Shown one piece after another: positions 1 through 64,000 of a stretch of DNA of 64,000 nt. Numbering within the stretch: the first letter of the stretch is position 1; every line of letters starts with the position of its first letter. A program made the position numbers and the translations under genes. Source of the DNA: a virus. Taxonomy: Duplodnaviria > Caudoviricetes. Location of the stretch: the IMG/VR virus record IMGVR_UViG_3300031088_000758, one strand, 5' to 3'. Below the pieces are notes generated by a model. That model did no database searches. It worked only from the letters and a program-made list of their open reading frames with translations, and was not told where the DNA came from.

Positions 1-541
1 CGGTAATACTTTCCATACCTTTGTTGTATTTATATCCACCATGATTATCTGTTTCGTCATATACGTTCACTCTGATTGTCATTCCCTGATTTTGAAAAAT
101 AAAATCTGCTTCGTTAGGAAATCTTAAATCAATTAATACACCAAAATCTAAATCTTTAAGTTGGTCTTCAAGTTTATTCAAAAAATAATTAGCGTTCTGT
201 TCTCTTCGTATTTCTGTTCCTAAAACGCTTAATGCTGCTCTAAAAAACTCATTTCTTCTAGAATATCCATATACTGGATTCTTCTCACCAATGGCTTCGG
301 GGTTCAACAATTCAATAAGTTTAAACCCTCTATTGCCAAGATTGTTCTCTTCTATGATTTTTTCATTGGGTACTTTGTCTACAACTTGGTCAGCTATATA
401 GTTCAGCTCTTCGTATAAAGGCTTTGCTAGTGAGACCAAATCTGCTGAGTAGCCTCTTAACCTCAGCTCTCTGATGATTCTAAAACCATAGAACAGTTTG
501 TTGCTGCCTGGTTTCCCTGAAATTCCGATTAGTCTACTCAT
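1..541 (-). CDS. dNMP-kinase-like protein, degenerate P-loop (partial, runs off window start; not in ORF track)
   Basis: Manual translation from ATG at 541 (GAGGA SD): MSRLIGISGKPGSNKLFYG...LAKPLYEEL...RAALSVLGTEIRREQ...LIDLRFPNEAD; same motif order as the kinase at 1459-2223. Confidence 0.75.
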   Translation of the reverse strand, partial: MSRLIGISGKPGSNKLFYGFRIIRELRLRGYSADLVSLAKPLYEELNYIADQVVDKVPNEKIIEENNLGNRGFKLIELLNPEAIGEKNPVYGYSRRNEFFRAALSVLGTEIRREQNANYFLNKLEDQLKDLDFGVLIDLRFPNEADFIFQNQGMTIRVNVYDETDNHGGYKYNKGMESIT

Positions 542-557
542 ATGTTCCTCATTACAA

Positions 558-1373
558 TCATTTTTTGTTATTGCGAATATATTTCAAGTATATTCCATCA
601 GTGATAAAGCCTGGTTTTTTTAGTAATTCTTCGGCTTTTTGAAGTACAATTTTCGGCTGTTTTTTTACTAAAGCCGGAAGTTCTTTTCTCGTGTCAACGT
701 TTTTAAACAGAAGAGAAAATTCTTTAGCAAAATCTTTAACCCTATCATCTAGACTGGATACAGTTACATCACTGTTTTTTCCTTTTCCTTTTAAAGTTTT
801 TTCATAATCGAAGTCTAACTCGTAGCCTGCTTCTACTAATATTTTCTGTGTTAAATAAAGATCCCACATTGCTATTTTGCGAGTTTTCTTCCCAGCACTA
901 TCAGCATTCATTTCTACAATTGTTGACAAACCTTTATCCATGGCTTCTTGGTTTCCCATTTTTTCTTCATCACGTAATTCCAGTTTATCAAGCCATTTAC
1001 CAATCTGATTAGCGGAAACATTGAAGTATGTTGCAATGACACCTAAACCAACGAATTTAGGTTCTCCATTAGTAGTATCTTTTATTTCTTGGTTAACAGA
1101 TTGTCTTTCAACTTTCATTCCAGACTCATGAAGTTTCTGTTCAACTATATCTATTTTCCAAAGAGCTTTTCTTTCACAACTATCAATGAGGCCATCTTCA
1201 ATGGCTTTTTTAGTTGGTTTATAATCTTCACTGAGATATCCAGCTTTGTTAAAAACGAATAGTAGCGCATTCGAGTCTAAGTTTTTAAAGTTTTTAAAAA
1301 GATTGGAGGTTGAAGAGTGACTTGGTCTTTTTCCTGTTAAATACTTTTTAATGGGAGGTTCTAACTTTTCCAT
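558..1373 (-). CDS. Hypothetical DNA-binding protein with two antirepressor KilAC-like repeats
   Basis: 271 aa; repeated PTKKAIEDGL / NQEAMDKGL and IATYFNVSANQIGKWL helix motifs. The family call is tentative. Confidence 0.4.
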   Translation of the reverse strand: MEKLEPPIKKYLTGKRPSHSSTSNLFKNFKNLDSNALLFVFNKAGYLSEDYKPTKKAIEDGLIDSCERKALWKIDIVEQKLHESGMKVERQSVNQEIKDTTNGEPKFVGLGVIATYFNVSANQIGKWLDKLELRDEEKMGNQEAMDKGLSTIVEMNADSAGKKTRKIAMWDLYLTQKILVEAGYELDFDYEKTLKGKGKNSDVTVSSLDDRVKDFAKEFSLLFKNVDTRKELPALVKKQPKIVLQKAEELLKKPGFITDGIYLKYIRNNKK

Positions 1374-1375
1374 AA

Positions 1376-1443
1376 AAATTTAATCCAATCCTTTGTAGGT
1401 TTCTGATAATATTAATATCTTTACAAAGGATTGGATTAAATTT
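1376..1443. promoter_or_regulatory. 22-bp perfect inverted repeat covering the RBS of the 558-1373 gene
   Basis: aaatttaatccaatcctttgta (1376-1397) / tacaaaggattggattaaattt (1422-1443), 24-nt loop; the AAAGGA SD lies inside an arm. Confidence 0.75.
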
Positions 1444-1458
1444 CGGATAATCTGAAAA

Positions 1459-2223
1459 TTAGTAGATTTTGGCAACAATTTCTTCGGCAACTTCTGAGGG
1501 ATTTAAATGATCTGTCATCACTCGAACATCAAAATTTTCGTAATCATCCAGTGAAGTTTCTGAGGGGTGATTTTTTGCTTCTTCAGAAACAGAAATCCCG
1601 TCTCTATTCTTTATCCGACGAGACTGTTCTTCGTAGCTGACATCTAACCTAATTGTCTTGCCCAAAGCGTTGCTTGCTGCTATTAGTTCATTTGGGAATC
1701 TAGCATCAGTAATATATACGGACTTGCCTAATGCTAATTCATGGTATACGCTTTTCATTGCACGTTTTACCCAATAATCAGGATCTTGCTCACGCCTGAC
1801 TTCTGTTCCCCAATATTGTAATGCTCTACGGATGCCTGATGTTCTACTATAAGCTGTAAGAGAGTGGTCTTTGGACACTTCTTCATGTATAAATGCTACA
1901 GTTTTCAAGGATTTAGCATAAGGCACTTTCATTTCCTTGGATACAACAAAAACTGCTTTTTCAATATTAAGATGGCTTCTTACAATTTTGATGACTTGAT
2001 CTATCTCGCTTTTTAAAGGTCTAGCAAAGAACTCCTGTATGCTATCATCAGGATTTATACCTAAAGAACTTATTACTAAAGGAGCAACAGTGTCTTTGCC
2101 TGACCCAATTTTTCCTGATACAGCAATGAATCTGTTGTTTTTCTGTTGAAGATTCTCTACTGCAGATTCAACAATATTCAGGTCAAGGTCCATCTCTTGT
2201 GAAAATAGTTTTTTGTCAAACAT
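1459..2223 (-). CDS. Deoxynucleoside monophosphate kinase
   Basis: SGKIGSGKDT P-loop, FARPLK, RRALQYWGTEVRR, ITDARFPNE, HPSE motifs; start placed at ATG 2223 after AGGAG. Confidence 0.85.
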   Translation of the reverse strand: MFDKKLFSQEMDLDLNIVESAVENLQQKNNRFIAVSGKIGSGKDTVAPLVISSLGINPDDSIQEFFARPLKSEIDQVIKIVRSHLNIEKAVFVVSKEMKVPYAKSLKTVAFIHEEVSKDHSLTAYSRTSGIRRALQYWGTEVRREQDPDYWVKRAMKSVYHELALGKSVYITDARFPNELIAASNALGKTIRLDVSYEEQSRRIKNRDGISVSEEAKNHPSETSLDDYENFDVRVMTDHLNPSEVAEEIVAKIY

Positions 2224-2293
2224 CAGCACTCCTATATAGCTTATAAACGTTTTTTCATTATAACAAATAAAGTGTGAGAAATCAAGAATCATA

Positions 2294-2322
2294 TTGACTT
2301 AGGATCTGTTTTATGGTAGAGT
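2294..2322 (+). promoter_or_regulatory. sigma70-type promoter
   Basis: TTGACT-17 nt-TAGAGT with extended TG. Confidence 0.6.
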
Positions 2323-2369
2323 TTAAAGACTACCCTTATATGAGAGCATTATGAAGAAAGAGGATCCGT

Positions 2370-2897
2370 ATGGTTTATTTATTTTTAGCTTTTCTATTAG
2401 GAGCTTGTATTTATCTAATAGTTGAAGTTAATGAGTCAATACGAAAAAGAAGAAATGACTTCTGGCAGGAAAAAATTAAAACTCGAGATTTAGGCATTGT
2501 GAAGTGGCATCTTTTCTTGTCTCAGCCGCTTCTTAATAAAAAATTGAATAAATTGATTGAAGAAGCAGCTTCGTCAGATAGTCTTGATGGAAATTATCGA
2601 AATTTTTTCACGAATGAAAAACATTCTGAATTGTATAAGAACAAGTATAAGCATTATCGTTATATTGTGATTCTTAAAAAAGCTGAATCGGATGCTTTCG
2701 AAAATGTAGTGAGTAAAGATTTTAGTTCTGATGTGAATGAGAAAAAGATTTACCAAAAAGCTTATGTAGAAGCTAAATCTAAAATTGAGCAACAGAGCTC
2801 TAGCCCGTGGCAGGATGAAGGTATGAGTGAACCTTCTGAAATCATTGAAGATAAGGTTTTTCAAACACTCTTTGCCAAGAAAGATAAAAAACAATAA
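2370..2897 (+). CDS. Hypothetical membrane-anchored protein
   Basis: N-terminal hydrophobic helix, GAGGA SD; shares KAESD and KIYQxxYV with the next gene. Confidence 0.6.
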   Translation: MVYLFLAFLLGACIYLIVEVNESIRKRRNDFWQEKIKTRDLGIVKWHLFLSQPLLNKKLNKLIEEAASSDSLDGNYRNFFTNEKHSELYKNKYKHYRYIVILKKAESDAFENVVSKDFSSDVNEKKIYQKAYVEAKSKIEQQSSSPWQDEGMSEPSEIIEDKVFQTLFAKKDKKQ

Positions 2898-2911
2898 CAA
2901 ATATTTAGTCA

Positions 2912-3583
2912 TTGTATAAAATGTACAATAAGATTGAGGTGATAGTTGTGGTAATTAGCACAATAGTTGGAATTGGGATAATTAGTTTTTTTGGGATATG
3001 CGTTTTAGCCTTTGTTTCTATGATAGGACATATGATTTACGTATCGACTACTGATAACTACCTTACAGATGAATGGTATAGCGAATTTGTGAATGATCCG
3101 AAAAATGTTCATTATAAAAAATTTGAAAAAATATCTTGGGTACACGTATTATGTGTCCCTTTTATTCTTGTTAAAGTGGCATTGGACAGAAGAGTAGCAG
3201 TTGTTCAAAAAGCAGAATCTGATTCTCGTAGAAAATACAACAATAATCTAAGTAACAAATATTATAAAAAACTGTATGATAAGACTTTCCAGTCTAGTAG
3301 AGTAGCGCACATCAAGCTTATGGCTCAAGATGATTTCCAACATAGAAACAATAAATATCACATTAATGCTGTTTATGATGACGCTGTGGAACGAAAAATA
3401 TATCAAGATGAGTACGTAAAAATGATTTCTTCGGATGAGGATTTTGCTCTTCAGCTTAAGGAAAATTATAAGAACCTGTACAGCGGCAAAGAAAAGTCAA
3501 AAATTAGTAATGAGCAATTCGAGGAAGTCTTTAAAGTTCAAAATAAAAAATCAAATTATCATGATGAAGATATGTGGCTCTAA
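2912..3583 (+). CDS. Hypothetical membrane-anchored protein (paralogue of upstream gene)
   Basis: N-terminal TM segment; KAESD and RKIYQDEYV motifs. Confidence 0.6.
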   Translation: MYKMYNKIEVIVVVISTIVGIGIISFFGICVLAFVSMIGHMIYVSTTDNYLTDEWYSEFVNDPKNVHYKKFEKISWVHVLCVPFILVKVALDRRVAVVQKAESDSRRKYNNNLSNKYYKKLYDKTFQSSRVAHIKLMAQDDFQHRNNKYHINAVYDDAVERKIYQDEYVKMISSDEDFALQLKENYKNLYSGKEKSKISNEQFEEVFKVQNKKSNYHDEDMWL

Positions 3584-3663
3584 GCCTTTTTAAAAGAAAA
3601 ATACATACTTCAAGAGAAGTTGATGGTGATATACGGTTTTTGAAAAAATCTTTTATTTTTGTA

Positions 3664-3716
3664 AATTTTACCCCCAAATAAGCAGCGTCTTTTCTGTGTT
3701 ATTTGGGGGTAAAATT
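3664..3716. terminator. 18-bp perfect inverted repeat between convergent genes
   Basis: aattttacccccaaataa / ttatttgggggtaaaatt, 17-nt loop. Confidence 0.7.
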
Positions 3717-3760
3717 GTAAGGGATTTTAGTGAAATATTATACATTCTATTTAAAGCGTT

Positions 3761-3967
3761 TCAAGACGTTGTTTCGTCAAGATCTTCTAATCCCATTTCT
3801 TCAGCAATAAACTCATGTTCCATAGCTAGTTCAATGTATTCGTGAATATCCATATCATAATACTCTGCTTCTTCCGAATATTGATTATATTGAGCTTGAG
3901 TAATTTCGATCAAATGGATTTCGTCTTCTCCATCATTGACATAAGATAAACTGTAATTGTCATTCAT
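3761..3967 (-). CDS. Small acidic hypothetical protein
   Basis: 68 aa, AAGGA SD. Confidence 0.6.
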   Translation of the reverse strand: MNDNYSLSYVNDGEDEIHLIEITQAQYNQYSEEAEYYDMDIHEYIELAMEHEFIAEEMGLEDLDETTS

Positions 3968-4051
3968 TTTTGTATCCTTGATTTCCTGGCAAAATAAATT
4001 TTTAGTGTATTAATCAATATTTTACTTCTATTGTATTATGTTAACAATATC

Positions 4052-5539
4052 TTAGTTATCTTTTGAAAACAGCTTTGCCCAGAAACTTTTCTTTTTTACA
4101 GGCTCAATTGAAGTTTCTTCTTGAATATGTAAAAAACTAGTCCAGTTGTCTGATAGCATAGGTTTTCCTATCTCGAATTTTTCGCCATTTATTCTAAACG
4201 TTATTCTTTCGCCGTAATCTCTATTTCCTATATGTTCTTCTACTTTGATTAACCCTGAAGGTGTCTTGAATTCTGGTTCGTCAACAGCTATGTACCCATC
4301 ATTAACATTTTTCTTTTTCAAGTTTTCGATATGATTGACAAAATTAAGTAATCCATTTTTAGCCATTTCACCTGGCTTGTCAGTTGTTTTGAATATATCT
4401 ACTACTGCTCTTAATCCTTCCTGGCTGTTTTGAGGTTTTTTGCGAAGGATTTCTTTTTGTATTTCAACAGGAAGATCTTGCAATCCTTTATCCCATCTTT
4501 GTTGCAACTCAATGCTGTCTTCATATTTAGCCATAGGCTTTGTGTTTTTAAACTGGTCTAATTTAGTGACATCATTAACATCATGAGACTGAGTACTGAT
4601 CTTGTTTGAATTGATGTTAGTGTGTGGCTTTGGTTTTGTTTTGTTTAAAGGAACACTACTGTAATTAATTTGTGTTTTGTTTTTACTTGGGGAGGACTTA
4701 ACTTTTAGCTTAGTGTTAATAATATTGTGGTATTTATCAATTTTTTCTGCGTTCATCAGGCTGTCAACAGTTAGTCGAATATAACCTTTGTATTCACTAG
4801 GTCTCTTACTCTCTAAAAATTTTCGTATATCTCGGGCATTGTTATTAGTCAATTTTCCAGAGCCATTGTATTTTTTGGAATAAGTATTGATGAATTTTTC
4901 GATGCTTTTGACTTCACTATCCATTGTAGTGTTTTTATAAGTACTATGCTGTTTCATATGCGCAGTACTATATCCTGCTTGCCTTAATTTTCGAATATAA
5001 TCTTTTTTGTAATATGTTTCATTGTACTTTAAAGTTACTGCATATAAATCATTGTCAGTAGTTAGTAAATTTGACAATGCTGCTTTTCTTACATCAGTAT
5101 ATTTGTTAAGGTAGGCTAATTCAACTAATCTTCTGTTCTTTGTGTTTTGTATGAGATGACCGTTGAAATGAGCACTAAGAGAAGCTATTTTCATTAAAGT
5201 TTTTTCAGAAGTATTATGGTTTTCTGCAATAGCTTTTAAGAATTTTTCTTTTTCTTTTGCTGTACTATGTTCTGACATGACTTCATCAAACTTTTTGTCT
5301 AAGCTCTGTTCTGTCTTGTATTCTTTAATTTTCTTTAAAAGTTTTTTACTATCTTCCTGAAAAGCGCTTTTAGTGATTGTGCCTGTGGCAGAGTGTTCTT
5401 CTGTCAAACGCTCTTCAACAGACTTTTTAGCAGCATCCTTATCTTTAAAGTGCTGGTTACTCCCATAAGGGCATTTACCGTTGTTAGCATAGCACTGTCT
5501 CACCTGACCAGTTGGTGTGGTATGGTAAATTTTCTGCAT
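4052..5539 (-). CDS. Hypothetical protein with N-terminal YH-C-C-HF tag
   Basis: 495 aa; N-terminus KIYHTTPTGQVRQCYANNGKCPYGSNQHF. Confidence 0.65.
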   Translation of the reverse strand: MQKIYHTTPTGQVRQCYANNGKCPYGSNQHFKDKDAAKKSVEERLTEEHSATGTITKSAFQEDSKKLLKKIKEYKTEQSLDKKFDEVMSEHSTAKEKEKFLKAIAENHNTSEKTLMKIASLSAHFNGHLIQNTKNRRLVELAYLNKYTDVRKAALSNLLTTDNDLYAVTLKYNETYYKKDYIRKLRQAGYSTAHMKQHSTYKNTTMDSEVKSIEKFINTYSKKYNGSGKLTNNNARDIRKFLESKRPSEYKGYIRLTVDSLMNAEKIDKYHNIINTKLKVKSSPSKNKTQINYSSVPLNKTKPKPHTNINSNKISTQSHDVNDVTKLDQFKNTKPMAKYEDSIELQQRWDKGLQDLPVEIQKEILRKKPQNSQEGLRAVVDIFKTTDKPGEMAKNGLLNFVNHIENLKKKNVNDGYIAVDEPEFKTPSGLIKVEEHIGNRDYGERITFRINGEKFEIGKPMLSDNWTSFLHIQEETSIEPVKKKSFWAKLFSKDN

Positions 5540-5576
5540 AGTATTTTAACCTTCTACTCAAAGTATGTTCTTATTG

Positions 5577-7070
5577 TCAGTCTTCAATAGCCTTTTTGTC
5601 ATTATCAGTTGTTAATTCTCCTGATAATCGTTGATTTCGTTCACGAGCATACTCATTTGCTCGATTAACTTGCGCTCCTAAAGCATTGATTGTCGTTAAG
5701 AAATTTTGATTTGCTTCATCTCTGAAATTGTCCATATCATCCATGGTTTTGAACATAGTGTCAAAGCTTTCTTGTAGAACTTTTGTGTCAACGCTTTCTG
5801 TTGTAGCTTGTCTTTGAATTTGTAATGCATTTTGTTGAAGGTTTTTAGCATTATCCGTAATAAGATTGTTTGTTGTATTGCGCATAAAGTCAACACCTTC
5901 AAGAATTTTCTTTTGGTGTCCTAAAGATTCAGCAATACGTGCTGAAGTAGCAAGTGCTGTAGCAGTTGTTGTTTTTGTTCTTTCAACATTCTGTGCTAAC
6001 TTATTGTTGTTTTCTTCGATCATACCCATAGCCATGTAACTTTGAACAGTCACAGCAGTTTGAGTCATAACATCTTGATGTCTTTGTCTAATGTTGAACA
6101 ATACGTTTTGTTCAAGAGTTTTCGCTAGTTCACTGTTGCCATTAGATTTTTCTTCATTAATCTTTTCGACTACTTTGTTATCCATAGAACGCAATAATTT
6201 ATCAGCTCTTTGTAATTCTCCTAGATCATTCCATAATTGCTGACGTTCTACTGCCAGTTCCGCATTTTCTTGGCTTAATGTTGCTTGTCCTTTTTCAAGA
6301 CTTTTCATTATGACATCCATTTGCTTTGCGTTACTTTCAAAACGATTAAAGTATTTCTTAACAGCATTTCTGCCAGGTAAAAACGCTAATGCTTTTGCCT
6401 TGAATGTATCTTCTTCAGGAGCCATATCTTCAATAACGTTTCTCAAGCTAGCAAGATCTTTTCCAACTTTTTCAGAAGCGGAGTTTTTTCTTGATGAACT
6501 ATTATTTAAGAAGTTTGTTGAAAGAGATGCAGTAGAGCTGAAAGCCTTGTTAGCGATTTTTGAAATCGCTTGTGTATGTTTAATAAACTTTTGGGAATTA
6601 GGGTTGATTGAAGACATTGTTTTTATCCATTCTGAAGCTTTGTTGTCTAAAGCAACAGCTTTTGAATTTGGCATATCATCAATAAGTGTCAAAGCTTTAT
6701 CTTCATCAATTGTTTCCACAGGAGCTGCTGCTTGATATTCAGAAGGTTTTGTAGGAGCTGATAGTTTTGGGCTAGAATTTTGTTCGTCTTCTTTTTTTTC
6801 ATCATCAATAAATAACTGCGAATCGGCTTCTACAGTGTAGCTATTTTGATTTTGGGTGCCAGTTTTCGCGGAAAAATCATCAATGGGTTCAGGCTTCTTT
6901 AATGTAGAAACAGTTTTATTTTCATTGAATTTTTCATAAGCATCAAGAGCATCATCAATACTATCAAAGTGTTCAGGCAACATATTATTAACAGCATAGG
7001 CACATCCTTTAACTGTAGCTGTACACTCTCCAGGTCGTCCTGTTTCTGGGTTAATGTGGTATTTTGCCAT
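5577..7070 (-). CDS. Toxic anion resistance (TelA/KlaA-like) protein with N-terminal YH-C-C-HF tag
   Basis: C-terminal coiled region KKYFNRFESNAKQMDVIMKSL...LFNIRQRHQDVMTQTAVTVQSYMAMGMIEENNNKL matches the TelA family. Confidence 0.75.
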   Translation of the reverse strand: MAKYHINPETGRPGECTATVKGCAYAVNNMLPEHFDSIDDALDAYEKFNENKTVSTLKKPEPIDDFSAKTGTQNQNSYTVEADSQLFIDDEKKEDEQNSSPKLSAPTKPSEYQAAAPVETIDEDKALTLIDDMPNSKAVALDNKASEWIKTMSSINPNSQKFIKHTQAISKIANKAFSSTASLSTNFLNNSSSRKNSASEKVGKDLASLRNVIEDMAPEEDTFKAKALAFLPGRNAVKKYFNRFESNAKQMDVIMKSLEKGQATLSQENAELAVERQQLWNDLGELQRADKLLRSMDNKVVEKINEEKSNGNSELAKTLEQNVLFNIRQRHQDVMTQTAVTVQSYMAMGMIEENNNKLAQNVERTKTTTATALATSARIAESLGHQKKILEGVDFMRNTTNNLITDNAKNLQQNALQIQRQATTESVDTKVLQESFDTMFKTMDDMDNFRDEANQNFLTTINALGAQVNRANEYARERNQRLSGELTTDNDKKAIED

Positions 7071-7181
7071 TTCTTCTCCTTAATTAATATATTAATATTT
7101 TCTAAACAACAGCATAAAGAACGTATATTGATTAGATATTTCATATGTCAATCATATTTTATGATGTAAGGATTAGATCAT

Positions 7182-7688
7182 ATGGATTTTGCTTTTTTCT
7201 CATTGTTTTTAATAACTGGTCTAGCGTGTTTATTGTTTTTTAGACACAAGGTTAATCAGCGCTCTAAAAATAAAATTGAGAACGAATTACAACAAGAAGT
7301 AGACATATTAGAACAACATGCTATACAGGTTACACCGGAAGAGTTTTTCAAACTGGTCAATAGTTTCAAAAACAACAAGAAAAGTTCTATATACTCAGAA
7401 GGGTTGAATTTTGACGGAATATATATTCTTCATAATCTGACAAAAGATAAACATTATGTTGGTCAGTCTGTAAATGTCATAAAACGAGTTACTATGCACT
7501 TCGGTGGTAAGAACAGTGGAAACAAAGACGTTTATAGAGATTATGTAAAAGGCGATCAATGGACCATTAAATTAATAAGTATGAAACAAACTAATTATTT
7601 TAATCTAAATGATCTAGAAAAATATGCTATTAAACTTTACAGAGGATATGACAAAGGATACAATAAAACGAGAGGTAACAAATCTTGA
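7182..7688 (+). CDS. GIY-YIG nuclease with N-terminal membrane anchor
   Basis: GIYILHN...YVGQS...RVTMH...E...GYN motifs; hydrophobic N-terminus. Confidence 0.8.
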   Translation: MDFAFFSLFLITGLACLLFFRHKVNQRSKNKIENELQQEVDILEQHAIQVTPEEFFKLVNSFKNNKKSSIYSEGLNFDGIYILHNLTKDKHYVGQSVNVIKRVTMHFGGKNSGNKDVYRDYVKGDQWTIKLISMKQTNYFNLNDLEKYAIKLYRGYDKGYNKTRGNKS

Positions 7689-7727
7689 ACTACGAATTGT
7701 TCAAGATTTGTTACCTCTCGTTTTATT
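7662..7727. terminator. 29-bp perfect inverted repeat at a convergent gene junction
   Basis: aataaaacgagaggtaacaaatcttgaac / gttcaagatttgttacctctcgttttatt, 8-nt loop; the left arm is the coding 3' end of the GIY-YIG gene. Confidence 0.75.
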
Positions 7728-8590
7728 CAGTTAATGATTAAATAAGGTTGGCAATCAAGACGGGCTTTTTTATCGAAACCAGGATCCATAAAACCAATCC
7801 AAGATTTATCAACAGTAGCATCTTTCTTAAAAGGTGCAATTGTGAATCTTTCCTCATGGTTAAGTTCAGCTATGTTTTTGAATGATTCATCTGTTCCGGG
7901 GAAGTAAGATTTTCTTTCGTAAACATAGGGAGAAATATGACCTACAATTTGATTAAACAGGTGTTGTTCCATGGTGTTCCACATTAGCCATACTTCATGA
8001 ACTCCATGCGCCCAGATTGGTCCAACAGGAGATGAAGGGTTAAAATTCTTTCCCATCATAATACCTGAAGAATGAACATCTACCAATGGTGTGCTTTCAA
8101 TCGCTTTATCGTATTCATGTACTTTATACTGAGATAGATTGTTCAACCAAAAAGAAAGAGATAATCCAGCGTGCGAAAATACTATGGGTCTAGAAGATGT
8201 GTATTGATGGCTAGTAGTTTCAATGTGCAAGAAACCTTTTGATTCAGCTTCAAGAACGTGAATGAATTTCAAGAAACCTTCCTCATACCATTGTGTAAGA
8301 ATTTTTTGTCCAGGAGCATCTACTCTTTTACTCCAGAAAACTTCACCACCGAGATATTGTGCTTCATGGTTCCCCATAATTTGAATCCATTGACCAGGGT
8401 TAAGATGCCTGATAGAATCAATCATTCGTAAAATATCAGAGCTGTATAGACCTTTATGAACCAAATCTCCAAGATGAATAATTCTAGTATCATGAGGTAG
8501 AATATAGTCTTCTGTCATTCCAATATGGCGCAATGATTTATAAAGCTGATTAAAATGACCGCCTGTGTCTCCAAAAATAATATGTTGCAT
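7727..8590 (-). CDS. Metallophosphoesterase (calcineurin-like)
   Basis: GDTGG, LGDLVHKG, GNHE, HAG, GH motifs. Confidence 0.85.
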   Translation of the reverse strand: MQHIIFGDTGGHFNQLYKSLRHIGMTEDYILPHDTRIIHLGDLVHKGLYSSDILRMIDSIRHLNPGQWIQIMGNHEAQYLGGEVFWSKRVDAPGQKILTQWYEEGFLKFIHVLEAESKGFLHIETTSHQYTSSRPIVFSHAGLSLSFWLNNLSQYKVHEYDKAIESTPLVDVHSSGIMMGKNFNPSSPVGPIWAHGVHEVWLMWNTMEQHLFNQIVGHISPYVYERKSYFPGTDESFKNIAELNHEERFTIAPFKKDATVDKSWIGFMDPGFDKKARLDCQPYLIIN

Positions 8591-8735
8591 AATTTAGCCT
8601 TTTCTTTTAGAACATAAGAATAAAATTATATCATAGAGCAAAATTTTTATCAATAGAGACGTATGTATTGTTTTGATTTGGTAAGATATAAGAGAAAGTT
8701 TTAAAAAACGACACAATAGTGATTTGAGGGCAACG

Positions 8736-9716
8736 ATGGAAGAATTAACTGAAAAATTAGTAATTATGGATGAAGCCGGATTGCACATAAAATCTAGAGA
8801 AGTTTCAGAAAAATTAGAGAAAAAGAAACTATCAGCATCTATGGTTACAGGATTGATAGGTAAAGATAGCTGCGCTGCTAGATGGCTGGCTGATACGTTT
8901 GTCCTTAGAGAAATTGTAGAGCAAGAGCCTGATAATGCAGCACGTCGTGGCTCTCTTTTTCATAAGGTCATGGAAGATTTATTCGCATTAGAGCCTGAAC
9001 AGAGAACTAAGGCAGCCGTTACAAAAATTGCTAAGCAAACTCTTCATAGTGAAGAATTTGCTGACCTAAGTGAAAATGAAGACGTTATCATTTGGTTGAG
9101 AGATGCAGTTAAAGGTTATTATGAAATGGGTGCTGATCCGCAAAAAGTAACAGTTGCCGAAATAACTATGGACGAAGAAAAAGGTCCACAAAAGGGTTTG
9201 GAAATTTTTGTCAGAGGACAGATAGGTAACGCAAAACGAGAAACACTCGGTTTTATTGATCGTTTGTCAATTAGTGCGAAAGATGGAACCTCTCTTATTG
9301 TTGAAGATTACAAATCAGGGGCTAAAATAAAACAATGGAAATCTCACACTAAATCAGAAGAAGGTTGGGCTGAACAAAGACAACAATTGATTTATAAAAT
9401 TCTTCTTGAGCAAAAAGGCTTCAATGTTTCAGGTGCTAGATTAATTTATCCTGTTGCTAAAGGTGTTGTCAAAGTAAATGTCAATGATCAAGAATTATTA
9501 GATAAAGTTGTGAGAGACGTTGAAGAAGCTGACAAAGCTCTGGACACAATGATTGAAAACAACACTTTTGAATACACACCTTCTTTCCTTTGTTCCTGGT
9601 GCCCACTAGCAGCTATATGTGTGAAAGCTGATTTAAAACCTTTCCCCAAAGCAAGAGATGCATTCTTATCACAACCACCATCAGAAGTCTTATTAAAAGC
9701 CATTGAACTACGATGA
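8736..9716 (+). CDS. PD-(D/E)XK RecB/Cas4-like exonuclease
   Basis: LSASMV, RGSLFHKVME, GFIDRL, EDYKSG, QQLIY, CSWCPLAAIC. Confidence 0.85.
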   Translation: MEELTEKLVIMDEAGLHIKSREVSEKLEKKKLSASMVTGLIGKDSCAARWLADTFVLREIVEQEPDNAARRGSLFHKVMEDLFALEPEQRTKAAVTKIAKQTLHSEEFADLSENEDVIIWLRDAVKGYYEMGADPQKVTVAEITMDEEKGPQKGLEIFVRGQIGNAKRETLGFIDRLSISAKDGTSLIVEDYKSGAKIKQWKSHTKSEEGWAEQRQQLIYKILLEQKGFNVSGARLIYPVAKGVVKVNVNDQELLDKVVRDVEEADKALDTMIENNTFEYTPSFLCSWCPLAAICVKADLKPFPKARDAFLSQPPSEVLLKAIELR

Positions 9717-9776
9717 AACAATAACTGGCTGTTGATATTTTCAATACAATGGTTACCAAATTAGTGAGGCAATAAA

Positions 9777-10190
9777 ATGGCTGATAAAGAGACAGAAAGC
9801 GAAAAGACAACTGATAACTCAGATAACGAATTACATCGTTCTGAGACAGCAGAAAACGCTACTGAGCCTGATTTGGAAACATATGATGACAGTAAAAGTA
9901 GTATTAAAGAAGAGTCAGTTGAAAAAGATGATGACAACAGTGAAGATGAAGAAATTGTCATCATCTATAAGAAAGAACGTAATCCCATTGTAAAATTTGT
10001 GTTGGGGTTTGTGTCTTTTGTCGTTATAGCATATGTTTCTCTGTTTGCTATTGGTTTTACAATGGGATTGATGAAAATTCAACCACCTAATATAGATGAG
10101 CAGGTTTTATCTAATAAATGGAGTGAATTAACAGGAAACGAAGAAGAAACACCTTCAGAGCTGGAGCCAGCTGAAAAAGTTGAGGAATAA
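9777..10190 (+). CDS. Hypothetical single-pass membrane protein
   Basis: Acidic N-terminus, one TM helix. Confidence 0.65.
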   Translation: MADKETESEKTTDNSDNELHRSETAENATEPDLETYDDSKSSIKEESVEKDDDNSEDEEIVIIYKKERNPIVKFVLGFVSFVVIAYVSLFAIGFTMGLMKIQPPNIDEQVLSNKWSELTGNEEETPSELEPAEKVEE

Positions 10191-10192
10191 AA

Positions 10193-10777
10193 ATGAAAAA
10201 GGCAAGAACAGTTGAAATTCCCGATAATAGAACAGTAGATTTCAAAACTTATATGAAGCTAAATGACCATGCATATAAAAGCGCTCTTTTTTACGCAACA
10301 AATTATAATAAAAACAGTTTTCAAATTAGAGAAAAACTATTGCAAAAAGGCTACATTAAAGAAGATATAACAATTACTTATAATAATGGAAATACAGAAA
10401 ATCACAATATTATTGAAGAAAATATTCAGAAATTGACTGAACAATACATTCTTGATGATTACCAATACGTAGTCAGTTTTATTCAAAATGGAATTGACTC
10501 TGGAAAAAGCCTTCAAACTTTAAAGAATAAATTGTTCATGAATAAAGTCCCTCAACGTTTAATAGAACAAGTTATTGAATCAGAAGATGTTGAAATCAAC
10601 GAAAGTTATGGACTGGACAAAGAAGCATCTAAAATTGCTCGATCATCCAGTTTTGCGAAATTAGATAAATACAAAAAACAACAAAAACTGGTTAGGACAT
10701 TAGTCGGAAAAGGTTTTAATATGGGTGAAGTGTATGATTGGATTAACGAAAATTCAGATATTATAGAAGAAGGCTGA
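10193..10777 (+). CDS. recX: RecX-family regulator of RecA
   Basis: ALFYA...QIREKLLQKGY...IQKLTEQYILDDYQY...GKSLQTLKNKL...KLVRTLVGKGF three-helix repeat pattern. Confidence 0.75.
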   Translation: MKKARTVEIPDNRTVDFKTYMKLNDHAYKSALFYATNYNKNSFQIREKLLQKGYIKEDITITYNNGNTENHNIIEENIQKLTEQYILDDYQYVVSFIQNGIDSGKSLQTLKNKLFMNKVPQRLIEQVIESEDVEINESYGLDKEASKIARSSSFAKLDKYKKQQKLVRTLVGKGFNMGEVYDWINENSDIIEEG

Positions 10778-10843
10778 CTTTCTGTTCACTAAATATTTTA
10801 AAAATAGATTGTTCAATAATAACAATGAGGGTAGGCAATTATT

Positions 10844-11413
10844 ATGGCTATGGGATTAGAGGGTTTTGATGTTCGTCCTATATTTGTGTCTAAACTATTG
10901 AATAATTCTGGTGTATCACCTATTACAGGAACAGAAACTTTAATAGCAAAGAATAAAAAGATTCTCTTAAAAATCGAAGAAGACTTTTCTGAATCAATAA
11001 ATGGCACCTTATTAAGCTTGTTGAACAAGGTGTCCCCTTACGTAAATTACCGAGATTCTATATTCTTTTTGCTTGATTGTTATGATGAAGATATGGCACT
11101 GACAGCAGTTCAAGCATTAGAAGCAGCTTATGAGCGTAGGAAAAGCTTAAATGCTAATGATCTTATGGAAATCATTAAAGAATCAATTGAGACAGGAGTT
11201 CCGGCTTCTCTTATAGTTAATCTCTTAGGCAACGAAGAAGATGATAGCATTGAAAATCTTGATTTAGATTCTTTGAGCAACAATTTACATAATCTTAACC
11301 ATCTTAAAAATACAGGTGGGTTAAGCGGATCGAAAACTTCAAAAAATAATTCAACATCAACAGTATTTAATAAATCTGGTTTGAATCTTGATGGGATGAG
11401 AGATTTTAAATAA
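10844..11413 (+). CDS. Hypothetical protein
   Basis: 189-aa ORF with SD. Confidence 0.6.
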   Translation: MAMGLEGFDVRPIFVSKLLNNSGVSPITGTETLIAKNKKILLKIEEDFSESINGTLLSLLNKVSPYVNYRDSIFFLLDCYDEDMALTAVQALEAAYERRKSLNANDLMEIIKESIETGVPASLIVNLLGNEEDDSIENLDLDSLSNNLHNLNHLKNTGGLSGSKTSKNNSTSTVFNKSGLNLDGMRDFK

Positions 11414-12112
11414 GGAAAATTTTAAATATTGTTTTTGAAATATGCTGAAAATAATAGAATGATACGACGGATTTCAAAGCGTTGTTAAAATCTAACAGGA
11501 ATAAAAATTTAGCTGAGAAGAAAAGGCTTGAGTTGATGAACGATTTGAATATATCTACTACATTATTTGAATTGACCATCGAACAGAAAGCTGAGCTTAT
11601 GGAAAAATTTGCATTTAGTATTATCCATGAGTGGGATTTTGAGAAGAACAATGAAGATTTTCCCAATATTTCGATAATGTCAATAAAACCTAAATCTCAA
11701 TATAAGATATGGTGGAAATGTTCTCAGTACAAGCATAGATGGCAAGCCTCAATGAGACATAGAACAGATGGCTCTTTATGCCCAATATGCTCTAACAGAG
11801 TTTTGTTGACTGGATTTAACGATTTTGCTACTAAATTCCCTGAAATGTTAGAAGATTGGAAAAATCAGGAAACAACCCTGATCCTTCGACAATATTATTT
11901 TCAACAAGCAGAATAAAAATTGAGTGGCCTTGTAAAAATGATCATTATTTTATAACTACACCTTCCTCAATTATTAGAGCAAGAGGTTGTAATTATTGTC
12001 ATGGAACAAAAGTACTCAAAGGATTTAATGACTTAGCTTCAAAGTGCTCGGAAAGTTTATTCTGGTGGGATTATGAAAAAAACGATAAAACACCTGAAGA
12101 AGTTAGATGGGG

Positions 12113-13580
12113 TAGCTTCTAATCCCTCAGAATGATAAAAAAATGATAAAAACCAATATTATTTGATAGAATCATAATATAAAATAACTATTAGAGGGAG
12201 AACACAATGAACAATGTCATAACATTGCAATACTCCCTAAACCCTAATAAAAAACAATTAAACCAATTATCCTCACACGCAGGAGCAGTAAGATATGCTT
12301 ACAACTATGCTCTCAACAAAGTGTTATCAAACTGGACTAACGTGAAAAATGGAACAGAAACAGAATACCTTAACACTAGCGCTTACTCTCTAAGGAAAAT
12401 ATTCAATCAAGAAAAAGATAAGATAGCTCTCTGGTGGCATGAGAACAGCAAAGAAGCTTACAACACTGGTTTCGCCAACCTAAATAACGCCCTAAACAAG
12501 TATTTTAAGAAACAATCAGGTTTACCAAAATATAAAACAAAGCACTTCAACGATAATGAAGGTATTACTTTCACCACTGGGGTCAGACGTTTAGAAGAAG
12601 ACCGCAAACACTTCACTATACCTACTATTGGTACAGTAAAACTACACGAACGTGCTACTAAACTTGCTTACTTATTAAGGCATGATGGTCGTATAACAAA
12701 TGTTAGTGTGAAGTATTCAAGAACACGATGGTTTATCAACATTATAGTTCGAGTGAGTGATGAATTATTCAAACAATACCATTTATTAAGAACTAAAAAG
12801 GATAAGAAGAAAATAGTTGGTGTGGATGTTGGTATTAAAAATGCTGCTGTGTTCAGTGATGGAACAGTGATTGAGAATCATAAATCTTACGAGAAACAGT
12901 TGAAGAAACTCCGTAGGTTGAACAAAGAGTTAAGTAGGAGACGTAAGTTTAATAAAGCTACTGGTGAAATAGCATCGAATCGTTATGAGAAAACGAAGAA
13001 AAAACTACAGAAAACGTATGCTAAGGTCACTAACCAAGAAGTTGATTTTGCTCATAAGTTATCTAAACGACTGGTTGATGAGTATAAAATAATTGGTTTA
13101 GAGGATTTGAACGTTGCTGGGATGATAAAGAATAGAAAACTATCGCGTCGTATTGCTCACGCAAGTTTCGGTCGTTTGAAAATTTATGTTAATTATAAAT
13201 CTAATTGGTATGGTAGCAGGGTAGTGATGGTGGATCAGTATTATCCGAGTAGTAAAACGTGTTCTGATTGTGGGGTAGTGAGAGCCAAACTATCTTTGAA
13301 AGAGCGTGTGTTTTATTGTGAGAATTCAGATTGTGGTTTAATATTGGATCGTGATTTGAATGCTGCTGTGAATATTAGGAATTATGCCGCCCAGAGTTGC
13401 GGGGAGGCTTTAAACGGTCAGGGAGACGAGAGCGCTGGTCAGGCAGACCTTCTGCTTGATGAAACTGGTAGTCTGGGAACTGACAAGTCAAACGTTCTTT
13501 TGAGTGTTTGATAACCCAATTAGGGTAGTTGTTATTGTTTTAGATGGTTTTATACTATTTTTTATGATAATAACTAACGG
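12113..13580 (+). mobile_element. Non-autonomous IS607-type element (tnpB only) inserted at GG
   Basis: Left flank agatggGG|tagc, right end actaacGG|ttcaaaag; tandem aatgataaaaa repeats near the left end; no target duplication and no tnpA. Confidence 0.8.
12207..13511 (+). CDS. tnpB: RNA-guided endonuclease TnpB
   Basis: N-terminal HTH, WWHENSKEAY, RuvC-I GVDVG, RuvC-II LEDLNV, Zn finger CSDC...CENSDC, RuvC-III DRDLNAAVNI. Confidence 0.95.
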   Translation: MNNVITLQYSLNPNKKQLNQLSSHAGAVRYAYNYALNKVLSNWTNVKNGTETEYLNTSAYSLRKIFNQEKDKIALWWHENSKEAYNTGFANLNNALNKYFKKQSGLPKYKTKHFNDNEGITFTTGVRRLEEDRKHFTIPTIGTVKLHERATKLAYLLRHDGRITNVSVKYSRTRWFINIIVRVSDELFKQYHLLRTKKDKKKIVGVDVGIKNAAVFSDGTVIENHKSYEKQLKKLRRLNKELSRRRKFNKATGEIASNRYEKTKKKLQKTYAKVTNQEVDFAHKLSKRLVDEYKIIGLEDLNVAGMIKNRKLSRRIAHASFGRLKIYVNYKSNWYGSRVVMVDQYYPSSKTCSDCGVVRAKLSLKERVFYCENSDCGLILDRDLNAAVNIRNYAAQSCGEALNGQGDESAGQADLLLDETGSLGTDKSNVLLSV

Positions 13581-13600
13581 TTCAAAAGTTAAAGTTTGGT
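13380..13600 (+). ncRNA. Predicted TnpB omega/reRNA (scaffold at the right end, guide starting at 13581)
   Basis: Inferred from TnpB biology; GC-richer 3' end of tnpB. The 5' boundary is approximate. Confidence 0.5.
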
Positions 13601-14764
13601 GGAAATGCTTAGAGTATGGACATAGTTATTTTGCCGCTATCAATCATTTTTATAATGGCCGAAGATGTTCTACTTGCGCTGGAAAAACTATTGACGTAAG
13701 CAACAAGTTAAGTATTACTCATCCGCACCTTGTCAAAGAATGGGATTTTACAAAGAATTCTTTTAATCCTGGCGAAATTTCTGCTGGGCATGATAAAAAA
13801 GCGTGGTGGAAGTGTTCACAATGTTCTCACGAATGGACAGCTTACGTGTACAATAGAACAAATAAGAAAAGACCTCAAGGGTGTCCTGAATGTGCAAAAG
13901 GAGCAACAGCATCCAGAGGTGAGAAACAAATTATTGAATTTCTTTCCCAAAACAGTGTATTAGACATCGTAACTCATAAAATCATTAATAACAAAGAAGG
14001 TAGAAAATTTGAAATAGATATATTTATTCCACATCTAAATATAGGTATTGAATTTAACGGTATATATTATCATTCAGAAAAGTTTGTCGATAAAAAATAC
14101 CATTTTAATAAATTTAAAACTTGTCAAGAAAACAACATCCAACTGATTCAGATTTGGGAAGATGATTGGTTTAAATCTCGTGAAACTATTAAACAAATGC
14201 TGTTAAATCAATTAAATAAAAATATTGAATACTGTCCCTTGGAAAAAACAACAATTAAAAAGATTGAAGAAGCTGAAGCGATAAAGTTTTTCAGCGATAA
14301 CTATCCACAAAAAGTTCTTAATGCTTCGCTTTATATAGGATTGTTAAACGAAAAACGGAAGCTTATTGCTGTTGTTGCTGTCCAAGAGAGAAAAAGTAAA
14401 AAAGGACTCAATATATCTTGTTTTGTTTCTGAGTACAATTCTTCTAACAATTTCGCCAAACTTATATCTTATATTGAGAAACATTATGATTTTGAATATC
14501 TTACTGCGATATCTGATAACTGCATTGACAATAATGAATTATATATAAATAATGGATTTAAATTCAAAGAACATATTTCTCCTGACTATACATATTTTGC
14601 GAAAAAACAATACCGTGAAGATAAAACAAAATATTCTAAAAATAAATTCAAAAATGATTTAAATTTAGAATATTTTGATAAAATGAATGAAGAAGAATTA
14701 GCAGAGTTAAATGGTTTTTTGAAGGTTTATGATGCTGGGAAAACAAAGTGGGTAAGGAAGATTA

Positions 14765-16003
14765 TTGATGAATGAAAAAAATAAAAATCCACGAAAAGGT
14801 GTTCCCCGAAACAAAAGAGAATTTATAAAAACTCTTCCAATAGCTAAAGAATGGAACGATGAAAAATCAATTGATGATTACACAGCGGCAAGTGAGTATG
14901 AAGCACAATGGAAGTGCTTAGAATATGGACATATTTATACACTTGCTGTTAATCTTCGTGTTAGGCGCAAAAAACCCGCTTGTCCTTACTGCAATAATAG
15001 AAAAGTTTTAGAAGGTTTTAATGATTTGGCAACGATTCATCCTTATTTGCTTTCAGAGTGGAATGATGAAAAAGAACCAACAGAAGTTTTAGCAAATACA
15101 AACGATAAAATACAATGGAAATGTTTAGCTCATGGTCATAAGTGGAAAATTTCTCCATATAGCCGTATTAAATTTAATTCGAACTGTCCTTATTGCGGAA
15201 ACCAGAAATTGCTACAAGGATTCAATGATTTTGCTACGGTATATCCAGAAATTGCAAAAGAATGGCATCCAACAAGAAATGATACTAAACCTGATACTTT
15301 TATAATGAATTACGGTATTCAATATTGGTGGATATGTACAAAAAACCATGAATACAAAGCTACATGCAGACATAGAGCTGAAAGGAACCAAGGATGTCCG
15401 ATTTGTTCTGGCAGGCAAATTCTTGCAGGTTTTAATGACTTAGCTTCACAGCGTTCTGAGCTTATGAAAGATTGGGATTATTCACAAAATGCCCTTGATC
15501 CAACTAAAATCTCTGTTCATAGAAATGAAAAAGCACAATGGAAATGCTATATTTGCTCTCACAAGTGGGAAGCTTTAATAAGTAATAGATCAAGAGGTTT
15601 TGGATGCCCTAAATGTTCAGGGGCAATTTCAAAACAAGAAAAAACTTTGTTGAAGTTTATTAGAACAATGTTACCAGGAAAAGTTCTTGTTGTAGAAAAT
15701 GATAAGAAAATCATAAATCCAAAAGAAATAGATATTTTTATTCCTTCATTGAACATTGGATTTGAGTACAACGGATTGTACTGGCATGATAAAGAAAGCT
15801 ACCTAAACGATTTAAAAAATAACACTCAATTCAGCAATGAACGAGTGAAAGAAATCCTATGTGCAGAAAAAAATGTTAAACTCTTTCATGTATGGAGTGA
15901 TGAATGGTTGTTGAATGAGGATGAAACTCGCAAAAAAATAAAAATAATTATCAAAAATTCTTTAAACAATCTACCGGATTCCACCGTCAAAACTGTTTCT
16001 TGA
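14765..16003 (+). CDS. Zinc-ribbon-repeat protein with C-terminal PD-(D/E)XK/Vsr-like nuclease (putative homing endonuclease)
   Basis: Four WKC-H...CPxC repeats with GFNDLA linkers; EIDIFIPSLNIGFEYNGLYWH. Confidence 0.75.
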   Translation: MMNEKNKNPRKGVPRNKREFIKTLPIAKEWNDEKSIDDYTAASEYEAQWKCLEYGHIYTLAVNLRVRRKKPACPYCNNRKVLEGFNDLATIHPYLLSEWNDEKEPTEVLANTNDKIQWKCLAHGHKWKISPYSRIKFNSNCPYCGNQKLLQGFNDFATVYPEIAKEWHPTRNDTKPDTFIMNYGIQYWWICTKNHEYKATCRHRAERNQGCPICSGRQILAGFNDLASQRSELMKDWDYSQNALDPTKISVHRNEKAQWKCYICSHKWEALISNRSRGFGCPKCSGAISKQEKTLLKFIRTMLPGKVLVVENDKKIINPKEIDIFIPSLNIGFEYNGLYWHDKESYLNDLKNNTQFSNERVKEILCAEKNVKLFHVWSDEWLLNEDETRKKIKIIIKNSLNNLPDSTVKTVS

Positions 16004-16118
16004 AAACTTTGAATTTGTTGGGTACAAACTGATATAGAAAACGTTAAGCTTAAAATGACTAAAATTTGGTAGAATTATACTGATACAAAACAGTAAGATG
16101 ATAAGTAAAGGAAGTAAG

Positions 16119-18251
16119 ATGGCAGAAAAATTAGATACTAGCTACACAGCAGATGATTTGCAAAAACTTGAGTACCCGATGTCAATCTGGCGCAGGCCAT
16201 CCATGTACTTGGGTGAAAGAGGCACACAACAGAGTGTTGCCACTCGTGAAATCATTGATAACAGTGTTCACGAAAGCGTTCGTGGGTTTGCGGATAGGAT
16301 TAAAGTAGTATTCGGCAAAGATGGATCAGTTACGGTTCAAGATAATGGTAGAGGTTTGCCAACAGACATTAATAAAAAAACTGGAGTCAATGGAATTATT
16401 TTGACTATGGCTACTTTACATGCTGGAGCAAACTTTGGAAACAACGTAGCCGCTGGAAAAGCTGGTGCAGGGTTGAACGGCGTTGGAGCATCCGCTACTA
16501 ACGCTCTTTCAAAAAGATTTGATGCTATCATTTACAAAGCTGGAAAAAGATATCAACTAAGCTTCCAAGATGGTTTTGCTGGGCATTTTGATGGTGAAAC
16601 TCCTGAAGATTCGTTTAGCAAATCAGATGAAATTCTTGTTTCAAAGGATGAAAGAAAACCTGCTGAGAAAAAAGATTTCAAAACAGGAACTATTATCAAA
16701 CTATGGTTCAATGAAGAAAGATTCCCTGCGGATGAAACAATCGACATTGATGATCTAGTGGACCGTTTAAAGTATACAGCATATATTGCTCCTGGTCTTC
16801 ACATTGACATAATTGATGAAAATCGACAATATGAAGATGGAACAAACTATACATGGGAATTCTTCAGTGAGCATGGTCTTGAAGAAATGGTTGAAGCTAT
16901 TTCAGAAGACGCTTTCTTGCCAGGAACAGAAGCTAAAACTAATGTTTTCACTGAAAAAGGTATTTATACTTTGAAAACAGAGGGGAATTACAATGAGTTG
17001 ACTTCTGATGATGAAGGTAAAGTGAATGAGATCAAGCGTACAGTTACAGCAGAAATTGCTTTCCGTTATGGAACTGGATACGAAAAGAAACTAAACTCTT
17101 TTGTTAATACTATTCACACTCATTTAGGTGGAGTTCATGAGCAAGCTTTTGAGAAAGCACTTGTAGAAGCTTTTGGTGCGAGAATGTCGTCAATGCGTGG
17201 TATTCTTACAGCAAAGGATGAACCACCTATTATTGATGATTTCTTTGAGGGTATGACTGTAGCGTTGTCTGTGAATGTGCCGGAACCACAGTTCGTAGGT
17301 CAGCAGAAGGACAAGTTATCAGGTCCAGAAGTTCGCAAGGCTCTGACTAAGGCTCTTACAGAGTTGTTTACTAAGTTTGCTAATGATCCTAATAATCAAA
17401 AGATATTGAAGCCTATGTTTGAGAAAGTTGCACAAGCTTCTAAGAATAGGCATGATGCAGCTATAGCAAAATTGGCTAAGCGTAAAAATACACAAGTGTC
17501 TTCTTCTTCAATGCCTGCTAAGCTTTCGGATTGCGATTTGACAGGAACTGAAGAATCTGAATTATTGATTTGTGAGGGTGATTCGGCTAAGGGCACTATT
17601 CTAAAAGCGCGTGATGCTACTTATCAGGCAGTTATTCCTATTCGTGGTAAGATTTTGAACAGTTACAAAGCGGATATGAAGCAAATCTTGAATAATAGTG
17701 AGATCACAGATATAGCAAAAGCTATTGGTGCTGGTTTTGGCAAAGAGTTTGACATTGAGAGAATTCGCTATGGTAAGGTTCTTTTTGCGGCTGACGCTGA
17801 TGTTGACGGTTCTCATATTAATATTCTTCTTTACACTGTGTTCAATAGAATGTTTAAGTCTATGATTGAAGAGGGAAGAGTTTATCAAACTGTTCCACCA
17901 TTGTTTGAAATTACTTATGGAACAGGAAAGAGTCAAAAAATTGACTATGCTGCTAATGAGGCTGAGTTGAGTCAAATTGTTAAAAAACTTGAAAAAAGCG
18001 GGAAAAAGTACAAAGTAGAACGTAATAAAGGTCTTGGAGAGATGACCCCAGAGGCTTTTTCCGAGACTGTGCTTGACCCTGCCACTCGTTCATTGCGTAG
18101 AATTACGTTGAAAGATGTTCAAGCTGCGGAAGAAGCTTTGGTTTTGACAATGGGTGATAACTCTCAGGAGCGTAAAGATTTCATTGGTGATAATTTCCAG
18201 ACAGCTATTGATACAGGGCTTGTTGAAGGCTTTGAATCTGGTAACGAGTGA
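16119..18251 (+). CDS. Type IIA DNA topoisomerase subunit B (GyrB/ParE-like)
   Basis: RRPSMYLG, EIIDNSVHE, DNGRGLP, GLNGVG, CEGDSAKG, PIRGKILN, DADVDG, KGLGEM. Confidence 0.95.
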   Translation: MAEKLDTSYTADDLQKLEYPMSIWRRPSMYLGERGTQQSVATREIIDNSVHESVRGFADRIKVVFGKDGSVTVQDNGRGLPTDINKKTGVNGIILTMATLHAGANFGNNVAAGKAGAGLNGVGASATNALSKRFDAIIYKAGKRYQLSFQDGFAGHFDGETPEDSFSKSDEILVSKDERKPAEKKDFKTGTIIKLWFNEERFPADETIDIDDLVDRLKYTAYIAPGLHIDIIDENRQYEDGTNYTWEFFSEHGLEEMVEAISEDAFLPGTEAKTNVFTEKGIYTLKTEGNYNELTSDDEGKVNEIKRTVTAEIAFRYGTGYEKKLNSFVNTIHTHLGGVHEQAFEKALVEAFGARMSSMRGILTAKDEPPIIDDFFEGMTVALSVNVPEPQFVGQQKDKLSGPEVRKALTKALTELFTKFANDPNNQKILKPMFEKVAQASKNRHDAAIAKLAKRKNTQVSSSSMPAKLSDCDLTGTEESELLICEGDSAKGTILKARDATYQAVIPIRGKILNSYKADMKQILNNSEITDIAKAIGAGFGKEFDIERIRYGKVLFAADADVDGSHINILLYTVFNRMFKSMIEEGRVYQTVPPLFEITYGTGKSQKIDYAANEAELSQIVKKLEKSGKKYKVERNKGLGEMTPEAFSETVLDPATRSLRRITLKDVQAAEEALVLTMGDNSQERKDFIGDNFQTAIDTGLVEGFESGNE

Positions 18252-18276
18252 CTTAATTATCTTTATTTGAGAATTT

Positions 18277-18332
18277 AATAAATTAAGCTATAACTATTAA
18301 AACAGGAATTAATAGTTATAGCTTAATTTATT
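18277..18332. terminator. 24-bp perfect inverted repeat after topoisomerase B
   Basis: aataaattaagctataactattaa / ttaatagttatagcttaatttatt, 8-nt loop. Confidence 0.7.
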
Positions 18333-18339
18333 GCTTGCT

Positions 18340-18369
18340 TTGACATTTCACCTTATCCTTTGATAAAAT
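18340..18369 (+). promoter_or_regulatory. sigma70-type promoter
   Basis: TTGACA-18 nt-TAAAAT with extended TG. Confidence 0.55.
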
Positions 18370-18402
18370 GTATCTAAGCGTAATTGAAAAGGATTTGTAA
18401 TA

Positions 18403-19929
18403 ATGATTAGAATATATGCCCGTAATACTGAAGTTAAACGAATAGAAAACAATGAAGCACAAGAATTTGTTGAAACGCATCATTCACAAGGCGCTGCCAA
18501 AGGTAGTTTTAAAAAAGAATCATTAGGTTTATTTTCTTCTCATGAGTTAGTGGGAGTTGCTCAATTTTGCTCACCCCGAACTTCTGGTAAAAAATTAGAA
18601 TATACTACTGAACTATTAAGATTATGTTTTAAAAATGATGTACAGGTTATAGGTGGGGCTAGTAAACTTATTAAGTATTATATTGAAAAATATAATCCTG
18701 CGGATCTTTTCACGTATCAAGATACAACAGGAGACAATAGTGATGTGTATGAAAAATCAGGGATGAAGTTTGTTAAGCAATATAAAGATAAAAAATATCT
18801 CGTAGCTCCGGGGAAGACTTTTGCTACTGCTGATAGGAAAAGTAGAGAGATCCTTACATTCTCTTATGCTGTGAATATGGGGCCAGATAATATTCTTAAG
18901 ACAAAATTAGGTGAACAATTTTATAACAACGGAAGCCGAAAAAGCAATATAGATTTATTTTTGGAATTAGGGTGGAATATTGAAACCACCACGGGAGATA
19001 AAGTGTATGAATGGGTTAATCCAAATTTAAGTTTTTATACTTATAAAATAACCTCTACTGACTCAAAGAAATATTATTATGGCATGTCAAGTGTCAAAAA
19101 ACCTTTTAGAGATATCGCTATTAAAGATTGTTTAAATGATGGGTATTACGGCAGCGGTGGAAATACGTTGAAAAATAATAAATTTAAAAATTGGAAGAAG
19201 AAATATAAAAATACGCTAAAAAAAGAAATTATTCAAATTTTTGAAAGAAAGAGTCAAGCTTATGAACATGAGAAAAAAATAATTGGCGATTTATGGAAGA
19301 CAGATCCATTATGTTTAAATAGTTCTGCAGGTGGAGTTTATACTGGTTTTGGAAAGGGTTGGCGCGAAAATGTGTCTTTGAAAGAGTGTTCTATTCATGG
19401 TATGACTAAGCATCGTGGTAATGCTTGTTATAAGTGTTTTATGAACGAGCTAGTGTCTGTGAAAGTGTGCGAGATCCATGGTGAAACTAAATTTCAAGGT
19501 GAATCGTGTAGTAAATGCGCTGTGAGTAAAACTTTTGTTCAAAAAGAGTGTGAGATTCATGGTTTAACGACTTTTTCAGGAAATTATTGTAGAAAGTGTA
19601 GTGTTGCTAAAACTGTGGTTATGAAAGAGTGTAGTATTCATGGCATGACTAAACATCAAGGTAATGTGTGTAATTCTTGTAATGCTTTAAGTAGCATTTC
19701 TATTAAAACTTGTGAGGTTCATGGGGAGACTAAATTTGTGGGTGATAAATGTAGAAAGTGCATTTCTGCGAAGAACAATGCTTTGAAAGAGTGTGCTGTA
19801 CATGGTTTAGTTAATTATAGAGGTAATTCTTGCATGAAGTGTAGTGCTCAGAAGAGAAAGCATGTCAGGGGTCTACATGATGATAGCCCGGATCATCTGT
19901 GTTATATTTGTTTAGAAGGTAATACATGA
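18403..19929 (+). CDS. Modular putative homing endonuclease (GIY-YIG-like core plus six CxxHG...CxxC repeats)
   Basis: YTYKITSTDSKKYYYG...YYGSG...E...LN core; 27-aa Cys/His repeats at the C-terminus; lies between the topoisomerase subunit genes. Confidence 0.7.
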   Translation: MIRIYARNTEVKRIENNEAQEFVETHHSQGAAKGSFKKESLGLFSSHELVGVAQFCSPRTSGKKLEYTTELLRLCFKNDVQVIGGASKLIKYYIEKYNPADLFTYQDTTGDNSDVYEKSGMKFVKQYKDKKYLVAPGKTFATADRKSREILTFSYAVNMGPDNILKTKLGEQFYNNGSRKSNIDLFLELGWNIETTTGDKVYEWVNPNLSFYTYKITSTDSKKYYYGMSSVKKPFRDIAIKDCLNDGYYGSGGNTLKNNKFKNWKKKYKNTLKKEIIQIFERKSQAYEHEKKIIGDLWKTDPLCLNSSAGGVYTGFGKGWRENVSLKECSIHGMTKHRGNACYKCFMNELVSVKVCEIHGETKFQGESCSKCAVSKTFVQKECEIHGLTTFSGNYCRKCSVAKTVVMKECSIHGMTKHQGNVCNSCNALSSISIKTCEVHGETKFVGDKCRKCISAKNNALKECAVHGLVNYRGNSCMKCSAQKRKHVRGLHDDSPDHLCYICLEGNT

Positions 19930-20023
19930 TGTTTTTAATCTTTATATAAAAGGTTTTTTAATGTCTTTGTTGTTAAAATGATATAGATAAAGTAATTTTG
20001 TGAAGTATAAGGAAAGGTAAGAG

Positions 20024-22477
20024 ATGGCTAAACGAGTTAAAATTGATGAAGAAGACTTGAAGGATAAGAAGCTAAAGTTTGAGAAGGTTGCTGATAACCT
20101 TGAGGAAATACCTGTTGATAGGTTTTTGAAAGATAATTTCTTGCCCTATGCTTGGTCGGTTTCATTGGATAGGGCTTTGGTAGACGTAACTGGTTTGAAG
20201 CCGGTTCAGAGGCGTATTTTGTATACTATGTATGGTATGGGGCTTTCACCTAATTCTGGTCGTTCTAAGGTTGCTACTCTTGCGGGTCGTGTTTTGGCTT
20301 ATCATCCGCATGGTGATGCTTCTGTGTCAGATGCGTTGAAGAATATTGCACGTCCTCACGTTTTCCGTGTCCCTTTGATTGATGGTAAGGGTGATTTTGG
20401 ATCTCCAGGAACCCCAGGAGCTGCTGCACGTTATATTGAAGCACGTTTGAATAAAGCTGCTTGGTTGAATGTGGAAGATATTGCTGAACATGCTACAAGA
20501 ATGGTTCCTAACTATGATGACACTAGTGTTGAGCCTGTAAAGATTCCTGTAAAATGGCCTGTTTCTATTGTTAATGGTGGTTCAGGATTAGCAGTTGGTT
20601 ATGCGGCTAATATGCCTTCCCATAATCCTACTGAGATTATGAAAGCATGTAAGGCATTATTGAAAAATCCAGATATGACTCATGATCAGTTGGCTAAGAT
20701 CGTTCTTGGTCCAGATTTTAATATGGGTGGAACGATTACATCTAACGATGGTATTAAGCAGTATTTGAAGACTGGCACTGGTTCTTTTAAAGTTCGTGGT
20801 AATTATGAGGTTACTCCTGGTGCTAGAAGTACTTTCCGTATTGAATTCTATGAGCTTCCTTATGGTACATATCCTGAAAAGATTATTGAAGAAATACAGA
20901 AGAACACTGAAAAAGGTAAGTTTACTGAGATTGCTAGCTTCAAAGATCTTTCTGATTTGAAGCACCCTATTCGTGTAATTATTGATACTAAGCCTAGTGC
21001 TAATCATAAAAAAGTTCTTCAAGATTTATTTAAGTTTACTAGCTTAGAGTCAAACTTCTCAGCTAACATGACAACAATTGTTGATAATCGTCCTACTCAG
21101 TCTTCAATGTTAGACTTGTTGGCTGATTTCATTAATTTCCGTAAAGAATGTGTTGCTAATAAGACAAACTATATTCTTCCTCGTCGTGAGAATCGTTTAC
21201 ATTTAGTTAATGGTATGTTGAAGACTCTCATTGACATTGATAAAGCAATTTCTATTATTCGAGGTTCTGCTGATACAGAAGTAGCTAATGAAAAACTTCA
21301 AAAGGCATTCAAGCTTGATAAAGAACAGGCTGAATATGTACTGTCTCTTCAGTTGAGAAGATTAACTAAAATGGATAGTTTAGCTTTGGAGCAAGAGAAA
21401 TCAGATTTAGAAGACGAAATCAAATATTTGAATAGTTTGTTAAATGATGAAGATGTTCTAAACAATTATTTGATGAACGAGTTTGACAATACTTTAAAGG
21501 TTATTGGTGATGAGCGTAAGACAGAGATCAATGGTATGTCTGCTGATGAGTTTGCAGCTCAAGAAAAAGCTGTGGCTCAAGAATTGAAAAACGCTGATAA
21601 AGATCTTCCATGCTATATTACACGTTTTAATAATGGAAAGATTATGAAGACTATGGAGCCTTTCTCATATCCTGAAAACACTAAGAAATTCTCTGATGGT
21701 TTAGTTGTTGAGCAGATTAAAATGCGAACCCAGGAATCATTAGTATTAGTGGACAACTTTGGAACAGGGTATAAAGTTCCGGTTTCCTATTTCATTGAGA
21801 ATAAAGCAACTGATGCTAAGTCTGCTGGTTTGACATTACCTAAGAGTGCTTCAATTGTTGGTGTTGCTAAATATGAATCTATGAAATCTGATGTTGGTTT
21901 GGCACTTGGTACTAAGATGGGTGCTGTGAAAATCGCTAAAACAGACTTCCCCAAGAATGATCAGTTCCCTGTGATTAATCTTGATGAAGGTGATGAAATT
22001 ATTGGTTCACGTTGGTTAGGTCGTGCCTTGACTAATTCTTACTTTGTATTTGTTTCCAAAGCTGGACAGGTCCTCATTTTTGAGGCTAAGAGTATTAGGG
22101 AAACTGGTTCTAAAGCTGGTGGTGTTAAGGGAATGAAACTTAAAAATGATAAAGATGAGGTTATTCATTTTGGATGGCTTGCTTCTGTTAAAGATCCTGA
22201 GTGTGTGCTTTTGACTTATTCTGGGCACACTATTAAGCGCACTTCTATTCTTGACATTCCAACTAAGGGTAAAGCAGGTATGGGTGTGGCAACACAGTTG
22301 TTCAAGAAAGGTGAGGATAGTCTTATCACCGCTTATGCTGGCTATGATGCTTCTGTAGCAGCTACAGCTAAGACTAATCAAGTTGTTTCTTTGCCTCCTA
22401 TTATCAAAAGATCAGCACGTGGTGTAGACTTTGGTATTGACGTAGCATTTGGGTCATCTCACGTTTCTCCAATGTGA
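20024..22477 (+). CDS. Type IIA DNA topoisomerase subunit A (GyrA/ParC-like)
   Basis: GLKPVQRRILY, YHPHGD, AAARYIEARL catalytic Tyr, beta-pinwheel CTD; no clear GyrA box. Confidence 0.95.
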   Translation: MAKRVKIDEEDLKDKKLKFEKVADNLEEIPVDRFLKDNFLPYAWSVSLDRALVDVTGLKPVQRRILYTMYGMGLSPNSGRSKVATLAGRVLAYHPHGDASVSDALKNIARPHVFRVPLIDGKGDFGSPGTPGAAARYIEARLNKAAWLNVEDIAEHATRMVPNYDDTSVEPVKIPVKWPVSIVNGGSGLAVGYAANMPSHNPTEIMKACKALLKNPDMTHDQLAKIVLGPDFNMGGTITSNDGIKQYLKTGTGSFKVRGNYEVTPGARSTFRIEFYELPYGTYPEKIIEEIQKNTEKGKFTEIASFKDLSDLKHPIRVIIDTKPSANHKKVLQDLFKFTSLESNFSANMTTIVDNRPTQSSMLDLLADFINFRKECVANKTNYILPRRENRLHLVNGMLKTLIDIDKAISIIRGSADTEVANEKLQKAFKLDKEQAEYVLSLQLRRLTKMDSLALEQEKSDLEDEIKYLNSLLNDEDVLNNYLMNEFDNTLKVIGDERKTEINGMSADEFAAQEKAVAQELKNADKDLPCYITRFNNGKIMKTMEPFSYPENTKKFSDGLVVEQIKMRTQESLVLVDNFGTGYKVPVSYFIENKATDAKSAGLTLPKSASIVGVAKYESMKSDVGLALGTKMGAVKIAKTDFPKNDQFPVINLDEGDEIIGSRWLGRALTNSYFVFVSKAGQVLIFEAKSIRETGSKAGGVKGMKLKNDKDEVIHFGWLASVKDPECVLLTYSGHTIKRTSILDIPTKGKAGMGVATQLFKKGEDSLITAYAGYDASVAATAKTNQVVSLPPIIKRSARGVDFGIDVAFGSSHVSPM

Positions 22478-22504
22478 TCAGCAAAATTATTGTCTGAACA
22501 ATAA

Positions 22505-22561
22505 AATAGGGGAATATTTCAAACATTGTATTTTTGTGAATGTTTGAAATATTCCCCTATT
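22505..22561. terminator. 23-bp perfect inverted repeat
   Basis: aataggggaatatttcaaacatt / aatgtttgaaatattcccctatt, 11-nt loop. Confidence 0.7.
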
Positions 22562-22660
22562 AGCTTTAAATGTAAAATACTATAATTCTGTAAAGTTGTA
22601 CAGGTTGATATTTTTATAGAATATTTAAGAAATATATTTCAGAAAGAAATAGGTGTTTAG

Positions 22661-23545
22661 ATGCATTATTGTGCCACTGAGAGACTTTTAAAAGATAAAG
22701 AAAAAAACAAAGATCGCGCCTTTATGGGATACACTCACGCTTTAAGTGGTGTTGCTGTCAGTCTTGCTTTAATAGCGTTTTTCCCTGGTTTTCTTTCTGA
22801 AATACTTTTAACTTCAAGCGCTTGGGTTTTTGTTCAATTTGTCATAGCAACTACTGGTGCTGCTATGCTTCCTGACCTTGATAATAGTGCTAGCCGTGCA
22901 AAAAGCGATCTTGGTCCTTTTGGGATTATTTTGTCAAGCGTGTTTAGAACAACCTCAGTGATTGCTCAGACAACTATAAGAACTAAACGTGATAGTGATG
23001 AGCCAAACCCTCACCGTGGTCTGTGGCATACTATTCCAGCTGCTTTGTTTTTAGGGTTTTTAGTCTATCTTGGAACTCAAATTGGTGGTGAGATTAATAT
23101 CCCGTTTCTTGGTGTTCAAAGTTGGGGTGTGCTTTTTGCTTTGTTAATTACTTTTGTTCTAACACACTTGACTTTATCTACTTTAGCCAAAGAATTTATG
23201 GATAAAGTTAAAAAATCTAATATAACTGGTGAGTTTGTAGCAATTGCTGTTTCTTTGTCTATTAGTCTATTGCTTTTTGCTATGTTGCCTAAAGATATTG
23301 ATTTTTGGTGGTTAGGGATTTCAGTTGCTTTTGGAATGATTGTTCATTTGTTAGGTGACCTAAATACAACCTCGGGTGTGCCTCTGCTCATGCCAATTTC
23401 AGCTTTTACTCACGGAAAAGTTTGGTGGACATTCCGATTAACAAAAATGAAGGCAGGTGGGTCAGCGGAGAAAATGTTGGTCTTACCTCTTTTGACTGTG
23501 ATTATTATAGTTTCTTTTGTAAAAATAACTATAGGTCTATTCTGA
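22661..23545 (+). CDS. Membrane-bound metal-dependent hydrolase (YdjM-like)
   Basis: THALSG, LPDLD, HRGLWH, HLLGD motifs with TM helices. Confidence 0.85.
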   Translation: MHYCATERLLKDKEKNKDRAFMGYTHALSGVAVSLALIAFFPGFLSEILLTSSAWVFVQFVIATTGAAMLPDLDNSASRAKSDLGPFGIILSSVFRTTSVIAQTTIRTKRDSDEPNPHRGLWHTIPAALFLGFLVYLGTQIGGEINIPFLGVQSWGVLFALLITFVLTHLTLSTLAKEFMDKVKKSNITGEFVAIAVSLSISLLLFAMLPKDIDFWWLGISVAFGMIVHLLGDLNTTSGVPLLMPISAFTHGKVWWTFRLTKMKAGGSAEKMLVLPLLTVIIIVSFVKITIGLF

Positions 23546-23560
23546 TTAGAGTGTACATTA

Positions 23561-24967
23561 ATGAGAAAAGAAAACTATCCGGGAGTTGAGTTTTTAGAAG
23601 AATTTTGGAATAAACAGAAAAACGGTATTTCTCTTATTGATGCCAAAATTGAAAATAAGTACAAATATTGGTGGTTTTGTCAAGATTTTGATCATTCTTT
23701 TAAAAAAGACATTCGTTTAATGCAGAAAGATCAAAAATGTCAAATTTGTAATGGAAAACAGCTATTGTCAGGTTTTAATGACTTCGAAACACTTAATAAA
23801 AAATATTTATATGAGTGGGACTATGAAAAAAACGCTGTTGGCCCCAGTGAAACTTATTATAGAACGACTAAGTCAATATTTTGGAAATGTACTTTAAAGC
23901 ATTCTTATATGGCTACCGCTTTTGACAAGATGAGAAATCGTGGGGGCTGTCCATATTGCAAAAATATGCGTGTGTTAAAAGGTTTTAATGATTTAGCTTC
24001 AAGGAATCCCGAATTATTAGTTGAATGGAATTATCAGTTAAACGAAAAATTGCCTGAGGAAATCACTTTCTGTAGCGGCGTTAAAGTCCATTGGATATGC
24101 CGAAAAGACAATAGACATAAGTGGGAAGAATCTCCGTTTTTTAGAACTAATAAAGATCGAAACTGGGGCTGTCCCTATTGTGCTGGAAAACGTGTTCTAG
24201 CTGGTGTTAATGATTTATCAACAACCCACCCTCATTGGTTAGATGAATGGGATTTTCAAAAGAACAGTAAGATTGGTTTGAAGCCTACTGAATATACGTA
24301 TGGAAGCTCAAAGGAAGCATATTGGTTATGCAAAGATTATGGACATTCTTGGAAAGTAGAAATTCAAGCACGAGTGAAATATGGTTGTCCTGTGTGTGCT
24401 AATCTTAAAGTTTTGCCAGGGTATAATGATTTTGCCTCACAGGCTCCAGTGTATCTTTTAGAAGAATGGAATTATAATAAAAATGATGTTAAACCCCATG
24501 AAATTTGTTTTAAGACAGACAGATCAGTATGGTGGATCTGCTCGAAAGGTCATTCTTATAGCATGTCTGTTTATAGTAGATCTGTAATGAATTATGGTTG
24601 TCGAAAATGTTCAAATAATGGTGTTTCTAAGATGGAGAAAAGTTTATTGAATTTTATCCAAACATTGTTGCCAATTCACAGCATTGAAGAGAATACAAGA
24701 AATGTTATTAAGCCCTATGAATTAGATATTTATATTCCTGATTTGAATCTTGCTTTTGAATTTAATGGCACTTATTGGCACAGTGATTCTATAATTTTCG
24801 CTCGTACTGGTATGTCAGCTGCTGAGTTCCATCGCATGAAAACAGACATGTGCGCAAAACTTGGCATTAAGTTGATACATATTTCTGAAAAACAGTGGAC
24901 TGAAAATAATAGCCAAGTTTTGCAGATGATTCAATTGGAAACAAAAAATTTATCCACATTGAGATGA
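23561..24967 (+). CDS. Zinc-ribbon-repeat endonuclease
   Basis: Five W(W)xC-H...CxxC repeats; ELDIYIPDLNLAFEFNGTYWHS. Confidence 0.75.
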   Translation: MRKENYPGVEFLEEFWNKQKNGISLIDAKIENKYKYWWFCQDFDHSFKKDIRLMQKDQKCQICNGKQLLSGFNDFETLNKKYLYEWDYEKNAVGPSETYYRTTKSIFWKCTLKHSYMATAFDKMRNRGGCPYCKNMRVLKGFNDLASRNPELLVEWNYQLNEKLPEEITFCSGVKVHWICRKDNRHKWEESPFFRTNKDRNWGCPYCAGKRVLAGVNDLSTTHPHWLDEWDFQKNSKIGLKPTEYTYGSSKEAYWLCKDYGHSWKVEIQARVKYGCPVCANLKVLPGYNDFASQAPVYLLEEWNYNKNDVKPHEICFKTDRSVWWICSKGHSYSMSVYSRSVMNYGCRKCSNNGVSKMEKSLLNFIQTLLPIHSIEENTRNVIKPYELDIYIPDLNLAFEFNGTYWHSDSIIFARTGMSAAEFHRMKTDMCAKLGIKLIHISEKQWTENNSQVLQMIQLETKNLSTLR

Positions 24968-25062
24968 TTCATTCTGAAAATTTGTGTAAGAGTGCGTTTA
25001 ATCCTTGTTTTTGTTCATTTTTTATTCGGTCCACGGTAGTTTTAAGCATGATGAGAAAATAT

Positions 25063-25091
25063 TTGACTTTATTTGTGATGTATGTTATTCT
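25063..25091 (+). promoter_or_regulatory. sigma70-type promoter
   Basis: TTGACT-17 nt-TATTCT with extended TG. Confidence 0.55.
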
Positions 25092-25174
25092 TTTTCAGGA
25101 ATTCAGTGGAAACAGTAAGCGTTGTAGAATATGTTAGAAAAGCTTACAGTTAATTACAACAATAGGAGTGTTAA

Positions 25175-25432
25175 ATGAGTAATTCTGTGGATGTTCGCCA
25201 GGTTAGTATGGTTGAAAGAGATGGATATGTGATCCCGCGAGGTTCTAGGGCTTCTACTCGTAAGTTGCTTGCGGTTGATCGTTGTGATTCAAAGCAGTGT
25301 AATGCTGCAGCTCGTGTTAGGGCTGTAAAGAATAGCAGTGAATTGCTTTTCTGTGGGCATCATGCTAGGCGAAATGTGAATTCTCTTGTTGATTCAGGGT
25401 GGCTTATTGATGATCAAAGTGTTGATGCGTGA
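25175..25432 (+). CDS. Small Zn-binding protein (actinobacterial DUF7455-like)
   Basis: DRCDSKQCNAAARVRA...ELLFCGHH; AGGAG SD. Confidence 0.7.
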   Translation: MSNSVDVRQVSMVERDGYVIPRGSRASTRKLLAVDRCDSKQCNAAARVRAVKNSSELLFCGHHARRNVNSLVDSGWLIDDQSVDA

Positions 25433-25446
25433 TATTTTTTAAATCC

Positions 25447-25488
25447 AGAAAAGTAGCGAGAGGCAATTTCACTTCTCGCTACTTTTCT
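25447..25488. terminator. 15-bp inverted repeat, intrinsic terminator
   Basis: agaaaagtagcgaga / tctcgctacttttct. Confidence 0.7.
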
Positions 25489-25532
25489 TTATAGATAGTA
25501 CAAGTAAGAAATCTTATTATTAGGTGGTCAAA

Positions 25533-27014
25533 ATGGCAAAATACCATATCAGCGACAAAACTGGCAAACCAGAGATATGTAGTGCGAAAGTTCGTGGATG
25601 TTTGTATGGTTTATCAGAAGAAAATCATTTTAAAAGTGTAGAAGAAGCACAATCCGCATATGAAGATAAAATGAAGTCTCAAACTTTTCAAAAAATATCT
25701 AAAAACGTTAATTTTAAAAAGAGCGATTTGGAGCCTGTTTTATCAAACTCTTTGGATTTAGATTTGTTGAACAGAATGATCAGTGATAGGTATATTCTTC
25801 GTAGTCTTCATTCTGATGATGATACTTTACAGATTTTGTGCTACGGTAGAACTACACAGTATGAAGCAAAGTGGAATGATGCTACTAAACTTGCGCGTGG
25901 TTTAATTGTCAGAACTAGTCGTGAAGATTTTGGGGATGCTGTTATTGTTCAGAGACCTTGGAAAAAGTTTTATACTCTTTCGCAAGTTGAGTCAGGCTGG
26001 GCATTAGGTGATGAAGAAGAAGGAGCTAGCTCAGCTGCTAGTAATGAGTTAGATTTGTTAGATTTTAGCGCTCCTGCAGAAGTTACTGATAAAGTTGACG
26101 GGTCCATGGGTGTGTTATATGTGGCACCTGATGGAAAACCAGCTCTTTCTACAAAAGGAAGTTTCCATTCTGAACAAGCTGAGTATTATACAAACTTATT
26201 GAGAAGAAATGATGATTTTTCTGAAGCTTCAGCGAAATTGTTGAATACTCATCCAGATACAACTTTTACGTTTGAATTGATAAGTGGTGGCGAGTATCAG
26301 ATAGTTCTTAATTATGAAAAAGATGATATATCTATGATTGGTGCTATCAAAAAGTCTAATGGTTTGTATTACTCTGTGTCTGACTACTCTGATATATGGA
26401 GTAAGGATAAAGGTTTGACATCAGCGGAATCAATGCCAGCTAAAAATCTTGAAGAGGCTTTTGCTTTGCCAGATAGGGAGAATCGTGAAGGTGTAGTTGT
26501 AAGGTTAATTAATGATGACCCTGAAAAGCAGATGCAGATTAAGATAAAGCAAGAAGACTATTTGAAGCTACATAAGACAAGAACAGCATTTTCTAAGAAG
26601 GACATGCGTGCTCTGATGCGTGAGACAAAAGCAACTTATGGAGATTTATTGAAAATTTCTGAAACGAAAGATATTTCTATTATTCCTGAAATTGCTGATG
26701 AAATTGCTGAAAATCCAAATGCTGGAGCGCAAGCAGAAATCTTCCGTCAGCGTAGAAAAGATACGTATGAGAATGTTCTTTTGAAGAGATCAGCTAAGGT
26801 TTCTGAATCTAGCAAATTTATTGAAGAATTATCTGATGAATGGTTCGAGAAAGATATTAAAGATGCTAAGCGTGATTTTGCGAAGTCTATTGCTAAGGAT
26901 AAATCTAAGGACAAGGCTCTTCTTTTCAAAATGTTTGAGGCTCGTTTCCATGGACAAAATATATCAGAAATGGATGCTAGTGATTTGATGAGGTCAGCTT
27001 CGCAAGAAATTTGA
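25533..27014 (+). CDS. RNA ligase (T4 Rnl1-like) with N-terminal YH-C-C-HF tag
   Basis: ARGLI, KKFY, motif I KVDGSM, TFELI, REGVVV, KIKQEDY. Confidence 0.85.
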   Translation: MAKYHISDKTGKPEICSAKVRGCLYGLSEENHFKSVEEAQSAYEDKMKSQTFQKISKNVNFKKSDLEPVLSNSLDLDLLNRMISDRYILRSLHSDDDTLQILCYGRTTQYEAKWNDATKLARGLIVRTSREDFGDAVIVQRPWKKFYTLSQVESGWALGDEEEGASSAASNELDLLDFSAPAEVTDKVDGSMGVLYVAPDGKPALSTKGSFHSEQAEYYTNLLRRNDDFSEASAKLLNTHPDTTFTFELISGGEYQIVLNYEKDDISMIGAIKKSNGLYYSVSDYSDIWSKDKGLTSAESMPAKNLEEAFALPDRENREGVVVRLINDDPEKQMQIKIKQEDYLKLHKTRTAFSKKDMRALMRETKATYGDLLKISETKDISIIPEIADEIAENPNAGAQAEIFRQRRKDTYENVLLKRSAKVSESSKFIEELSDEWFEKDIKDAKRDFAKSIAKDKSKDKALLFKMFEARFHGQNISEMDASDLMRSASQEI

Positions 27015-27366
27015 TTTCGATTTCATACGGCTAATTGATGTTTTGGAAATTGATATTCTTCAATGTAGACCGTTGGGGTTTAATGTTTTGTTATAATAAT
27101 TATTAAACAAATTTTAGCTAAGATTTGCTTTATCTTTTTTAGTATGGTATAGTGATGGTCTAAGTCATTAATTGTGATTTTATACTATCGAATTGCGTCT
27201 TAGAATAGTGATTTTTGTTTAGGTTTATTGTGTTTATGTATTTTGGGAGATTAAATGTTTAAAAATATGATATGTCGATTTTCTTATGAATCGTCAGCAA
27301 CGGAGATGTGTTAATTTATGTCAATGAGACTTCTTTGATAAAGAGTCTTTATAGTTAGGAAAATAT

Positions 27367-27906
27367 GTGATGAAAAAGTTAGAACGAGAAGTTAATAAGA
27401 ATAACGTAGTAATTGTAAACTCTGCTATGGAATACCTTGATATGGTTCCTTGGAGTAAAGCTGTGACGCTAATTGTTGCCAAAGAAGCTTACACTTTGAT
27501 TTCACGTTCTGATGGTTCTCTTGTAAGAAGCCCTAACTTGACTATTGAACATCCTTTGATTGTATGTTTGAACAAGTATGTCAACCCATACAGGAACATA
27601 CGTGTTATCGAGAAGAATGACACTGTTTCTAAGAAAACAATTCTTATTCGTGATGACTGGAAGTGTCAGTATTGTGGAAACTACGGTGACACAATTGATC
27701 ACATTCACCCTAAGTCTCGTGGTGGTTTGAATACTTGGGGAAACATGTGTGTTGCTTGTCAGCCTTGCAACTCTGCTAAGGGTGATAACACTCCTGAGGA
27801 GATAGGTTTTAAGCGTCCTGCTATTCCTAAGGCATTGCTTCCTGAGAAAACACGAAGGATTCAAGATGGCATCAATGAAGTTCTTATGGAAATGGTTGTT
27901 GCCTGA
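27367..27906 (+). CDS. HNH endonuclease
   Basis: RDDWKCQYCG...TIDHIHPKSRGG...WGNMCVACQPCNSAKG. Confidence 0.9.
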   Translation: MMKKLEREVNKNNVVIVNSAMEYLDMVPWSKAVTLIVAKEAYTLISRSDGSLVRSPNLTIEHPLIVCLNKYVNPYRNIRVIEKNDTVSKKTILIRDDWKCQYCGNYGDTIDHIHPKSRGGLNTWGNMCVACQPCNSAKGDNTPEEIGFKRPAIPKALLPEKTRRIQDGINEVLMEMVVA

Positions 27907-27920
27907 AAAGTTATATACTT

Positions 27921-27983
27921 AACTAGAATAAGCTGGTTCCGAAAATTGATTTTAAAAATTTTCGGAACCAGCTTATTCTAGTT
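27921..27983. terminator. 27-bp perfect inverted repeat
   Basis: aactagaataagctggttccgaaaatt / aattttcggaaccagcttattctagtt, 9-nt loop. Confidence 0.7.
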
Positions 27984-28082
27984 GCTTTGTTAAGATATAA
28001 TTTAATGTTAAGTTGTTGAAATCATAGGTTTGATGGATGTTGAACTAGTGTTTCTGTTATTTCTGAATAATGAGGGTTTATT

Positions 28083-28934
28083 ATGGTTGATGATAAAAAA
28101 GAAGAATTACGTGCTGCGCTTAAAAAACAGCGGGAAAGAGAAACTAAAAAAGAGCAGAAAAAGAAGATCCTTATTGGTGCTGCTATATTTATCTTAATAG
28201 CATCTTTGGTTGGTGTGTTTGTATGGAGTTTTTCTCAGACCTCTGACAATCAAACACAAGGAGAACAGCTAGTCCCAACTAAGGTAGATGCTAATGGCGC
28301 TTTTCATGTTTCTAAAGATGGTGTTTTAGAAGATAACGCTCCAACTGGCAATACGAGAGTGGATATATTTTTTGACCCTATGTGTCCCGGATGTGGGTTA
28401 GTAGATAGAGGTATCAGTGATAAAACTAATGAGCTTCTTAACAATGGAGAAATTGATTTATTCATGACTCCTGTGGCATTTTTAGACAATACTTCTTCTG
28501 ACAGGTACTCTACAAGGGCAGTGAATGCAACAATAACTGTTGCTGAAGAATCTCCTGAACATTATCTTGCTTTTGTAAATGATTTGTATGAAGTTGGTCA
28601 TCAACCTTCTGAGGGTTCTAGCTACATTCCTGTAAGTGATGAAATGCTTGCTCAAAGAGCAGTTGATTTAGGAGTGCCGCAAGAAGTGGCAGACAAGTTT
28701 TCTAATGGTCATTATACTGAGTGGATTTCTGAGAACACTAATAAGCAGCTTAATCAAAGAGAAGATCTTTTCCCAGAAGGATTCTCTACTCCTGCTGTAT
28801 TTTTAAACATCCAATACAAAGATACAGAAACACATTCCGGTGAAGTTGAAGATTTCACTAGAGTTACCTTTGACAGTCCCGAAGTTGAAGAAACCTTTGT
28901 CAATGCAATTGAAAGTGAAAAAACAGAAGAATGA
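28083..28934 (+). CDS. Membrane-anchored DsbA-family thiol-disulfide oxidoreductase
   Basis: TM helix, FFDPMCPGC, YSTRAVNA, STP cis-Pro motif. Confidence 0.85.
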   Translation: MVDDKKEELRAALKKQRERETKKEQKKKILIGAAIFILIASLVGVFVWSFSQTSDNQTQGEQLVPTKVDANGAFHVSKDGVLEDNAPTGNTRVDIFFDPMCPGCGLVDRGISDKTNELLNNGEIDLFMTPVAFLDNTSSDRYSTRAVNATITVAEESPEHYLAFVNDLYEVGHQPSEGSSYIPVSDEMLAQRAVDLGVPQEVADKFSNGHYTEWISENTNKQLNQREDLFPEGFSTPAVFLNIQYKDTETHSGEVEDFTRVTFDSPEVEETFVNAIESEKTEE

Positions 28935-29034
28935 ACATGATGAGGAATTTTTTAATGTTCTTGCTCGTTTGACTGTTTATGATAATTGTGCTATTTTATG
29001 ACTATAGATTAAATACTTAGTTGATAGGAGTTTT

Positions 29035-29259
29035 GTGATGAAAGATATTAGTAGTTATTTTTCTAAGCTTAATGAGAGTAAGACGAAGAACGAGTTTATT
29101 TGGGATGAGCTTCGTTTTAAAGTAATTCTTTTTAAAGATGGTGAGCCTGTTTCTTACTATCCTTTGAAAGATGAAGAGAATAATATGAATGGTGCTTTGA
29201 AGGCTGCTTCTGGCCTTTTAAATGGTGATGGTGTTGTTCTGAACACAGTAGCAAAATGA
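29035..29259 (+). CDS. Small hypothetical protein
   Basis: 74 aa, AGGAG SD. Confidence 0.55.
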   Translation: MMKDISSYFSKLNESKTKNEFIWDELRFKVILFKDGEPVSYYPLKDEENNMNGALKAASGLLNGDGVVLNTVAK

Positions 29260-29283
29260 TTGACTGTGGTTAGATTCAGTATC

Positions 29284-29361
29284 AAAAAAGTCAAGTAGAA
29301 GAATTATCGAATGAAAAGAAAGATTCTTCTACTTGACTTTTTTATGTAGGTAGGTTATAAT
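29284..29361 (+). promoter_or_regulatory. 21-bp inverted repeat overlapping a near-consensus sigma70 promoter
   Basis: aaaaaagtcaagtagaagaat / attcttctacttgactttttt; TTGACT 29333-17 nt-TATAAT 29356. Confidence 0.7.
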
Positions 29362-29404
29362 GAATGTATATATTTTTATTCATAGTATTTAGGAGCTGGT
29401 GTAG

Positions 29405-31393
29405 ATGACTACTAAAAGCAATAGTAAGAGCATTGATGAGCTTGTTAAGGAATTGCCACAAGAGAAGCAAGCGATTCTGGAGCAATTTCGGGAAGATATG
29501 AAGAATTCTCCTATTCGCAAGCTGAACAAGTTGGAGCGAGACATTTGGGGTGCTTCAATCACACGTGCTATTGAGTATCTTCCTTCATTCCGAGATGCTA
29601 TTGCTGTACTTAGTCCTTATATGGACGCTTCATCTAGCACTGCTTATACAGATAAGTATGCTCGTGTTGGGCTTTCTTACTGGTTCTTTTACATTGCTGA
29701 TAATGACACAAGGGCTATTGCGTTGCTTCATGAATCAATGCATGTTCTGAATAACCATTTCGCTCGTGGTGCTAACAAGAATATCAAGCCTAGAATGATG
29801 AATATTTCTGGGGATCTTGAAATTAATTCAAATTTGTCTTTGCTTCCTGGTGCTAAAAAGATTCTTACGGATTTCCTTCTTCCTGATCATGAGAATTTTG
29901 GGTTCCCTTATCACAAAACCCTTGAGCAATATTCTATTTTGATTCAGGATAAGCTTAATGAGGAAGAAGAGCAAGAGGATTCAAACTCAAACCAGGAAAA
30001 CGGTGATGGTCAAGAAAGTTCTTCTGAAAATTCCGATCAGAGCGATTCTAGCTCAAATGATAATTCTGAATCCTCAAATGATAACTCTGAATCTGATTCC
30101 GCTGATAGTTCAAGTTCGTCTGATGGTTCAGATTCAAGCGCTGGTGATGAGAGTAGTCAAGAAGCTGGTGGAGAAGGTTCTTCCGATGATTCTAGTGATG
30201 GTGGTTCGGGTTCGGAAGGTTCACCTGATGGAGGTTCTCCTGGAGACTCTAATAATGGTCAAGAAGGTGGAGAAGGAGACAGCGGTTCTCAATCAGGCAG
30301 TGGCTATGGCAATGCTTATGATTCATTTGTGGAGGATTTGCTTGGGAGAAAAAAGAAAGGTTCTTCTAACTTGAAGGATCTACTTTCTGAGAATGAAAAT
30401 GGATCTGAAAAATGTAATGGAAATCATTCTGATAGTGGTGATGGTCAACAATGTGATGGAAGCTGCGACCATTCTAATGATAGTGATGAGAATGGTGATA
30501 GCAGTGGGGAAGGTTCTGGAGATTCGGGTAAAGGTTCTCTAAAAGATTCTCAAAAGAACAGCTCTTCTCAGGGGAAAGCACAACGTGTTCCTACTCCTTC
30601 ACGTAGTTGCGATAGAAACACTGATGCTAGATCAGAAGCAGCTGATAATGCGGAAATTGATAGAAGCTCTATTACTGAACAGAATATTGCCAGAAGGAAT
30701 ACTCGTGCGCGTGTTGTTGATGAGATTAACAACAACAAATCACGTGGAAATGGCTCTAATAATGAATTTTTGAAGGTTGTTTCAGCCCTTATGAGTCCAC
30801 CTAAGGTTGACTGGCAAGAGTTGTTCCGTAGAAAATTCAACGCTGCTTTCAATAATTCTGTTCGTGGTCGTTCGCATTTATCATATAAAAGAATTGATCG
30901 TAGAAGTCCTGGAAAAATAATCTTTCCAGGAAGGATTAGTTTCCAACCTAAGGCTATGATGGGTATTGACACTTCTGGCTCAATGGACAAGAGAGACTAT
31001 GAAGCTGTTTTGATTGAAGCTGAAGGAATCATGAAAAAAGGTCTACGTGCCAAAGGAGCTTTACAGGTATTTTCTGTGGACACAACAATCAAGAATATTG
31101 AACCTGTAAAAAATGTGAAAGACATTAACCTTTACGGTGGTGGAGGAACGGATATGAGCGTTGCTTTTGCTTACGTTAATATGCTACCTGTAAAAGAAAG
31201 ACCTAATATTTTAGTTCTAGGAACAGATGGTGGAACTGATTGGAATAGTATTATTCGTCAATTGCGAAAGTCTGAAGCTACGTATACTCCTATTATCTTG
31301 GTCACTACGAAGTACGGTTATGAATCAGTACCATCAGAATTGCATGAAATTGCTGCTGTGTTAGATGTTTCAGAAGGAAATAATTCTTTTTGA
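29405..31393 (+). CDS. Metallopeptidase-like plus VWA-domain protein (DUF2201-like)
   Basis: TAYTD, HESMH, DLEIN; long S/D/G linker; IDTSGSM MIDAS, GGGTD, TDG. Confidence 0.85.
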   Translation: MTTKSNSKSIDELVKELPQEKQAILEQFREDMKNSPIRKLNKLERDIWGASITRAIEYLPSFRDAIAVLSPYMDASSSTAYTDKYARVGLSYWFFYIADNDTRAIALLHESMHVLNNHFARGANKNIKPRMMNISGDLEINSNLSLLPGAKKILTDFLLPDHENFGFPYHKTLEQYSILIQDKLNEEEEQEDSNSNQENGDGQESSSENSDQSDSSSNDNSESSNDNSESDSADSSSSSDGSDSSAGDESSQEAGGEGSSDDSSDGGSGSEGSPDGGSPGDSNNGQEGGEGDSGSQSGSGYGNAYDSFVEDLLGRKKKGSSNLKDLLSENENGSEKCNGNHSDSGDGQQCDGSCDHSNDSDENGDSSGEGSGDSGKGSLKDSQKNSSSQGKAQRVPTPSRSCDRNTDARSEAADNAEIDRSSITEQNIARRNTRARVVDEINNNKSRGNGSNNEFLKVVSALMSPPKVDWQELFRRKFNAAFNNSVRGRSHLSYKRIDRRSPGKIIFPGRISFQPKAMMGIDTSGSMDKRDYEAVLIEAEGIMKKGLRAKGALQVFSVDTTIKNIEPVKNVKDINLYGGGGTDMSVAFAYVNMLPVKERPNILVLGTDGGTDWNSIIRQLRKSEATYTPIILVTTKYGYESVPSELHEIAAVLDVSEGNNSF

Positions 31394-31452
31394 TCGTTGA
31401 GTGCCGAAAATAACATTGTTTTGAACAGCTTTAAATTTTCTAAAAAAGGCTG

Positions 31453-31509
31453 AGAATATAGCACCTGAAAAGCAACCTTAAAACCGTTGCTTTTCAGGTG
31501 CTATATTCT
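31453..31509. terminator. 24-bp perfect inverted repeat
   Basis: agaatatagcacctgaaaagcaac / gttgcttttcaggtgctatattct, 9-nt loop. Confidence 0.7.
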
Positions 31510-31729
31510 TGTTTTAAGCAATTTTTTCTTCAAAGATGTATTTTAGTGTCCCAACCCACGAAAATTTCAATAAGGCGCTTAAAACGCTTCTCATAGTTTC
31601 TAGCTTTGACAATAGCTTTCTTAAAATAAATAATTTTTATAGAAATTATGTAAGTTTAGGTTTTAAATTGTTAAGATACTTATGTTTGATGAACATAGTA
31701 AATTTTAAGAAAGTGAGAAAGAGATTAAT

Positions 31730-32827
31730 ATGGCAAATGAAAAGCAAAAAATGTTTGATGACCTTATTAAAGGAATCAACAGCAGTAAAAAATATAGTAG
31801 TAACGATGCTTCGGGCAAGCTTTTAGCTAAATTGTCAGATAAACCTTTGAATGTTAACACTATTTCAAGTGGTTCAATGGTTTTGGACGAAATTTTAGGT
31901 GGAGGGTTAGCACAGGGGCGTTTAATTGAAATTTATGGTGCGGAAAGTTCAGGTAAAACTTCTATTGCTTTAACCGCTTTGGGAAATGTTCAAAAAGACG
32001 GCGGAACAGCAGTTTTCATTGATGCCGAAAATGCTTTGGATCCGAAATATGCAGCTAAGCTTGGAGTTAATCTGGCTGAACTCGCGGTGGCTCAGCCAGA
32101 CTCAGCTGAGCAGGCTTTGAACCTTATGCAAGATTTGATTGAATCAGGAGTTGTGGATATCATTGTTCTCGACTCAATTGCTGCTTTGGTTCCCCAGGCT
32201 GAACTTGATGGAGATGCAGGAGATCATACTATTGGTCTTGTAGCGCGTTTGTTGTCTAAACAGTTGAAGAAGATGATTAAGCCAGCTAACCAAACAAATA
32301 CAACTGTTTTGTTCATTAATCAGACTCGTGATGCTATTGGTTCCTTCTCACCTTTCGGTACTCCTCAAACTACAACTGGTGGTAAGGCTATGAAGTTCTA
32401 CGCTTCACAAAGAATTGAGATCAAACGAGGTCAACAAGTAAAGAATGACTCTGGAACTGGTGACAGCAAAGAAATCATTGGTAACCAGGTGAAATTCAAA
32501 ATTGTAAAGAACAAAGTTGCCCCTCCTTTCGGTACAGGAGAATCAGTTCTTACCTTCAACCAGGGTATTAACATTCCTGCTGAAATCATGGAGGTTGGTG
32601 TTCAATACGGTATAGTTGAGAAACCAAACCTTCGTACTTATGTAGAAGTTGAAACTGGTGAAGTATTCGGTAAGAGTAAAGCTGAGGCTTTGGACAGGTT
32701 AAAGAATGATGAAGAGTTGCTTAACCGTTTGATTAAGGCTTCGAAAAAGAAGATTACTGATGATTTGTTCCAGCAAGACACCAGTTCTCAACAAGAAGAG
32801 GAAGAAGATTTTGACGAAGAAGAGTGA
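31730..32827 (+). CDS. recA: Recombinase RecA
   Basis: EIYGAESSGKTS, FIDAENALDP, DSIAALVP, FINQTR, TTGGKAMKFYAS, KNKVAPPF. Confidence 0.97.
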   Translation: MANEKQKMFDDLIKGINSSKKYSSNDASGKLLAKLSDKPLNVNTISSGSMVLDEILGGGLAQGRLIEIYGAESSGKTSIALTALGNVQKDGGTAVFIDAENALDPKYAAKLGVNLAELAVAQPDSAEQALNLMQDLIESGVVDIIVLDSIAALVPQAELDGDAGDHTIGLVARLLSKQLKKMIKPANQTNTTVLFINQTRDAIGSFSPFGTPQTTTGGKAMKFYASQRIEIKRGQQVKNDSGTGDSKEIIGNQVKFKIVKNKVAPPFGTGESVLTFNQGINIPAEIMEVGVQYGIVEKPNLRTYVEVETGEVFGKSKAEALDRLKNDEELLNRLIKASKKKITDDLFQQDTSSQQEEEEDFDEEE

Positions 32828-32859
32828 CCTTATTGTGGTTACATAGTATTTTCATAATT

Positions 32860-32909
32860 TGAAGCAGGACACTACTTGACAAATAATACACAAGTAGTGT
32901 CCTGCTTCA
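32860..32909. terminator. 19-bp perfect inverted repeat
   Basis: tgaagcaggacactacttg / caagtagtgtcctgcttca, 12-nt loop. Confidence 0.7.
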
Positions 32910-32923
32910 GTTTTGTGCTTAAA

Positions 32924-33036
32924 TTGACTTAAGCATCATAGTTTGGTATAATTATTATTGACAATATTATATTAATGTTATTTTTTTAAAATGTTTGTTT
33001 TTGTGATTTGACAAATGTTTTAAAATATGGCATAAT
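32924..33036 (+). promoter_or_regulatory. Tandem sigma70-type promoters
   Basis: TTGACT-17-TATAAT (32924-32952) and TTGACA-17-CATAAT (33008-33036), both with extended TG. Confidence 0.65.
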
Positions 33037-33073
33037 AAGAGACAAGAAACAAAAAACATCTTTGGAGGGTTTA

Positions 33074-34279
33074 ATGTCTAATAATGTAAGTGAAACTGCT
33101 TTACGTGTTGCTGTTGCTGCACGTATGCCTGTAATGCTTGTTGGTGCACCAGGAACTTCTAAAACTGCAATGGTTAATGCTATGGCGGAAGAAATGGAAT
33201 ACGATGTTATTCCCATTATTCTTTCACGAATGGCTGAAACTGATGTGACAGGTTTTCCTACAAAGGGAAATTACGATGATGGTCATGAGACTAAATCCAT
33301 GACAGAGTATGCTCCTCAGTATTGGCAGGTAGAAACTCTGCAAAAGAAGAGTGTTATTCTGTTCTTTGATGAATTTTCAAATGCGCCACCTGATGTGCGT
33401 GCTTCTTGTTTGACAATTATGCAAGATCGTATGTTCCCTAATGGTGATGCATTCCCAGAAGAAACAGTCATTATCGGAGCTATGAACCCTACTGATTCAG
33501 CTGCTGATGGTTATGATTTGGATAAGCCTACTTCAAACCGAATGATGTTCCTGAATTGGAAACCCAGCACAGAAAGCTGGCTTAATGGTATGCCTGATAA
33601 TTGGGGCAAAGGTGTAGCGAATGATAACGAGGCGAAATGGCGTGGACTGATTGTTAGGTTCATTCGTGATAATCCTGGTTCTTTGCATAACGAAGGAAAC
33701 GATTCTGGCAGTAATGAAGCCTTTGGTGTGGATCAAAGTGATTCTTCGGCTATGGCTGTTTTGCAATACGCTTGGGCTTCACGTCGTTCTTGGGACAATC
33801 TTAGTCGTGTTCTGGGAACTCTTCATGAACAAGGTATTAAAGACACTAGTATTGAAGATGAGATTATTGCTGGAACAGTCGGTTATGCTGAGGCACATCG
33901 TTTCCGTGATTGGCTGAGGAAGAATAGTTCTTTGAATGTTAAAGAAATTATCGCTAACCCACGTAAATTTAATGGATGGGCAGGAATTGTTCAGGATGAT
34001 GCCAATCTTATTCTTCGTTCAGCAATTGATAGCCTGAAAGACGAAAGTAAGAAATCTCAGTCTGTGAAACACTTTGAGAATGTTTTCGATATTTTCAGGT
34101 TGTTCCAAGAAAACGATCGTGGATCTCTTGCTGCTGGGTTCCTAGATGAGCTTACGGGTTCTGTCCCTAGTCTGAAAGGAAAAGTTTCAGATGAAGAATT
34201 GGCAGGTTTGAGAAAATCAGCTCTTACAGTTCTTAAAAGCTACCATGATATCTTCAACCAACGAAAAGTCCAAAAATAA
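33074..34279 (+). CDS. MoxR-like AAA+ ATPase
   Basis: GAPGTSKT Walker A, LFFDEF Walker B, GAMNP, NRM, SRRSW; start at ATG 33074 after GGAGG. Confidence 0.85.
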   Translation: MSNNVSETALRVAVAARMPVMLVGAPGTSKTAMVNAMAEEMEYDVIPIILSRMAETDVTGFPTKGNYDDGHETKSMTEYAPQYWQVETLQKKSVILFFDEFSNAPPDVRASCLTIMQDRMFPNGDAFPEETVIIGAMNPTDSAADGYDLDKPTSNRMMFLNWKPSTESWLNGMPDNWGKGVANDNEAKWRGLIVRFIRDNPGSLHNEGNDSGSNEAFGVDQSDSSAMAVLQYAWASRRSWDNLSRVLGTLHEQGIKDTSIEDEIIAGTVGYAEAHRFRDWLRKNSSLNVKEIIANPRKFNGWAGIVQDDANLILRSAIDSLKDESKKSQSVKHFENVFDIFRLFQENDRGSLAAGFLDELTGSVPSLKGKVSDEELAGLRKSALTVLKSYHDIFNQRKVQK

Positions 34280-34285
34280 GTGAAT

Positions 34286-34340
34286 AAATAGCTAAGAACG
34301 TCAAGTGGAAATAGTTGAAGCTTGACGTTCTTAGCTATTT
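34286..34340. terminator. 20-bp perfect inverted repeat
   Basis: aaatagctaagaacgtcaag / cttgacgttcttagctattt, 15-nt loop. Confidence 0.7.
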
Positions 34341-34443
34341 GTAGCTTAAAATAGAAAAACAAAGTGTCAAAAATAAACGATTAGATCATTTTTCTTTGTT
34401 AAGATATGCTAGATGAATAACGTTGTGTTGAAAGAGGTTAAGA

Positions 34444-36723
34444 ATGTCGGATGCTGGTACTTTGTATAAAATGGCTCAGAGGCGATTAGTTGCCACTTTA
34501 ATGTATGTTGGTCAAGGAGCTAATCAGGTTTTTGAGATTGTAAACCCTGAAGACATGGATGAGCCAGCATTAGAGCTAATATTGACTTCCATGGTGAATT
34601 TAACAAGAAGAAATGAAAGCATTAGCCCAATTTCTGTTGCTCGTGAATTAGAATCTTCGGGTAATTTGGATAAAGCTGGCGGAATTTCTGAACTTCACTC
34701 TCTACACTCAGAAGGTGAAAAATATAGTCTTGAAGCTCCTATTGAAATGTATGCGGAAATACTTAGGGATACTAGTGCAAAAACTAGAATTAACTTTGTT
34801 CTAGATGAATCTAAGCAGAATTTTAAAGATGATTCAGGAATAAGTACCGTAGATGCTGTGTCAGAGTTGCAGTCAATTCTAAATCAACAATTAGTTGGAT
34901 TATCAAATGAGTCAACAGTTACAAGAGTACAAGTTAATGCTCAATCATATGAAGAAAGAATTGAAGAGCGCAGAAGAATTAGTGAAGAGAACAAAGAACA
35001 AGCTGATGGACTGCAGGGAATCCCTTCATTACTTCCTACATTAAATAAATACACACACGGATGGGCACCTTCTCAAATGATAACTGTTGGTGCTAGAACA
35101 GGTGTAGGTAAAGCACTTAGTATTGACACCCCGATTTTGACATCACAAGGATGGAAGGATATGGGTGATATCGCAAAAGGTGATTTTGTTTATGGAAGAA
35201 ACGGTAAATTAACAAAGGTTCTCAATGTCACGGAACACCAGTACGAAAGAACAGTTTATGCAGTAAGTTTTAATAATGGTGAAAGAATATTAGCGGATGC
35301 TGATCATTTGTGGATTGTTGAAGACCCTGAAAGCCGAATCGGAAAAAGCGTTGAAAAAGTTTTGACAACAAAAGATATCTTAGATAATTTAATGTATTCA
35401 GACTACCAAGGTACTAAGAGACTATCTTATTCTGTAAGAATTTCAGAACCATTAATCAACAAACATAATGACAATCTTTCAAATCCGTATAATTTTGGAT
35501 TGCAATTAGCTGAAGGTTTTGTTAATTTTGCTCTTTTGGCTGAGGAAGATATGAATGTTGAAACGTATTTAAAAGAATTGATACTAAGTTCTTTTGAACA
35601 ACGTAATGATTTCGTTTCTGGTCTTATTGAATCTGAGAAAGATGATACTCCTTATTTGTATTTTGCTGATTTTGTAGTTGCGGATTCTATTCGCACTATT
35701 TTTAGTTCATTAGGGTATATGACATTTTTTGATTTTGATGAGGAATTTAATTCTTATCGTGTGTCTTTTTATTCACCTAATGAAAACATTTCAATAACTG
35801 GAAAATATTCAACGTATATTACGAATATTGAAGAAGTTGAAAGTGTTCCTGTAAAATGTATTGAAGTAGACAATGAAGATCATACTTATCTTGCTGGACA
35901 TTCTTTGATCCCTACACATAATAGTGTTTTTGCTGTGAATAACGCTGTGGCAGCTGCTCGTGCTGGAAAATCTGTTTTGTTTTTTACCTTGGAAATGGGT
36001 AATGATGAAATTGATGACAGAATCATTGCTTCAATGTCAGGTGTTTCAATGTCAAGGCTTAAAGAAGGTAATTTAAGCGATGAAGATAAGACATTAGTAA
36101 AAAAGAGTCTTGAAGAGTTAAAAGACATGAAAATCATGGTGGATAGTGATCCCAGAGTGAATGTTGACACTATTAGGGCACGAGCTTTCAAACAAGCACA
36201 ATCACCTGAAGGTTTAGACCTAGTTATTGTAGATTATTTACAGTTGATTTCACCTGCTGGTAGTTATTCAAGTAGGCAAGAAGCAGTTGCCGATATTTCG
36301 CGTAATATGAAACTTACAGCGAAAACTCTTGAAGTTCCTATTATAGTTCTTGTACAGCTAAATCGTGGAAAAGGTGATGATGAAGAGGAAAACAAGCTCC
36401 CATCACTAGACCATATTCGTGAATCAGGCTCTATTGCTATGGACTCTGACGTTGTTATTCTTCTTCACAGAGATGATACTTTTGATGACACAACACCTCA
36501 TACTCTTGTTATTTTGGATAAAAACCGTAATGGTGAGTCGCATAAAGTTATTAGATGTCATTCAAATCTTGAATGTTCTCTCTTCCGTGAAGTTAAGAGA
36601 GAGAAAGATGTGTCAGAAGAACGTTTGACAGATGAAGAAATGTCAGAACTTGAAGCGGACATTGATTTAGATGATTTTGATGGTTATGATTTAGATGACA
36701 ATGATTTAAGTTTAGATTTATGA
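34444..36723 (+). CDS. dnaB: Replicative DNA helicase DnaB containing an intein
   Basis: GARTGVGK|S P-loop, FTLEM, VDYLQL, QLNR, RESGSIAMDSD, KNRNGE. Confidence 0.95.
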   Translation: MSDAGTLYKMAQRRLVATLMYVGQGANQVFEIVNPEDMDEPALELILTSMVNLTRRNESISPISVARELESSGNLDKAGGISELHSLHSEGEKYSLEAPIEMYAEILRDTSAKTRINFVLDESKQNFKDDSGISTVDAVSELQSILNQQLVGLSNESTVTRVQVNAQSYEERIEERRRISEENKEQADGLQGIPSLLPTLNKYTHGWAPSQMITVGARTGVGKALSIDTPILTSQGWKDMGDIAKGDFVYGRNGKLTKVLNVTEHQYERTVYAVSFNNGERILADADHLWIVEDPESRIGKSVEKVLTTKDILDNLMYSDYQGTKRLSYSVRISEPLINKHNDNLSNPYNFGLQLAEGFVNFALLAEEDMNVETYLKELILSSFEQRNDFVSGLIESEKDDTPYLYFADFVVADSIRTIFSSLGYMTFFDFDEEFNSYRVSFYSPNENISITGKYSTYITNIEEVESVPVKCIEVDNEDHTYLAGHSLIPTHNSVFAVNNAVAAARAGKSVLFFTLEMGNDEIDDRIIASMSGVSMSRLKEGNLSDEDKTLVKKSLEELKDMKIMVDSDPRVNVDTIRARAFKQAQSPEGLDLVIVDYLQLISPAGSYSSRQEAVADISRNMKLTAKTLEVPIIVLVQLNRGKGDDEEENKLPSLDHIRESGSIAMDSDVVILLHRDDTFDDTTPHTLVILDKNRNGESHKVIRCHSNLECSLFREVKREKDVSEERLTDEEMSELEADIDLDDFDGYDLDDNDLSLDL
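35113..35922 (+). mobile_element. Class 3 intein (270 aa) in the DnaB P-loop
   Basis: Starts ALSIDTP (Ala1); ADADHLW, VKCIEVD, IPTHN|S give the W-C-T signature; eroded LAGLIDADG remnants. Confidence 0.9.
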
Positions 36724-36736
36724 GGAGTGTTGAAAA

Positions 36737-37141
36737 ATGAAAAAACCTGCAGCTAAACATAATCCACTTTTTATGAAAGATGAGAATGCGCTGGATTTTG
36801 GGGAAGATTTTGACCCTAAGGTTTTAACAGTTGAAGAAAAACAGGATGATTTTATGTCAAAATACATGGAGAACATAGATCCTGTGGGGAGATATGAGAA
36901 ATATTTTCAATCATCAGCTAAAAGTGTAGATCATATTCTTCGTGATGTTAAATTGTTCTACAAAAAACTTGTTTTAGAAGGTTCTTGGAGTGATCGTAAA
37001 TATGTTGAGGTAATTAACGATCTTTTCGAGAATAGGATTACTATTTCAGTTGTTACGTTAGATCGTTCAGGTTTGATGTATGATAAAGGACAGTTAACAT
37101 CTCAAAGAAAAGTTCGCCGTGGACGGGGGAGAAAGCAATGA
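36737..37141 (+). CDS. Hypothetical protein
   Basis: 134 aa, GAGGAG SD, overlaps the next gene. Confidence 0.65.
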   Translation: MKKPAAKHNPLFMKDENALDFGEDFDPKVLTVEEKQDDFMSKYMENIDPVGRYEKYFQSSAKSVDHILRDVKLFYKKLVLEGSWSDRKYVEVINDLFENRITISVVTLDRSGLMYDKGQLTSQRKVRRGRGRKQ

Positions 37142-37932
37142 TGGAAGAAGATATGAACGAATCTGATTTGTTTTTTAAAGCTGCTAGTAATGGTAAGTAC
37201 AGCTATAAAAAACATAATGAAACTGATTTCGAAAGATTCAATAAATTTCAAAATGAGATTGATGAAAGATATTCTGAATTGGAAAGACAGCGTACTTTGA
37301 GAGAGCGCATAAATAGTCTAAAAAAATGGGATGAAAGTCTTCCTGAAAGATGGCGCGGAGCATCACTTAGCAATATAGAAAACCCCGCTGCTAAAGAAGC
37401 TACTGAGATAATTAACAAACTTGGAAAAGGCAGCTTCTTCATGACTGGTGATGTAGGTTCTGGAAAAACTTATATAAGTTACGCTATTGTACGTAAATAC
37501 ATAGGAAAAGGTTGGACATCACGTTCCCAGGTCAAAATTCTTTCAGAAGAATCAATGCTCAACTTAGCATATACAGGATTCGAAGGAAAATCAAAATTTG
37601 AGAAACTTTTTGATTCTCGCTATAACGTTTATATATTTGATAATGTAGGCGAAAGAGGAGAATACAACATAGTTAAAGAAGTTCCTCTTTGGGAGCGCAT
37701 GATTGACCATATTTACAACAATTCTTTATCCGCGATTTTTACTAGTCTTAATTCTCCAGTTGAGTTTTCTCAATTGATGAGTGATTCAGCTCAAGCTAAA
37801 TTTAGCCATCTCATCTCTGAGAGAATCATAAACGTTAAAGGGTCAAGGACTCCTGTTTTAAGCGATAATGATGATGTATACACGGAGAAAAAGAAAAAGT
37901 CTGATGATCCTTTCAGCGCTTTTGATGGCTGA
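37138..37932 (+). CDS. DnaC/IstB-like ATPase (helicase loader)
   Basis: LPERWRGASL, GDVGSGKT, YIFDNVG, IFTS; near dnaB. Confidence 0.75.
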   Translation: MMEEDMNESDLFFKAASNGKYSYKKHNETDFERFNKFQNEIDERYSELERQRTLRERINSLKKWDESLPERWRGASLSNIENPAAKEATEIINKLGKGSFFMTGDVGSGKTYISYAIVRKYIGKGWTSRSQVKILSEESMLNLAYTGFEGKSKFEKLFDSRYNVYIFDNVGERGEYNIVKEVPLWERMIDHIYNNSLSAIFTSLNSPVEFSQLMSDSAQAKFSHLISERIINVKGSRTPVLSDNDDVYTEKKKKSDDPFSAFDG

Positions 37933-38034
37933 TGCGTTGATTTATCTTTAAAAAACAGTTTTTATGGGGTTTTTTGGTGTTTAAATTGGTAAGATTAAAA
38001 AGTTATTAGTTTTAGATAAGTGTGGGAGAAAGAT

Positions 38035-40386
38035 ATGCCAAAAAGAACCGATAAAAATTACGTGGATACTGACATTAACGGGTTTTTTTCACATAAAGAC
38101 GAACCGATAAAGACAGACTTCGCTCCAAAAGCACCTGGATTTTTTGGTATTGTAGGAAAGTTGTTTAGTTTTGTTAGTGTAGCTGTGGTTATAGGTTTAC
38201 TTCTTACTTTGATGCCTACTGCAGCTATTAGTGGCGGGGTAATGGGAACGGCTGAAGCAGTAGACATATGGCGAGAACTCCCTGATGAACTTGATGATAT
38301 AAGTATCGCAGAGCGTAATGTCATGTATGATGCTAATGGTGACATATTTGCTCAAGTCTGGGCTGAAGATCGTGTGGCATTGGAATCGTTGGACGAAATT
38401 AGTGATTACGCTGAAAAAGGCTTGATAGCCACAGAGGATAAAAGATTCTATGAGCACACCGGAATTGACTATATAGGAACAGCACGTTCAGCTGTGAGTG
38501 GTTCTGGTGGTGGGTCTGGTTTGACTCAGCAATTGGTCAAGAATTTACAATTCTATAATATGGCTGGTAAAGAAGATAAAGAATCCGCAATTGAAACAAG
38601 TTATGCAAGAAAATTGCGCGAATTGAAGCTTGCTTATAACTATGAAGAAAATCATACAAAAGACGAAATTCTTCTTGAATATTTTAATACTGTTGCGTTT
38701 GGAGCACCTAATATTTACTCCATCGAATCAGCTTCACAGTATTTCTTTGGGAAATCAGCAAAAGATTTGACACTTGCTGAATCAGCCGTTCTAGTAGGTT
38801 CTGTCCAAAATCCAGTTATATATGATTTGAATGATGATGACCAAAAAGATTTGTGGAAAAATCGTCAATTAGCAGTTCTTGACAGAATGTTTGCTGAAGG
38901 TTATATAACACGTGAACAAGCACAGGAAGCTGCTGATGAGGAACTTACTCTAATTCGCAAAAAAACAAGTTATGGTAATTGTGCTTCAAGCAAATATCCT
39001 TTTTACTGCCAATATGTACTTGATCATTTAAGCAAGTCTCCAAGACTCGCTGAAACCCAAGAAGAAAGAGACGCTATTCTTGCTCGTGGTGGTTTACAAA
39101 TTAAAACATACTTAGAGCCACGTGTTGTGGATGAAATTAATGAAGAATTAAAGAACAGTTTTGGCAATGATTATCGTATTATTGCTCCTACAGCCGTAGT
39201 TGAACCAGGAACTGGAGGTGTCTCAGGTTTCGGTGTTAACCGAGAATACGGTGAAGGAGAAGGAAAGACTACTTTGAACTTGCCAAACACTCCTGTTGGT
39301 GTTGGTTCAACGTATAAACCAATTGTTTTAGCAGCTGCTTTTGATAGCGGTATGACTGAATCTGATCTGACATATAGTACACCTTGCCCATTCCGTCCTG
39401 ATGGCTACGATTATCCAGGTCAAGGATTCAAAAACTCTTTAGGGTGTAATAGTTTCCAAACTGGTGAATTAGACTATAAAGAAGCCACAGCTTGGTCTTC
39501 TAACACTTGGTATACAGATTTAGGAACTCGTGTAGGGTTGCCCAAAGTTAAGGAATTTAGTAAAGAGCTGGGATTGAATGTACCTGACAGTATTACAGAC
39601 AGAAGCCTTTCTCTTGTTCTTGGACCCGTAGAAAACAGCCCTGTTCAGATGGCAGCTGCATATGCAGCTTTTGCTAATCAAGGAATTTATTGTCCACCTA
39701 CTCCTGTTGCTAGTTATGAATATGCTGATGGAACAATACCTGCTATTCCTGATACTTATGACCCTGCATCAGAAGCATGTAAACGTGTTATGAGTCCTAA
39801 TACAGCAAGTTTGACTTTACAATCTTTGCGGGCTAATACTTATGAAGGTGAAGTTAAGAATCCTTTTGGTCGAACTGGTCAAGTGAGCGGTTATGATGCG
39901 GTAGGTAAATCTGGAACTAATGAAAGATTTGGATATAGCTGGGGACAAGTTTCTGCGAATTATTCAATGTTCATGAGTATCTATGATATGGATAGACCAA
40001 CTAATGAAGTATACGGTGTCACACGTTGGAGAGGTGCTACTCAATCTACTAATCCAGCTCCACAAGCAGGGGCTGCAGTATTACAAAGAGTTTTGCAAGG
40101 AACTCCAAAAGATAAGTTAGATTACAATAATAAAGATAAAAACAAAGAGACAGTTCCAGTAGAAAAACGTGATTTCTTTACTATCCCATCAGTCATAGGT
40201 ATGAAGCCTGCTGAAGCGGTTCAAGTTATGGAATCAGTGGGAATTACTACTCATGTAAGCAAAGAGACAAGAGATACACCTAACGAAAGCTATCCTGAAG
40301 GTGTAATAGTAGAACAGTCGTTAGAACCGGGAACTCAACTAGCAGTAGGAACTAGTAAAGAAGTGATCTTGTACATTACAGAATGA
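38035..40386 (+). CDS. Class A penicillin-binding protein (transglycosylase/transpeptidase, PASTA)
   Basis: TM, EDKRFYEHTGID, GSGLTQQLVKN, RKLRE, GSTYK (SxxK), SSN, KSGT, C-terminal PASTA. Confidence 0.92.
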   Translation: MPKRTDKNYVDTDINGFFSHKDEPIKTDFAPKAPGFFGIVGKLFSFVSVAVVIGLLLTLMPTAAISGGVMGTAEAVDIWRELPDELDDISIAERNVMYDANGDIFAQVWAEDRVALESLDEISDYAEKGLIATEDKRFYEHTGIDYIGTARSAVSGSGGGSGLTQQLVKNLQFYNMAGKEDKESAIETSYARKLRELKLAYNYEENHTKDEILLEYFNTVAFGAPNIYSIESASQYFFGKSAKDLTLAESAVLVGSVQNPVIYDLNDDDQKDLWKNRQLAVLDRMFAEGYITREQAQEAADEELTLIRKKTSYGNCASSKYPFYCQYVLDHLSKSPRLAETQEERDAILARGGLQIKTYLEPRVVDEINEELKNSFGNDYRIIAPTAVVEPGTGGVSGFGVNREYGEGEGKTTLNLPNTPVGVGSTYKPIVLAAAFDSGMTESDLTYSTPCPFRPDGYDYPGQGFKNSLGCNSFQTGELDYKEATAWSSNTWYTDLGTRVGLPKVKEFSKELGLNVPDSITDRSLSLVLGPVENSPVQMAAAYAAFANQGIYCPPTPVASYEYADGTIPAIPDTYDPASEACKRVMSPNTASLTLQSLRANTYEGEVKNPFGRTGQVSGYDAVGKSGTNERFGYSWGQVSANYSMFMSIYDMDRPTNEVYGVTRWRGATQSTNPAPQAGAAVLQRVLQGTPKDKLDYNNKDKNKETVPVEKRDFFTIPSVIGMKPAEAVQVMESVGITTHVSKETRDTPNESYPEGVIVEQSLEPGTQLAVGTSKEVILYITE

Positions 40387-40427
40387 TTTGCAGGTAAAGT
40401 TCAAATTTTAAGTTAAGGAAGATAAAA

Positions 40428-40925
40428 ATGACAATAAAGAAAGATGACGTTTTGGGCAAAGCAAAGAATGAGTTGGAAAGTTTCAAAACAGCAAAAGAAA
40501 AATTCGTCAATTCATACAAAGATTTAACAAATTCATATCAACAAGTATCCGATTCTATTGAAGAGTTGACAGATTTGAAAAAAATGATTGAAGAACAACT
40601 TGCAGAATTTAATGATATGGATGATTTGTCCTTTGAAAAAAGCGATTCTAACGGGAAGAAAGAACAAAAAGAAGAAAGTAGTAATTCTGCCTCTAAAAGT
40701 AGCAAAAAAGCCTCTTCTAGTCCAACTACACGTCCTTCCAGTGCTAAATCTAATACTAAAAAAGAACCTAATAAAGATTCCGATGAAAGCATAGATGAAG
40801 ACCAATCTGAAGAAGTTTCAGATCAGGATTTAGATAATGATTTAGGTATTTTGGACAAAGATTTGGATGTAGGTGAAGAAAACAAAAAGAACGAAGATGA
40901 AGATATAGATTTTCTTGATTTCTGA
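40428..40925 (+). CDS. Hypothetical coiled-coil/acidic protein
   Basis: 165 aa, AAGGA SD, ends DIDFLDF. Confidence 0.6.
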   Translation: MTIKKDDVLGKAKNELESFKTAKEKFVNSYKDLTNSYQQVSDSIEELTDLKKMIEEQLAEFNDMDDLSFEKSDSNGKKEQKEESSNSASKSSKKASSSPTTRPSSAKSNTKKEPNKDSDESIDEDQSEEVSDQDLDNDLGILDKDLDVGEENKKNEDEDIDFLDF

Positions 40926-41008
40926 GTTTTTTGACAATATAAGTTGATAAAATACTTAAACAATAATAGTTGTATATTTTTATTTAAAACGTAATGAAAG
41001 GTTAGCTA

Positions 41009-42211
41009 ATGGAGCTGAAAGTAGAGATTAAAAGTTTTGTTGATGCTGTAAATTGGGTCACTAAAAACTACAATGGAAAAGATGATAGAGCTTACGTGGC
41101 TTTAACAATAGATGAAAACGGAAATGGAAAAATTTCCCACACAAACACTACTTCTTATATGAAAAGTGATTATACTGTACTTGATGTAAATTTTGACAAT
41201 GATGACGAAACAGAAGCTGAGTTTGCGATTGATGGAAACTTTTTACGAAAGTTTTCGAAAGCTATTGCAAGTTCTGACGGAGCATTGACTTTAAGTAAGA
41301 ATTTAAAAAGTAAGAGGACTTCTTTAGAAGCGAAAACCAAATCAGGAAAATTCACTCTTCCTTTATATGATGCGAAAATCTCAAAAGAGCCAAAAGTATT
41401 TGAACTTGGTGAGGTTGATGATAACGAATTCTTTGACATGTTGATTCGTGTTTCTAAGCTTTGTGATACAAATACTTCTGGTTCATCAATGTTTACTGGG
41501 GCTGTTGATTTCGGATTTAACACTGAGGATAAGAAGATTAAGCTTTTTGCTACGGACAGATTTGCTTTAAGTGAGGTTGTATTAGACTTTACGCCTGCTT
41601 CTAGTGATGATGAAGAGGTAGAGGAAGTTCTTTCAAAGCACCTTTTGTTACCTTATGACAAAGCTGGTTTAGTAGCAGCAACTAAGGGAATCAGCACTTC
41701 AATTTCAATAATCGCTGAAAGTGGCAATAAGGGTATTATGAGAGTTGGATATTCTTTCCCAGATGGTCGAATTGCTTTGTTCTCATTGCTTGATGCTTCT
41801 ACGTTCCCTAATGTAGATGCCATGAAAAAGAAAGCTCTAGACCCAGCAACTAATCATATTACTGTTTCCAAATCTGATTTGATGAACGCTATTAGTGTTG
41901 TTTCAAGTTTAGCATGGGAAGAAGACCACATATATCTCACCATATCACAAGATGGAATGACTATTTCTGATTCAAGCAATCAAAACGCTTTAAGTATAGA
42001 ACATTCTTCTGTTGAGTATGAAGGTGATGAGCCTTATCGTGCGAAATTCTTGCGTGCTACTTTGAACGAATCATTTAGTCCTATTACTACCGCTGATGTT
42101 ACTCTAAAATGGGGTTCCGAAAGTGCAGCTTTTGTTTTTGAACCAATTACAGAAGATGGCAAAGCAATTGACACTGTGTTTGTTATGTCTGTTTTGGCAA
42201 AGAACGAATGA
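41009..42211 (+). CDS. dnaN: DNA polymerase III beta sliding clamp
   Basis: 400 aa, MELKVEIKSFVDAVNWV, LFATDRFALSE, three-domain pattern. Confidence 0.75.
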   Translation: MELKVEIKSFVDAVNWVTKNYNGKDDRAYVALTIDENGNGKISHTNTTSYMKSDYTVLDVNFDNDDETEAEFAIDGNFLRKFSKAIASSDGALTLSKNLKSKRTSLEAKTKSGKFTLPLYDAKISKEPKVFELGEVDDNEFFDMLIRVSKLCDTNTSGSSMFTGAVDFGFNTEDKKIKLFATDRFALSEVVLDFTPASSDDEEVEEVLSKHLLLPYDKAGLVAATKGISTSISIIAESGNKGIMRVGYSFPDGRIALFSLLDASTFPNVDAMKKKALDPATNHITVSKSDLMNAISVVSSLAWEEDHIYLTISQDGMTISDSSNQNALSIEHSSVEYEGDEPYRAKFLRATLNESFSPITTADVTLKWGSESAAFVFEPITEDGKAIDTVFVMSVLAKNE

Positions 42212-42228
42212 TTTTGTAGTTTAAACCA

Positions 42229-42909
42229 ATGAGGGATGGGAATATGATAGGAATCGGTATTTTTGGGTTAATTATTATACCTTCAATTTGTATAATGATT
42301 CTTTCTTTAGCTAAGCCACCTAGCTGGCTTAAAGATAGTGTTCTTTTCCCTCATTGGTTTAAAATAAACATGGGTTCGTTGGTTTTTTCGATAATTCTAG
42401 CGGCTGTATCTTACTTCTTGATTCATGAGAATTTCATTGCTGAATTTAAAATTGTTCATACTTTAGCTATAAGTTTATTAACTTTTATTTTTGGTCAAAC
42501 AATATTTACTGATGGATGGTTGAGATTAGCTGATAGAAGAATTTTACGGATTGCTAATGTTCTGTCTCTTATATGCGGAATTGGTTTTTTGCTTATATTT
42601 GGCAATCAAACAATGATAATGATTTATATCTTAATGTTCTTGTTAGCAACTGTAATCGTATTCTTACCTATGATTGGCACAAGTGATGGACGTGCTATAC
42701 AACTTATAGTTCTAGCAACTTATCCGACATTAGGTTTAGATAGAATGCAGTGGGGGATAATTGTTTTTGTTCCTGTTATTCTTATTTATGGATTAGTAGT
42801 GGCAATAAAAAATAAAAACATTAAAGGAATTTTTACTAAGATTTCTGTTCCTATGGTTCCTTTAATGTTGGCTCCATTTATACTAGTTTTGATGCTTCCT
42901 GTATTTTAA
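42229..42909 (+). CDS. Membrane protein, prepilin-peptidase (A24)-like
   Basis: Multi-TM; TDGWLRLADR and IGTSDGR Asp motifs; VPMVP tail. Confidence 0.6.
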   Translation: MRDGNMIGIGIFGLIIIPSICIMILSLAKPPSWLKDSVLFPHWFKINMGSLVFSIILAAVSYFLIHENFIAEFKIVHTLAISLLTFIFGQTIFTDGWLRLADRRILRIANVLSLICGIGFLLIFGNQTMIMIYILMFLLATVIVFLPMIGTSDGRAIQLIVLATYPTLGLDRMQWGIIVFVPVILIYGLVVAIKNKNIKGIFTKISVPMVPLMLAPFILVLMLPVF

Positions 42910-42989
42910 AGGTTGTTTTTGAAACTATGAGACAAACATTGGTTAAAATGATATTGCTATAAAAAGTAGAAAACAACGGAAGGTTTAAT

Positions 42990-43898
42990 ATGTCAGATAT
43001 TTTAGACAGTATTGATGATCTCATTGAAGATGATGATTATGATTTTAGTGATGCTCCTCAGATAGAAAATGCAGAGTTTGATAATTTTGCTGGAGATTTA
43101 GAGCAAGTTATTGAAGATGAAGGAGACATGAGCGAGTCAGAGGCAAAAGAGATTACTGAAGCTATTCGTTCAGCTGCAACAGCAACATATATTTTGCTTA
43201 CTCAGGCACATGAAGGAAAAGCATATAAGGCTCTCGGTTATGAAACTTGGGCGTCATATGTCAAAGAAGAATTTGAAATTAGCCCTCAAAGAAGCTACCA
43301 GTTGTTAGATCTTTCAAAAGTTATTAAAACTATTGAGGGTTCAGCTCCTGAGGGAACAGATGTTCGTTTAACAGAAGCACAAGCTCGTGATATTAAACGA
43401 GAGTTGCCGAAGATTACCGAACGCATTCAAGAAGAAACAAAAGATCTTTCTCCAGACGAAGCTCGTGAAAAAATTGATGACATTATTGATGAAGCTAGAA
43501 ATGAAGCTTCTGAGCAACGCAATTACGATGATAAAGCAACTGCTCAAAAAGAAAAAGAATTAGAAGATGCTGATCAAGAAGGTTATCACAGAGCGCTAGA
43601 AGATGTTGCTGATCAGATGCTTGAAGCTGATGCTACAACCAGACTAGGTGATAATGCGGATGATGAGTTGATTGAAGTAGAAGTTGAGGGTGACGGTGAT
43701 GGAATGTCACCACAGGATTCAATGGATTTGTATAATTTCGTTAACGCTATGAGTGGTATTTCTTCACTTCCTGAACCTGATGATTTTGTAAGAGTGGTTC
43801 CTGATGCTCGTTTCAGTGAAGTATATGAACAAGTTATGGAAGCTGCTTCATGGGTTAATCGTTTAGCAACTCTTATGGATATGAGAAAAGAATCTTAA
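42990..43898 (+). CDS. Hypothetical protein with HTH-like phage domain
   Basis: YKALGYETWASYVKEEFEISPQRSYQLL. Confidence 0.6.
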   Translation: MSDILDSIDDLIEDDDYDFSDAPQIENAEFDNFAGDLEQVIEDEGDMSESEAKEITEAIRSAATATYILLTQAHEGKAYKALGYETWASYVKEEFEISPQRSYQLLDLSKVIKTIEGSAPEGTDVRLTEAQARDIKRELPKITERIQEETKDLSPDEAREKIDDIIDEARNEASEQRNYDDKATAQKEKELEDADQEGYHRALEDVADQMLEADATTRLGDNADDELIEVEVEGDGDGMSPQDSMDLYNFVNAMSGISSLPEPDDFVRVVPDARFSEVYEQVMEAASWVNRLATLMDMRKES

Positions 43899-43931
43899 TA
43901 TTCAAAGATTTCATTGATGTTCAGAATTATC

Positions 43932-43974
43932 ATTTGAGCGCTATAAGTGTGGTATAAGCTTATAGCGCTCAAAT
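43932..43974. terminator. 16-bp perfect inverted repeat
   Basis: atttgagcgctataag / cttatagcgctcaaat, 11-nt loop. Confidence 0.7.
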
Positions 43975-44128
43975 TGTATTTAGATTTGTTATAATATATT
44001 TATAATAGAAAGCCTAAGTAGAAGAATAAAAATATAAAAATATATATTCTGTCTTTCGAATTGATTTTTATATTTTCTTATGGTAGAATTCTTATTAAGA
44101 ACGTTTTATAACGAAGAGAGGTATCAAA

Positions 44129-46180
44129 TTGAACATTAATGATATAAAAGAATCGCAAACAATTGATGATATGGAACTGGACGATTTTGAAGAAGATATT
44201 TTTGAACCTTCAATCAGTGTTAGATTTGTAGATGAAAGCGAAACTTATTCGCCTCTTATGTATGAAGATCTTCCGACAGAATACCAAGACATTCTGGATA
44301 ATATTGCTTCTGAGATTTTAGATCCTCATAGTGGTCATGTAGGCATAGTTGGAACTGCTTTGGCTGGTAAAACCTTTCTTATTCATCAATTAGTGGGAAA
44401 TATTGACAGATACTTGGATCGTTTAGAACGAGACAATATGCATTTTATTCACGTTGATGATGACGATTTGGACAATATTATGTCTTTGCCTAACCGTTAT
44501 CATACTTATATTTCATGTGTCATGTCTCAGCTTTCTTGTTCAGAAAGAGATATTACTTTTTACACAGAAGATCCTAGTGTGGCTGCTAAATTGTTTAGCT
44601 TTACCAAAAAAGCTAGGATTATTTTAGAAGCTTCACACTCAACTGTTGAAGGCATTGCTCATATGGAACATAGTGGAGCAACAAAAGTATGGGGTTCATG
44701 GACATTCATTGATGTTAATGAGATCTTCCTCAAGAAAAAAGACCTTGTTAATTTGCTCCATATGACACTCAATGAAAAAATCATGGAAGCATTCAAGGTA
44801 GATTTAGACCGTAAGACAATTTCCCTCTTTTTGAATCATTGTTTAAAGAATATGCCTGAGCTTCTAGGGCAAGAAGGCACTCAAAAGAACAGGGTACTAG
44901 TTCCTATCGGCATTTGGTCAGTAGTATTGAGGCGTATGGGCGGAGTTATGGGTCTGTCTGAATCAGCTAAATTGCGTAGCCGAAATAATCAGATTGTCAT
45001 GGCAAAAGTCATTGAAAGTGTGTACTCTGACAATGCTGAACTATTCCAAGATTTTGTTCAAGAAGAAAACTCAGAAAATCTCTTAGTTATACCAAGTCCT
45101 GATGGACGTAGCGCTCTCAGGATTCCAATTCCTACCCAACTTTTTGAGCAGCTCCAAGCACAGGAGCAAGATGATGATGATAAGCCTGTTATTGCTCAAA
45201 AACTTGCTTTTAATAAAATTGATGAATTAGAGCAAAACCTACATAAAGAGGTTATTGGTCAGGACCCTGCAATTGATACTATTGTTGAGAGTATGGTCGT
45301 TCCAGCAGCAGGTTTGAACGACGATAGTAAGCCTATTAAAACTATGCTGTTCTTAGGTCCAACTGGAACAGGTAAGACTAAAATGGCATTAACTTTGGCT
45401 AAAAGTATTGCTGAAGAACCGCTTAATGTCATTCGTATTGATATGAGTGAGTATTCACAAGCCCATGAAGCAGCTAAATTGTTGGGAGCACCTCCAGGAT
45501 ATGCAGGATTTGAAAAAGGTGGTGTCTTAACAAACGCTGTAAAAAAACACCCTAACTCTTTGATCTTGCTGGATGAAATCGAAAAAGCTCACGCTAAAAT
45601 TTGGGATAGTTTCTTGCAAATCTTCGATGCTGGAAGAATGACTGATGGAAGTGGAAATACAATTGATTTCACACAAACTGTCATTGTTATGACTTCAAAC
45701 ATAGGTGCTAGTAAGATTAGCAAAAAATCCCCAGGATTTAGTGCTATTAGCGAAGCAGAAGCTTATGATAAGAGACAGAAAGACTCAAAGACTATTATCA
45801 CAAAAGCTCTTGAAGATGAGTTCCGACCTGAACTAATTAACCGTATTGACGAATTAGTAATCTTTAATGAACTTTCGCTTGAAACTTCACGCAAAATCGT
45901 TCGTAAAGAAATAGGTATCCTTGAAGAGCGCATGACTAAACAGGGTTATGTGTTAGGAGACATTGAAAACGATATTATTGATGAAATCTTGTCTAAATCA
46001 AATGTTTCAAAATATGGTGCTCGTGAAATTCAAAGAGTGATACTTCGTAATCTTAGCAGTCCAATCGCTCGAAATATGTTAGATAAGCCTCTGGCTAAAT
46101 CTGACAAAGAATTGATTGAATCCAGTACTTTGAAGTTGATTCTAGATAAAGAAAAAAACATTTTAGTTAAAAAAGTTTGA
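44129..46180 (+). CDS. ClpA/ClpB-family AAA+ ATPase (intact NBD2, divergent NBD1)
   Basis: VIGQD, GPTGTGKT, IDMSEY, GAPPGYAG, LLDEIEKAH, FRPELINRID, YGARE; N-terminal GTALAGKT. Confidence 0.88.
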   Translation: MNINDIKESQTIDDMELDDFEEDIFEPSISVRFVDESETYSPLMYEDLPTEYQDILDNIASEILDPHSGHVGIVGTALAGKTFLIHQLVGNIDRYLDRLERDNMHFIHVDDDDLDNIMSLPNRYHTYISCVMSQLSCSERDITFYTEDPSVAAKLFSFTKKARIILEASHSTVEGIAHMEHSGATKVWGSWTFIDVNEIFLKKKDLVNLLHMTLNEKIMEAFKVDLDRKTISLFLNHCLKNMPELLGQEGTQKNRVLVPIGIWSVVLRRMGGVMGLSESAKLRSRNNQIVMAKVIESVYSDNAELFQDFVQEENSENLLVIPSPDGRSALRIPIPTQLFEQLQAQEQDDDDKPVIAQKLAFNKIDELEQNLHKEVIGQDPAIDTIVESMVVPAAGLNDDSKPIKTMLFLGPTGTGKTKMALTLAKSIAEEPLNVIRIDMSEYSQAHEAAKLLGAPPGYAGFEKGGVLTNAVKKHPNSLILLDEIEKAHAKIWDSFLQIFDAGRMTDGSGNTIDFTQTVIVMTSNIGASKISKKSPGFSAISEAEAYDKRQKDSKTIITKALEDEFRPELINRIDELVIFNELSLETSRKIVRKEIGILEERMTKQGYVLGDIENDIIDEILSKSNVSKYGAREIQRVILRNLSSPIARNMLDKPLAKSDKELIESSTLKLILDKEKNILVKKV

Positions 46181-46215
46181 ATAACTAAAAAGACATAAAA
46201 AGAAACGGAGCAAGT

Positions 46216-47295
46216 ATGTCTCAAGACTACGGAATTGACAATGAAGGCACTGGTTTTGACTTTGATGATGAAGAAGACATTGAAAAAGTTTTTAACAGGG
46301 TCTCACAAGCTGCTGACCCTGGAGAAGATAATGATGATTCTCATTTAGCTTACGTGTATGACAATCAAAGTAATGATGAATACACTGAGGAAAAAGATGA
46401 TACGCCTTCCTCAATCTCAACAGTTGATGAGCATGTAGAATTTGAAGCACCAGTAGAAGCTGATGACAGTAGATCCAACAATTCTTGGGAAGTTGTCAAT
46501 CAAGATGATTCTTCTCAATTAGTTCATGAAGTTCCCACTTATGATGACAGTATTGATGCTGCTTCTGATGACAACTATGAAGCACATGAAGAATTTATCG
46601 TAGATGATTCAACTAGTGCTAATGAGTCTGAAGAAAATATTTCTCATGAAACTTTGTCACCTGAAAACCGAAGAGTTTACAATTCTGATTCGTCATATGC
46701 TGGTGAAGGAGATCTTCCAGAGACTCAACCTAAGAGGTATGGAACACATAGTTCTGGGACACCAGTAGAGTCTTACAGTGCTTCAACCCCATCTCCTACA
46801 CCACAAGATAATGTGGCACCATTGACAACACCTGTTGCTTCTTCTAGAAGGTTTAACATACCAACAGAGAAAGAAGATATAGCACATGCAGAAAGAGTTA
46901 TCAAAATTATTGATGTTTATAGAGGATTGTCAAACCAAAATGTTGTAGCACAATTAATCTATAATGAAAATGAAGTAGATCATAAAGATGAAGCCTCATT
47001 AGTTGTCAAAGCGTTAAGAGCTGATCCTGTTTTATCCGAAATGATGACAGCACTGCGTGAAGCAGCACTTGAAAAAGATCGAGTTGAAAGAGTATTCTAC
47101 ATTCTAAGATTAGAGCGACATTTGTTGAATTATTTAGGAGATTTTTTGACAACAATTGTTGGTGCTGAATTTACTGACAAGAACGATCAAATTGGGTATT
47201 CAAAACAAATAGAAACTGTTATTGAAGGTCTCGATTCTAAAATTGTTCAGATAGTTGCTGATGCTCAATCTGTTCTAGCAGCTGCACACGAGTGA
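46216..47295 (+). CDS. Hypothetical protein with acidic disordered N-terminus
   Basis: 359 aa, GGAG SD. Confidence 0.65.
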   Translation: MSQDYGIDNEGTGFDFDDEEDIEKVFNRVSQAADPGEDNDDSHLAYVYDNQSNDEYTEEKDDTPSSISTVDEHVEFEAPVEADDSRSNNSWEVVNQDDSSQLVHEVPTYDDSIDAASDDNYEAHEEFIVDDSTSANESEENISHETLSPENRRVYNSDSSYAGEGDLPETQPKRYGTHSSGTPVESYSASTPSPTPQDNVAPLTTPVASSRRFNIPTEKEDIAHAERVIKIIDVYRGLSNQNVVAQLIYNENEVDHKDEASLVVKALRADPVLSEMMTALREAALEKDRVERVFYILRLERHLLNYLGDFLTTIVGAEFTDKNDQIGYSKQIETVIEGLDSKIVQIVADAQSVLAAAHE

Positions 47296-47301
47296 TGGTT
47301 A

Positions 47302-47349
47302 AATAATTATTGAGCACCAAAACAATAAATTTGGTGCTCAATAATTATT
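47302..47349. terminator. 20-bp perfect inverted repeat
   Basis: aataattattgagcaccaaa / tttggtgctcaataattatt, 8-nt loop. Confidence 0.7.
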
Positions 47350-47451
47350 GCAATGGAAAAAACATTATTAATTTGTAAAATTGGTAGAATATGACTAAAC
47401 AATAGAATTGTAGAACGTTGGTATGCTTATTAGTGGAGAGAATGGTCTAAG

Positions 47452-50181
47452 GTGAACGATAAAGTAGATTTATGGGATAATGACATTTTTGAAGAATTGT
47501 TTAATGGAATTGATGAAGATGAAGAAAAACTTCTCTCAGAAAAAGAGATTCCAACACCTAAGCATGTCCTCACTCGTAGAATGATTGAGCTACAATTAAA
47601 AAATGAAGAAATTTTACTTTTTTCCCAAGAAGATTTAACATCAGGTGATTTTTCAAATTTAATAAACGCTAATCATTACATACAGGATGATTATAATGTT
47701 TGCTCAGTTAAATTAACACCTATAAATTCCTTTGTATTGAGAAATTCCATGCGAGGATTTAAAAACATCATTGAAAAAGATGTGGCTAAAATTTTAGGCG
47801 AAAAAGCAAATATTATAGAACCTCCACATGCTTACATGACAGAAGACAAAAAGCATGTGGAAGTTAAAGTGCCTAATATAAATTTGTATCGAGAAATCTT
47901 AGGCAAAGTGGATGCTTATCCCACTAAGACAGGTTTTAGAGTTACTTTAAATAAGGTTCTAGACCTTGAATCCATGGTAGAAAAGATGGAATCAAATATG
48001 CCTAGAATAGTTTTTGATAAAGAAGTTCTACAATTAAACAGGGAACCCATTTTAGGTTTTGATGGAACATTAGAATCCTTAAAAAGTTTGCCCTTATCTT
48101 TACTGAATATAGTTGCTGCGGATAATCAAACATATAAGGCTAAGAAAGCGTCTACTGAAACTATTGAAGAAAAGATGAAAAAAATGGGAGTTAAAAACCT
48201 GTATGATCTTTTGTTCTGGCTTCCACGTAGGTACATTGACAAGTCCAATCCTCAAGACTTAATGGATCTAGTAGCTGGCGAAACAGCCGTAGTAGTAGGG
48301 CGCATAGACTCATCCTCTGAAATTCGTTCAGGAAGAGGTGGTGCTGTATTTAACATTAAAACAGATAATGGTCAAAAAATTAGAGCTAGCTTCTTTAATC
48401 AGGCATGGTTGCTTTCTAAATTCAAAGTAAACAATGAAGTCCTAATTACAGGTAAGTTTTCTTGGTGGAATGGTGAACCTCAAATCGGGGGTGCTTCTAT
48501 TGACCATGCTGAAGAAGCTTCACTTCTACCTATTGTTCCTGTATACAAGCAATCACCAAGTAAAGGTCTTACAACTCATCTTATAATGAGCGCTAATCGA
48601 GAGCTATTGTCTCGATTAGGTGACGTTAAACTTCCCGTTTATTTTAGACAACATGGCAGAATGGACTATTGCGAAGCATTAGCAGAATTACATTTCCCTA
48701 GTAGCTTGAATCGCCATAATGAAGCAGTTAATGACCTTGCTTATTATGAACTTGTATATATGCAATTAATTATTCAAGAAGCAAAAGAAAAAAGCATTGT
48801 TAAACCAGGCATAAAGCTAGAAATGTCAAAAGACAAACTACAAGCAAAAGCAATTAAATCTTTGCCCTTTGAGCTTACTACTTCTCAGAAAAGAGCTATT
48901 GTAACTTTAAACAAAAAATTTATCGACTCTAAACCTTCTTCTACATTGCTTTCGGCTGATGTGGGTTCAGGAAAAACTTTGGTAGCTCAATTGTCAGCTC
49001 TGAAAGCAATTGATGCTGGCGATTATCAGGCCGTTTTGATCGCTCCGACAGATATTCTCGCACGACAGTTATTTCTATCCTTTAAACGCCTTCTAGATAG
49101 CATAGAGACGGAGTACGGACATAAGGTTGAGATAGATTTTCTCAGTGGTGGAATGAAAGCATCTGAGAAAAAACCTATTCTTGCTAGAATCGCTGAAGGC
49201 ACAACTCAGATCATTGTTGGAACGCATTCTTTAATGTCTTCTGTAAAATATCATAATTTAGGGTACGTAGTAATTGATGAACAGCAAAAATTTGGAGCTG
49301 AACAAAGAAGCGTCTTGCTGAATTCCAGAACAGATAATCATATACCTGATTTAATGATGATGACAGCAACTCCTATACCTAGATCCACAGCGCAAGTTTT
49401 CTATGGGGATATTGATATGGTAGAGCTTTCTGAAAAGCCACCTGGTAGAATTCCGATTGAAACTGAATGGGTGAGAGAAGATCCCGAAGCAATTGTTGAT
49501 GAGTTAACTAACCCTATGTGGAATGATCTTGTTGTAGAATGTAAAAAAGGAAACCAAGCATTTATCATTACACCGTTAGTTTCAGAGTCAGATAAAATTG
49601 ATGCAGCATCTGCCGAAAAAGCATACAAAAGTTTGAGTCAATTGTCGTTAAGTGGTTTAAACATTGGAATGGTACACGGTCAAATGAAACAAGAGCTTCA
49701 AAAAGAAGAAATGGAGAAATTCAAGAATAAAGAATATGATGTTCTTATAGCGTCAACGATTGTTGAAGTTGGAGTAGATATTCCTGATGCTACTAGAGTG
49801 GTTATTCTCTCAGCGGAAAGATTAGGTGCTTCTTCTCTTCACCAGATAAGAGGTAGAGTTGGCCGAAATAGTAAACCTTCTAAATGCTATTTAGTTTCTC
49901 TAGGAAGAACAGAGAACAGTCAACTCAGACTTCAATCTTTGGTTGATAGTGAAAATGGTTTTGATATTGCAAAAGCTGATCTTGAACTTCGTGGTGAAGG
50001 AAAAATGTTCAGTGCTGATCAATCTGGACGTTCAGAAATGATATTTGCAAATCTTTCTAAGCACCGAGAAAACATTGAAAAAGCAAAGGAAGAAGCGTTA
50101 AGAATATTGAAATCCCCATTTAGGGAAAAAGCTTTAAAAGATAGTAGAGAAAAATTTGAATCAGATGCGAGGTTGATGTAA
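47452..50181 (+). CDS. recG: RecG-like ATP-dependent DNA helicase with N-terminal extension
   Basis: DLLFWLPRRY, wedge domain, LPFELT, DVGSGKT, DEQQKFG, TATPIPR, HQIRGRVGR, DLELRGEG. Confidence 0.92.
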   Translation: MNDKVDLWDNDIFEELFNGIDEDEEKLLSEKEIPTPKHVLTRRMIELQLKNEEILLFSQEDLTSGDFSNLINANHYIQDDYNVCSVKLTPINSFVLRNSMRGFKNIIEKDVAKILGEKANIIEPPHAYMTEDKKHVEVKVPNINLYREILGKVDAYPTKTGFRVTLNKVLDLESMVEKMESNMPRIVFDKEVLQLNREPILGFDGTLESLKSLPLSLLNIVAADNQTYKAKKASTETIEEKMKKMGVKNLYDLLFWLPRRYIDKSNPQDLMDLVAGETAVVVGRIDSSSEIRSGRGGAVFNIKTDNGQKIRASFFNQAWLLSKFKVNNEVLITGKFSWWNGEPQIGGASIDHAEEASLLPIVPVYKQSPSKGLTTHLIMSANRELLSRLGDVKLPVYFRQHGRMDYCEALAELHFPSSLNRHNEAVNDLAYYELVYMQLIIQEAKEKSIVKPGIKLEMSKDKLQAKAIKSLPFELTTSQKRAIVTLNKKFIDSKPSSTLLSADVGSGKTLVAQLSALKAIDAGDYQAVLIAPTDILARQLFLSFKRLLDSIETEYGHKVEIDFLSGGMKASEKKPILARIAEGTTQIIVGTHSLMSSVKYHNLGYVVIDEQQKFGAEQRSVLLNSRTDNHIPDLMMMTATPIPRSTAQVFYGDIDMVELSEKPPGRIPIETEWVREDPEAIVDELTNPMWNDLVVECKKGNQAFIITPLVSESDKIDAASAEKAYKSLSQLSLSGLNIGMVHGQMKQELQKEEMEKFKNKEYDVLIASTIVEVGVDIPDATRVVILSAERLGASSLHQIRGRVGRNSKPSKCYLVSLGRTENSQLRLQSLVDSENGFDIAKADLELRGEGKMFSADQSGRSEMIFANLSKHRENIEKAKEEALRILKSPFREKALKDSREKFESDARLM

Positions 50182-50183
50182 TA

Positions 50184-50786
50184 ATGTTGTTTTTTAGGCG
50201 TTTTCTTGTCAGGATAAAAAAAGAGTATAATACAAATAGAAAAAATTTGTTTTTATTTTCAACTCTTGCTTCTGTTTTGTTCATACTCATAGGCATTGCT
50301 GCTGATCTTTTTATCCCGTTTAATAGTTGGGGAAACCTAATAAGAACTCTTATACTCATTCCCACGGCTACCAGCATGTTCATATGGGGATACTCTATTG
50401 CTATACATAATCATTATAAAAAAATAGAGACAGACCCTATGTGGGTGCCATTCAGAGCTAGATTATCTCCCACATGGCGAAGAAGAACTGCGTTGATTGT
50501 AGGTGCTGTTCTAGTCGTAGGTGTATATGCTAATAGCCAATCAATAGGCTACACACCTATATCATCATTGTTTACAGCAATAGTAATCGGTTTAGTTGCT
50601 TTCATTAGAACAACCCGTGAGGAAGCACGTAGAGAAGAATTTGACATTCCCGATGAAAGAGACATCAGATACGATCAGCAAATGAAAAAAATTGAACAAG
50701 CTCGAAAAGAAGCGATTCACAAAAAACAGCTGAGAAAAGAAAATCGTAAAAACAAAAATATTTTAGATGATGAAACAGTAGAGTAA
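50184..50786 (+). CDS. Hypothetical membrane protein
   Basis: Four TM helices. Confidence 0.65.
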   Translation: MLFFRRFLVRIKKEYNTNRKNLFLFSTLASVLFILIGIAADLFIPFNSWGNLIRTLILIPTATSMFIWGYSIAIHNHYKKIETDPMWVPFRARLSPTWRRRTALIVGAVLVVGVYANSQSIGYTPISSLFTAIVIGLVAFIRTTREEARREEFDIPDERDIRYDQQMKKIEQARKEAIHKKQLRKENRKNKNILDDETVE

Positions 50787-51166
50787 AGTCAAACTAAACT
50801 ACTGTAAGATTTTTAAAAAAAGTTATACTAATCACATTTCGTAAAGTATTGAATATAATATTGTCAACATGTCAAAAAACACCCTAAAAACGGCAATACT
50901 TTTATTATACAACAATAATTATTAAATAAAATTTTGATTAGAGAATAAAGATCCAACATAAAAAACAGCAGCGAAAAAAAAGATAGAAGTGATGAAAAAA
51001 TTTTTAAATTCGCCAAAAAACCAATATGCAGGAACTATAAAGATTAGACATCTAAAACATTAAAGAAAAAAGAAAATAGAGAATTTTAAATGATACTTTT
51101 GAGAAAAAGTTGATAAGATTCTACAACCAACTAGAGGAACACAGTTTTAAAGGAGAATGACAACAT

Positions 51167-53341
51167 ATGACTATGGTCAACGAAGAATTAGATTATACTG
51201 GCTCTGAACAGGAAGAGCTTGACTACCATTCATTAAACGCAAAAATTAACTTAGTAGGAACTGACGGAAAGCTTCAATTAGAATCCGATAAAGAAGCCAC
51301 ACGTCAATTCTTCTTAACTCATGTAAACCAAAATACAGTATACTTCCATAACTTAGAAGAAAAATTAGAATACCTTGTAGACAACAACTATTACGAAGAA
51401 GATGTTATTGAACAATATTCATCCGCATTCGTAAAATCTCTTTTCAAAAGAGCATACTCATACAAGTTCCGTTTTGAAAGCTTCTTAGGTGCATTTAAGT
51501 ATTACACTTCTTATACTCTTAAAACATTCGATGGTAAACGATACCTTGAACGTTTTGAAGATCGTGTAACAATGACTTCACTCTACTTAGCCCGTGGAAA
51601 TGAAGAAGAAGCTGAAAAAGTGCTTGATGAAATCATGACAGGTAGATACCAGCCTGCCACTCCAACATTCTTAAATGCTGGAAAATCACAACGTGGAGAA
51701 TTAGTATCTTGCTTCTTGCTTAACGTAGAAGATAACATGGAATCTATCGCTCGTAGCATTACAAACAGTCTACAGCTTTCTAAACGAGGTGGAGGAGTTG
51801 CTCTAAACCTGACTAACGTTCGTGAAACAGGAGCACCCATCAAACGAATCCAAAATCAATCAAGTGGAATAGTCCCTGTGATGAAAATGTTAGAGGACTC
51901 TTTCTCCTACGCTAACCAGCTTGGAGCACGTCAAGGAGCAGGAGCTGTTTACTTGAATGCTCATCATCCTGATATCATGAGATTTTTGGACACAAAACGT
52001 GAGAATGCTGACGAGAAAATTCGTATTAAAACATTGTCGCTTGGAGTAGTTATTCCTGACATTACTTTTGAACTTGCTAAGAACAATTCCGATATGTATT
52101 TGTTCTCTCCTTATGACGTAGAAAGAGTATACAAAGTTCCTTTTGCTGACATAAATGTTTCAGAAAAATACCATGATTTAGTTGATGACAAAAGAATTCG
52201 TAAAAGCAAGATTAAAGCTCGTCAATTCTTCCAAACAATTGCTGAAATTCAGTTCGAATCTGGATACCCATACATAATGTTTGAAGACACTGTGAACAAA
52301 GCAAACCCAATCGACGGAAAAGTCAAAATGAGCAATCTTTGTTCAGAAATTCTTCAAGTTTCAGAAACCGCAACATTCAATGAAGATGGAACTTACAAGA
52401 ACGTTGGTAAGGATATCTCTTGTAATCTTGGTTCATTGAATATTGCCAAAGCATTTGATTCAGCTGATTTTGCTCAAACAATTGAAACAGCAATCAGATC
52501 ATTGACAGCAGTTTCAGATCTGTCCAATATCTCTTCTGTTCCTTCAATTGAAAACGGTAACGATAAATCACACGCTATTGGTCTTGGACAAATGAATCTC
52601 CACGGATTCTTAGCACGTGAGCATATCCACTATGATTCAACAGAAGCAGTAGACTTTACAAATCTTTACTTCTATGCTGTAAACTACGAGTCTATCAAAG
52701 CATCTAACAAGATTGCTAAAGAACGTAATGAAACATTTGAAGGTTTTGATAAGTCTGAATATGCTTCTGGTGTTTACTTCCAAAAATACATTGAAAAAGA
52801 CTGGTCAATTGCTGAAACTGAAAAAGTGGCTAATCTTATGCGTCGTTCTTCAATCTATCTTCCTAAACCAGAAGATTGGGTAAAACTTGCCGAAGAAGTT
52901 AAAGAACATGGTTTGTACAATGCTTACAGACTAGCAGTTCCTCCAACTGGAAGCATCTCGTATATCAATAATTCAACAAGCAGCATTCACCCTATTGCCG
53001 CTCCTATCGAGGCTCGCAAGGAAGGAAAATTAGGACGAGTTTATTATCCTGCTCCTTATTTGAGTGATGATACACTTCCTTACTATAGGGATGCTTACAA
53101 AGTTGGTCCAAATGCTATTATTGATGTATACGCGGCGGCTACTGTTCATACAGATCAGGGTCTTTCATTGACTTTGTTCTATCCTGACACTGTTTCAACT
53201 AGGGATTTGAATAAGTCATATATTAAGGCTTGGACAGCAGGAATTAAAACTCTTTACTATGTCCGACTTAAGAATTCTGCAGTTGCGGGAACAGAAATAG
53301 AAGGGCTTGCATCAGACTACTGTGAGTCTTGTCAATTGTGA
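51167..53341 (+). CDS. nrdE: Ribonucleotide reductase class Ib alpha subunit
   Basis: [46 protein letters not shown]. Confidence 0.97.
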
Positions 53342-53380
53342 GGGAACTGCCACAGCGTATGAATTTTTAAAAATTAAATA

Positions 53381-53425
53381 ACAAAGAAACCACCTTTTCG
53401 CTTTTTGAACGGGTGGTTTCTTTGT
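53381..53425. terminator. 14-bp inverted repeat terminator
   Basis: acaaagaaaccacc / ggtggtttctttgt. Confidence 0.7.
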
Positions 53426-53469
53426 GTTTCTTGTTATAATAGCTATGTATAAATTTCAAAGAAAAAGGT

Positions 53470-55401
53470 TTGGGTATGACTGAAAAGAAAATGCTATCTG
53501 ATTATCCTAAGCTTGTTAATGAATGGGACTATGAAAAGAACATTGGTTTAGATCCTCATGTGGAGTCTTTTTCGGGAAGAACTAAAATTTGGTGGAAGTG
53601 TTCTTTAAATCATTCCTGGATGTCCATTCTTAGTAATCGAATAAAAGGTTCTCAATGTCCTTATTGTTCAGGAAGCAAAATCTTAGCAGGTTTTAATGAT
53701 GTTTTTACTGTCTCACCGGAATTAATAAAAGAATGGGATTTTCAAAGAAACAATGAAATAAAAATTGACCCATTGACATTAGGTATTGGAAATCATGCAA
53801 AAGTATGGTGGAAATGCTCTAAGGAATTTCATTCTTATGAATCTTCTGTAGCTTCAAGGATTCGCGGAAGGTCTTGTCCTTACTGCTCCAATAAAAAGGT
53901 TCTTGTAGGTTTTAATGATCTTGCTACTCACAATCCAGAGCTTTTAGAAGAATGGGATTATGAAAAGAATTCTTTAAAACCAGAAGATATTACGCCTGGA
54001 TCTGATAAAGAAATTTATTGGATTTGTAATAAGAAACACTCTTATTTGATGTCAGCACAACGTAGGACTAATAAATCAAATTCTCGCGGGTGCTCTGTTT
54101 GTACAGGCAAAAATGTTGTAAGATCAACTTCTATATTAGATATGCCTGAAATATTGAAATTTTGGGATTTTGATCGTAATAAAGTTGATCCTATGACAGT
54201 TCTGCCAGGCAGCAATAAAAAATATTGGTGGGTCTTTGACTGTGGACATAGCTGCCAGAAATCTCCAAAGTCTATAAAAAATGGTTCAAAATGCCCTTAC
54301 TGTGCTGTTGGTAATACTCAGCTATTGGAAGGATACAATGATTTAGCTACAAAAGCTCCAAATCTTGTGGCTGAATGGAGTGAAAATAATAAAAACTTGC
54401 TACCTTCGAATTTTTTATCTGGTTCTAAGAAGAAAGTTTGGTGGAAGTGTCAAAAAGATCATGAATGGCAAGCTGTAATTGATAATAGATATAGGCGAGT
54501 CGCATCTTGTCCTCAATGTTCTTCTAAAGGAACTTCGAAATTAGAAAAGGAAGTTCAAAACTTTATAAGAAGTATTCTTCCAGGCTCAATTTCTGTTGTT
54601 TTTAACTCTTATCAAATAATTAAGCCACAAGAGCTTGATATTTACATTCCTGAGAAAAGGATAGCAATAGAGTTCAATGGTTTATATTGGCATAGTGAAG
54701 CAACAGGCAAGGATAGAAATTACCATTATGATAAATGGAAAAAATGCCAAGATCAGGGTATTCAATTAATCACTATATGGGAAGATGATTGGCGTAATAA
54801 TAGAAAGATTGTTGAGTCCATGTTGAAGCATAAGATTGGTTTTTCTGATAATATGAGAGTTTATGCTAGGAAGACTTATGCTAAATTAGTTGACAATTTT
54901 GAAGCAAAAAATTTCTTAAATTATCATCATATTCAGGGTTTTAAAAATATTACAAAGAGTTTTGGGTTATTTGACAAAAGTAATGATGTTTTAGTTGCTG
55001 TTATATCTTTTTCTGTTGATAAGAATGTAGCAAGTTTAGATAGGTATGCTACTTCTTTTTCAGTAGTTGGAGGTTTTACAAAGTTGTTGAATTATGCTGT
55101 TAATGAGATAAGAAAAAGCAATTCTGAAATTGATATTATTACAACTTTTGCTGATCATGAGGTCAGTGATGGTGGTTTGTACAAGAAGAATGGCTTCATT
55201 GTTGATTCTCATGTAAAGCCTGATTATAAGTATATTTATAAGAATCAGAGATGCCATAAATTTTTGTTTAGGAAGAAAAGATTCGAAAAAGATTCTGATT
55301 TAGTGTTTGATGAGAATATGACAGAGAAAGAGTTGGCGGATGTCAATAATATATATAGAGTTTGGGATTGCGGTAAAACCAAGTATGTGAAGAAAGTTTA
55401 A
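53470..55401 (+). CDS. Zinc-ribbon-repeat endonuclease with extra C-terminal domain
   Basis: Five W-x-C-H...CPxC-type repeats, ELDIYIPEKRIAIEFNGLYWHS, then FLNYHHIQG...RVWDCGK; adjacent to nrdE. Confidence 0.75.
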   Translation: MGMTEKKMLSDYPKLVNEWDYEKNIGLDPHVESFSGRTKIWWKCSLNHSWMSILSNRIKGSQCPYCSGSKILAGFNDVFTVSPELIKEWDFQRNNEIKIDPLTLGIGNHAKVWWKCSKEFHSYESSVASRIRGRSCPYCSNKKVLVGFNDLATHNPELLEEWDYEKNSLKPEDITPGSDKEIYWICNKKHSYLMSAQRRTNKSNSRGCSVCTGKNVVRSTSILDMPEILKFWDFDRNKVDPMTVLPGSNKKYWWVFDCGHSCQKSPKSIKNGSKCPYCAVGNTQLLEGYNDLATKAPNLVAEWSENNKNLLPSNFLSGSKKKVWWKCQKDHEWQAVIDNRYRRVASCPQCSSKGTSKLEKEVQNFIRSILPGSISVVFNSYQIIKPQELDIYIPEKRIAIEFNGLYWHSEATGKDRNYHYDKWKKCQDQGIQLITIWEDDWRNNRKIVESMLKHKIGFSDNMRVYARKTYAKLVDNFEAKNFLNYHHIQGFKNITKSFGLFDKSNDVLVAVISFSVDKNVASLDRYATSFSVVGGFTKLLNYAVNEIRKSNSEIDIITTFADHEVSDGGLYKKNGFIVDSHVKPDYKYIYKNQRCHKFLFRKKRFEKDSDLVFDENMTEKELADVNNIYRVWDCGKTKYVKKV

Positions 55402-55470
55402 TTTACGGTTTGTTTTGCTAAGATATTAAAAGTATATTAGTAAACACTAAATGATGAGGATAGTAGATAT

Positions 55471-56298
55471 ATGAAAAATACTGATAATGTTGCATCATCT
55501 GATTATGATGAAGGTCATGCTTTGACCAATGCGCATAGTAAGCCTAAAAAAGTTATTGAAAAAGTTGTGGATGGGAAAAAGACGAAAATAATAATTGAAA
55601 AAAATTATCCTTTACGTAATGGTGTTATAGGTTTTGCTTCGTTCCCTTTGCTTATGATGTTCAGTGTCATTTTTGTTATACCTTTTGTGTTTTTAAACGC
55701 TTTTACTTTTGCTACTGGTTTGATTTTGACGATTGCTGCTGAAATTACAACTATTTTAATAGCTTTGAAATATACTGATTCGTTGAAAGATTGGAGAACA
55801 AAATTAAGATTGCGTAATTTCGGGTGGAAAACTTTGCTTCTTGGGTTTGTTCTAGGTATATTCATGTACCTTCTGCTTCAAGCGTTGGCTATTATTTCAG
55901 CTTCATTAGGTTTCCCTGTTCAATCATCTGAGACTAGTGTTTCTTTGGGTGGCTTAGCTGGTTGGGAAAGAGTAATACTACTCTATATTGCAGCACCTTT
56001 TATTGTTCCTATGATTGAGGAAATTTTTTTCAGAGGATACACAATGGGATTCATTCAAGATGCTTTTAAAAACCCTAAGATTGGAGCATGGGTTGGTGTT
56101 ATTGTATCTTCTCTTGTTTTCGGTTTAGCGCATGTTCAAGGCTTTAGTAGTTATGGGGATATATTCTTAGTCTGCTGGACAACAATAATCGCTTTTGTTA
56201 ATGCTTTGTTAATGTTGAAGTTCAAATCTTTGTATCCTTCTTTTGCTTTGCATATGGGGTACAACGGTATTACCGTATTATCAACTATCTTCCTATGA
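55471..56298 (+). CDS. CPBP (CAAX/Abi) intramembrane metalloprotease
   Basis: EEIFFRG, FGLAH, HMGYN. Confidence 0.9.
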   Translation: MKNTDNVASSDYDEGHALTNAHSKPKKVIEKVVDGKKTKIIIEKNYPLRNGVIGFASFPLLMMFSVIFVIPFVFLNAFTFATGLILTIAAEITTILIALKYTDSLKDWRTKLRLRNFGWKTLLLGFVLGIFMYLLLQALAIISASLGFPVQSSETSVSLGGLAGWERVILLYIAAPFIVPMIEEIFFRGYTMGFIQDAFKNPKIGAWVGVIVSSLVFGLAHVQGFSSYGDIFLVCWTTIIAFVNALLMLKFKSLYPSFALHMGYNGITVLSTIFL

Positions 56299-56392
56299 TT
56301 TAAATTTTCTCAGCGTTTTTAAAGTTTCTAAAATATGTTTAAGGCCCCTGGCTCATAAAACGAGGTTTTACAAAAAACTTTTCAAATAAACA

Positions 56393-56445
56393 AATTTACC
56401 CTCCTAAAAGCTTGCTATTTAACGAAGCTTTTAGGAGGGTAAATT
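56393..56445. terminator. 21-bp perfect inverted repeat between convergent genes
   Basis: aatttaccctcctaaaagctt / aagcttttaggagggtaaatt, 11-nt loop. Confidence 0.7.
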
Positions 56446-56512
56446 GTAAGCGATTATCAGGCTTAGAGAGATTATAAATATTTCTTTAAATTTAATCGAA
56501 TTAATGTTTATT

Positions 56513-57085
56513 TTAACACTTTGATTGTACCCTATTCACTTTTGTTTCTTCACGTATCTTTTTGAGCAATCTTAGTCTATCTTCTAACTGTTGTATTTCA
56601 TTATCTCCGTAGTACAGATAATGCAACCTTCGAGAGCGTTTCTTGTCTTTATATATGTCTTTTCGTAATTCTTTCAAATAAACTGAGAAAGGTTGACGTA
56701 TGTTATTTTGGTGTAAGTAGAAATGGTATTTATCGTGTGAAAGAGTAGGGTGTTCTTTATGTGTAAAGCGGATATACCCATTATCTAATGTTTCAATAGT
56801 ATAATCATTAAAATCTTTAATAAAGATCCAATTGAAATGTCCGCGACCAGTGTTTATGTAAGATAATGTTTGTGTTGAATCTTTTATCGGATTATAGTAT
56901 CGTAAATTACCGTTTTTGTCTTCTATTGCATTGTATGATTTTTTTGCAAGGTTCAAACATACTTGTTGTAATTCTGAAATTCTTTTTACAACATCTCTTA
57001 TCGTTAAATCATGTGTGTAGGACTGGTGGGGAGCTTCATCCTTAATGATGAACTTTGTAGTACTGGTTTCTTTAACATTGTTCAT
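56513..57085 (-). CDS. Hypothetical protein (last gene of the tRNA-pth operon)
   Basis: ATGA overlap with the upstream gene. Confidence 0.65.
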   Translation of the reverse strand: MNNVKETSTTKFIIKDEAPHQSYTHDLTIRDVVKRISELQQVCLNLAKKSYNAIEDKNGNLRYYNPIKDSTQTLSYINTGRGHFNWIFIKDFNDYTIETLDNGYIRFTHKEHPTLSHDKYHFYLHQNNIRQPFSVYLKELRKDIYKDKKRSRRLHYLYYGDNEIQQLEDRLRLLKKIREETKVNRVQSKC

Positions 57086-57672
57086 TTTTTAATCTCTTTC
57101 TTGTAGTTTTCTTTTTGTGTCATTTCTTGTATGATTCTTGAAGCTTTTTGTTCTTGTTGAACCGTAATTTTTTCTTGAATTTTTTGTAGTTTTTGGTTTT
57201 CTCTGAGCAATTTTTCAATCATTTTTTCATTTTTTTTGATTTCTGAGACAGAGTTTTTACGAGTTTCTTCCTTCACTCTATCATTATGTTGTTTAATTTT
57301 TTGACGAATAAGTTTTGCGAAATCCCTATCACTCATATGGAAGAATTTGCGGGGAACTTTGAACTTCTTTACCTTGTCAGTGTTTCCGAGAAAGTATTCA
57401 AATTCAAAAATTTCTTCATAGGACGAAAAAGAATGTACTTTAAATCGTTGTATGTAATATAAGTTGAGTGTGAGGAATGAAAAATCATTTTCAAAAATTT
57501 TGTTTTTTGTCTCAAGGTCAACGTTTAACTTCCTCAAAATACTATTTGAAATAAGTATAAGATTTTCTACTTTTTTGTAAAGTAATTTATTAAATACACT
57601 CATTCTTTTTTCAATTTGTGCTTTTTCTTCTTGTAGCTTATTTATCTCTTTGAACTGTGATTTTATATTCAT
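57082..57672 (-). CDS. Hypothetical coiled-coil protein
   Basis: ATGA overlap; SDRDFAKLIRQKIKQH shared with its neighbour. Confidence 0.65.
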   Translation of the reverse strand: MNIKSQFKEINKLQEEKAQIEKRMSVFNKLLYKKVENLILISNSILRKLNVDLETKNKIFENDFSFLTLNLYYIQRFKVHSFSSYEEIFEFEYFLGNTDKVKKFKVPRKFFHMSDRDFAKLIRQKIKQHNDRVKEETRKNSVSEIKKNEKMIEKLLRENQKLQKIQEKITVQQEQKASRIIQEMTQKENYKKEIKK

Positions 57673-58202
57673 GATGCTTGACCTGATTTCTTTTTCATTT
57701 TATACATATGATTAATTTCGCTTTCCAAAGCGTTTAAAGATTTTGTTTTATGTTTGAGGATTTCATCAAAATTTTGTAAAGTATTTTGTTGCTTTTGAAT
57801 TTTATGTTTTTTAATTTGCTGTCTGACTAATTTAGCAAATTCTCTGTTGCTAAGCTTTAACAATGATTGGGGAATATCCTGAATAAAGTCTTCGTTTCTT
57901 GACCTTGATAAAGTTCTTTTACGAAGGATAATCTCTATATAGTCATTATTTATACTTTGAATGCCAAAACGATATGCTGGTCTTATTGCTTCAGTATAAT
58001 TCAACCATTCTAGTTCTTCAGTGTGTATATTATTGTAATAATAAATACGGTTGTTTTTTCCAAAAGATTTTTTTCGTATTGAATTAGCTATACACATCAT
58101 TTCATGAAGCTTTTTGTTATAAAAATTCTCAATTTCGTAAATTTTTTCTTTACAATCGTTGTAATTATTAATCATTTGTTGGGTTTTAGTGTTATTTTTC
58201 AT
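57669..58202 (-). CDS. Hypothetical coiled-coil protein
   Basis: ATGA overlap with the pth stop; SNREFAKLVRQQIKKH. Confidence 0.65.
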   Translation of the reverse strand: MKNNTKTQQMINNYNDCKEKIYEIENFYNKKLHEMMCIANSIRKKSFGKNNRIYYYNNIHTEELEWLNYTEAIRPAYRFGIQSINNDYIEIILRKRTLSRSRNEDFIQDIPQSLLKLSNREFAKLVRQQIKKHKIQKQQNTLQNFDEILKHKTKSLNALESEINHMYKMKKKSGQAS

Positions 58203-58579
58203 TGTTCTACCTCTTCTTCGTTGTGGAAAGATTTACCAGCCAAAGGAAGGCGTGACAATAATCTCCGATTAGCTGTATGTGGTACAAACGCTAAAGAGGT
58301 GATTGAGTAATTTAAATCAGGTTCTCGGAAACATATAACATCGAGTTTTTTGTTTTGCGCTTCTTCATATAATTCTACAAGGGATTTTTCATCTTGTGTT
58401 TCAAGCGCAACTATATATTGGCTATTATTGTGCCATTTTGAGAATTCATTTGGTCTATAAATAGAAAAATCAGCGATAGCATGACTTATCTGAGCGATTT
58501 TATAGCCAGAAGTCAGATCACTGTGTGTAATTAAGTAGAGGGGTAATCTTGATTTGTTAGATTCGTAAGCCTAGGTCAT
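58199..58579 (-). CDS. PTH2-family peptidyl-tRNA hydrolase with in-frame TAG at codon 3 (not in ORF track)
   Basis: AAAGGA SD, then ATG ACC TAG, then open to TGA: MT*AYESNKSRLPLYLITHSDLTSGYKIAQISHAIADF...YIVALE...CFREPDLNYSITSLAF...LSRLPL; 127 codons including stop. Confidence 0.85.
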
Positions 58580-58634
58580 TTTGAGTATTTCCTTTTCAGT
58601 AGTGTTAGTGTTTAGTGAAAATATTTTATTTTCG

Positions 58635-58706
58635 TGCTTCTGGTCAGAATTGAACTGACTAATAGCGGGTTTAGAGTCCGCTGCTTATCCATTTAGCATC
58701 AGAAGC
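58635..58706 (-). tRNA. tRNA with CUA anticodon (amber suppressor); CCA not encoded
   Basis: GCTTCTG-AT-GCT AAATGGATA AGC-A-GCGGA CTCTAAA CCCGC-TATTA-GTCAG TTCAATT CTGAC-CAGAAGC-A; perfect acceptor and T stems. Confidence 0.9.
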
Positions 58707-58741
58707 ATAGTAAAAAATGCCATTTTTAACATCTTTTACTA

Positions 58742-58770
58742 ATTATATCAAAAGATTATTTATTTGTCAA
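58742..58770 (-). promoter_or_regulatory. Perfect consensus sigma70 promoter for the tRNA-pth operon
   Basis: TTGACA-17 nt-TATAAT with extended TG. Confidence 0.85.
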
Positions 58771-58773
58771 ATA

Positions 58774-59337
58774 TCAAGCCATGGATCCTAGTATGATAAT
58801 AAATACAAAGAAAACAAACCATAGAACTATAAAGAATAACTGAATACCAGAAACAATCAAGCCTACTAGCGAAAGTGTTTTTCCAGTAGAATCATTAGTG
58901 TTTTTTGATTCGTTATATCCCATCCAAGAAAGTATTAATCCTACTGGAAAGAATATAAAGCTGAATATTAAGCCTAATAATGCTTTAATATTCAGTTCTT
59001 GGTTTGGAGCACTATAGCTTGAAGAGTAGGAACTCGAAGCCGTTCCTGGCTGTGTCCATTCTGGCGCGTTGTATTGTGCCTGTGGCGGGTTTTCTTCGTA
59101 TGGGTCAGAAGAAGGGCTATTATGGCTTGTAGGCTCGTTTTGAGAGGTATGAGAAGTCTCTGGTGAAGAACCTATACTATCTGAATAATTGTCAGGGTAA
59201 GAATTCGGTTGTACATAAGATGGTGCTGAATTCGCTGAGCTAAACATTTCATTATCATAATTTGGTAAATTTTGAGGAGTATGATTTTCTTTATTCGTGC
59301 TCTCACCATTGTTGTTATATGTATTGGGTTGTGTCAT
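58774..59337 (-). CDS. DUF4190-like membrane protein
   Basis: P/S/Y-rich N-terminus; ALLGLIFSFIFFPVGLILSWMG...GKTLSLVGLIVS. Confidence 0.75.
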   Translation of the reverse strand: MTQPNTYNNNGESTNKENHTPQNLPNYDNEMFSSANSAPSYVQPNSYPDNYSDSIGSSPETSHTSQNEPTSHNSPSSDPYEENPPQAQYNAPEWTQPGTASSSYSSSYSAPNQELNIKALLGLIFSFIFFPVGLILSWMGYNESKNTNDSTGKTLSLVGLIVSGIQLFFIVLWFVFFVFIIILGSMA

Positions 59338-59387
59338 ATATTCCTCCTTAATTGATTATAAAGTTATGTTTTGTAATATCTTTAAAA

Positions 59388-59717
59388 TCAATTATATTCG
59401 CCAATGTAGTCTTCTTTGTTGATTTTTTCAATTTCATTCAGGTTTTTTCGAGAATTATTGTTTAATTCTTTAAACTCTTCTATTAATTGAATTGCTGTTG
59501 CCTTAATATCTGAAGGTTGAGTTACCTCTAGCAAACTATCAGTCATATAATTGCTTGTTCTTGTATTATAGAATTCGGGCAATGGTCTGGGAATAATCGC
59601 ACTGAGGATAGCTTCTTTTGTGTCATTCCTCCGTAGCGACATGATCAACCATCCTTTGCCAAAATTCTCTATTTTAAAATAATGGTTTTCTGGTGGTTTT
59701 TCAATTACTAATTGCAT
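59388..59717 (-). CDS. Hypothetical protein
   Basis: ORF after an AAAGGA SD (MQLVIEK...). Confidence 0.55.
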   Translation of the reverse strand: MQLVIEKPPENHYFKIENFGKGWLIMSLRRNDTKEAILSAIIPRPLPEFYNTRTSNYMTDSLLEVTQPSDIKATAIQLIEEFKELNNNSRKNLNEIEKINKEDYIGEYN

Positions 59718-59728
59718 TTTTCGTCCTT

Positions 59729-60469
59729 TCATGATGATTGGCGAAGTGGTGGATAAATTTCTTTAGCATTACCTGCTTTGTAAAGTTGAGATTCTCTGCC
59801 ACCTTCAATTTTTGATGAACGTTTGTCATCAACGGATTCAAGTAAGTGAGGAACGCTTTGGATTTTTCGTCTAAAGTTGCTTGGAACAATTTTTTCGCCC
59901 CAGACGATTTCGTATACTTTTCTAAGTTCGCTAATTGTAAAAGTATCATCATCTAAGAAATGGTGAGCCACAGGTGCGTACTCAATTTTTGATCTGACTC
60001 GGTTTAGTCCATCTTCTATAATTGTTTTATGGTCAAATGCTAATTCAAAATCTTCAAGAACGTCTTCCACAGCAAAGAAACGCGCTTCATCAGCATCATC
60101 TCCAGCTTTAGGTGTGCTAGCATGAGGAATAAGAGCTACATAGGCTGTTGATATGACGTATCCACGAGGATCCCGAACTGGGCTTCCGTATGTCTTTAAT
60201 TGTTCAAGATATCCATCAGCAATTTTTAAATTAGTTTCTTCGACTAATTCACGAGCAGCAGCTTCATCGAGATTTTCTTTTGTATCTACAAAACCACCAG
60301 GTAATGCCCATTTTCCTTTGTGTGGATGTCCTCCGCGCTTTACAAGAAGTATAGATAGTTGATTATTCCTGATTGTAAAGATAGCAAGATCAACAGTACC
60401 AGCAATAGTAGGATATTTGCTCATATCGTAATTTTTAAGAAACTCTTCTTCTGTGATTTCGGTGTTCAT
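59729..60469 (-). CDS. nrtR: NrtR-type Nudix hydrolase / winged-helix regulator
   Basis: WALPGGFV...AAARELVEETNL Nudix box, EQLKTY...RDPR, LAFDH, FTISELRKVYE...NFRRK. Confidence 0.88.
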   Translation of the reverse strand: MNTEITEEEFLKNYDMSKYPTIAGTVDLAIFTIRNNQLSILLVKRGGHPHKGKWALPGGFVDTKENLDEAAARELVEETNLKIADGYLEQLKTYGSPVRDPRGYVISTAYVALIPHASTPKAGDDADEARFFAVEDVLEDFELAFDHKTIIEDGLNRVRSKIEYAPVAHHFLDDDTFTISELRKVYEIVWGEKIVPSNFRRKIQSVPHLLESVDDKRSSKIEGGRESQLYKAGNAKEIYPPLRQSS

Positions 60470-60499
60470 TGTAATTCTCCGTATCTTCGATTTATCTGA

Positions 60500-61024
60500 T
60501 CAGTATACTTTAGTTTTGTTAATAATATTGTCTTTGTTTAAAATCCAGAAATTTGCTTGTATGTATCGAGATTTTTCAACTTTAAAAATTCTTTTCCATG
60601 ATTCTTCTTTAAGGTTTCCAGTAAGATTGAAATAATATTCGAAGGATTCTTCATCATCCTCATTTTCTGGGATACCTATGTCGTTTAACACATAATGCCA
60701 TTTGTCAAAGTCAGATAATAAAACTTCTTTATCAGGTATTTCAACTTCTAATATGTAATCATTTTTTGTCAAATTTTTGTAATATGAAGTTCTTCTATCT
60801 ATTTTATAAGGTTTTCCACGATAAGTGTGCCATGCCCATATAGGATAGGTTATTTCTTCGTTGCTTTTGGGAATTGAAGAATTCATTATTTTGGATAACC
60901 ATTTATAAGAGTTTTCAAATTCGCATTCTTGAATAAGTTCTGATTTTTCTGGATCACATATGAAATAATTCTTTTCATCAATTTCTTGAATTACTGCTTC
61001 GGGTTGAATAGTGAATAGTCTCAT
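60500..61024 (-). CDS. DUF3841-like protein
   Basis: LFTIQP, YPIWAW, VLLSDFDKWHYVLN, SWKRIF, IQANFW. Confidence 0.75.
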   Translation of the reverse strand: MRLFTIQPEAVIQEIDEKNYFICDPEKSELIQECEFENSYKWLSKIMNSSIPKSNEEITYPIWAWHTYRGKPYKIDRRTSYYKNLTKNDYILEVEIPDKEVLLSDFDKWHYVLNDIGIPENEDDEESFEYYFNLTGNLKEESWKRIFKVEKSRYIQANFWILNKDNIINKTKVY

Positions 61025-61206
61025 TCTAAACCTCCGTCATCAATACCTTTCCAGTAGGGTATTGATGATTGCGATTTTATTTCTTCATGCCATTTTATAT
61101 GTTGTTTTCGAGCGGGAGTTATTGATCCACATATCAAACATATGAACAGCTTAGTTTCTTTCTCCGTTTTTGGGTTTATCTTAGGAAGTTCTTTAAACTC
61201 AACCAT
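61021..61206 (-). CDS. Small Zn-finger-like protein
   Basis: CLICGS...HIKWH. Confidence 0.55.
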   Translation of the reverse strand: MVEFKELPKINPKTEKETKLFICLICGSITPARKQHIKWHEEIKSQSSIPYWKGIDDGGLE

Positions 61207-61221
61207 ATCACAATCACAACC

Positions 61222-61767
61222 TTATTCGTTATTCATTTTCCTATTATCATCAATTTTTTGTTGAATCTCTTTGTAGATTTCAGGATCAAATTCAGGAATA
61301 TTTAATTCATGGTTTTTGAAAATATTAGTTCTTTCTTCCATTATAAGTATTTCTTCATGTGCTTTTTGTACATTGTTAGCAAGCTCAAAAGATTGTCCAA
61401 AGTTTCCTTCGTTAACGTATTTAGTGTATTGCGCGAATACTTCATTAAAATTATTCAATGTTTTTTCAGAGTCAAGTTTAGGGTCATAATTGATATGAAT
61501 CAAAACTTGTTTAACAGCGTCTTCTTTTACCCCAGAAGCACCATTCGGTAGTCTTACTATTTGTTCTAGTCCATGTTTTGCAATTAGTGGTTTGAGAAGG
61601 TGTGGAAAATTAGTTTCTTCATTTGGAAAAGTATCAATGTTTACACCTATCCATCCACAGGAACAAGAAGGATGGTATTGAGGAGGTTCTCCCCATCCAA
61701 GTACATTTATAACTGCTTTGTGCTGAGAATCGTTGCTTATGTATTCATTGTTGGACATTTTTACCAT
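61222..61767 (-). CDS. Hypothetical protein
   Basis: CSCGW motif; AAGGA SD. Confidence 0.6.
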   Translation of the reverse strand: MVKMSNNEYISNDSQHKAVINVLGWGEPPQYHPSCSCGWIGVNIDTFPNEETNFPHLLKPLIAKHGLEQIVRLPNGASGVKEDAVKQVLIHINYDPKLDSEKTLNNFNEVFAQYTKYVNEGNFGQSFELANNVQKAHEEILIMEERTNIFKNHELNIPEFDPEIYKEIQQKIDDNRKMNNE

Positions 61768-61789
61768 CCTTCTTGTTCCTGTTTTATGC

Positions 61790-62365
61790 TCAGATTACTT
61801 TAATGCCGTTTTCAGGAAGATCGTAATCTAATGAGTTATCCACTCGATCTGAATCAATCCCCACAGTATAATCAGACCAAACAGTTGTATTAAATCCTTC
61901 TTGAGCTGCATCAAGAGCTGTAGCTTTTACACAATGCTCAGTAGCAATTCCTACAACAGTTACATCAGATACTTCAAGGACACGAAGAACTTCGGTTAGA
62001 GTTTGTCCCTCTACTGTCTGTCCCTCAAATCCTGAGTAAGCAGCTTCGTACATTCCTTTACGAATATTGATATGAGGAACAGATTCTAAAGCCTTCTGTA
62101 AAACTGGCACAATTTCTGAGCCTTTTTCTTCGGCAACACAATGAACCGGCCAGGTGTCCACAAAATCAGGATTCTCGGAGAAATGTGTTCCTGGGTCAAT
62201 ATGCCAGTCTTGAGTAACTACAATGTGATCAAACATCTTTTGGAAAGTGTGAGGAACTTTGTCTGCTAAACGCTCAGCAACAAGTGTTCCACCATCAACA
62301 GCCAATGAACCACCCTCAACAAAATCATTTTGGACATCTACAATAATAAGCGCATTTTTAGTCAT
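61790..62365 (-). CDS. pncA: Nicotinamidase
   Basis: VDVQNDF, DWH, WPVHC, K, GIATEHCV. Confidence 0.93.
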   Translation of the reverse strand: MTKNALIIVDVQNDFVEGGSLAVDGGTLVAERLADKVPHTFQKMFDHIVVTQDWHIDPGTHFSENPDFVDTWPVHCVAEEKGSEIVPVLQKALESVPHINIRKGMYEAAYSGFEGQTVEGQTLTEVLRVLEVSDVTVVGIATEHCVKATALDAAQEGFNTTVWSDYTVGIDSDRVDNSLDYDLPENGIKVI

Positions 62366-62415
62366 GATAATTTATCTCCTTTTTAAATTAAACAATAATA
62401 TATTTTTATATTTTC

Positions 62416-62640
62416 TTACATTTCTTCGATGTAGTCATCCATATAAGACCTAAGCAAACTCAAATCAGAACGTAAATTTTCGTATTTTTCTGTAATTTGT
62501 TTAACAAGTTCAAAGAATTCTGGGTTCTCTTCTTCTTCAAGCATTGTATGATTCATACCGTATTCTGTAAAACCATAATCTATACCTTCATATTCAAGTT
62601 TGCTACAGAAGTCTCGAACACTCATCTTTGCATCATTCAT
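62416..62640 (-). CDS. Small hypothetical protein
   Basis: 74 aa, GGAG SD, ATGA overlap. Confidence 0.6.
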   Translation of the reverse strand: MNDAKMSVRDFCSKLEYEGIDYGFTEYGMNHTMLEEEENPEFFELVKQITEKYENLRSDLSLLRSYMDDYIEEM

Positions 62641-63170
62641 TGAGTCAGCCTCTCCTTCGTCCAGTCAATAATCTTTACAATATCCTTTTTAGTAAGCCCC
62701 ACACGTCCATTCGTATGAATAATTAATGGTAGCTCCCTAAAATGACCTCTGATGTAATCACCCCAGAAGAAAGGTGCTAAATCATCAATCCAAATAAAAG
62801 GACGAGGGTTTTTAGCTTGATCTTCTAGAATATATTCAGCTTTCCAACGAGTCCACTCCATCTTGCTTCCAGCATCTTTGTTAAGAACTGCTTCAGTGTG
62901 TTCAGAAAGGTTCTTAAATCCCATGATTTCTGAAGCTTGTACAATGTTGCTACCATCATTCCAAGTAGTATGCCAAACAAAATCATACAAACCTGTTTCC
63001 AGTAGTTCAGACATGCTCTTCACAACCTCTGGATTCCACTTGATTTCATCCTTGTTTCGTAGAAAATGACTATTTTCAATTTCAATGGTTGCTGAAGCGG
63101 TTGCTGAACTATCAGAAACGTTAAAGACACCATCAAAATCAGAATAAATAACAATCTTAGCAGATTTCAT
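62637..63170 (-). CDS. HAD-superfamily phosphatase (RNA-repair-like HAD)
   Basis: DFDGVFN, WHTTW, WK, WIDD, GLT. Confidence 0.8.
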   Translation of the reverse strand: MKSAKIVIYSDFDGVFNVSDSSATASATIEIENSHFLRNKDEIKWNPEVVKSMSELLETGLYDFVWHTTWNDGSNIVQASEIMGFKNLSEHTEAVLNKDAGSKMEWTRWKAEYILEDQAKNPRPFIWIDDLAPFFWGDYIRGHFRELPLIIHTNGRVGLTKKDIVKIIDWTKERLTQ

Positions 63171-63208
63171 TTTTTAAATCCTAACATTTTAAAATTACGT
63201 ATGAAAGG

Positions 63209-63238
63209 ATTATAACATTAATTAGAGTTAAAAGTCAA
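63209..63238 (-). promoter_or_regulatory. sigma70-type promoter
   Basis: TTGACT-18 nt-TATAAT with extended TG. Confidence 0.6.
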
Positions 63239-63289
63239 ACTGATTATTAGGATTATATGTTGTTAAAATCGAACTGAACAGTTTCAACA

Positions 63290-63493
63290 TCATCTTCCAT
63301 AATAACCATCCGCTTTTTCGATTTTTATTGAAGTGTACCACTCACCTTCTCTGTCTTTAACCAATATAGCTTTGGTTGTACTATTTAAATCAACTGTAAC
63401 AGATGAAATTGAAGAATCTGTTTCTTTCAGCTTTTGTGCAGTATTTAAAAGGTTCTCAATTTGATCTATTGTAATCTTCCCTGAATCATTCAT
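63290..63493 (-). CDS. Small hypothetical protein
   Basis: 67 aa, overlaps the pncB stop. Confidence 0.55.
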   Translation of the reverse strand: MNDSGKITIDQIENLLNTAQKLKETDSSISSVTVDLNSTTKAILVKDREGEWYTSIKIEKADGYYGR

Positions 63494-64000
63494 TGTTGTC
63501 TTCTCCTAACAAAGTAGCCTCAAAAGCGCTTTCTCCGGCTGATGTGAGCTTTGCTTTTAGTGGCAAAGTATCTAATGTTTCTTTATGTAATTTTCTTGAT
63601 TCTTCAATTGTCGGAATATGAAAGTTTCCATTTTCTGCATAAACAATCTGTAATTTTTTGATTGTTTCAGTTTCTTCAATTTCATTAAAAGTGAAAAATT
63701 CTTCAAGAATGATTCCATTAGAATCATACTTACGGTAAGCGTTTTTAAATCCGCCTACTGATTTTTTCCCACTAGCTTTTTTGGCTACTGGTGTCATGTT
63801 CCCTGATTCATCTTCTCTTTCAACTAATTTAAAAACCATTCCAGCAGTAGGATGCCCTGATCCGGTCACAACACGTGTTCCAGCACCTACTTTATCTACT
63901 GGTGTTCCATTGTCTAAAAGTTCAGAAATAGTGAATTCGTCAATGTCTGAAGAAAGTACAATTTTAGTATTCACAGCACCAAGTTCATCAAGGAGTTTTC
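63486..64000 (-). CDS. pncB: Nicotinate phosphoribosyltransferase, C-terminal part (5' end outside the window)
   Basis: KIVLSSDIDE, GAGTRVVTGSGHPTAGMVFKLV, VAKKASGKKSVGG. Confidence 0.88.
   Translation of the reverse strand, partial: KLLDELGAVNTKIVLSSDIDEFTISELLDNGTPVDKVGAGTRVVTGSGHPTAGMVFKLVEREDESGNMTPVAKKASGKKSVGGFKNAYRKYDSNGIILEEFFTFNEIEETETIKKLQIVYAENGNFHIPTIEESRKLHKETLDTLPLKAKLTSAGESAFEATLLGEDNNE

Follow-up and report, generated by a model that had tools for sequence, protein, structure and literature searches.

An amber codon near the start of a Pth2-like gene, next to a tRNA(CUA) gene, suggests suppression-licensed translation in a giant phage-like element

Synthesis of a Pth2-like protein encoded by a giant AT-rich phage-like element is probably licensed by amber suppression, a reading to which sequence comparison leads us to assign a probability of about 0.7. 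The protein is encoded in the 64-kb window (the whole stretch of DNA analyzed here, which is a part of the larger element) by a gene whose third codon is TAG, and a tRNA with the anticodon CUA is located immediately upstream. The conservation of the stop among diverged homologues, its reproduction in other contigs, and the recurrent linkage to suppressor tRNAs support the conclusion that the TAG is genuine and under selection. The coupling was regarded as undescribed in an earlier note on this DNA, and our literature search likewise found no published account of it.

All features of the locus are on the minus strand, and the perfect promoter, the CUA tRNA, the ribosome-binding site, the ATG ACC TAG start, and the open frame running to 58199 are situated where the earlier note had placed them. 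The sigma-70-type promoter TTGACA-17-TATAAT (58742..58770) has 12 of 12 matches and a TG extension before the -10 box; it is the sole perfect site in a scan of the region 56300-59500, and it probably drives the tRNA and likely the genes behind it. The tRNA (58634..58706, with the 3' end at 58634/5) was recognized by both ARAGORN, which reports the anticodon CUA, and the Rfam tRNA model. It is followed by a 54-nt spacer (58580..58633) that carries the ribosome-binding site AAGGA (58594-58590); a terminator-like site was looked for in this spacer and none was seen. The tRNA and the Pth2-like gene apparently form one transcription unit. The putative gate (58571..58579) consists of the start codon (58579-58577), a Thr codon, and the amber codon 3 (58573-58571). 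If UAG is read, the Pth2-fold gene (58199..58579) encodes 126 aa, with 123 sense codons between the TAG and the TGA at 58201-58199. The TAG is the sole in-frame internal stop, and the nearest in-frame ATG, GTG, or TTG after it is 104 codons further 3', in agreement with the view that the full protein is accessible only via UAG readthrough.

The terminal TGA of the Pth2-like gene overlaps the ATG of the next gene as ATGA, and similar overlaps join the three tandem paralogous genes that follow (56513..58202; 177, 196, and 190 aa, minus strand). The three products have a common MSDRDFAK-type motif, and the same paralogue family is found 3' of the Pth2-like gene in four close relatives. These paralogues have no Pfam match, and their best atlas score (0.80) is with unnamed clusters; a confident structural model (pLDDT 83) gave no Foldseek match below E = 0.5. 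They are possibly co-gated with the Pth2-like gene through translational coupling. A permissive Rfam scan of 57500-59500 for ribozymes or other RNAs returned the tRNA and a sub-threshold antisense echo only. Neither a megablast search of 56000-62000 against phages nor a tblastn search of the protein against plasmids yielded a match.

The closest homologues, representing four lineages (L002-L005) with 66-79% protein identity, share the layout of the locus, namely a promoter, tRNA(CUA), about 60-70 nt, AAGGA, and ATG-NNN-TAG. A TTGAC(A/T) -35 box precedes the tRNA in these lineages, and in each of the five clade members an AAGGA stands 8-10 nt 5' of the ATG. The starts of the relatives read ATG CAA TAG, ATG TCA TAG, and ATG ACG TAG; thus, all four homologues beside the same tRNA keep the TAG, and codons 2 and 4 vary. 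A wider survey, of the kind proposed in the earlier note, covered phage, IMG/VR, metagenome, and huge-phage contigs and detected an early TAG, at about codon 2-10, in 80 of 87 distinct homologues. The distance from the TAG to the conserved core is 6-19 codons in 79 of these 80 proteins and 37 codons in the remaining one, and a TAG of any kind within the remaining ~110 codons was observed in only five homologues. As a control, we considered the ORFs flanking the homologues (n = 283), in which TAG constitutes 0.16% of codons and is present within the first 10 codons in 24 cases (8.5%, an overestimate). One homologue has TAA where the others have the early TAG. Gln is absent from this place in six homologues without an early stop, as well as in one more (L001) that starts after its TAG, and therefore the inserted residue is not required by the protein. 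A purine follows the TAG in 79 of the 80 homologues, a context that favors amber suppression in E. coli. A scan of 185,579 species genomes produced a single match, which lies in a Bacteroidota metagenome-assembled genome (MAG) on a 78-kb contig that we take to be phage DNA; there the gene starts with MK-TAG and is followed by two CUA tRNAs.

An in-frame TAG 5' of the core is present in 81 lineages, L001 among them; 32 of these have a tRNA(CUA) on the same strand, at a distance of 3 kb or less. This tRNA is frequently the only one present and frequently stands directly before or after the gene; in one lineage (L142), two CUA tRNAs are located 3' of the gene. Early TAGs are paired with tRNA(CUA) far beyond the element in the window, as a translational gate predicts. 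The window tRNA scores 50.3 bits with the Rfam model (cut-off 29), all 71 model positions being matched. It has G1-C72, a discriminator A, A8, an A31-C39 mismatch, and a 5-nt variable loop, and CCA is not encoded; of these traits, A8, the mismatch, and the missing CCA are odd and count against the preferred explanation. Across the five tRNAs of the clade, base pairs of the anticodon and T stems have changed in a compensatory manner. Expression and charging of the tRNA are predicted. Its nearest non-CUA tRNAs are a low-scoring scatter of Lys, Leu, and Arg tRNAs, and the discriminator base varies (A, G, C, or U) among 40 suppressor tRNAs.

Read with code 11, the window has a high coding density. 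Its 53 ORFs terminate in TGA (38) or TAA (15) and never in TAG, and the Pth2-like gene is the only one in the 64 kb that needs TAG as a sense codon. In the cultured Yersinia phage fHe-Yen9-04, which shows the same picture, 8 of 440 ORFs use TAG as their stop and a single tRNA(CUA) is encoded. The one credible gene of this phage that has an early TAG and no later start is an unannotated Pth2-like ORF. The tblastn matches in the records of related Serratia and Erwinia phages likewise correspond to no annotated feature. The early TAG explains the missing annotation in at least one published phage genome, that of fHe-Yen9-04, and the existence of cultured carriers makes the gate directly testable.

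A pseudogene is most commonly recognized by a lone in-frame stop, and a sequencing or assembly error would leave the same trace; nonetheless, such artefact or decay has a next to negligible probability here. The Logan contig assembled from the probable source run has the same letters; a second contig (58522-58672), from a phyllosphere run of a separately listed study, has no change listed at the TAG. All listed runs with this DNA are DNA runs or runs of undeclared type. Moreover, the stop is kept in more than 80 diverged homologues, in which the remaining frame is open and the fold residues are invariant. Within the window, the Pth2-like ORF is the only one that combines an early TAG with the lack of a nearby later start and of gene overlap; the other apparent early TAGs (29333, 40994, 42208, 36377, 61573, antisense) belong to promoters or ribosome-binding sites, are followed at once by a start codon, or are located within other genes. 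The TAG might also be a plain sense codon of a genome-wide reassignment (code 15), the window being an early region written in the standard code. The lack of TAG among the stops of the window would fit, as would the occurrence of homologues in huge uncultured phages and the replication genes of recoded phages, which are devoid of in-frame stops (10.1101/2021.08.26.457843). Still, we hold reassignment to be very unlikely, since the rest of the 64 kb contains no gene that depends on TAG as a sense codon and two whole genomes with the gate use the standard code. A neutral codon would also have drifted to CAA or CAG, yet TAG is the codon retained by the large majority of homologues, even though the flanking residues and the codon number vary and TAG is about absent from the remainder of the gene.

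Another alternative dispenses with the tRNA. The ATG-NNN-TAG mini-ORF could act as an attenuator or leader at which translation terminates, so that a trickle of near-cognate readthrough or re-initiation keeps a harmful enzyme low. The codon after the TAG is ATT, a non-canonical start codon known from E. coli infC, in 56 of the 80 lineages, and termination followed by AUU re-initiation is thus possible in those clades; ATA follows in two lineages and ATC in none. An early TAG is also present in three huge phages for which ARAGORN detected no CUA tRNA, either in the whole genome (LR745206) or in the loci fetched around the best tRNA-model matches (LR756504 and LR756502). In LR745206, TAG is an ordinary stop (65 of 797 ORFs), and an ad hoc scan found one odd tRNA-Sec-shaped candidate, below the Rfam cut-off. 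The gate may therefore not always need a tRNA encoded by the element. On the other hand, the codon after the TAG is GTA or GTT in 13 lineages and GCT, ACA, or GCA in the window clade, where no usual start precedes the first strand of the fold. The adjacency of tRNA(CUA) to the gene in many independent lineages, often as the sole tRNA, is likewise hard to explain if the tRNA is irrelevant, and we regard attenuation as unlikely. Insertion of pyrrolysine or another non-canonical amino acid at the UAG is exceedingly improbable. ARAGORN does label the tRNA as tRNA-Pyl, on the grounds of the CUA anticodon alone, but the molecule fits the general tRNA model over its whole length, with a canonical D-loop GG and the T-loop UUCAAUU. 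Furthermore, the suppressor tRNAs differ widely in sequence from relative to relative, and no PylS or pyrrolysine-biosynthesis family was found among the scanned window proteins.

The product of the gated gene was assigned to the PTH2 family (PF01981) with a score of 30.8 bits (cut-off 23, E = 3.7e-7). Five other homologues gave 21.3-37.9 bits with this family, four of them above the cut-off. A profile search against the PDB retrieved 2zv3 (E = 7.6e-8). The AlphaFold model (pLDDT 88.5) has disordered residues 1-8 (pLDDT <50) and a fold that begins near residue 14. The 14 best Foldseek matches of this model are chains of Pth2 family structures (TM 0.55-0.74), with 2zv3, 1q7s, 3erj, and 1xty at TM 0.65-0.74. 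The catalytic residues of archaeal Pth2 are presumably, from work on the S. solfataricus enzyme, the Lys of a G-K motif and the Asp of a D-A-G motif. In the HMMER alignment to 2zv3, the canonical Lys position is occupied by the invariant Tyr26 (G-Y-Q/K) and the canonical Asp position by Glu86 of an invariant E-P-D. The family has its own invariant set, which comprises T18, G25, Y26, H33, W49, F84, E86, P87, D88, and T94. The PTH2 identity that the earlier note had called established is thus upheld with respect to fold and Pfam family, whereas peptidyl-tRNA hydrolase activity is only conjectural, given the replacement of both canonical catalytic residues. In L012 and L013, the protein is fused to a C-terminal extension of ~190 aa, which is also present in L014 and L029 and matches no Pfam family.

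Under the licensing model, the strong promoter would yield one RNA containing the UAG-reading tRNA and the Pth2-like gene that starts with ATG-ACC-UAG. Initiating ribosomes would reach the UAG at codon 3, where a dipeptide alone would be released if RF1 prevails. Once enough excised and charged tRNA(CUA) is available to outcompete RF1, readthrough at codon 3 would allow the 126-aa enzyme to be made, perhaps along with the products of the three translationally coupled downstream genes. Since the gate codon falls in the disordered N-terminal tail, any amino acid carried by the tRNA would be tolerated, and the clearance of TAG from the gene ends of the element would render the suppressor harmless to the element itself. 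A strong suppressor should burden a host with TAG among its stops, which counts against this explanation. The enzyme would most likely clear peptidyl-tRNAs or other N-blocked aminoacyl-tRNAs that accumulate once UAG readthrough disturbs translation in infected cells. The translational switch proposed by the earlier note is thereby supported in part: the TAG is selected, readthrough is the sole route to the full protein, a tRNA(CUA) stands just 5' of the gene, and the pairing recurs, and the switching itself is the predicted step. The further suggestions of that note, namely an output that reports RF1 availability or tRNA charging, a role of the fMet-Thr minigene product, and an action against tRNA-acetylating GNAT toxins, are speculative.

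We also considered a more tentative and rather doubtful extension, in which the tRNA(CUA) is a take-over tool and does not serve to decode the genes of the element itself, in which there is no other TAG. The tRNA(CUA) would drive host ribosomes through host UAG stops, to which the TAG-free element would be immune. The Pth2-like enzyme, and perhaps also the three coupled proteins, would be a companion required only after this disturbance has set in, and the early UAG would serve as a sensor that licenses synthesis of the enzyme in proportion to the suppression actually taking place in the cell. If this were true, the locus would represent a module, widespread among giant phages and phage-like elements, that tampers with the code in a self-referential manner and comes before full recoding.

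If translation of the Pth2-like gene is licensed as proposed, the locus would provide a natural example of tRNA-licensed translation, and several known systems offer partial parallels. In Streptomyces, the bldA tRNA-Leu(UAA) licenses genes with rare TTA codons, such as adpA. Both systems would use a dedicated tRNA to license few targets via a codon avoided elsewhere in the genome; however, the codon of bldA is a rare sense codon for which no release factor competes, and the bldA tRNA is not adjacent to its targets. The prfB gene for RF2 has an early in-frame UGA, which is escaped by a +1 frameshift, and RF2 thereby senses its own activity. In both cases an early in-frame stop in a translation-factor gene would tie synthesis to the state of termination, although the Pth2-like frame continues straight through the stop. 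The bar minigenes of phage lambda are two-codon ORFs that cause peptidyl-tRNA drop-off. ATG-ACC-TAG is formally such a two-codon minigene, here in front of a gene with the peptidyl-tRNA-hydrolase fold, but among the relatives the stop is preceded by anywhere from 1 to 9 codons.

Stop codons combined with phage suppressor tRNAs are already a published concept of regulation, Borges et al. having proposed in-frame stops as a means of post-transcriptional control (10.1101/2021.08.26.457843). That study deals with Lak, crAss-like, and other phages that read TAG as Gln (code 15). In-frame stops occur in 26-71% of their genes (clade means), and these are mostly structural and lysis genes; standard-code relatives with an already acquired suppressor tRNA were also reported (10.1101/2021.08.26.457843). 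The word "hydrolase" is absent from this preprint. As in the recoded phages, a mobile element would bring a tRNA(CUA) into a standard-code host, TAG is lost as a stop, and a protein would become dependent on the tRNA. Phage recoding, however, is usually seen genome-wide, whereas here a minimal circuit of one tRNA, one stop within the first ten codons, and one small gene family is embedded in an otherwise standard code, and the module may mark a first step toward recoding. The jumbo-phage PTH2 proteins belong to the same family and the same kind of genome, and for them peptidyl-tRNA hydrolysis was proposed to act in ribosome rescue after tRNA damage (Iyer, Anantharaman, Krishnan, Burroughs, and Aravind, 2021; PMC7824862). 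The portion of that paper considered here mentions neither an in-frame TAG nor a linked suppressor tRNA, its lone match for "amber" being in the reference list. Finally, a synthetic suppressor-tRNA feed-forward loop removes leaky expression (PMC7969014). There, too, a promoter drives an amber-interrupted gene together with a suppressor tRNA, an arrangement with AND-like, thresholded output; that circuit was engineered, whereas the module in the window is natural and ancient.

All the elements that the earlier note had placed on the minus strand of the window were found there, ARAGORN and Rfam agreeing on the tRNA. A promoter perfectly matching the consensus (TTGACA-17-TATAAT with a TG extension, 58770-58742), its 12/12 match being unique among the 3.2 kb scanned, precedes a tRNA of 72-73 nt (58706-58634) with the anticodon CUA by ARAGORN and an end-to-end match to the Rfam tRNA model (50.3 bits). 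No terminator-like site was seen 3' of this tRNA in the promoter and terminator scan. The Pth2-like gene, on the same strand, starts 54 nt 3' of the tRNA behind an AAGGA ribosome site and reads ATG ACC TAG GCT TAC at its start, with 123 open codons following up to the TGA (58199-58201). The nearest in-frame ATG, GTG, or TTG beyond the TAG is 104 codons on; the protein is thus obtainable solely via reading of UAG, and the need for read-through proposed from the sequence is borne out.

The reality of the TAG, which had also been in question, was checked at the level of contigs: Logan's separate assembly of what is probably the source run has the same letters, and in a further phyllosphere run (separately listed study) a contig spanning 58522-58672 has no change listed at the TAG. 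The TAG is not an error, and its conservation is a stronger argument for this than the independent contigs. Among public assemblies, the four nearest homologues (66-79% protein identity) all have a promoter, a tRNA(CUA) with an identical acceptor stem, a spacer of ~60-70 nt, and AAGGA, and their genes start with ATG CAA TAG, ATG TCA TAG (two cases), and ATG ACG TAG. For two of the four, a protein is on record solely because the source translated TAG as Gln. An inverted repeat, GATAGAT...ATCTATC, occurs in the promoter-tRNA leader of these relatives (L003:930-985; L005:2200-2243; L002:6755-6799); no such repeat is apparent in the leader of the window itself.

Distinct homologues number 87, gathered from IMG/VR, metagenomes at JGI, GenBank records of huge phages, and one MAG. 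In 80 of them, ATG is followed by 1-8 codons and TAG, so the early stop is conserved, at codons 2-10, as the note's reading would have it. The stop most often falls at codon 3 (38 lineages), followed by codon 4 (19) and codon 5 (12), and the distance from TAG to the core T-[RH]-x-D-L-x-x-G-Y is 6-19 codons in 79/80 and 37 codons in lineage L075. TAG occurs within the remaining ~110 codons in only five of the 87 sequences. Among flanking ORFs, 24/283 have TAG in the first ten codons (8.5%, an overestimate, since upstream non-coding DNA is counted in), and 0.16% of the codons in the flanks are TAG. Gln is absent at the stop position in the six homologues without an early stop and in L001, which starts past its TAG, and the residues flanking the stop vary freely, which together argue for selection on the stop codon and not on an amino acid. 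One homologue has TAA in place of TAG at codon 3 (L068:573-640, ATG AAG TAA GTT AAT); it may be an ochre-gated variant, and its contig is too short for a neighbouring tRNA to be seen. In a GC-rich huge phage (L009; LR745208.1 4231-10533) the Pth2-like gene lacks an early stop and is followed, after ~30 nt, by a tRNA with the ochre-reading anticodon UUA (L009 3399-3475).

With TAG taken as sense, the translation matches Pfam PTH2 above the cut-off, its predicted structure has the Pth2 fold (pLDDT 88.5), and the top 14 Foldseek matches are all chains of Pth2 family structures. The invariant Tyr and Glu of the family align with the canonical catalytic Lys and Asp, respectively. The PTH2 pattern claimed initially therefore holds for the Pfam match and fold and not for the canonical catalytic positions, and because of this replacement "peptidyl-tRNA hydrolase" is a fold-level name for the family. 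The structure model predicts disorder for residues 1-8, including the UAG position. In one clade (L012:2989-3903; L013:2947-3885; L014; L029) the amber-gated domain is fused to a C-terminal region of ~190 aa, which contains an H-D-C-G-K motif and has no Pfam match.

The window is the region of a large phage-like element devoted to replication and nucleotide metabolism, and encodes topoisomerase II, a UvsX-like recombinase, DnaB, a sliding clamp, RNA ligase, ribonucleotide reductase, RecG, and many homing endonucleases. Several large HNH/homing-endonuclease-like genes (13504-16003, 18403-19929, 23561-24967, and 29405-31393, plus strand) are interspersed among those for the two topoisomerase II subunits and RNA ligase. 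Residues ~200-370 of the DnaB-like helicase (34444-36723, plus strand, 759 aa) also match terminase-large-subunit PHROGs, and this stretch might represent an insertion, either an intein or a nuclease-like segment. Behind the Pth2-like gene are tandem paralogues of 166-201 aa with an MSDRDFAK-like motif (window 56513-58202, minus strand; L002:7325-8405; L005:2908-4010), confidently modeled as a long helical hairpin with a three-stranded sheet and without a match in Pfam, atlas, and PDB searches. An NAD-salvage-like block adjoins the cassette (window 59729-63170, minus strand; L002:1264-6340), with genes for an NrtR-type Nudix protein with a winged helix, DUF3841, an isochorismatase/PncA-like protein, and HAD_SAK_2; the L002 version adds NAPRTase and NAD synthase.

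Coding in the window is dense under the standard code, and its 53 ORFs (100 aa or longer) end with TGA (38) or TAA (15) and never with TAG; TGA exceeds TAA despite a G+C content of only ~34%. No other gene in the 64-kb window requires TAG as sense. The cultured Yersinia phage fHe-Yen9-04 (354 kb) uses 344 TAA, 88 TGA, and 8 TAG stops, and has one tRNA(CUA), at 292524, ~3 kb downstream of its Pth2-like gene. This gene (ATG TCT CAC TAG ATT; LT960551.1 289115-289453, L110:2974-3312) is the genome's one credible ORF with an early TAG and no later start, and is unannotated, in the gap between g407 and g408; in related Serratia and Erwinia phage records the Pth2-like match is likewise without a listed feature. 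LR745206 (634 kb) also uses the standard code, TAG ending 65/797 ORFs, and a credible early TAG is found in its Pth2-like gene only. The two complete carriers are thus alike in combining the standard code with a single credible early-TAG gene, which speaks against ordinary recoding.

Co-occurrence with a tRNA(CUA), the other pattern anticipated by the earlier note, was found in part: within short flanks, a same-strand tRNA(CUA) accompanies 32 of the 81 lineages in which TAG stands in frame before the core (L001 counted), whereas ARAGORN finds none in the complete LR745206 genome, nor in the subset of LR756504 and LR756502 loci around the best tRNA-model matches. Our own scan of LR745206 gave an 81-nt tRNA-like candidate with a CUA anticodon missed by ARAGORN (LR745206.1 507339-507419, L216:7339-7419); its 7-bp acceptor stem is perfectly paired, its D stem has 6 bp, its shape resembles that of tRNA-Sec, and its best Rfam match, tRNA-Sec, scores 28.5 bits, below the cut-off of 47. 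Where present in the flank, the tRNA(CUA) is frequently the sole tRNA and frequently directly upstream (46-160 nt) or directly 3' of the gene. The 40 distinct suppressor tRNAs are highly diverse in sequence and discriminator base, a diversity that fits a gate codon placed in a flexible tail tolerant of any residue. A purine after UAG is a context favoring suppression in E. coli, and 79/80 lineages have a purine there.

In 56/80 lineages the codon directly 3' of TAG is ATT, far commoner than ATA or ATC, and in such clades ribosomes may instead stop at TAG and re-initiate at AUU; in the window clade, where GCT, ACA, or GCA follows the stop, this is excluded. Under UAG suppression, the tRNA and the gene with the amber codon would share one promoter. 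As long as too little of the tRNA has been processed and charged to compete with RF1, ribosomes would release a dipeptide at codon 3 at near-zero cost; beyond that point, the Pth2-like enzyme would be made and, in the window clade, possibly also the three ATGA-coupled paralogues behind it. The cassette would then be a coherent feed-forward, AND-type gate, and we give this UAG-suppression reading a probability of about 0.7. Any specific enzymatic role is far more tentative; our best guess is that the protein would clear peptidyl- or N-blocked aminoacyl-tRNA built up once UAG read-through disturbs translation.

The earlier note knew of no description of the coupling, and full-text literature searches, together with term searches and selected passages of Borges et al. 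(10.1101/2021.08.26.457843) and Iyer et al. (PMC7824862), found no early in-frame TAG in the Pth2-like family linked to a suppressor tRNA. Borges et al. propose recoded stops as regulators of late genes. The text of Borges et al. also includes standard-code relatives that have gained suppressor tRNAs, and that of Iyer et al. reports PTH2 in jumbo phages.

What the first reader, a model, noticed from the sequence alone, without database searches (positions are those of the whole stretch)
58635..58706. Non-canonical amber suppressor tRNA with a Pyl-like anticodon loop and uncertain amino-acid identity
Seen: the anticodon loop is CUCUAAA. The tRNA has an A31-C39 mismatch, A in place of U8, a 3-bp D stem, a 5-nt variable loop, G1-C72, discriminator A and no encoded CCA. 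Established: tRNA-Pyl has the same CUCUAAA loop but lacks the canonical D-loop GG and T-loop TTC, both of which are present here; no pylS/pylBCD lies in the window. Inference: it is charged by a host synthetase (Lys, Gln or Tyr are candidates) or by an element-encoded one elsewhere. The weakened arm may tune it to partial suppression, which would suit a sensor.
Basis: partly seen in the sequence, partly recalled or inferred. Interest (0 to 1): 0.7.

Follow-up and report, generated by a model that had tools for sequence, protein, structure and literature searches.

The report
Suppressor tRNA that unlocks neighbouring hydrolase gene
This is a genuine but oddly built tRNA that reads the stop codon UAG, and its one visible job is to let ribosomes pass a deliberate UAG at the third codon of the tRNA-hydrolase-like gene next to it, a pairing kept in giant phages, giant mobile elements and some soil bacteria.

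Summary
The tRNA is real. It is not pyrrolysine-like: the CUCUAAA loop is the ordinary loop of tRNAs that read U-starting codons, and no tRNA-Pyl hallmark is met.

It belongs to a conserved family of tRNA(CUA) genes, found in Chloroflexota chromosomes and in relatives of this 727-kb element. In all 42 loci with enough flanking DNA, a PTH2-family hydrolase gene lies beside the tRNA. In about 41 of 48 such genes an in-frame TAG sits at codon 3-6, behind a good ribosome-binding site. In the window the gene starts ATG ACC TAG, and no alternative start can give the conserved core.

The "defects" are selected traits. The A31.C39 mismatch recurs in at least seven different stem sequences, including Lak megaphage suppressors. 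A8 always goes with U21.

The window uses TAG for 0 of 56 gene ends and shows no other in-frame TAG.

The amino acid carried cannot be read from the sequence; Gln, Lys and Glu all remain possible.

This scan has noted the same cassette on other DNA (142 notes, at least 90 genomes). My five full-text searches turned up no published description.

The parts
58742..58770 (-). Promoter-like site TTGACA-17-TATAAT with TG before the -10 hexamer, about 35 nt upstream of the tRNA 5' end
   Evidence: 12 of 12 consensus matches, the only perfect site in 56300-58900. No terminator-like site was found in that stretch.
58635..58706 (-). tRNA(CUA), 72 nt, no encoded CCA. Anticodon at 58674..58672, A8 at 58699, A31 at 58677 facing C39 at 58669.
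   Evidence: Covariation over 38 relatives.
58590..58594 (-). Shine-Dalgarno AAGGA, 10 nt before the ATG of the hydrolase gene
   Evidence: Sequence read (upstream context CTGAAAAGGAAATACTCAAA ATG)
58199..58579 (-). PTH2-family hydrolase gene, ATG ACC TAG then 123 sense codons. The in-frame TAG is at 58573..58571.
   Evidence: Pfam PF01981 at 30.8 bits against a cut-off of 23, E 3.7e-7. A profile of the family hits solved Pth2 2zv3 at E 4e-8. Under table 11 no ORF of 20 aa or more exists in this frame. The contig's own gene calling skipped it.
56513..58202 (-). Three genes of unknown function (177, 196 and 190 aa) chained to the hydrolase gene by 4-nt overlaps. Same gene order in relatives L157-L159.
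   Evidence: ORF coordinates. No Pfam, PADLOC or PHROG match. Neighbours of the relatives.

Best explanation
The locus encodes a working amber-suppressor tRNA that belongs to a conserved two-part cassette.

The tRNA is most likely transcribed from its own strong promoter, together with the PTH2-family hydrolase gene 55 nt downstream. Its one demonstrable client is the UAG at codon 3 of that gene. RF1 would end translation there after two residues. Only aminoacyl-tRNA(CUA) lets the ribosome continue into the conserved core, so hydrolase output follows suppressor activity.

The unusual anatomy is the selected design of this tRNA class, not decay. This covers the open 31.39 pair, which leaves an effectively 4-bp anticodon stem, and A8 paired in evolution with U21.

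Shown: the tRNA, the gate, their conservation, and the absence of any other start.

Inferred:
- The tRNA is charged by a host synthetase. The residue lies in a non-conserved leader, so its identity probably does not matter.
- The hydrolase acts on ester-linked forms of this same tRNA, which would close a feedback loop that sets the level of UAG read-through.
- The element has cleared TAG from its own gene ends because the suppressor is active in its host.
For: (1) Real tRNA.

(2) Family:
- The exact 17-nt anticodon arm retrieved 44 tRNA(CUA) genes from metagenomes. It also retrieved 17 from species genomes, nearly all Chloroflexota/Anaerolineae.
- The window tRNA is 74% identical to the Chloroflexota type. 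It is at most 60% identical to any of the 44 ordinary tRNAs recovered by ARAGORN from a host genome.

(3) Linkage: all 42 loci with at least 900 nt beside the tRNA hold a PTH2-like gene.

(4) Loci found through the protein alone also carry a suppressor tRNA:
- L118-L120.
- L157-L160.
- L001 and L002.
- Lak megaphages and the 735-kb phage LR756501.

(5) Gate:
- About 41 of 48 PTH2-like genes have ATG, then 1-4 codons, then TAG, just before the core.
- This includes the close relatives L157, L158 and L159 (codon 3), L160 at 66% GC (codon 5), and LR756501 (codon 3 plus a second TAG).
- Two source pipelines could only call the gene 'with TAG=Q'.
- The window has no alternative start.

(6) Selected anatomy:
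- A31.C39 occurs with stems GCGGA/CCCGC, GCGGA/CCCGU, AGGAA/CUCCU, GCAGA/CCUGC, GCACA/CGUGA and GGAAA/CUUCC.
- Among suppressors not retrieved by the 17-mer pattern, A.C is present in 6 of 14, against 2 of 65 ordinary tRNAs; Fisher p = 2.5e-4.
- Every A8 member has U21 and every U8 member has A21.

(7) RF1 is intact in 5 of 5 host genomes that carry the family, so UAG is a true stop there.

(8) The window has 40 TGA, 16 TAA and 0 TAG gene ends. From trinucleotide frequencies the chance of 0 in 56 is 1e-6.

(9) Promoter present, no terminator.
Against: - Nothing is experimental. Expression, processing, CCA addition, charging and read-through are all inferred.
- Seven PTH2-like genes beside a suppressor tRNA have no TAG (L001, L002, L074, L083, L118-L120). 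The gate is therefore an add-on to a more basic tRNA-hydrolase partnership whose chemistry is unknown.
- Chloroflexota hosts end many genes in TAG and keep RF1, so strong constitutive suppression should be costly there.
- Only 64 kb plus 20 kb of the 727-kb element could be read, so further TAG-containing clients elsewhere are not excluded.
- The canonical Pth2 GKGK segment is not aligned in this family, so peptidyl-tRNA hydrolase activity is not assured.
Confidence: 0.72

Rival explanations
1. General recoding helper. The tRNA mainly serves to decode many in-frame TAG codons in other, for example late or structural, genes elsewhere in the 727-kb element, as in Lak and crAss-like 'code 15' phages. 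The hydrolase gene would be just one of many clients.
For: - TAG is absent from gene ends.
- PTH2-like genes with neighbouring suppressor tRNAs occur in Lak megaphages, which are published as TAG-recoded (Borges et al., bioRxiv 10.1101/2021.08.26.457843, listed).
- Recoded phages keep early genes in the standard code, and this window holds replication-type genes.
Against: - Reading TAG as sense changes no conserved gene in the window other than the hydrolase gene.
- The contig's own gene calling used a code that skips the hydrolase gene.
- A first-reader note on the adjacent window reports the same pattern; I did not check it.
- The cassette also sits in bacterial chromosomes with RF1 and ordinary TAG stops.
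Confidence: 0.15
2. Host-directed suppressor. The element uses the tRNA to read through the host's TAG-terminated genes as a form of takeover or addiction. Its own genes are insulated by avoiding TAG, and the gated hydrolase only limits the damage.
For: - 0 of 56 TAG ends in the window and 0 of 10 in relative L159.
- TGA makes up 71% of stops in 35% GC DNA.
- Sporadic, mobile-like distribution: 1 of 401 genomes sampled in the phylum and 4 of 301 in the order.
Against: - Chromosomal copies sit in genomes that use TAG freely.
- No host effect can be seen from sequence.
- This reading is compatible with, not exclusive of, the best explanation.
Confidence: 0.15
3. Pyrrolysine-type or other non-canonical amino-acid tRNA, charged by a dedicated synthetase encoded elsewhere.
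For: CUA anticodon with a CUCUAAA loop. ARAGORN's label. Most of the element could not be searched.
Against: - Every structural hallmark of tRNA-Pyl that can be read is absent.
- No synthetase-like ORF among the 30 window ORFs scanned.
- PylS over its cut-off in 0 of 5 genomes that carry the same tRNA family.
- The UAG lies in a non-conserved leader, and one relative has CAG there.
Confidence: 0.02
4. Decay: a damaged tRNA gene next to a hydrolase gene killed by a nonsense mutation, both without function.
For: A8, the A13.A22 and A31.C39 mismatches, and the lowest Rfam score among the tRNAs of a host genome (41.1 bits). The gene caller skipped the hydrolase gene.
Against: - The same 'defects' and the same early TAG are kept across 35-66% GC, with compensatory changes elsewhere in the tRNA.
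- The hydrolase frame stays open for 123 codons after the TAG.
- There is a perfect promoter.
Confidence: 0.02

Closest known systems
Suppressor tRNAs of stop-codon-recoded phages (Lak megaphages, crAss-like phages; 'code 15', TAG read as Gln; Borges et al., bioRxiv 10.1101/2021.08.26.457843)
   Same: An element-encoded tRNA reads a stop codon in a host that keeps RF1. The element avoids that codon as its own stop. Lak phages carry a homologous PTH2-like gene about 700 nt from a suppressor tRNA that also has A31.C39, G1-C72, A73 and a 3-bp D stem.
   Different: In this window TAG is not a general sense codon; the only in-frame TAG is in the hydrolase gene. The Lak tRNA near the gene has anticodon UUA, and the Lak hydrolase gene has no TAG. 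That preprint's text has no occurrence of 'peptidyl-tRNA hydrolase'.
Classical amber suppressors and the 'Sup' tRNAs found in about 0.3% of standard-code bacterial genomes (PMC13092985)
   Same: A CUA anticodon on a class I cloverleaf with the efficient CUCUAAA loop.
   Different: Classical suppressors are single-base anticodon mutants of an ordinary tRNA. This one is at most 60% identical to any ordinary tRNA of a host genome. It forms its own family with an altered core (A8/U21) and has a conserved, linked client gene.
tRNA-Pyl (pylT)
   Same: Anticodon CUA and loop CUCUAAA only.
   Different: The 5-nt variable loop, G18G19, UUC T loop, two bases between the acceptor and D stems, and A73 all differ. 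No PylS was found in genomes carrying the family. The defining features of tRNA-Pyl are taken from my own knowledge.
tRNAs with 4-bp anticodon stems that promote stop-codon read-through (Blastocrithidia and bacterial tRNA-Trp; E. coli tRNA-Thr2 G27.A43 with a CUA anticodon; PMC13092985)
   Same: One anticodon-stem pair is open in a tRNA that reads a stop codon. L001 and L160 also have the top pair open.
   Different: In the published cases the top pair (27-43) is open and the tRNA is near-cognate or engineered. Here the bottom pair (31-39) is open in a fully cognate suppressor. Its effect is untested.
prfB (RF2) autoregulation through an in-frame UGA at codon 26 (my own knowledge)
   Same: An early in-frame stop codon in a translation-factor gene makes its output depend on how that stop codon is being read.
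   Different: prfB uses a +1 frameshift and senses RF2 itself. Here a dedicated tRNA reads through in frame, and the gated product is a tRNA-ester hydrolase homologue.
The 'self-gated amber-suppressor tRNA / PTH2-like cassette' noted repeatedly by this scan on other DNA (e1-933198, e1-3288186, e1-5391601, e1-5368949 and others)
   Same: A tRNA(CUA) beside a PTH2-like gene with an early in-frame TAG, in phages and soil bacteria.
   Different: New here:
- a Chloroflexota chromosomal branch with an extra conserved 150-aa gene between the tRNA and the hydrolase gene;
- the copy on this 727-kb element;
- the tRNA-centred findings (A31.C39 across unrelated stems, the A8/U21 swap, RF1/GlnRS/PylS status of hosts, TAG to CAG in L083).

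Membership tests
tRNA (Rfam RF00005) | Score above the curated gathering threshold over the full model | tested here: met
   50.3 bits against 29, model positions 1-71
tRNA (Rfam RF00005) | Cloverleaf supported by compensatory changes in relatives | tested here: met
   14 of 21 pairs change on both sides; 93.7% of cells paired; 0 of 500 shuffles reach this; slid controls reach at most 51%
tRNA (Rfam RF00005) | Canonical tertiary core U8-A14-A21 | tested here: not met
   The window has A8, A14 and U21. Across the family, A8 always goes with U21 and U8 with A21. This suggests a swapped core but does not show one.
Amber suppressor tRNA | Anticodon CUA in a 7-nt loop with U33 and a purine at 37 | tested here: met
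   Loop C32-U33-C34-U35-A36-A37-A38
Amber suppressor tRNA | A conserved in-frame UAG that needs read-through | tested here: met
   Codon 3 of the adjacent gene; no other start; the same in about 41 of 48 relatives
Amber suppressor tRNA | Aminoacylated and active on the ribosome | not testable with these tools
   Needs acid-urea northern blot, tRNA-seq and a reporter assay
tRNA-Pyl | 3-nt variable loop, small D loop without G18G19, T loop without the UUC consensus, one base between acceptor and D stems (features from my own knowledge) | tested here: not met
   5-nt variable loop UAUUA, D loop AAUGGAU with GG, T loop UUCAAUU, two bases (A8, U9)
tRNA-Pyl | Cognate PylRS in the same genome | tested here: inconclusive
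   None among the 30 window ORFs scanned. 0 of 5 genomes carrying the tRNA family reach the PylS cut-off. The rest of the 727-kb element could not be searched.
Code 15 (TAG reassigned) element | TAG not used as a stop | tested here: met
   0 of 56 gene ends; chance 1e-6
Code 15 (TAG reassigned) element | Many conserved genes interrupted by in-frame TAG | tested here: not met
   In the window only the hydrolase gene changes when TAG is read as sense. Only about 12% of the element was seen.
PTH2 peptidyl-tRNA hydrolase family (PF01981), for the gated neighbour | Pfam score above the curated cut-off, and profile match to solved Pth2 structures | tested here: met
   30.8 bits against 23. Profile of 26 members against PDB: 2zv3 at E 4e-8, 24bt at 1.2e-6, human Bit1 1q7s at 1.3e-3.
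PTH2 peptidyl-tRNA hydrolase family (PF01981), for the gated neighbour | Catalytic residues of Pth2 retained | tested here: inconclusive
   Gln27, His30, Pro84 and Asp85 are invariant, and Glu83 and Thr91 nearly so. The GKGK segment of 2zv3 falls in a gap of the family profile. No structure superposition was done.
Amber-gated suppressor tRNA / PTH2-like cassette (unpublished, from this scan) | Suppressor tRNA within about 2.5 kb of a PTH2-like gene, and a TAG within the first six codons behind an SD and ATG | tested here: met
   55-nt spacer, same strand, SD AAGGA, ATG ACC TAG

The most novel reading that the evidence does not exclude
The tRNA and the hydrolase form a closed homeostat. The PTH2-like enzyme specifically removes the amino acid or short peptide from this odd-shaped tRNA, recognised through its open 31.39 pair and its A8/U21 core. 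The enzyme can only be made when that tRNA is charged. The cassette would thus hold UAG read-through at a set level. Giant elements that have purged TAG from their own genes could then run a private, dosed change of the genetic code inside a standard-code host.
Probability: 0.2. Interest if true: 0.85.

Novelty: new variant of a known kind. Interest (0 to 1): 0.7.

Why it matters
Suppressor tRNAs in standard-code phages and bacteria have been orphans with no known target. Here the target is explicit, conserved and next door, which makes the tRNA's function directly testable with a simple reporter.

The recurrent A31.C39 mismatch and the A8/U21 swap give a sequence signature. It could separate this class from accidental suppressors and from tRNA-Pyl mislabels in annotation pipelines.

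Gene callers miss the gated gene, or switch whole contigs to code 15 because of it. Recognising the cassette would therefore improve annotation.

If the hydrolase proves specific for this tRNA, the pair would be a compact natural switch for tuned stop-codon read-through.

Tried and rejected
- Isotype by similarity. I fetched the 44 ordinary tRNAs of one host genome and compared them. The best matches were Met, Arg, Thr and Lys at 52-60% identity, which is background level, so no parent isotype can be named.
- Identity by reasoning gave conflicting hints:
  - A73, G1-C72 and A31 lean towards Lys, by the E. coli 31-39 Lys/Gln 'seesaw' (PMC1483225).
  - CAG replaces TAG in L083, which leans towards Gln.
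  - GlnRS is found in only 2 of 5 host genomes. From my own knowledge, G1-C72 should be rejected by GatCAB, which would leave Glu.
- Whole-genome access. No genome is held for the window, and the ENA contig cannot be searched.
- DNA search of the locus against phage records: no match.
- Exact tRNA patterns in IMG/VR: no match.
- Gene X of the Chloroflexota loci. It has no Pfam, PADLOC or PHROG family. The model is confident (pLDDT 88.9), but no Foldseek match in the PDB reached E 0.001. It is unrelated to the window's downstream genes.
- Defence-system libraries gave nothing for any cassette protein.
- Distant 'hydrolase' homologues in cultured T4-like phages (phiAS5, YB07) have no tRNA gene annotated within 5 kb. 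RAS14 has no tRNA by ARAGORN within 4 kb. The linkage therefore holds only for the closer clades.
- The second ATG TCA TAG after the L005 hydrolase gene opens only a 31-codon frame.
- Literature searches for a described tRNA(CUA)-Pth2 pairing found none.

Full report
**Observation**

ARAGORN finds exactly one tRNA in the 64-kb window, at 58634-58706 on the minus strand with anticodon CTA. Rfam's tRNA model matches 58635-58706 end to end at 50.3 bits, against a gathering score of 29.

Read on the minus strand, the gene is GCUUCUG-A8-U9-GCUA-AAUGGAU-AAGC-A-GCGGA-CUCUAAA-CCCGC-UAUUA-GUCAG-UUCAAUU-CUGAC-CAGAAGC-A, followed by CGA. Every feature in the finding is there:
- loop CUCUAAA;
- A31 facing C39;
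- A8;
- a 3-bp D stem;
- a 5-nt variable loop;
- G1-C72;
- A73;
- no encoded CCA;
- D-loop GG and T-loop UUC.

The strand folds as a cloverleaf at -23.6 kcal/mol (z = -3.65). The thermodynamic fold leaves 31 and 39 open, giving a 9-nt loop.

**Setting**

- The window is part of a 727,572-bp metagenomic contig (ENA ERZ27247443).
- GC content is about 35%.
- It carries gyrAB, recA, dnaB, recG, RNR, a PBP, a Clp-type ATPase, RNA ligase, TnpB and many zinc-finger nuclease-like genes.
- All long genes are intact in table 11. Reading TAG as sense changes no conserved gene except one.
- Among 56 non-overlapping ORFs the stops are 40 TGA, 16 TAA and 0 TAG. From the window's trinucleotide frequencies, the chance of no TAG stop is about 1e-6.

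**The neighbour**

- Fifty-five nt downstream of the tRNA, on the same strand, an AAGGA ribosome-binding site precedes ATG ACC TAG and then 123 open codons.
- These codons match Pfam PTH2 (PF01981) at 30.8 bits against a cut-off of 23.
- Under table 11 that frame has no ORF of even 20 residues, so the conserved core cannot be made without reading the TAG.
- A perfect TTGACA-17-TATAAT promoter lies about 35 nt upstream of the tRNA. No terminator-like site follows down to 56300.
- The contig's own gene calling left the gene out.

**A family, not a one-off**

The exact 17-nt anticodon arm, including the mismatch, was searched in two collections:
- Metagenomes gave 82 loci, of which 44 hold a tRNA(CUA).
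- One-per-species genomes gave 31 loci, of which 17 hold one. Nearly all of these are Chloroflexota (Anaerolineae, Thermoflexales, Aggregatilineales, Chloroflexia).

The Chloroflexota tRNAs share A8-U9, the D arm, the arm itself, a 5-nt variable loop, the T arm and A73 with the window tRNA. Identity is 74%, against at most 60% to any of the 44 ordinary tRNAs recovered from one host genome.

Across 38 members the cloverleaf is 93.7% paired, 14 of 21 pairs change on both sides, and 0 of 500 shuffles reach this.

In a host genome this tRNA has the lowest Rfam score of 45 tRNAs, at 41.1 bits. That fits a deviant but conserved design.

**The tRNA-hydrolase link**

An HMM of the hydrolase core finds a homologue in 48 loci. 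All 42 loci with at least 900 nt beside the tRNA have one. A profile of 26 members hits solved archaeal and human Pth2 structures: 2zv3 at E 4e-8, 24bt at 1.2e-6 and 1q7s at 1.3e-3.

The link also holds when loci are found through the protein alone:
- Three further Anaerolineae-order genomes.
- Four close relatives of the window gene: L157-L159, at 35-38% GC and syntenic with the window, and L160 at 66% GC.
- Two IMG/VR giant contigs.
- Lak megaphages, with a suppressor tRNA(UUA) about 700 nt upstream.
- The 735-kb phage LR756501, with two tRNA(CUA) genes 2.2 kb away.

More distant 'hydrolase' homologues lack the link. phiAS5 and YB07 have no tRNA annotated within 5 kb, and RAS14 has no tRNA by ARAGORN within 4 kb.

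**The gate**

- About 41 of the 48 genes begin with ATG, then 1-4 codons, then TAG, 4-13 codons before the conserved core.
- Among 35 distinct contexts, TAG is the 5th codon in 27 and the 3rd in 5, the latter being the window group and L005.
- L157, L158 and L159 read ATG TCA TAG, ATG ACG TAG and ATG CAA TAG.
- L160 reads ATG GAG CAC ACC TAG.
- LR756501 reads ATG TCG TAG and has a second TAG inside the domain.
- For two loci the source pipelines produced the protein only 'with TAG=Q'.

Seven genes have no TAG: L001, L002, L074, L083 and L118-L120. In L083 a CAG stands where its nearest relatives have TAG, and its tRNA no longer reaches the Rfam threshold. This is a single case and proves nothing on its own.

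**The 'defects' are design**

A31.C39 occurs with six different stem sequences:

| Stem (5' / 3') | Where |
|---|---|
| GCGGA / CCCGC | window, Chloroflexota, L005, L074, L026 |
| GCGGA / CCCGU | L157 |
| AGGAA / CUCCU | L158 |
| GCAGA / CCUGC | L159 |
| GCACA / CGUGA | L001 |
| GGAAA / CUUCC | Lak suppressors |

- Counting only suppressors that were not retrieved with the 17-mer, A.C occurs in 6 of 14, against 2 of 65 ordinary tRNAs. Fisher p = 2.5e-4.
- L118-L120, which lack the TAG gate, have U31-A39. The match between mismatch and gate is not perfect, however: L001 and L074 have the mismatch and no gate.
- Every A8 member has U21 and every U8 member has A21. This suggests a compensated tertiary core.
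- Whether the open pair lowers or raises suppression is unknown. Published 4-bp anticodon stems, with the top pair open, increase stop read-through (PMC13092985).

**Not pyrrolysine**

- The CUCUAAA loop is simply the C32-U33-NNA-A37-A38 loop that host tRNAs for UNN codons share.
- The structural hallmarks of tRNA-Pyl are absent.
- PylS is over its cut-off in 0 of 5 genomes carrying the family.
- RF1 is intact in 5 of 5, so the tRNA competes with termination.

**Amino-acid identity**

- No isotype can be assigned by similarity.
- A73, G1-C72 and a purine at position 31 resemble what favours LysRS over GlnRS for CUA tRNAs in E. coli (PMC1483225).
- The TAG-to-CAG replacement in L083 and the phage precedent favour Gln.
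- GlnRS is present in only 2 of 5 host genomes. From my own knowledge, a G1-C72 tRNA should not be amidated by GatCAB, which would leave Glu.
- The residue lies in a non-conserved leader, so the cassette probably works with whichever residue is inserted.

**Distribution**

- The chromosomal cassette is sporadic. It was found in 1 of 401 genomes sampled from the phylum and 4 of 301 from the order.
- Its flanking genes vary.
- In Chloroflexota a conserved gene of about 150 aa lies between the tRNA and the hydrolase gene and overlaps the gated leader. Its product is all-alpha and has no Pfam family and no Foldseek match in the PDB.
- The window lacks that gene. Instead it chains three unknown genes behind the hydrolase gene.

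**Reading**

The shown facts support a dedicated suppressor whose client is the neighbouring gene, so hydrolase synthesis is tied to suppressor activity.

It remains inference that the hydrolase acts back on this tRNA, and that the element's lack of TAG stops is a consequence of carrying an active suppressor.

Two rivals stay open and are not exclusive: a wider recoding role elsewhere on the element, and a host-directed role.

**Relation to earlier notes and the literature**

This scan has noted the same kind of cassette on other DNA: 142 notes in at least 90 genomes, in Acidobacteria and many phages, some cultured. Single notes elsewhere mention A31.C39. One such report was later re-priced at 85/100 for what was seen and 20/100 for the bold reading. 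I keep my confidence for the feedback step similarly low.

My five full-text searches found no paper that describes a tRNA(CUA)-Pth2 pairing.

Noticed in passing
L106:4387-4851 (-) and 33 other loci (alignment A3): A conserved gene of about 150 aa (starts MNTL[SP]RA..., 20 invariant residues) always lies between the Chloroflexota tRNA(CUA) and the gated hydrolase gene, and usually ends inside its leader. The model is confident and all-alpha (pLDDT 88.9). It has no Pfam, PADLOC or PHROG family and no Foldseek match in the PDB.
   Followed up: partly
L161:3236-3308 and L162:3341-3413 (Prevotella phages Lak-A1 and Lak-B1): A Lak megaphage suppressor tRNA with anticodon UUA, an A31.C39 mismatch, a 3-bp D stem, G1-C72 and A73 lies about 700 nt upstream of a PTH2-like gene that has no TAG.
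   Followed up: partly
L163:3986-4369 (uncultured 735-kb phage LR756501): A PTH2-like gene starts AAGGAG...ATG TCG TAG and has a second in-frame TAG at about codon 42. Two tRNA(CUA) genes lie 2.2 kb downstream. Most neighbouring ORFs have no TAG.
   Followed up: partly
Gated leaders of 35 distinct loci: The codon just before the gating TAG is CAG, CAA, CAT or CAC in 23 of 35 contexts. This may reflect a P-site or context effect on read-through, or descent of TAG from CAG.
   Followed up: no
L005:1459-1555: Right after the L005 hydrolase gene the leader motif is repeated (ATG TCA TAG GTG CAC...) but opens only a 31-codon frame. It may be a second gated mini-ORF or a duplicated leader.
   Followed up: partly
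L010, L014, L039, L040, L083 (just 3' of the tRNA): An ATG-CTG/CAG-TAG triplet set about 15 nt after the tRNA is in frame with the 150-aa gene about 33 codons further on. It could be an upstream amber-containing leader or chance.
   Followed up: no
L093:173-1663 (Anaerolineae MAG, 5 kb from the cassette): An array of 11 tRNA genes with near-identical backbones (GGAGRYGTRGTGTAACG...) and different anticodons. It looks like a mobile or phage-derived tRNA array.
   Followed up: no
window 59729-63998 (-) and L085: An NAD-salvage cluster lies beside the cassette: NAPRTase-like, HAD, isochorismatase/nicotinamidase, DUF3841 and a NUDIX-NrtR regulator. The same order is seen in relative L159.
   Followed up: no
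window 34444-36723 (+): DnaB helicase of 759 aa with about 385 residues between the N-terminal (13-109) and C-terminal (495-702) Pfam domains. This could be an intein or another insertion.
   Followed up: no
window 13504-16003, 23561-24967, 53470-55401 (+): Four genes with 2-5 copies of the DUF4379 treble-clef zinc finger, some with nuclease-like or Mom-like ends, plus a TnpB (IS605 OrfB) gene at 12207-13511. They look like homing or mobile nuclease genes scattered among the replication genes.
   Followed up: no
window, all genes: TGA ends 71% of genes in DNA of 35% GC, where TAA would be expected to dominate.
   Followed up: partly
L135 and L143 (host genome G001): Ordinary host tRNA-Met(CAU) and tRNA-Arg(CCU) have an A31.G39 mismatch. 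An open bottom pair is therefore not unique to suppressors in this lineage.
   Followed up: no
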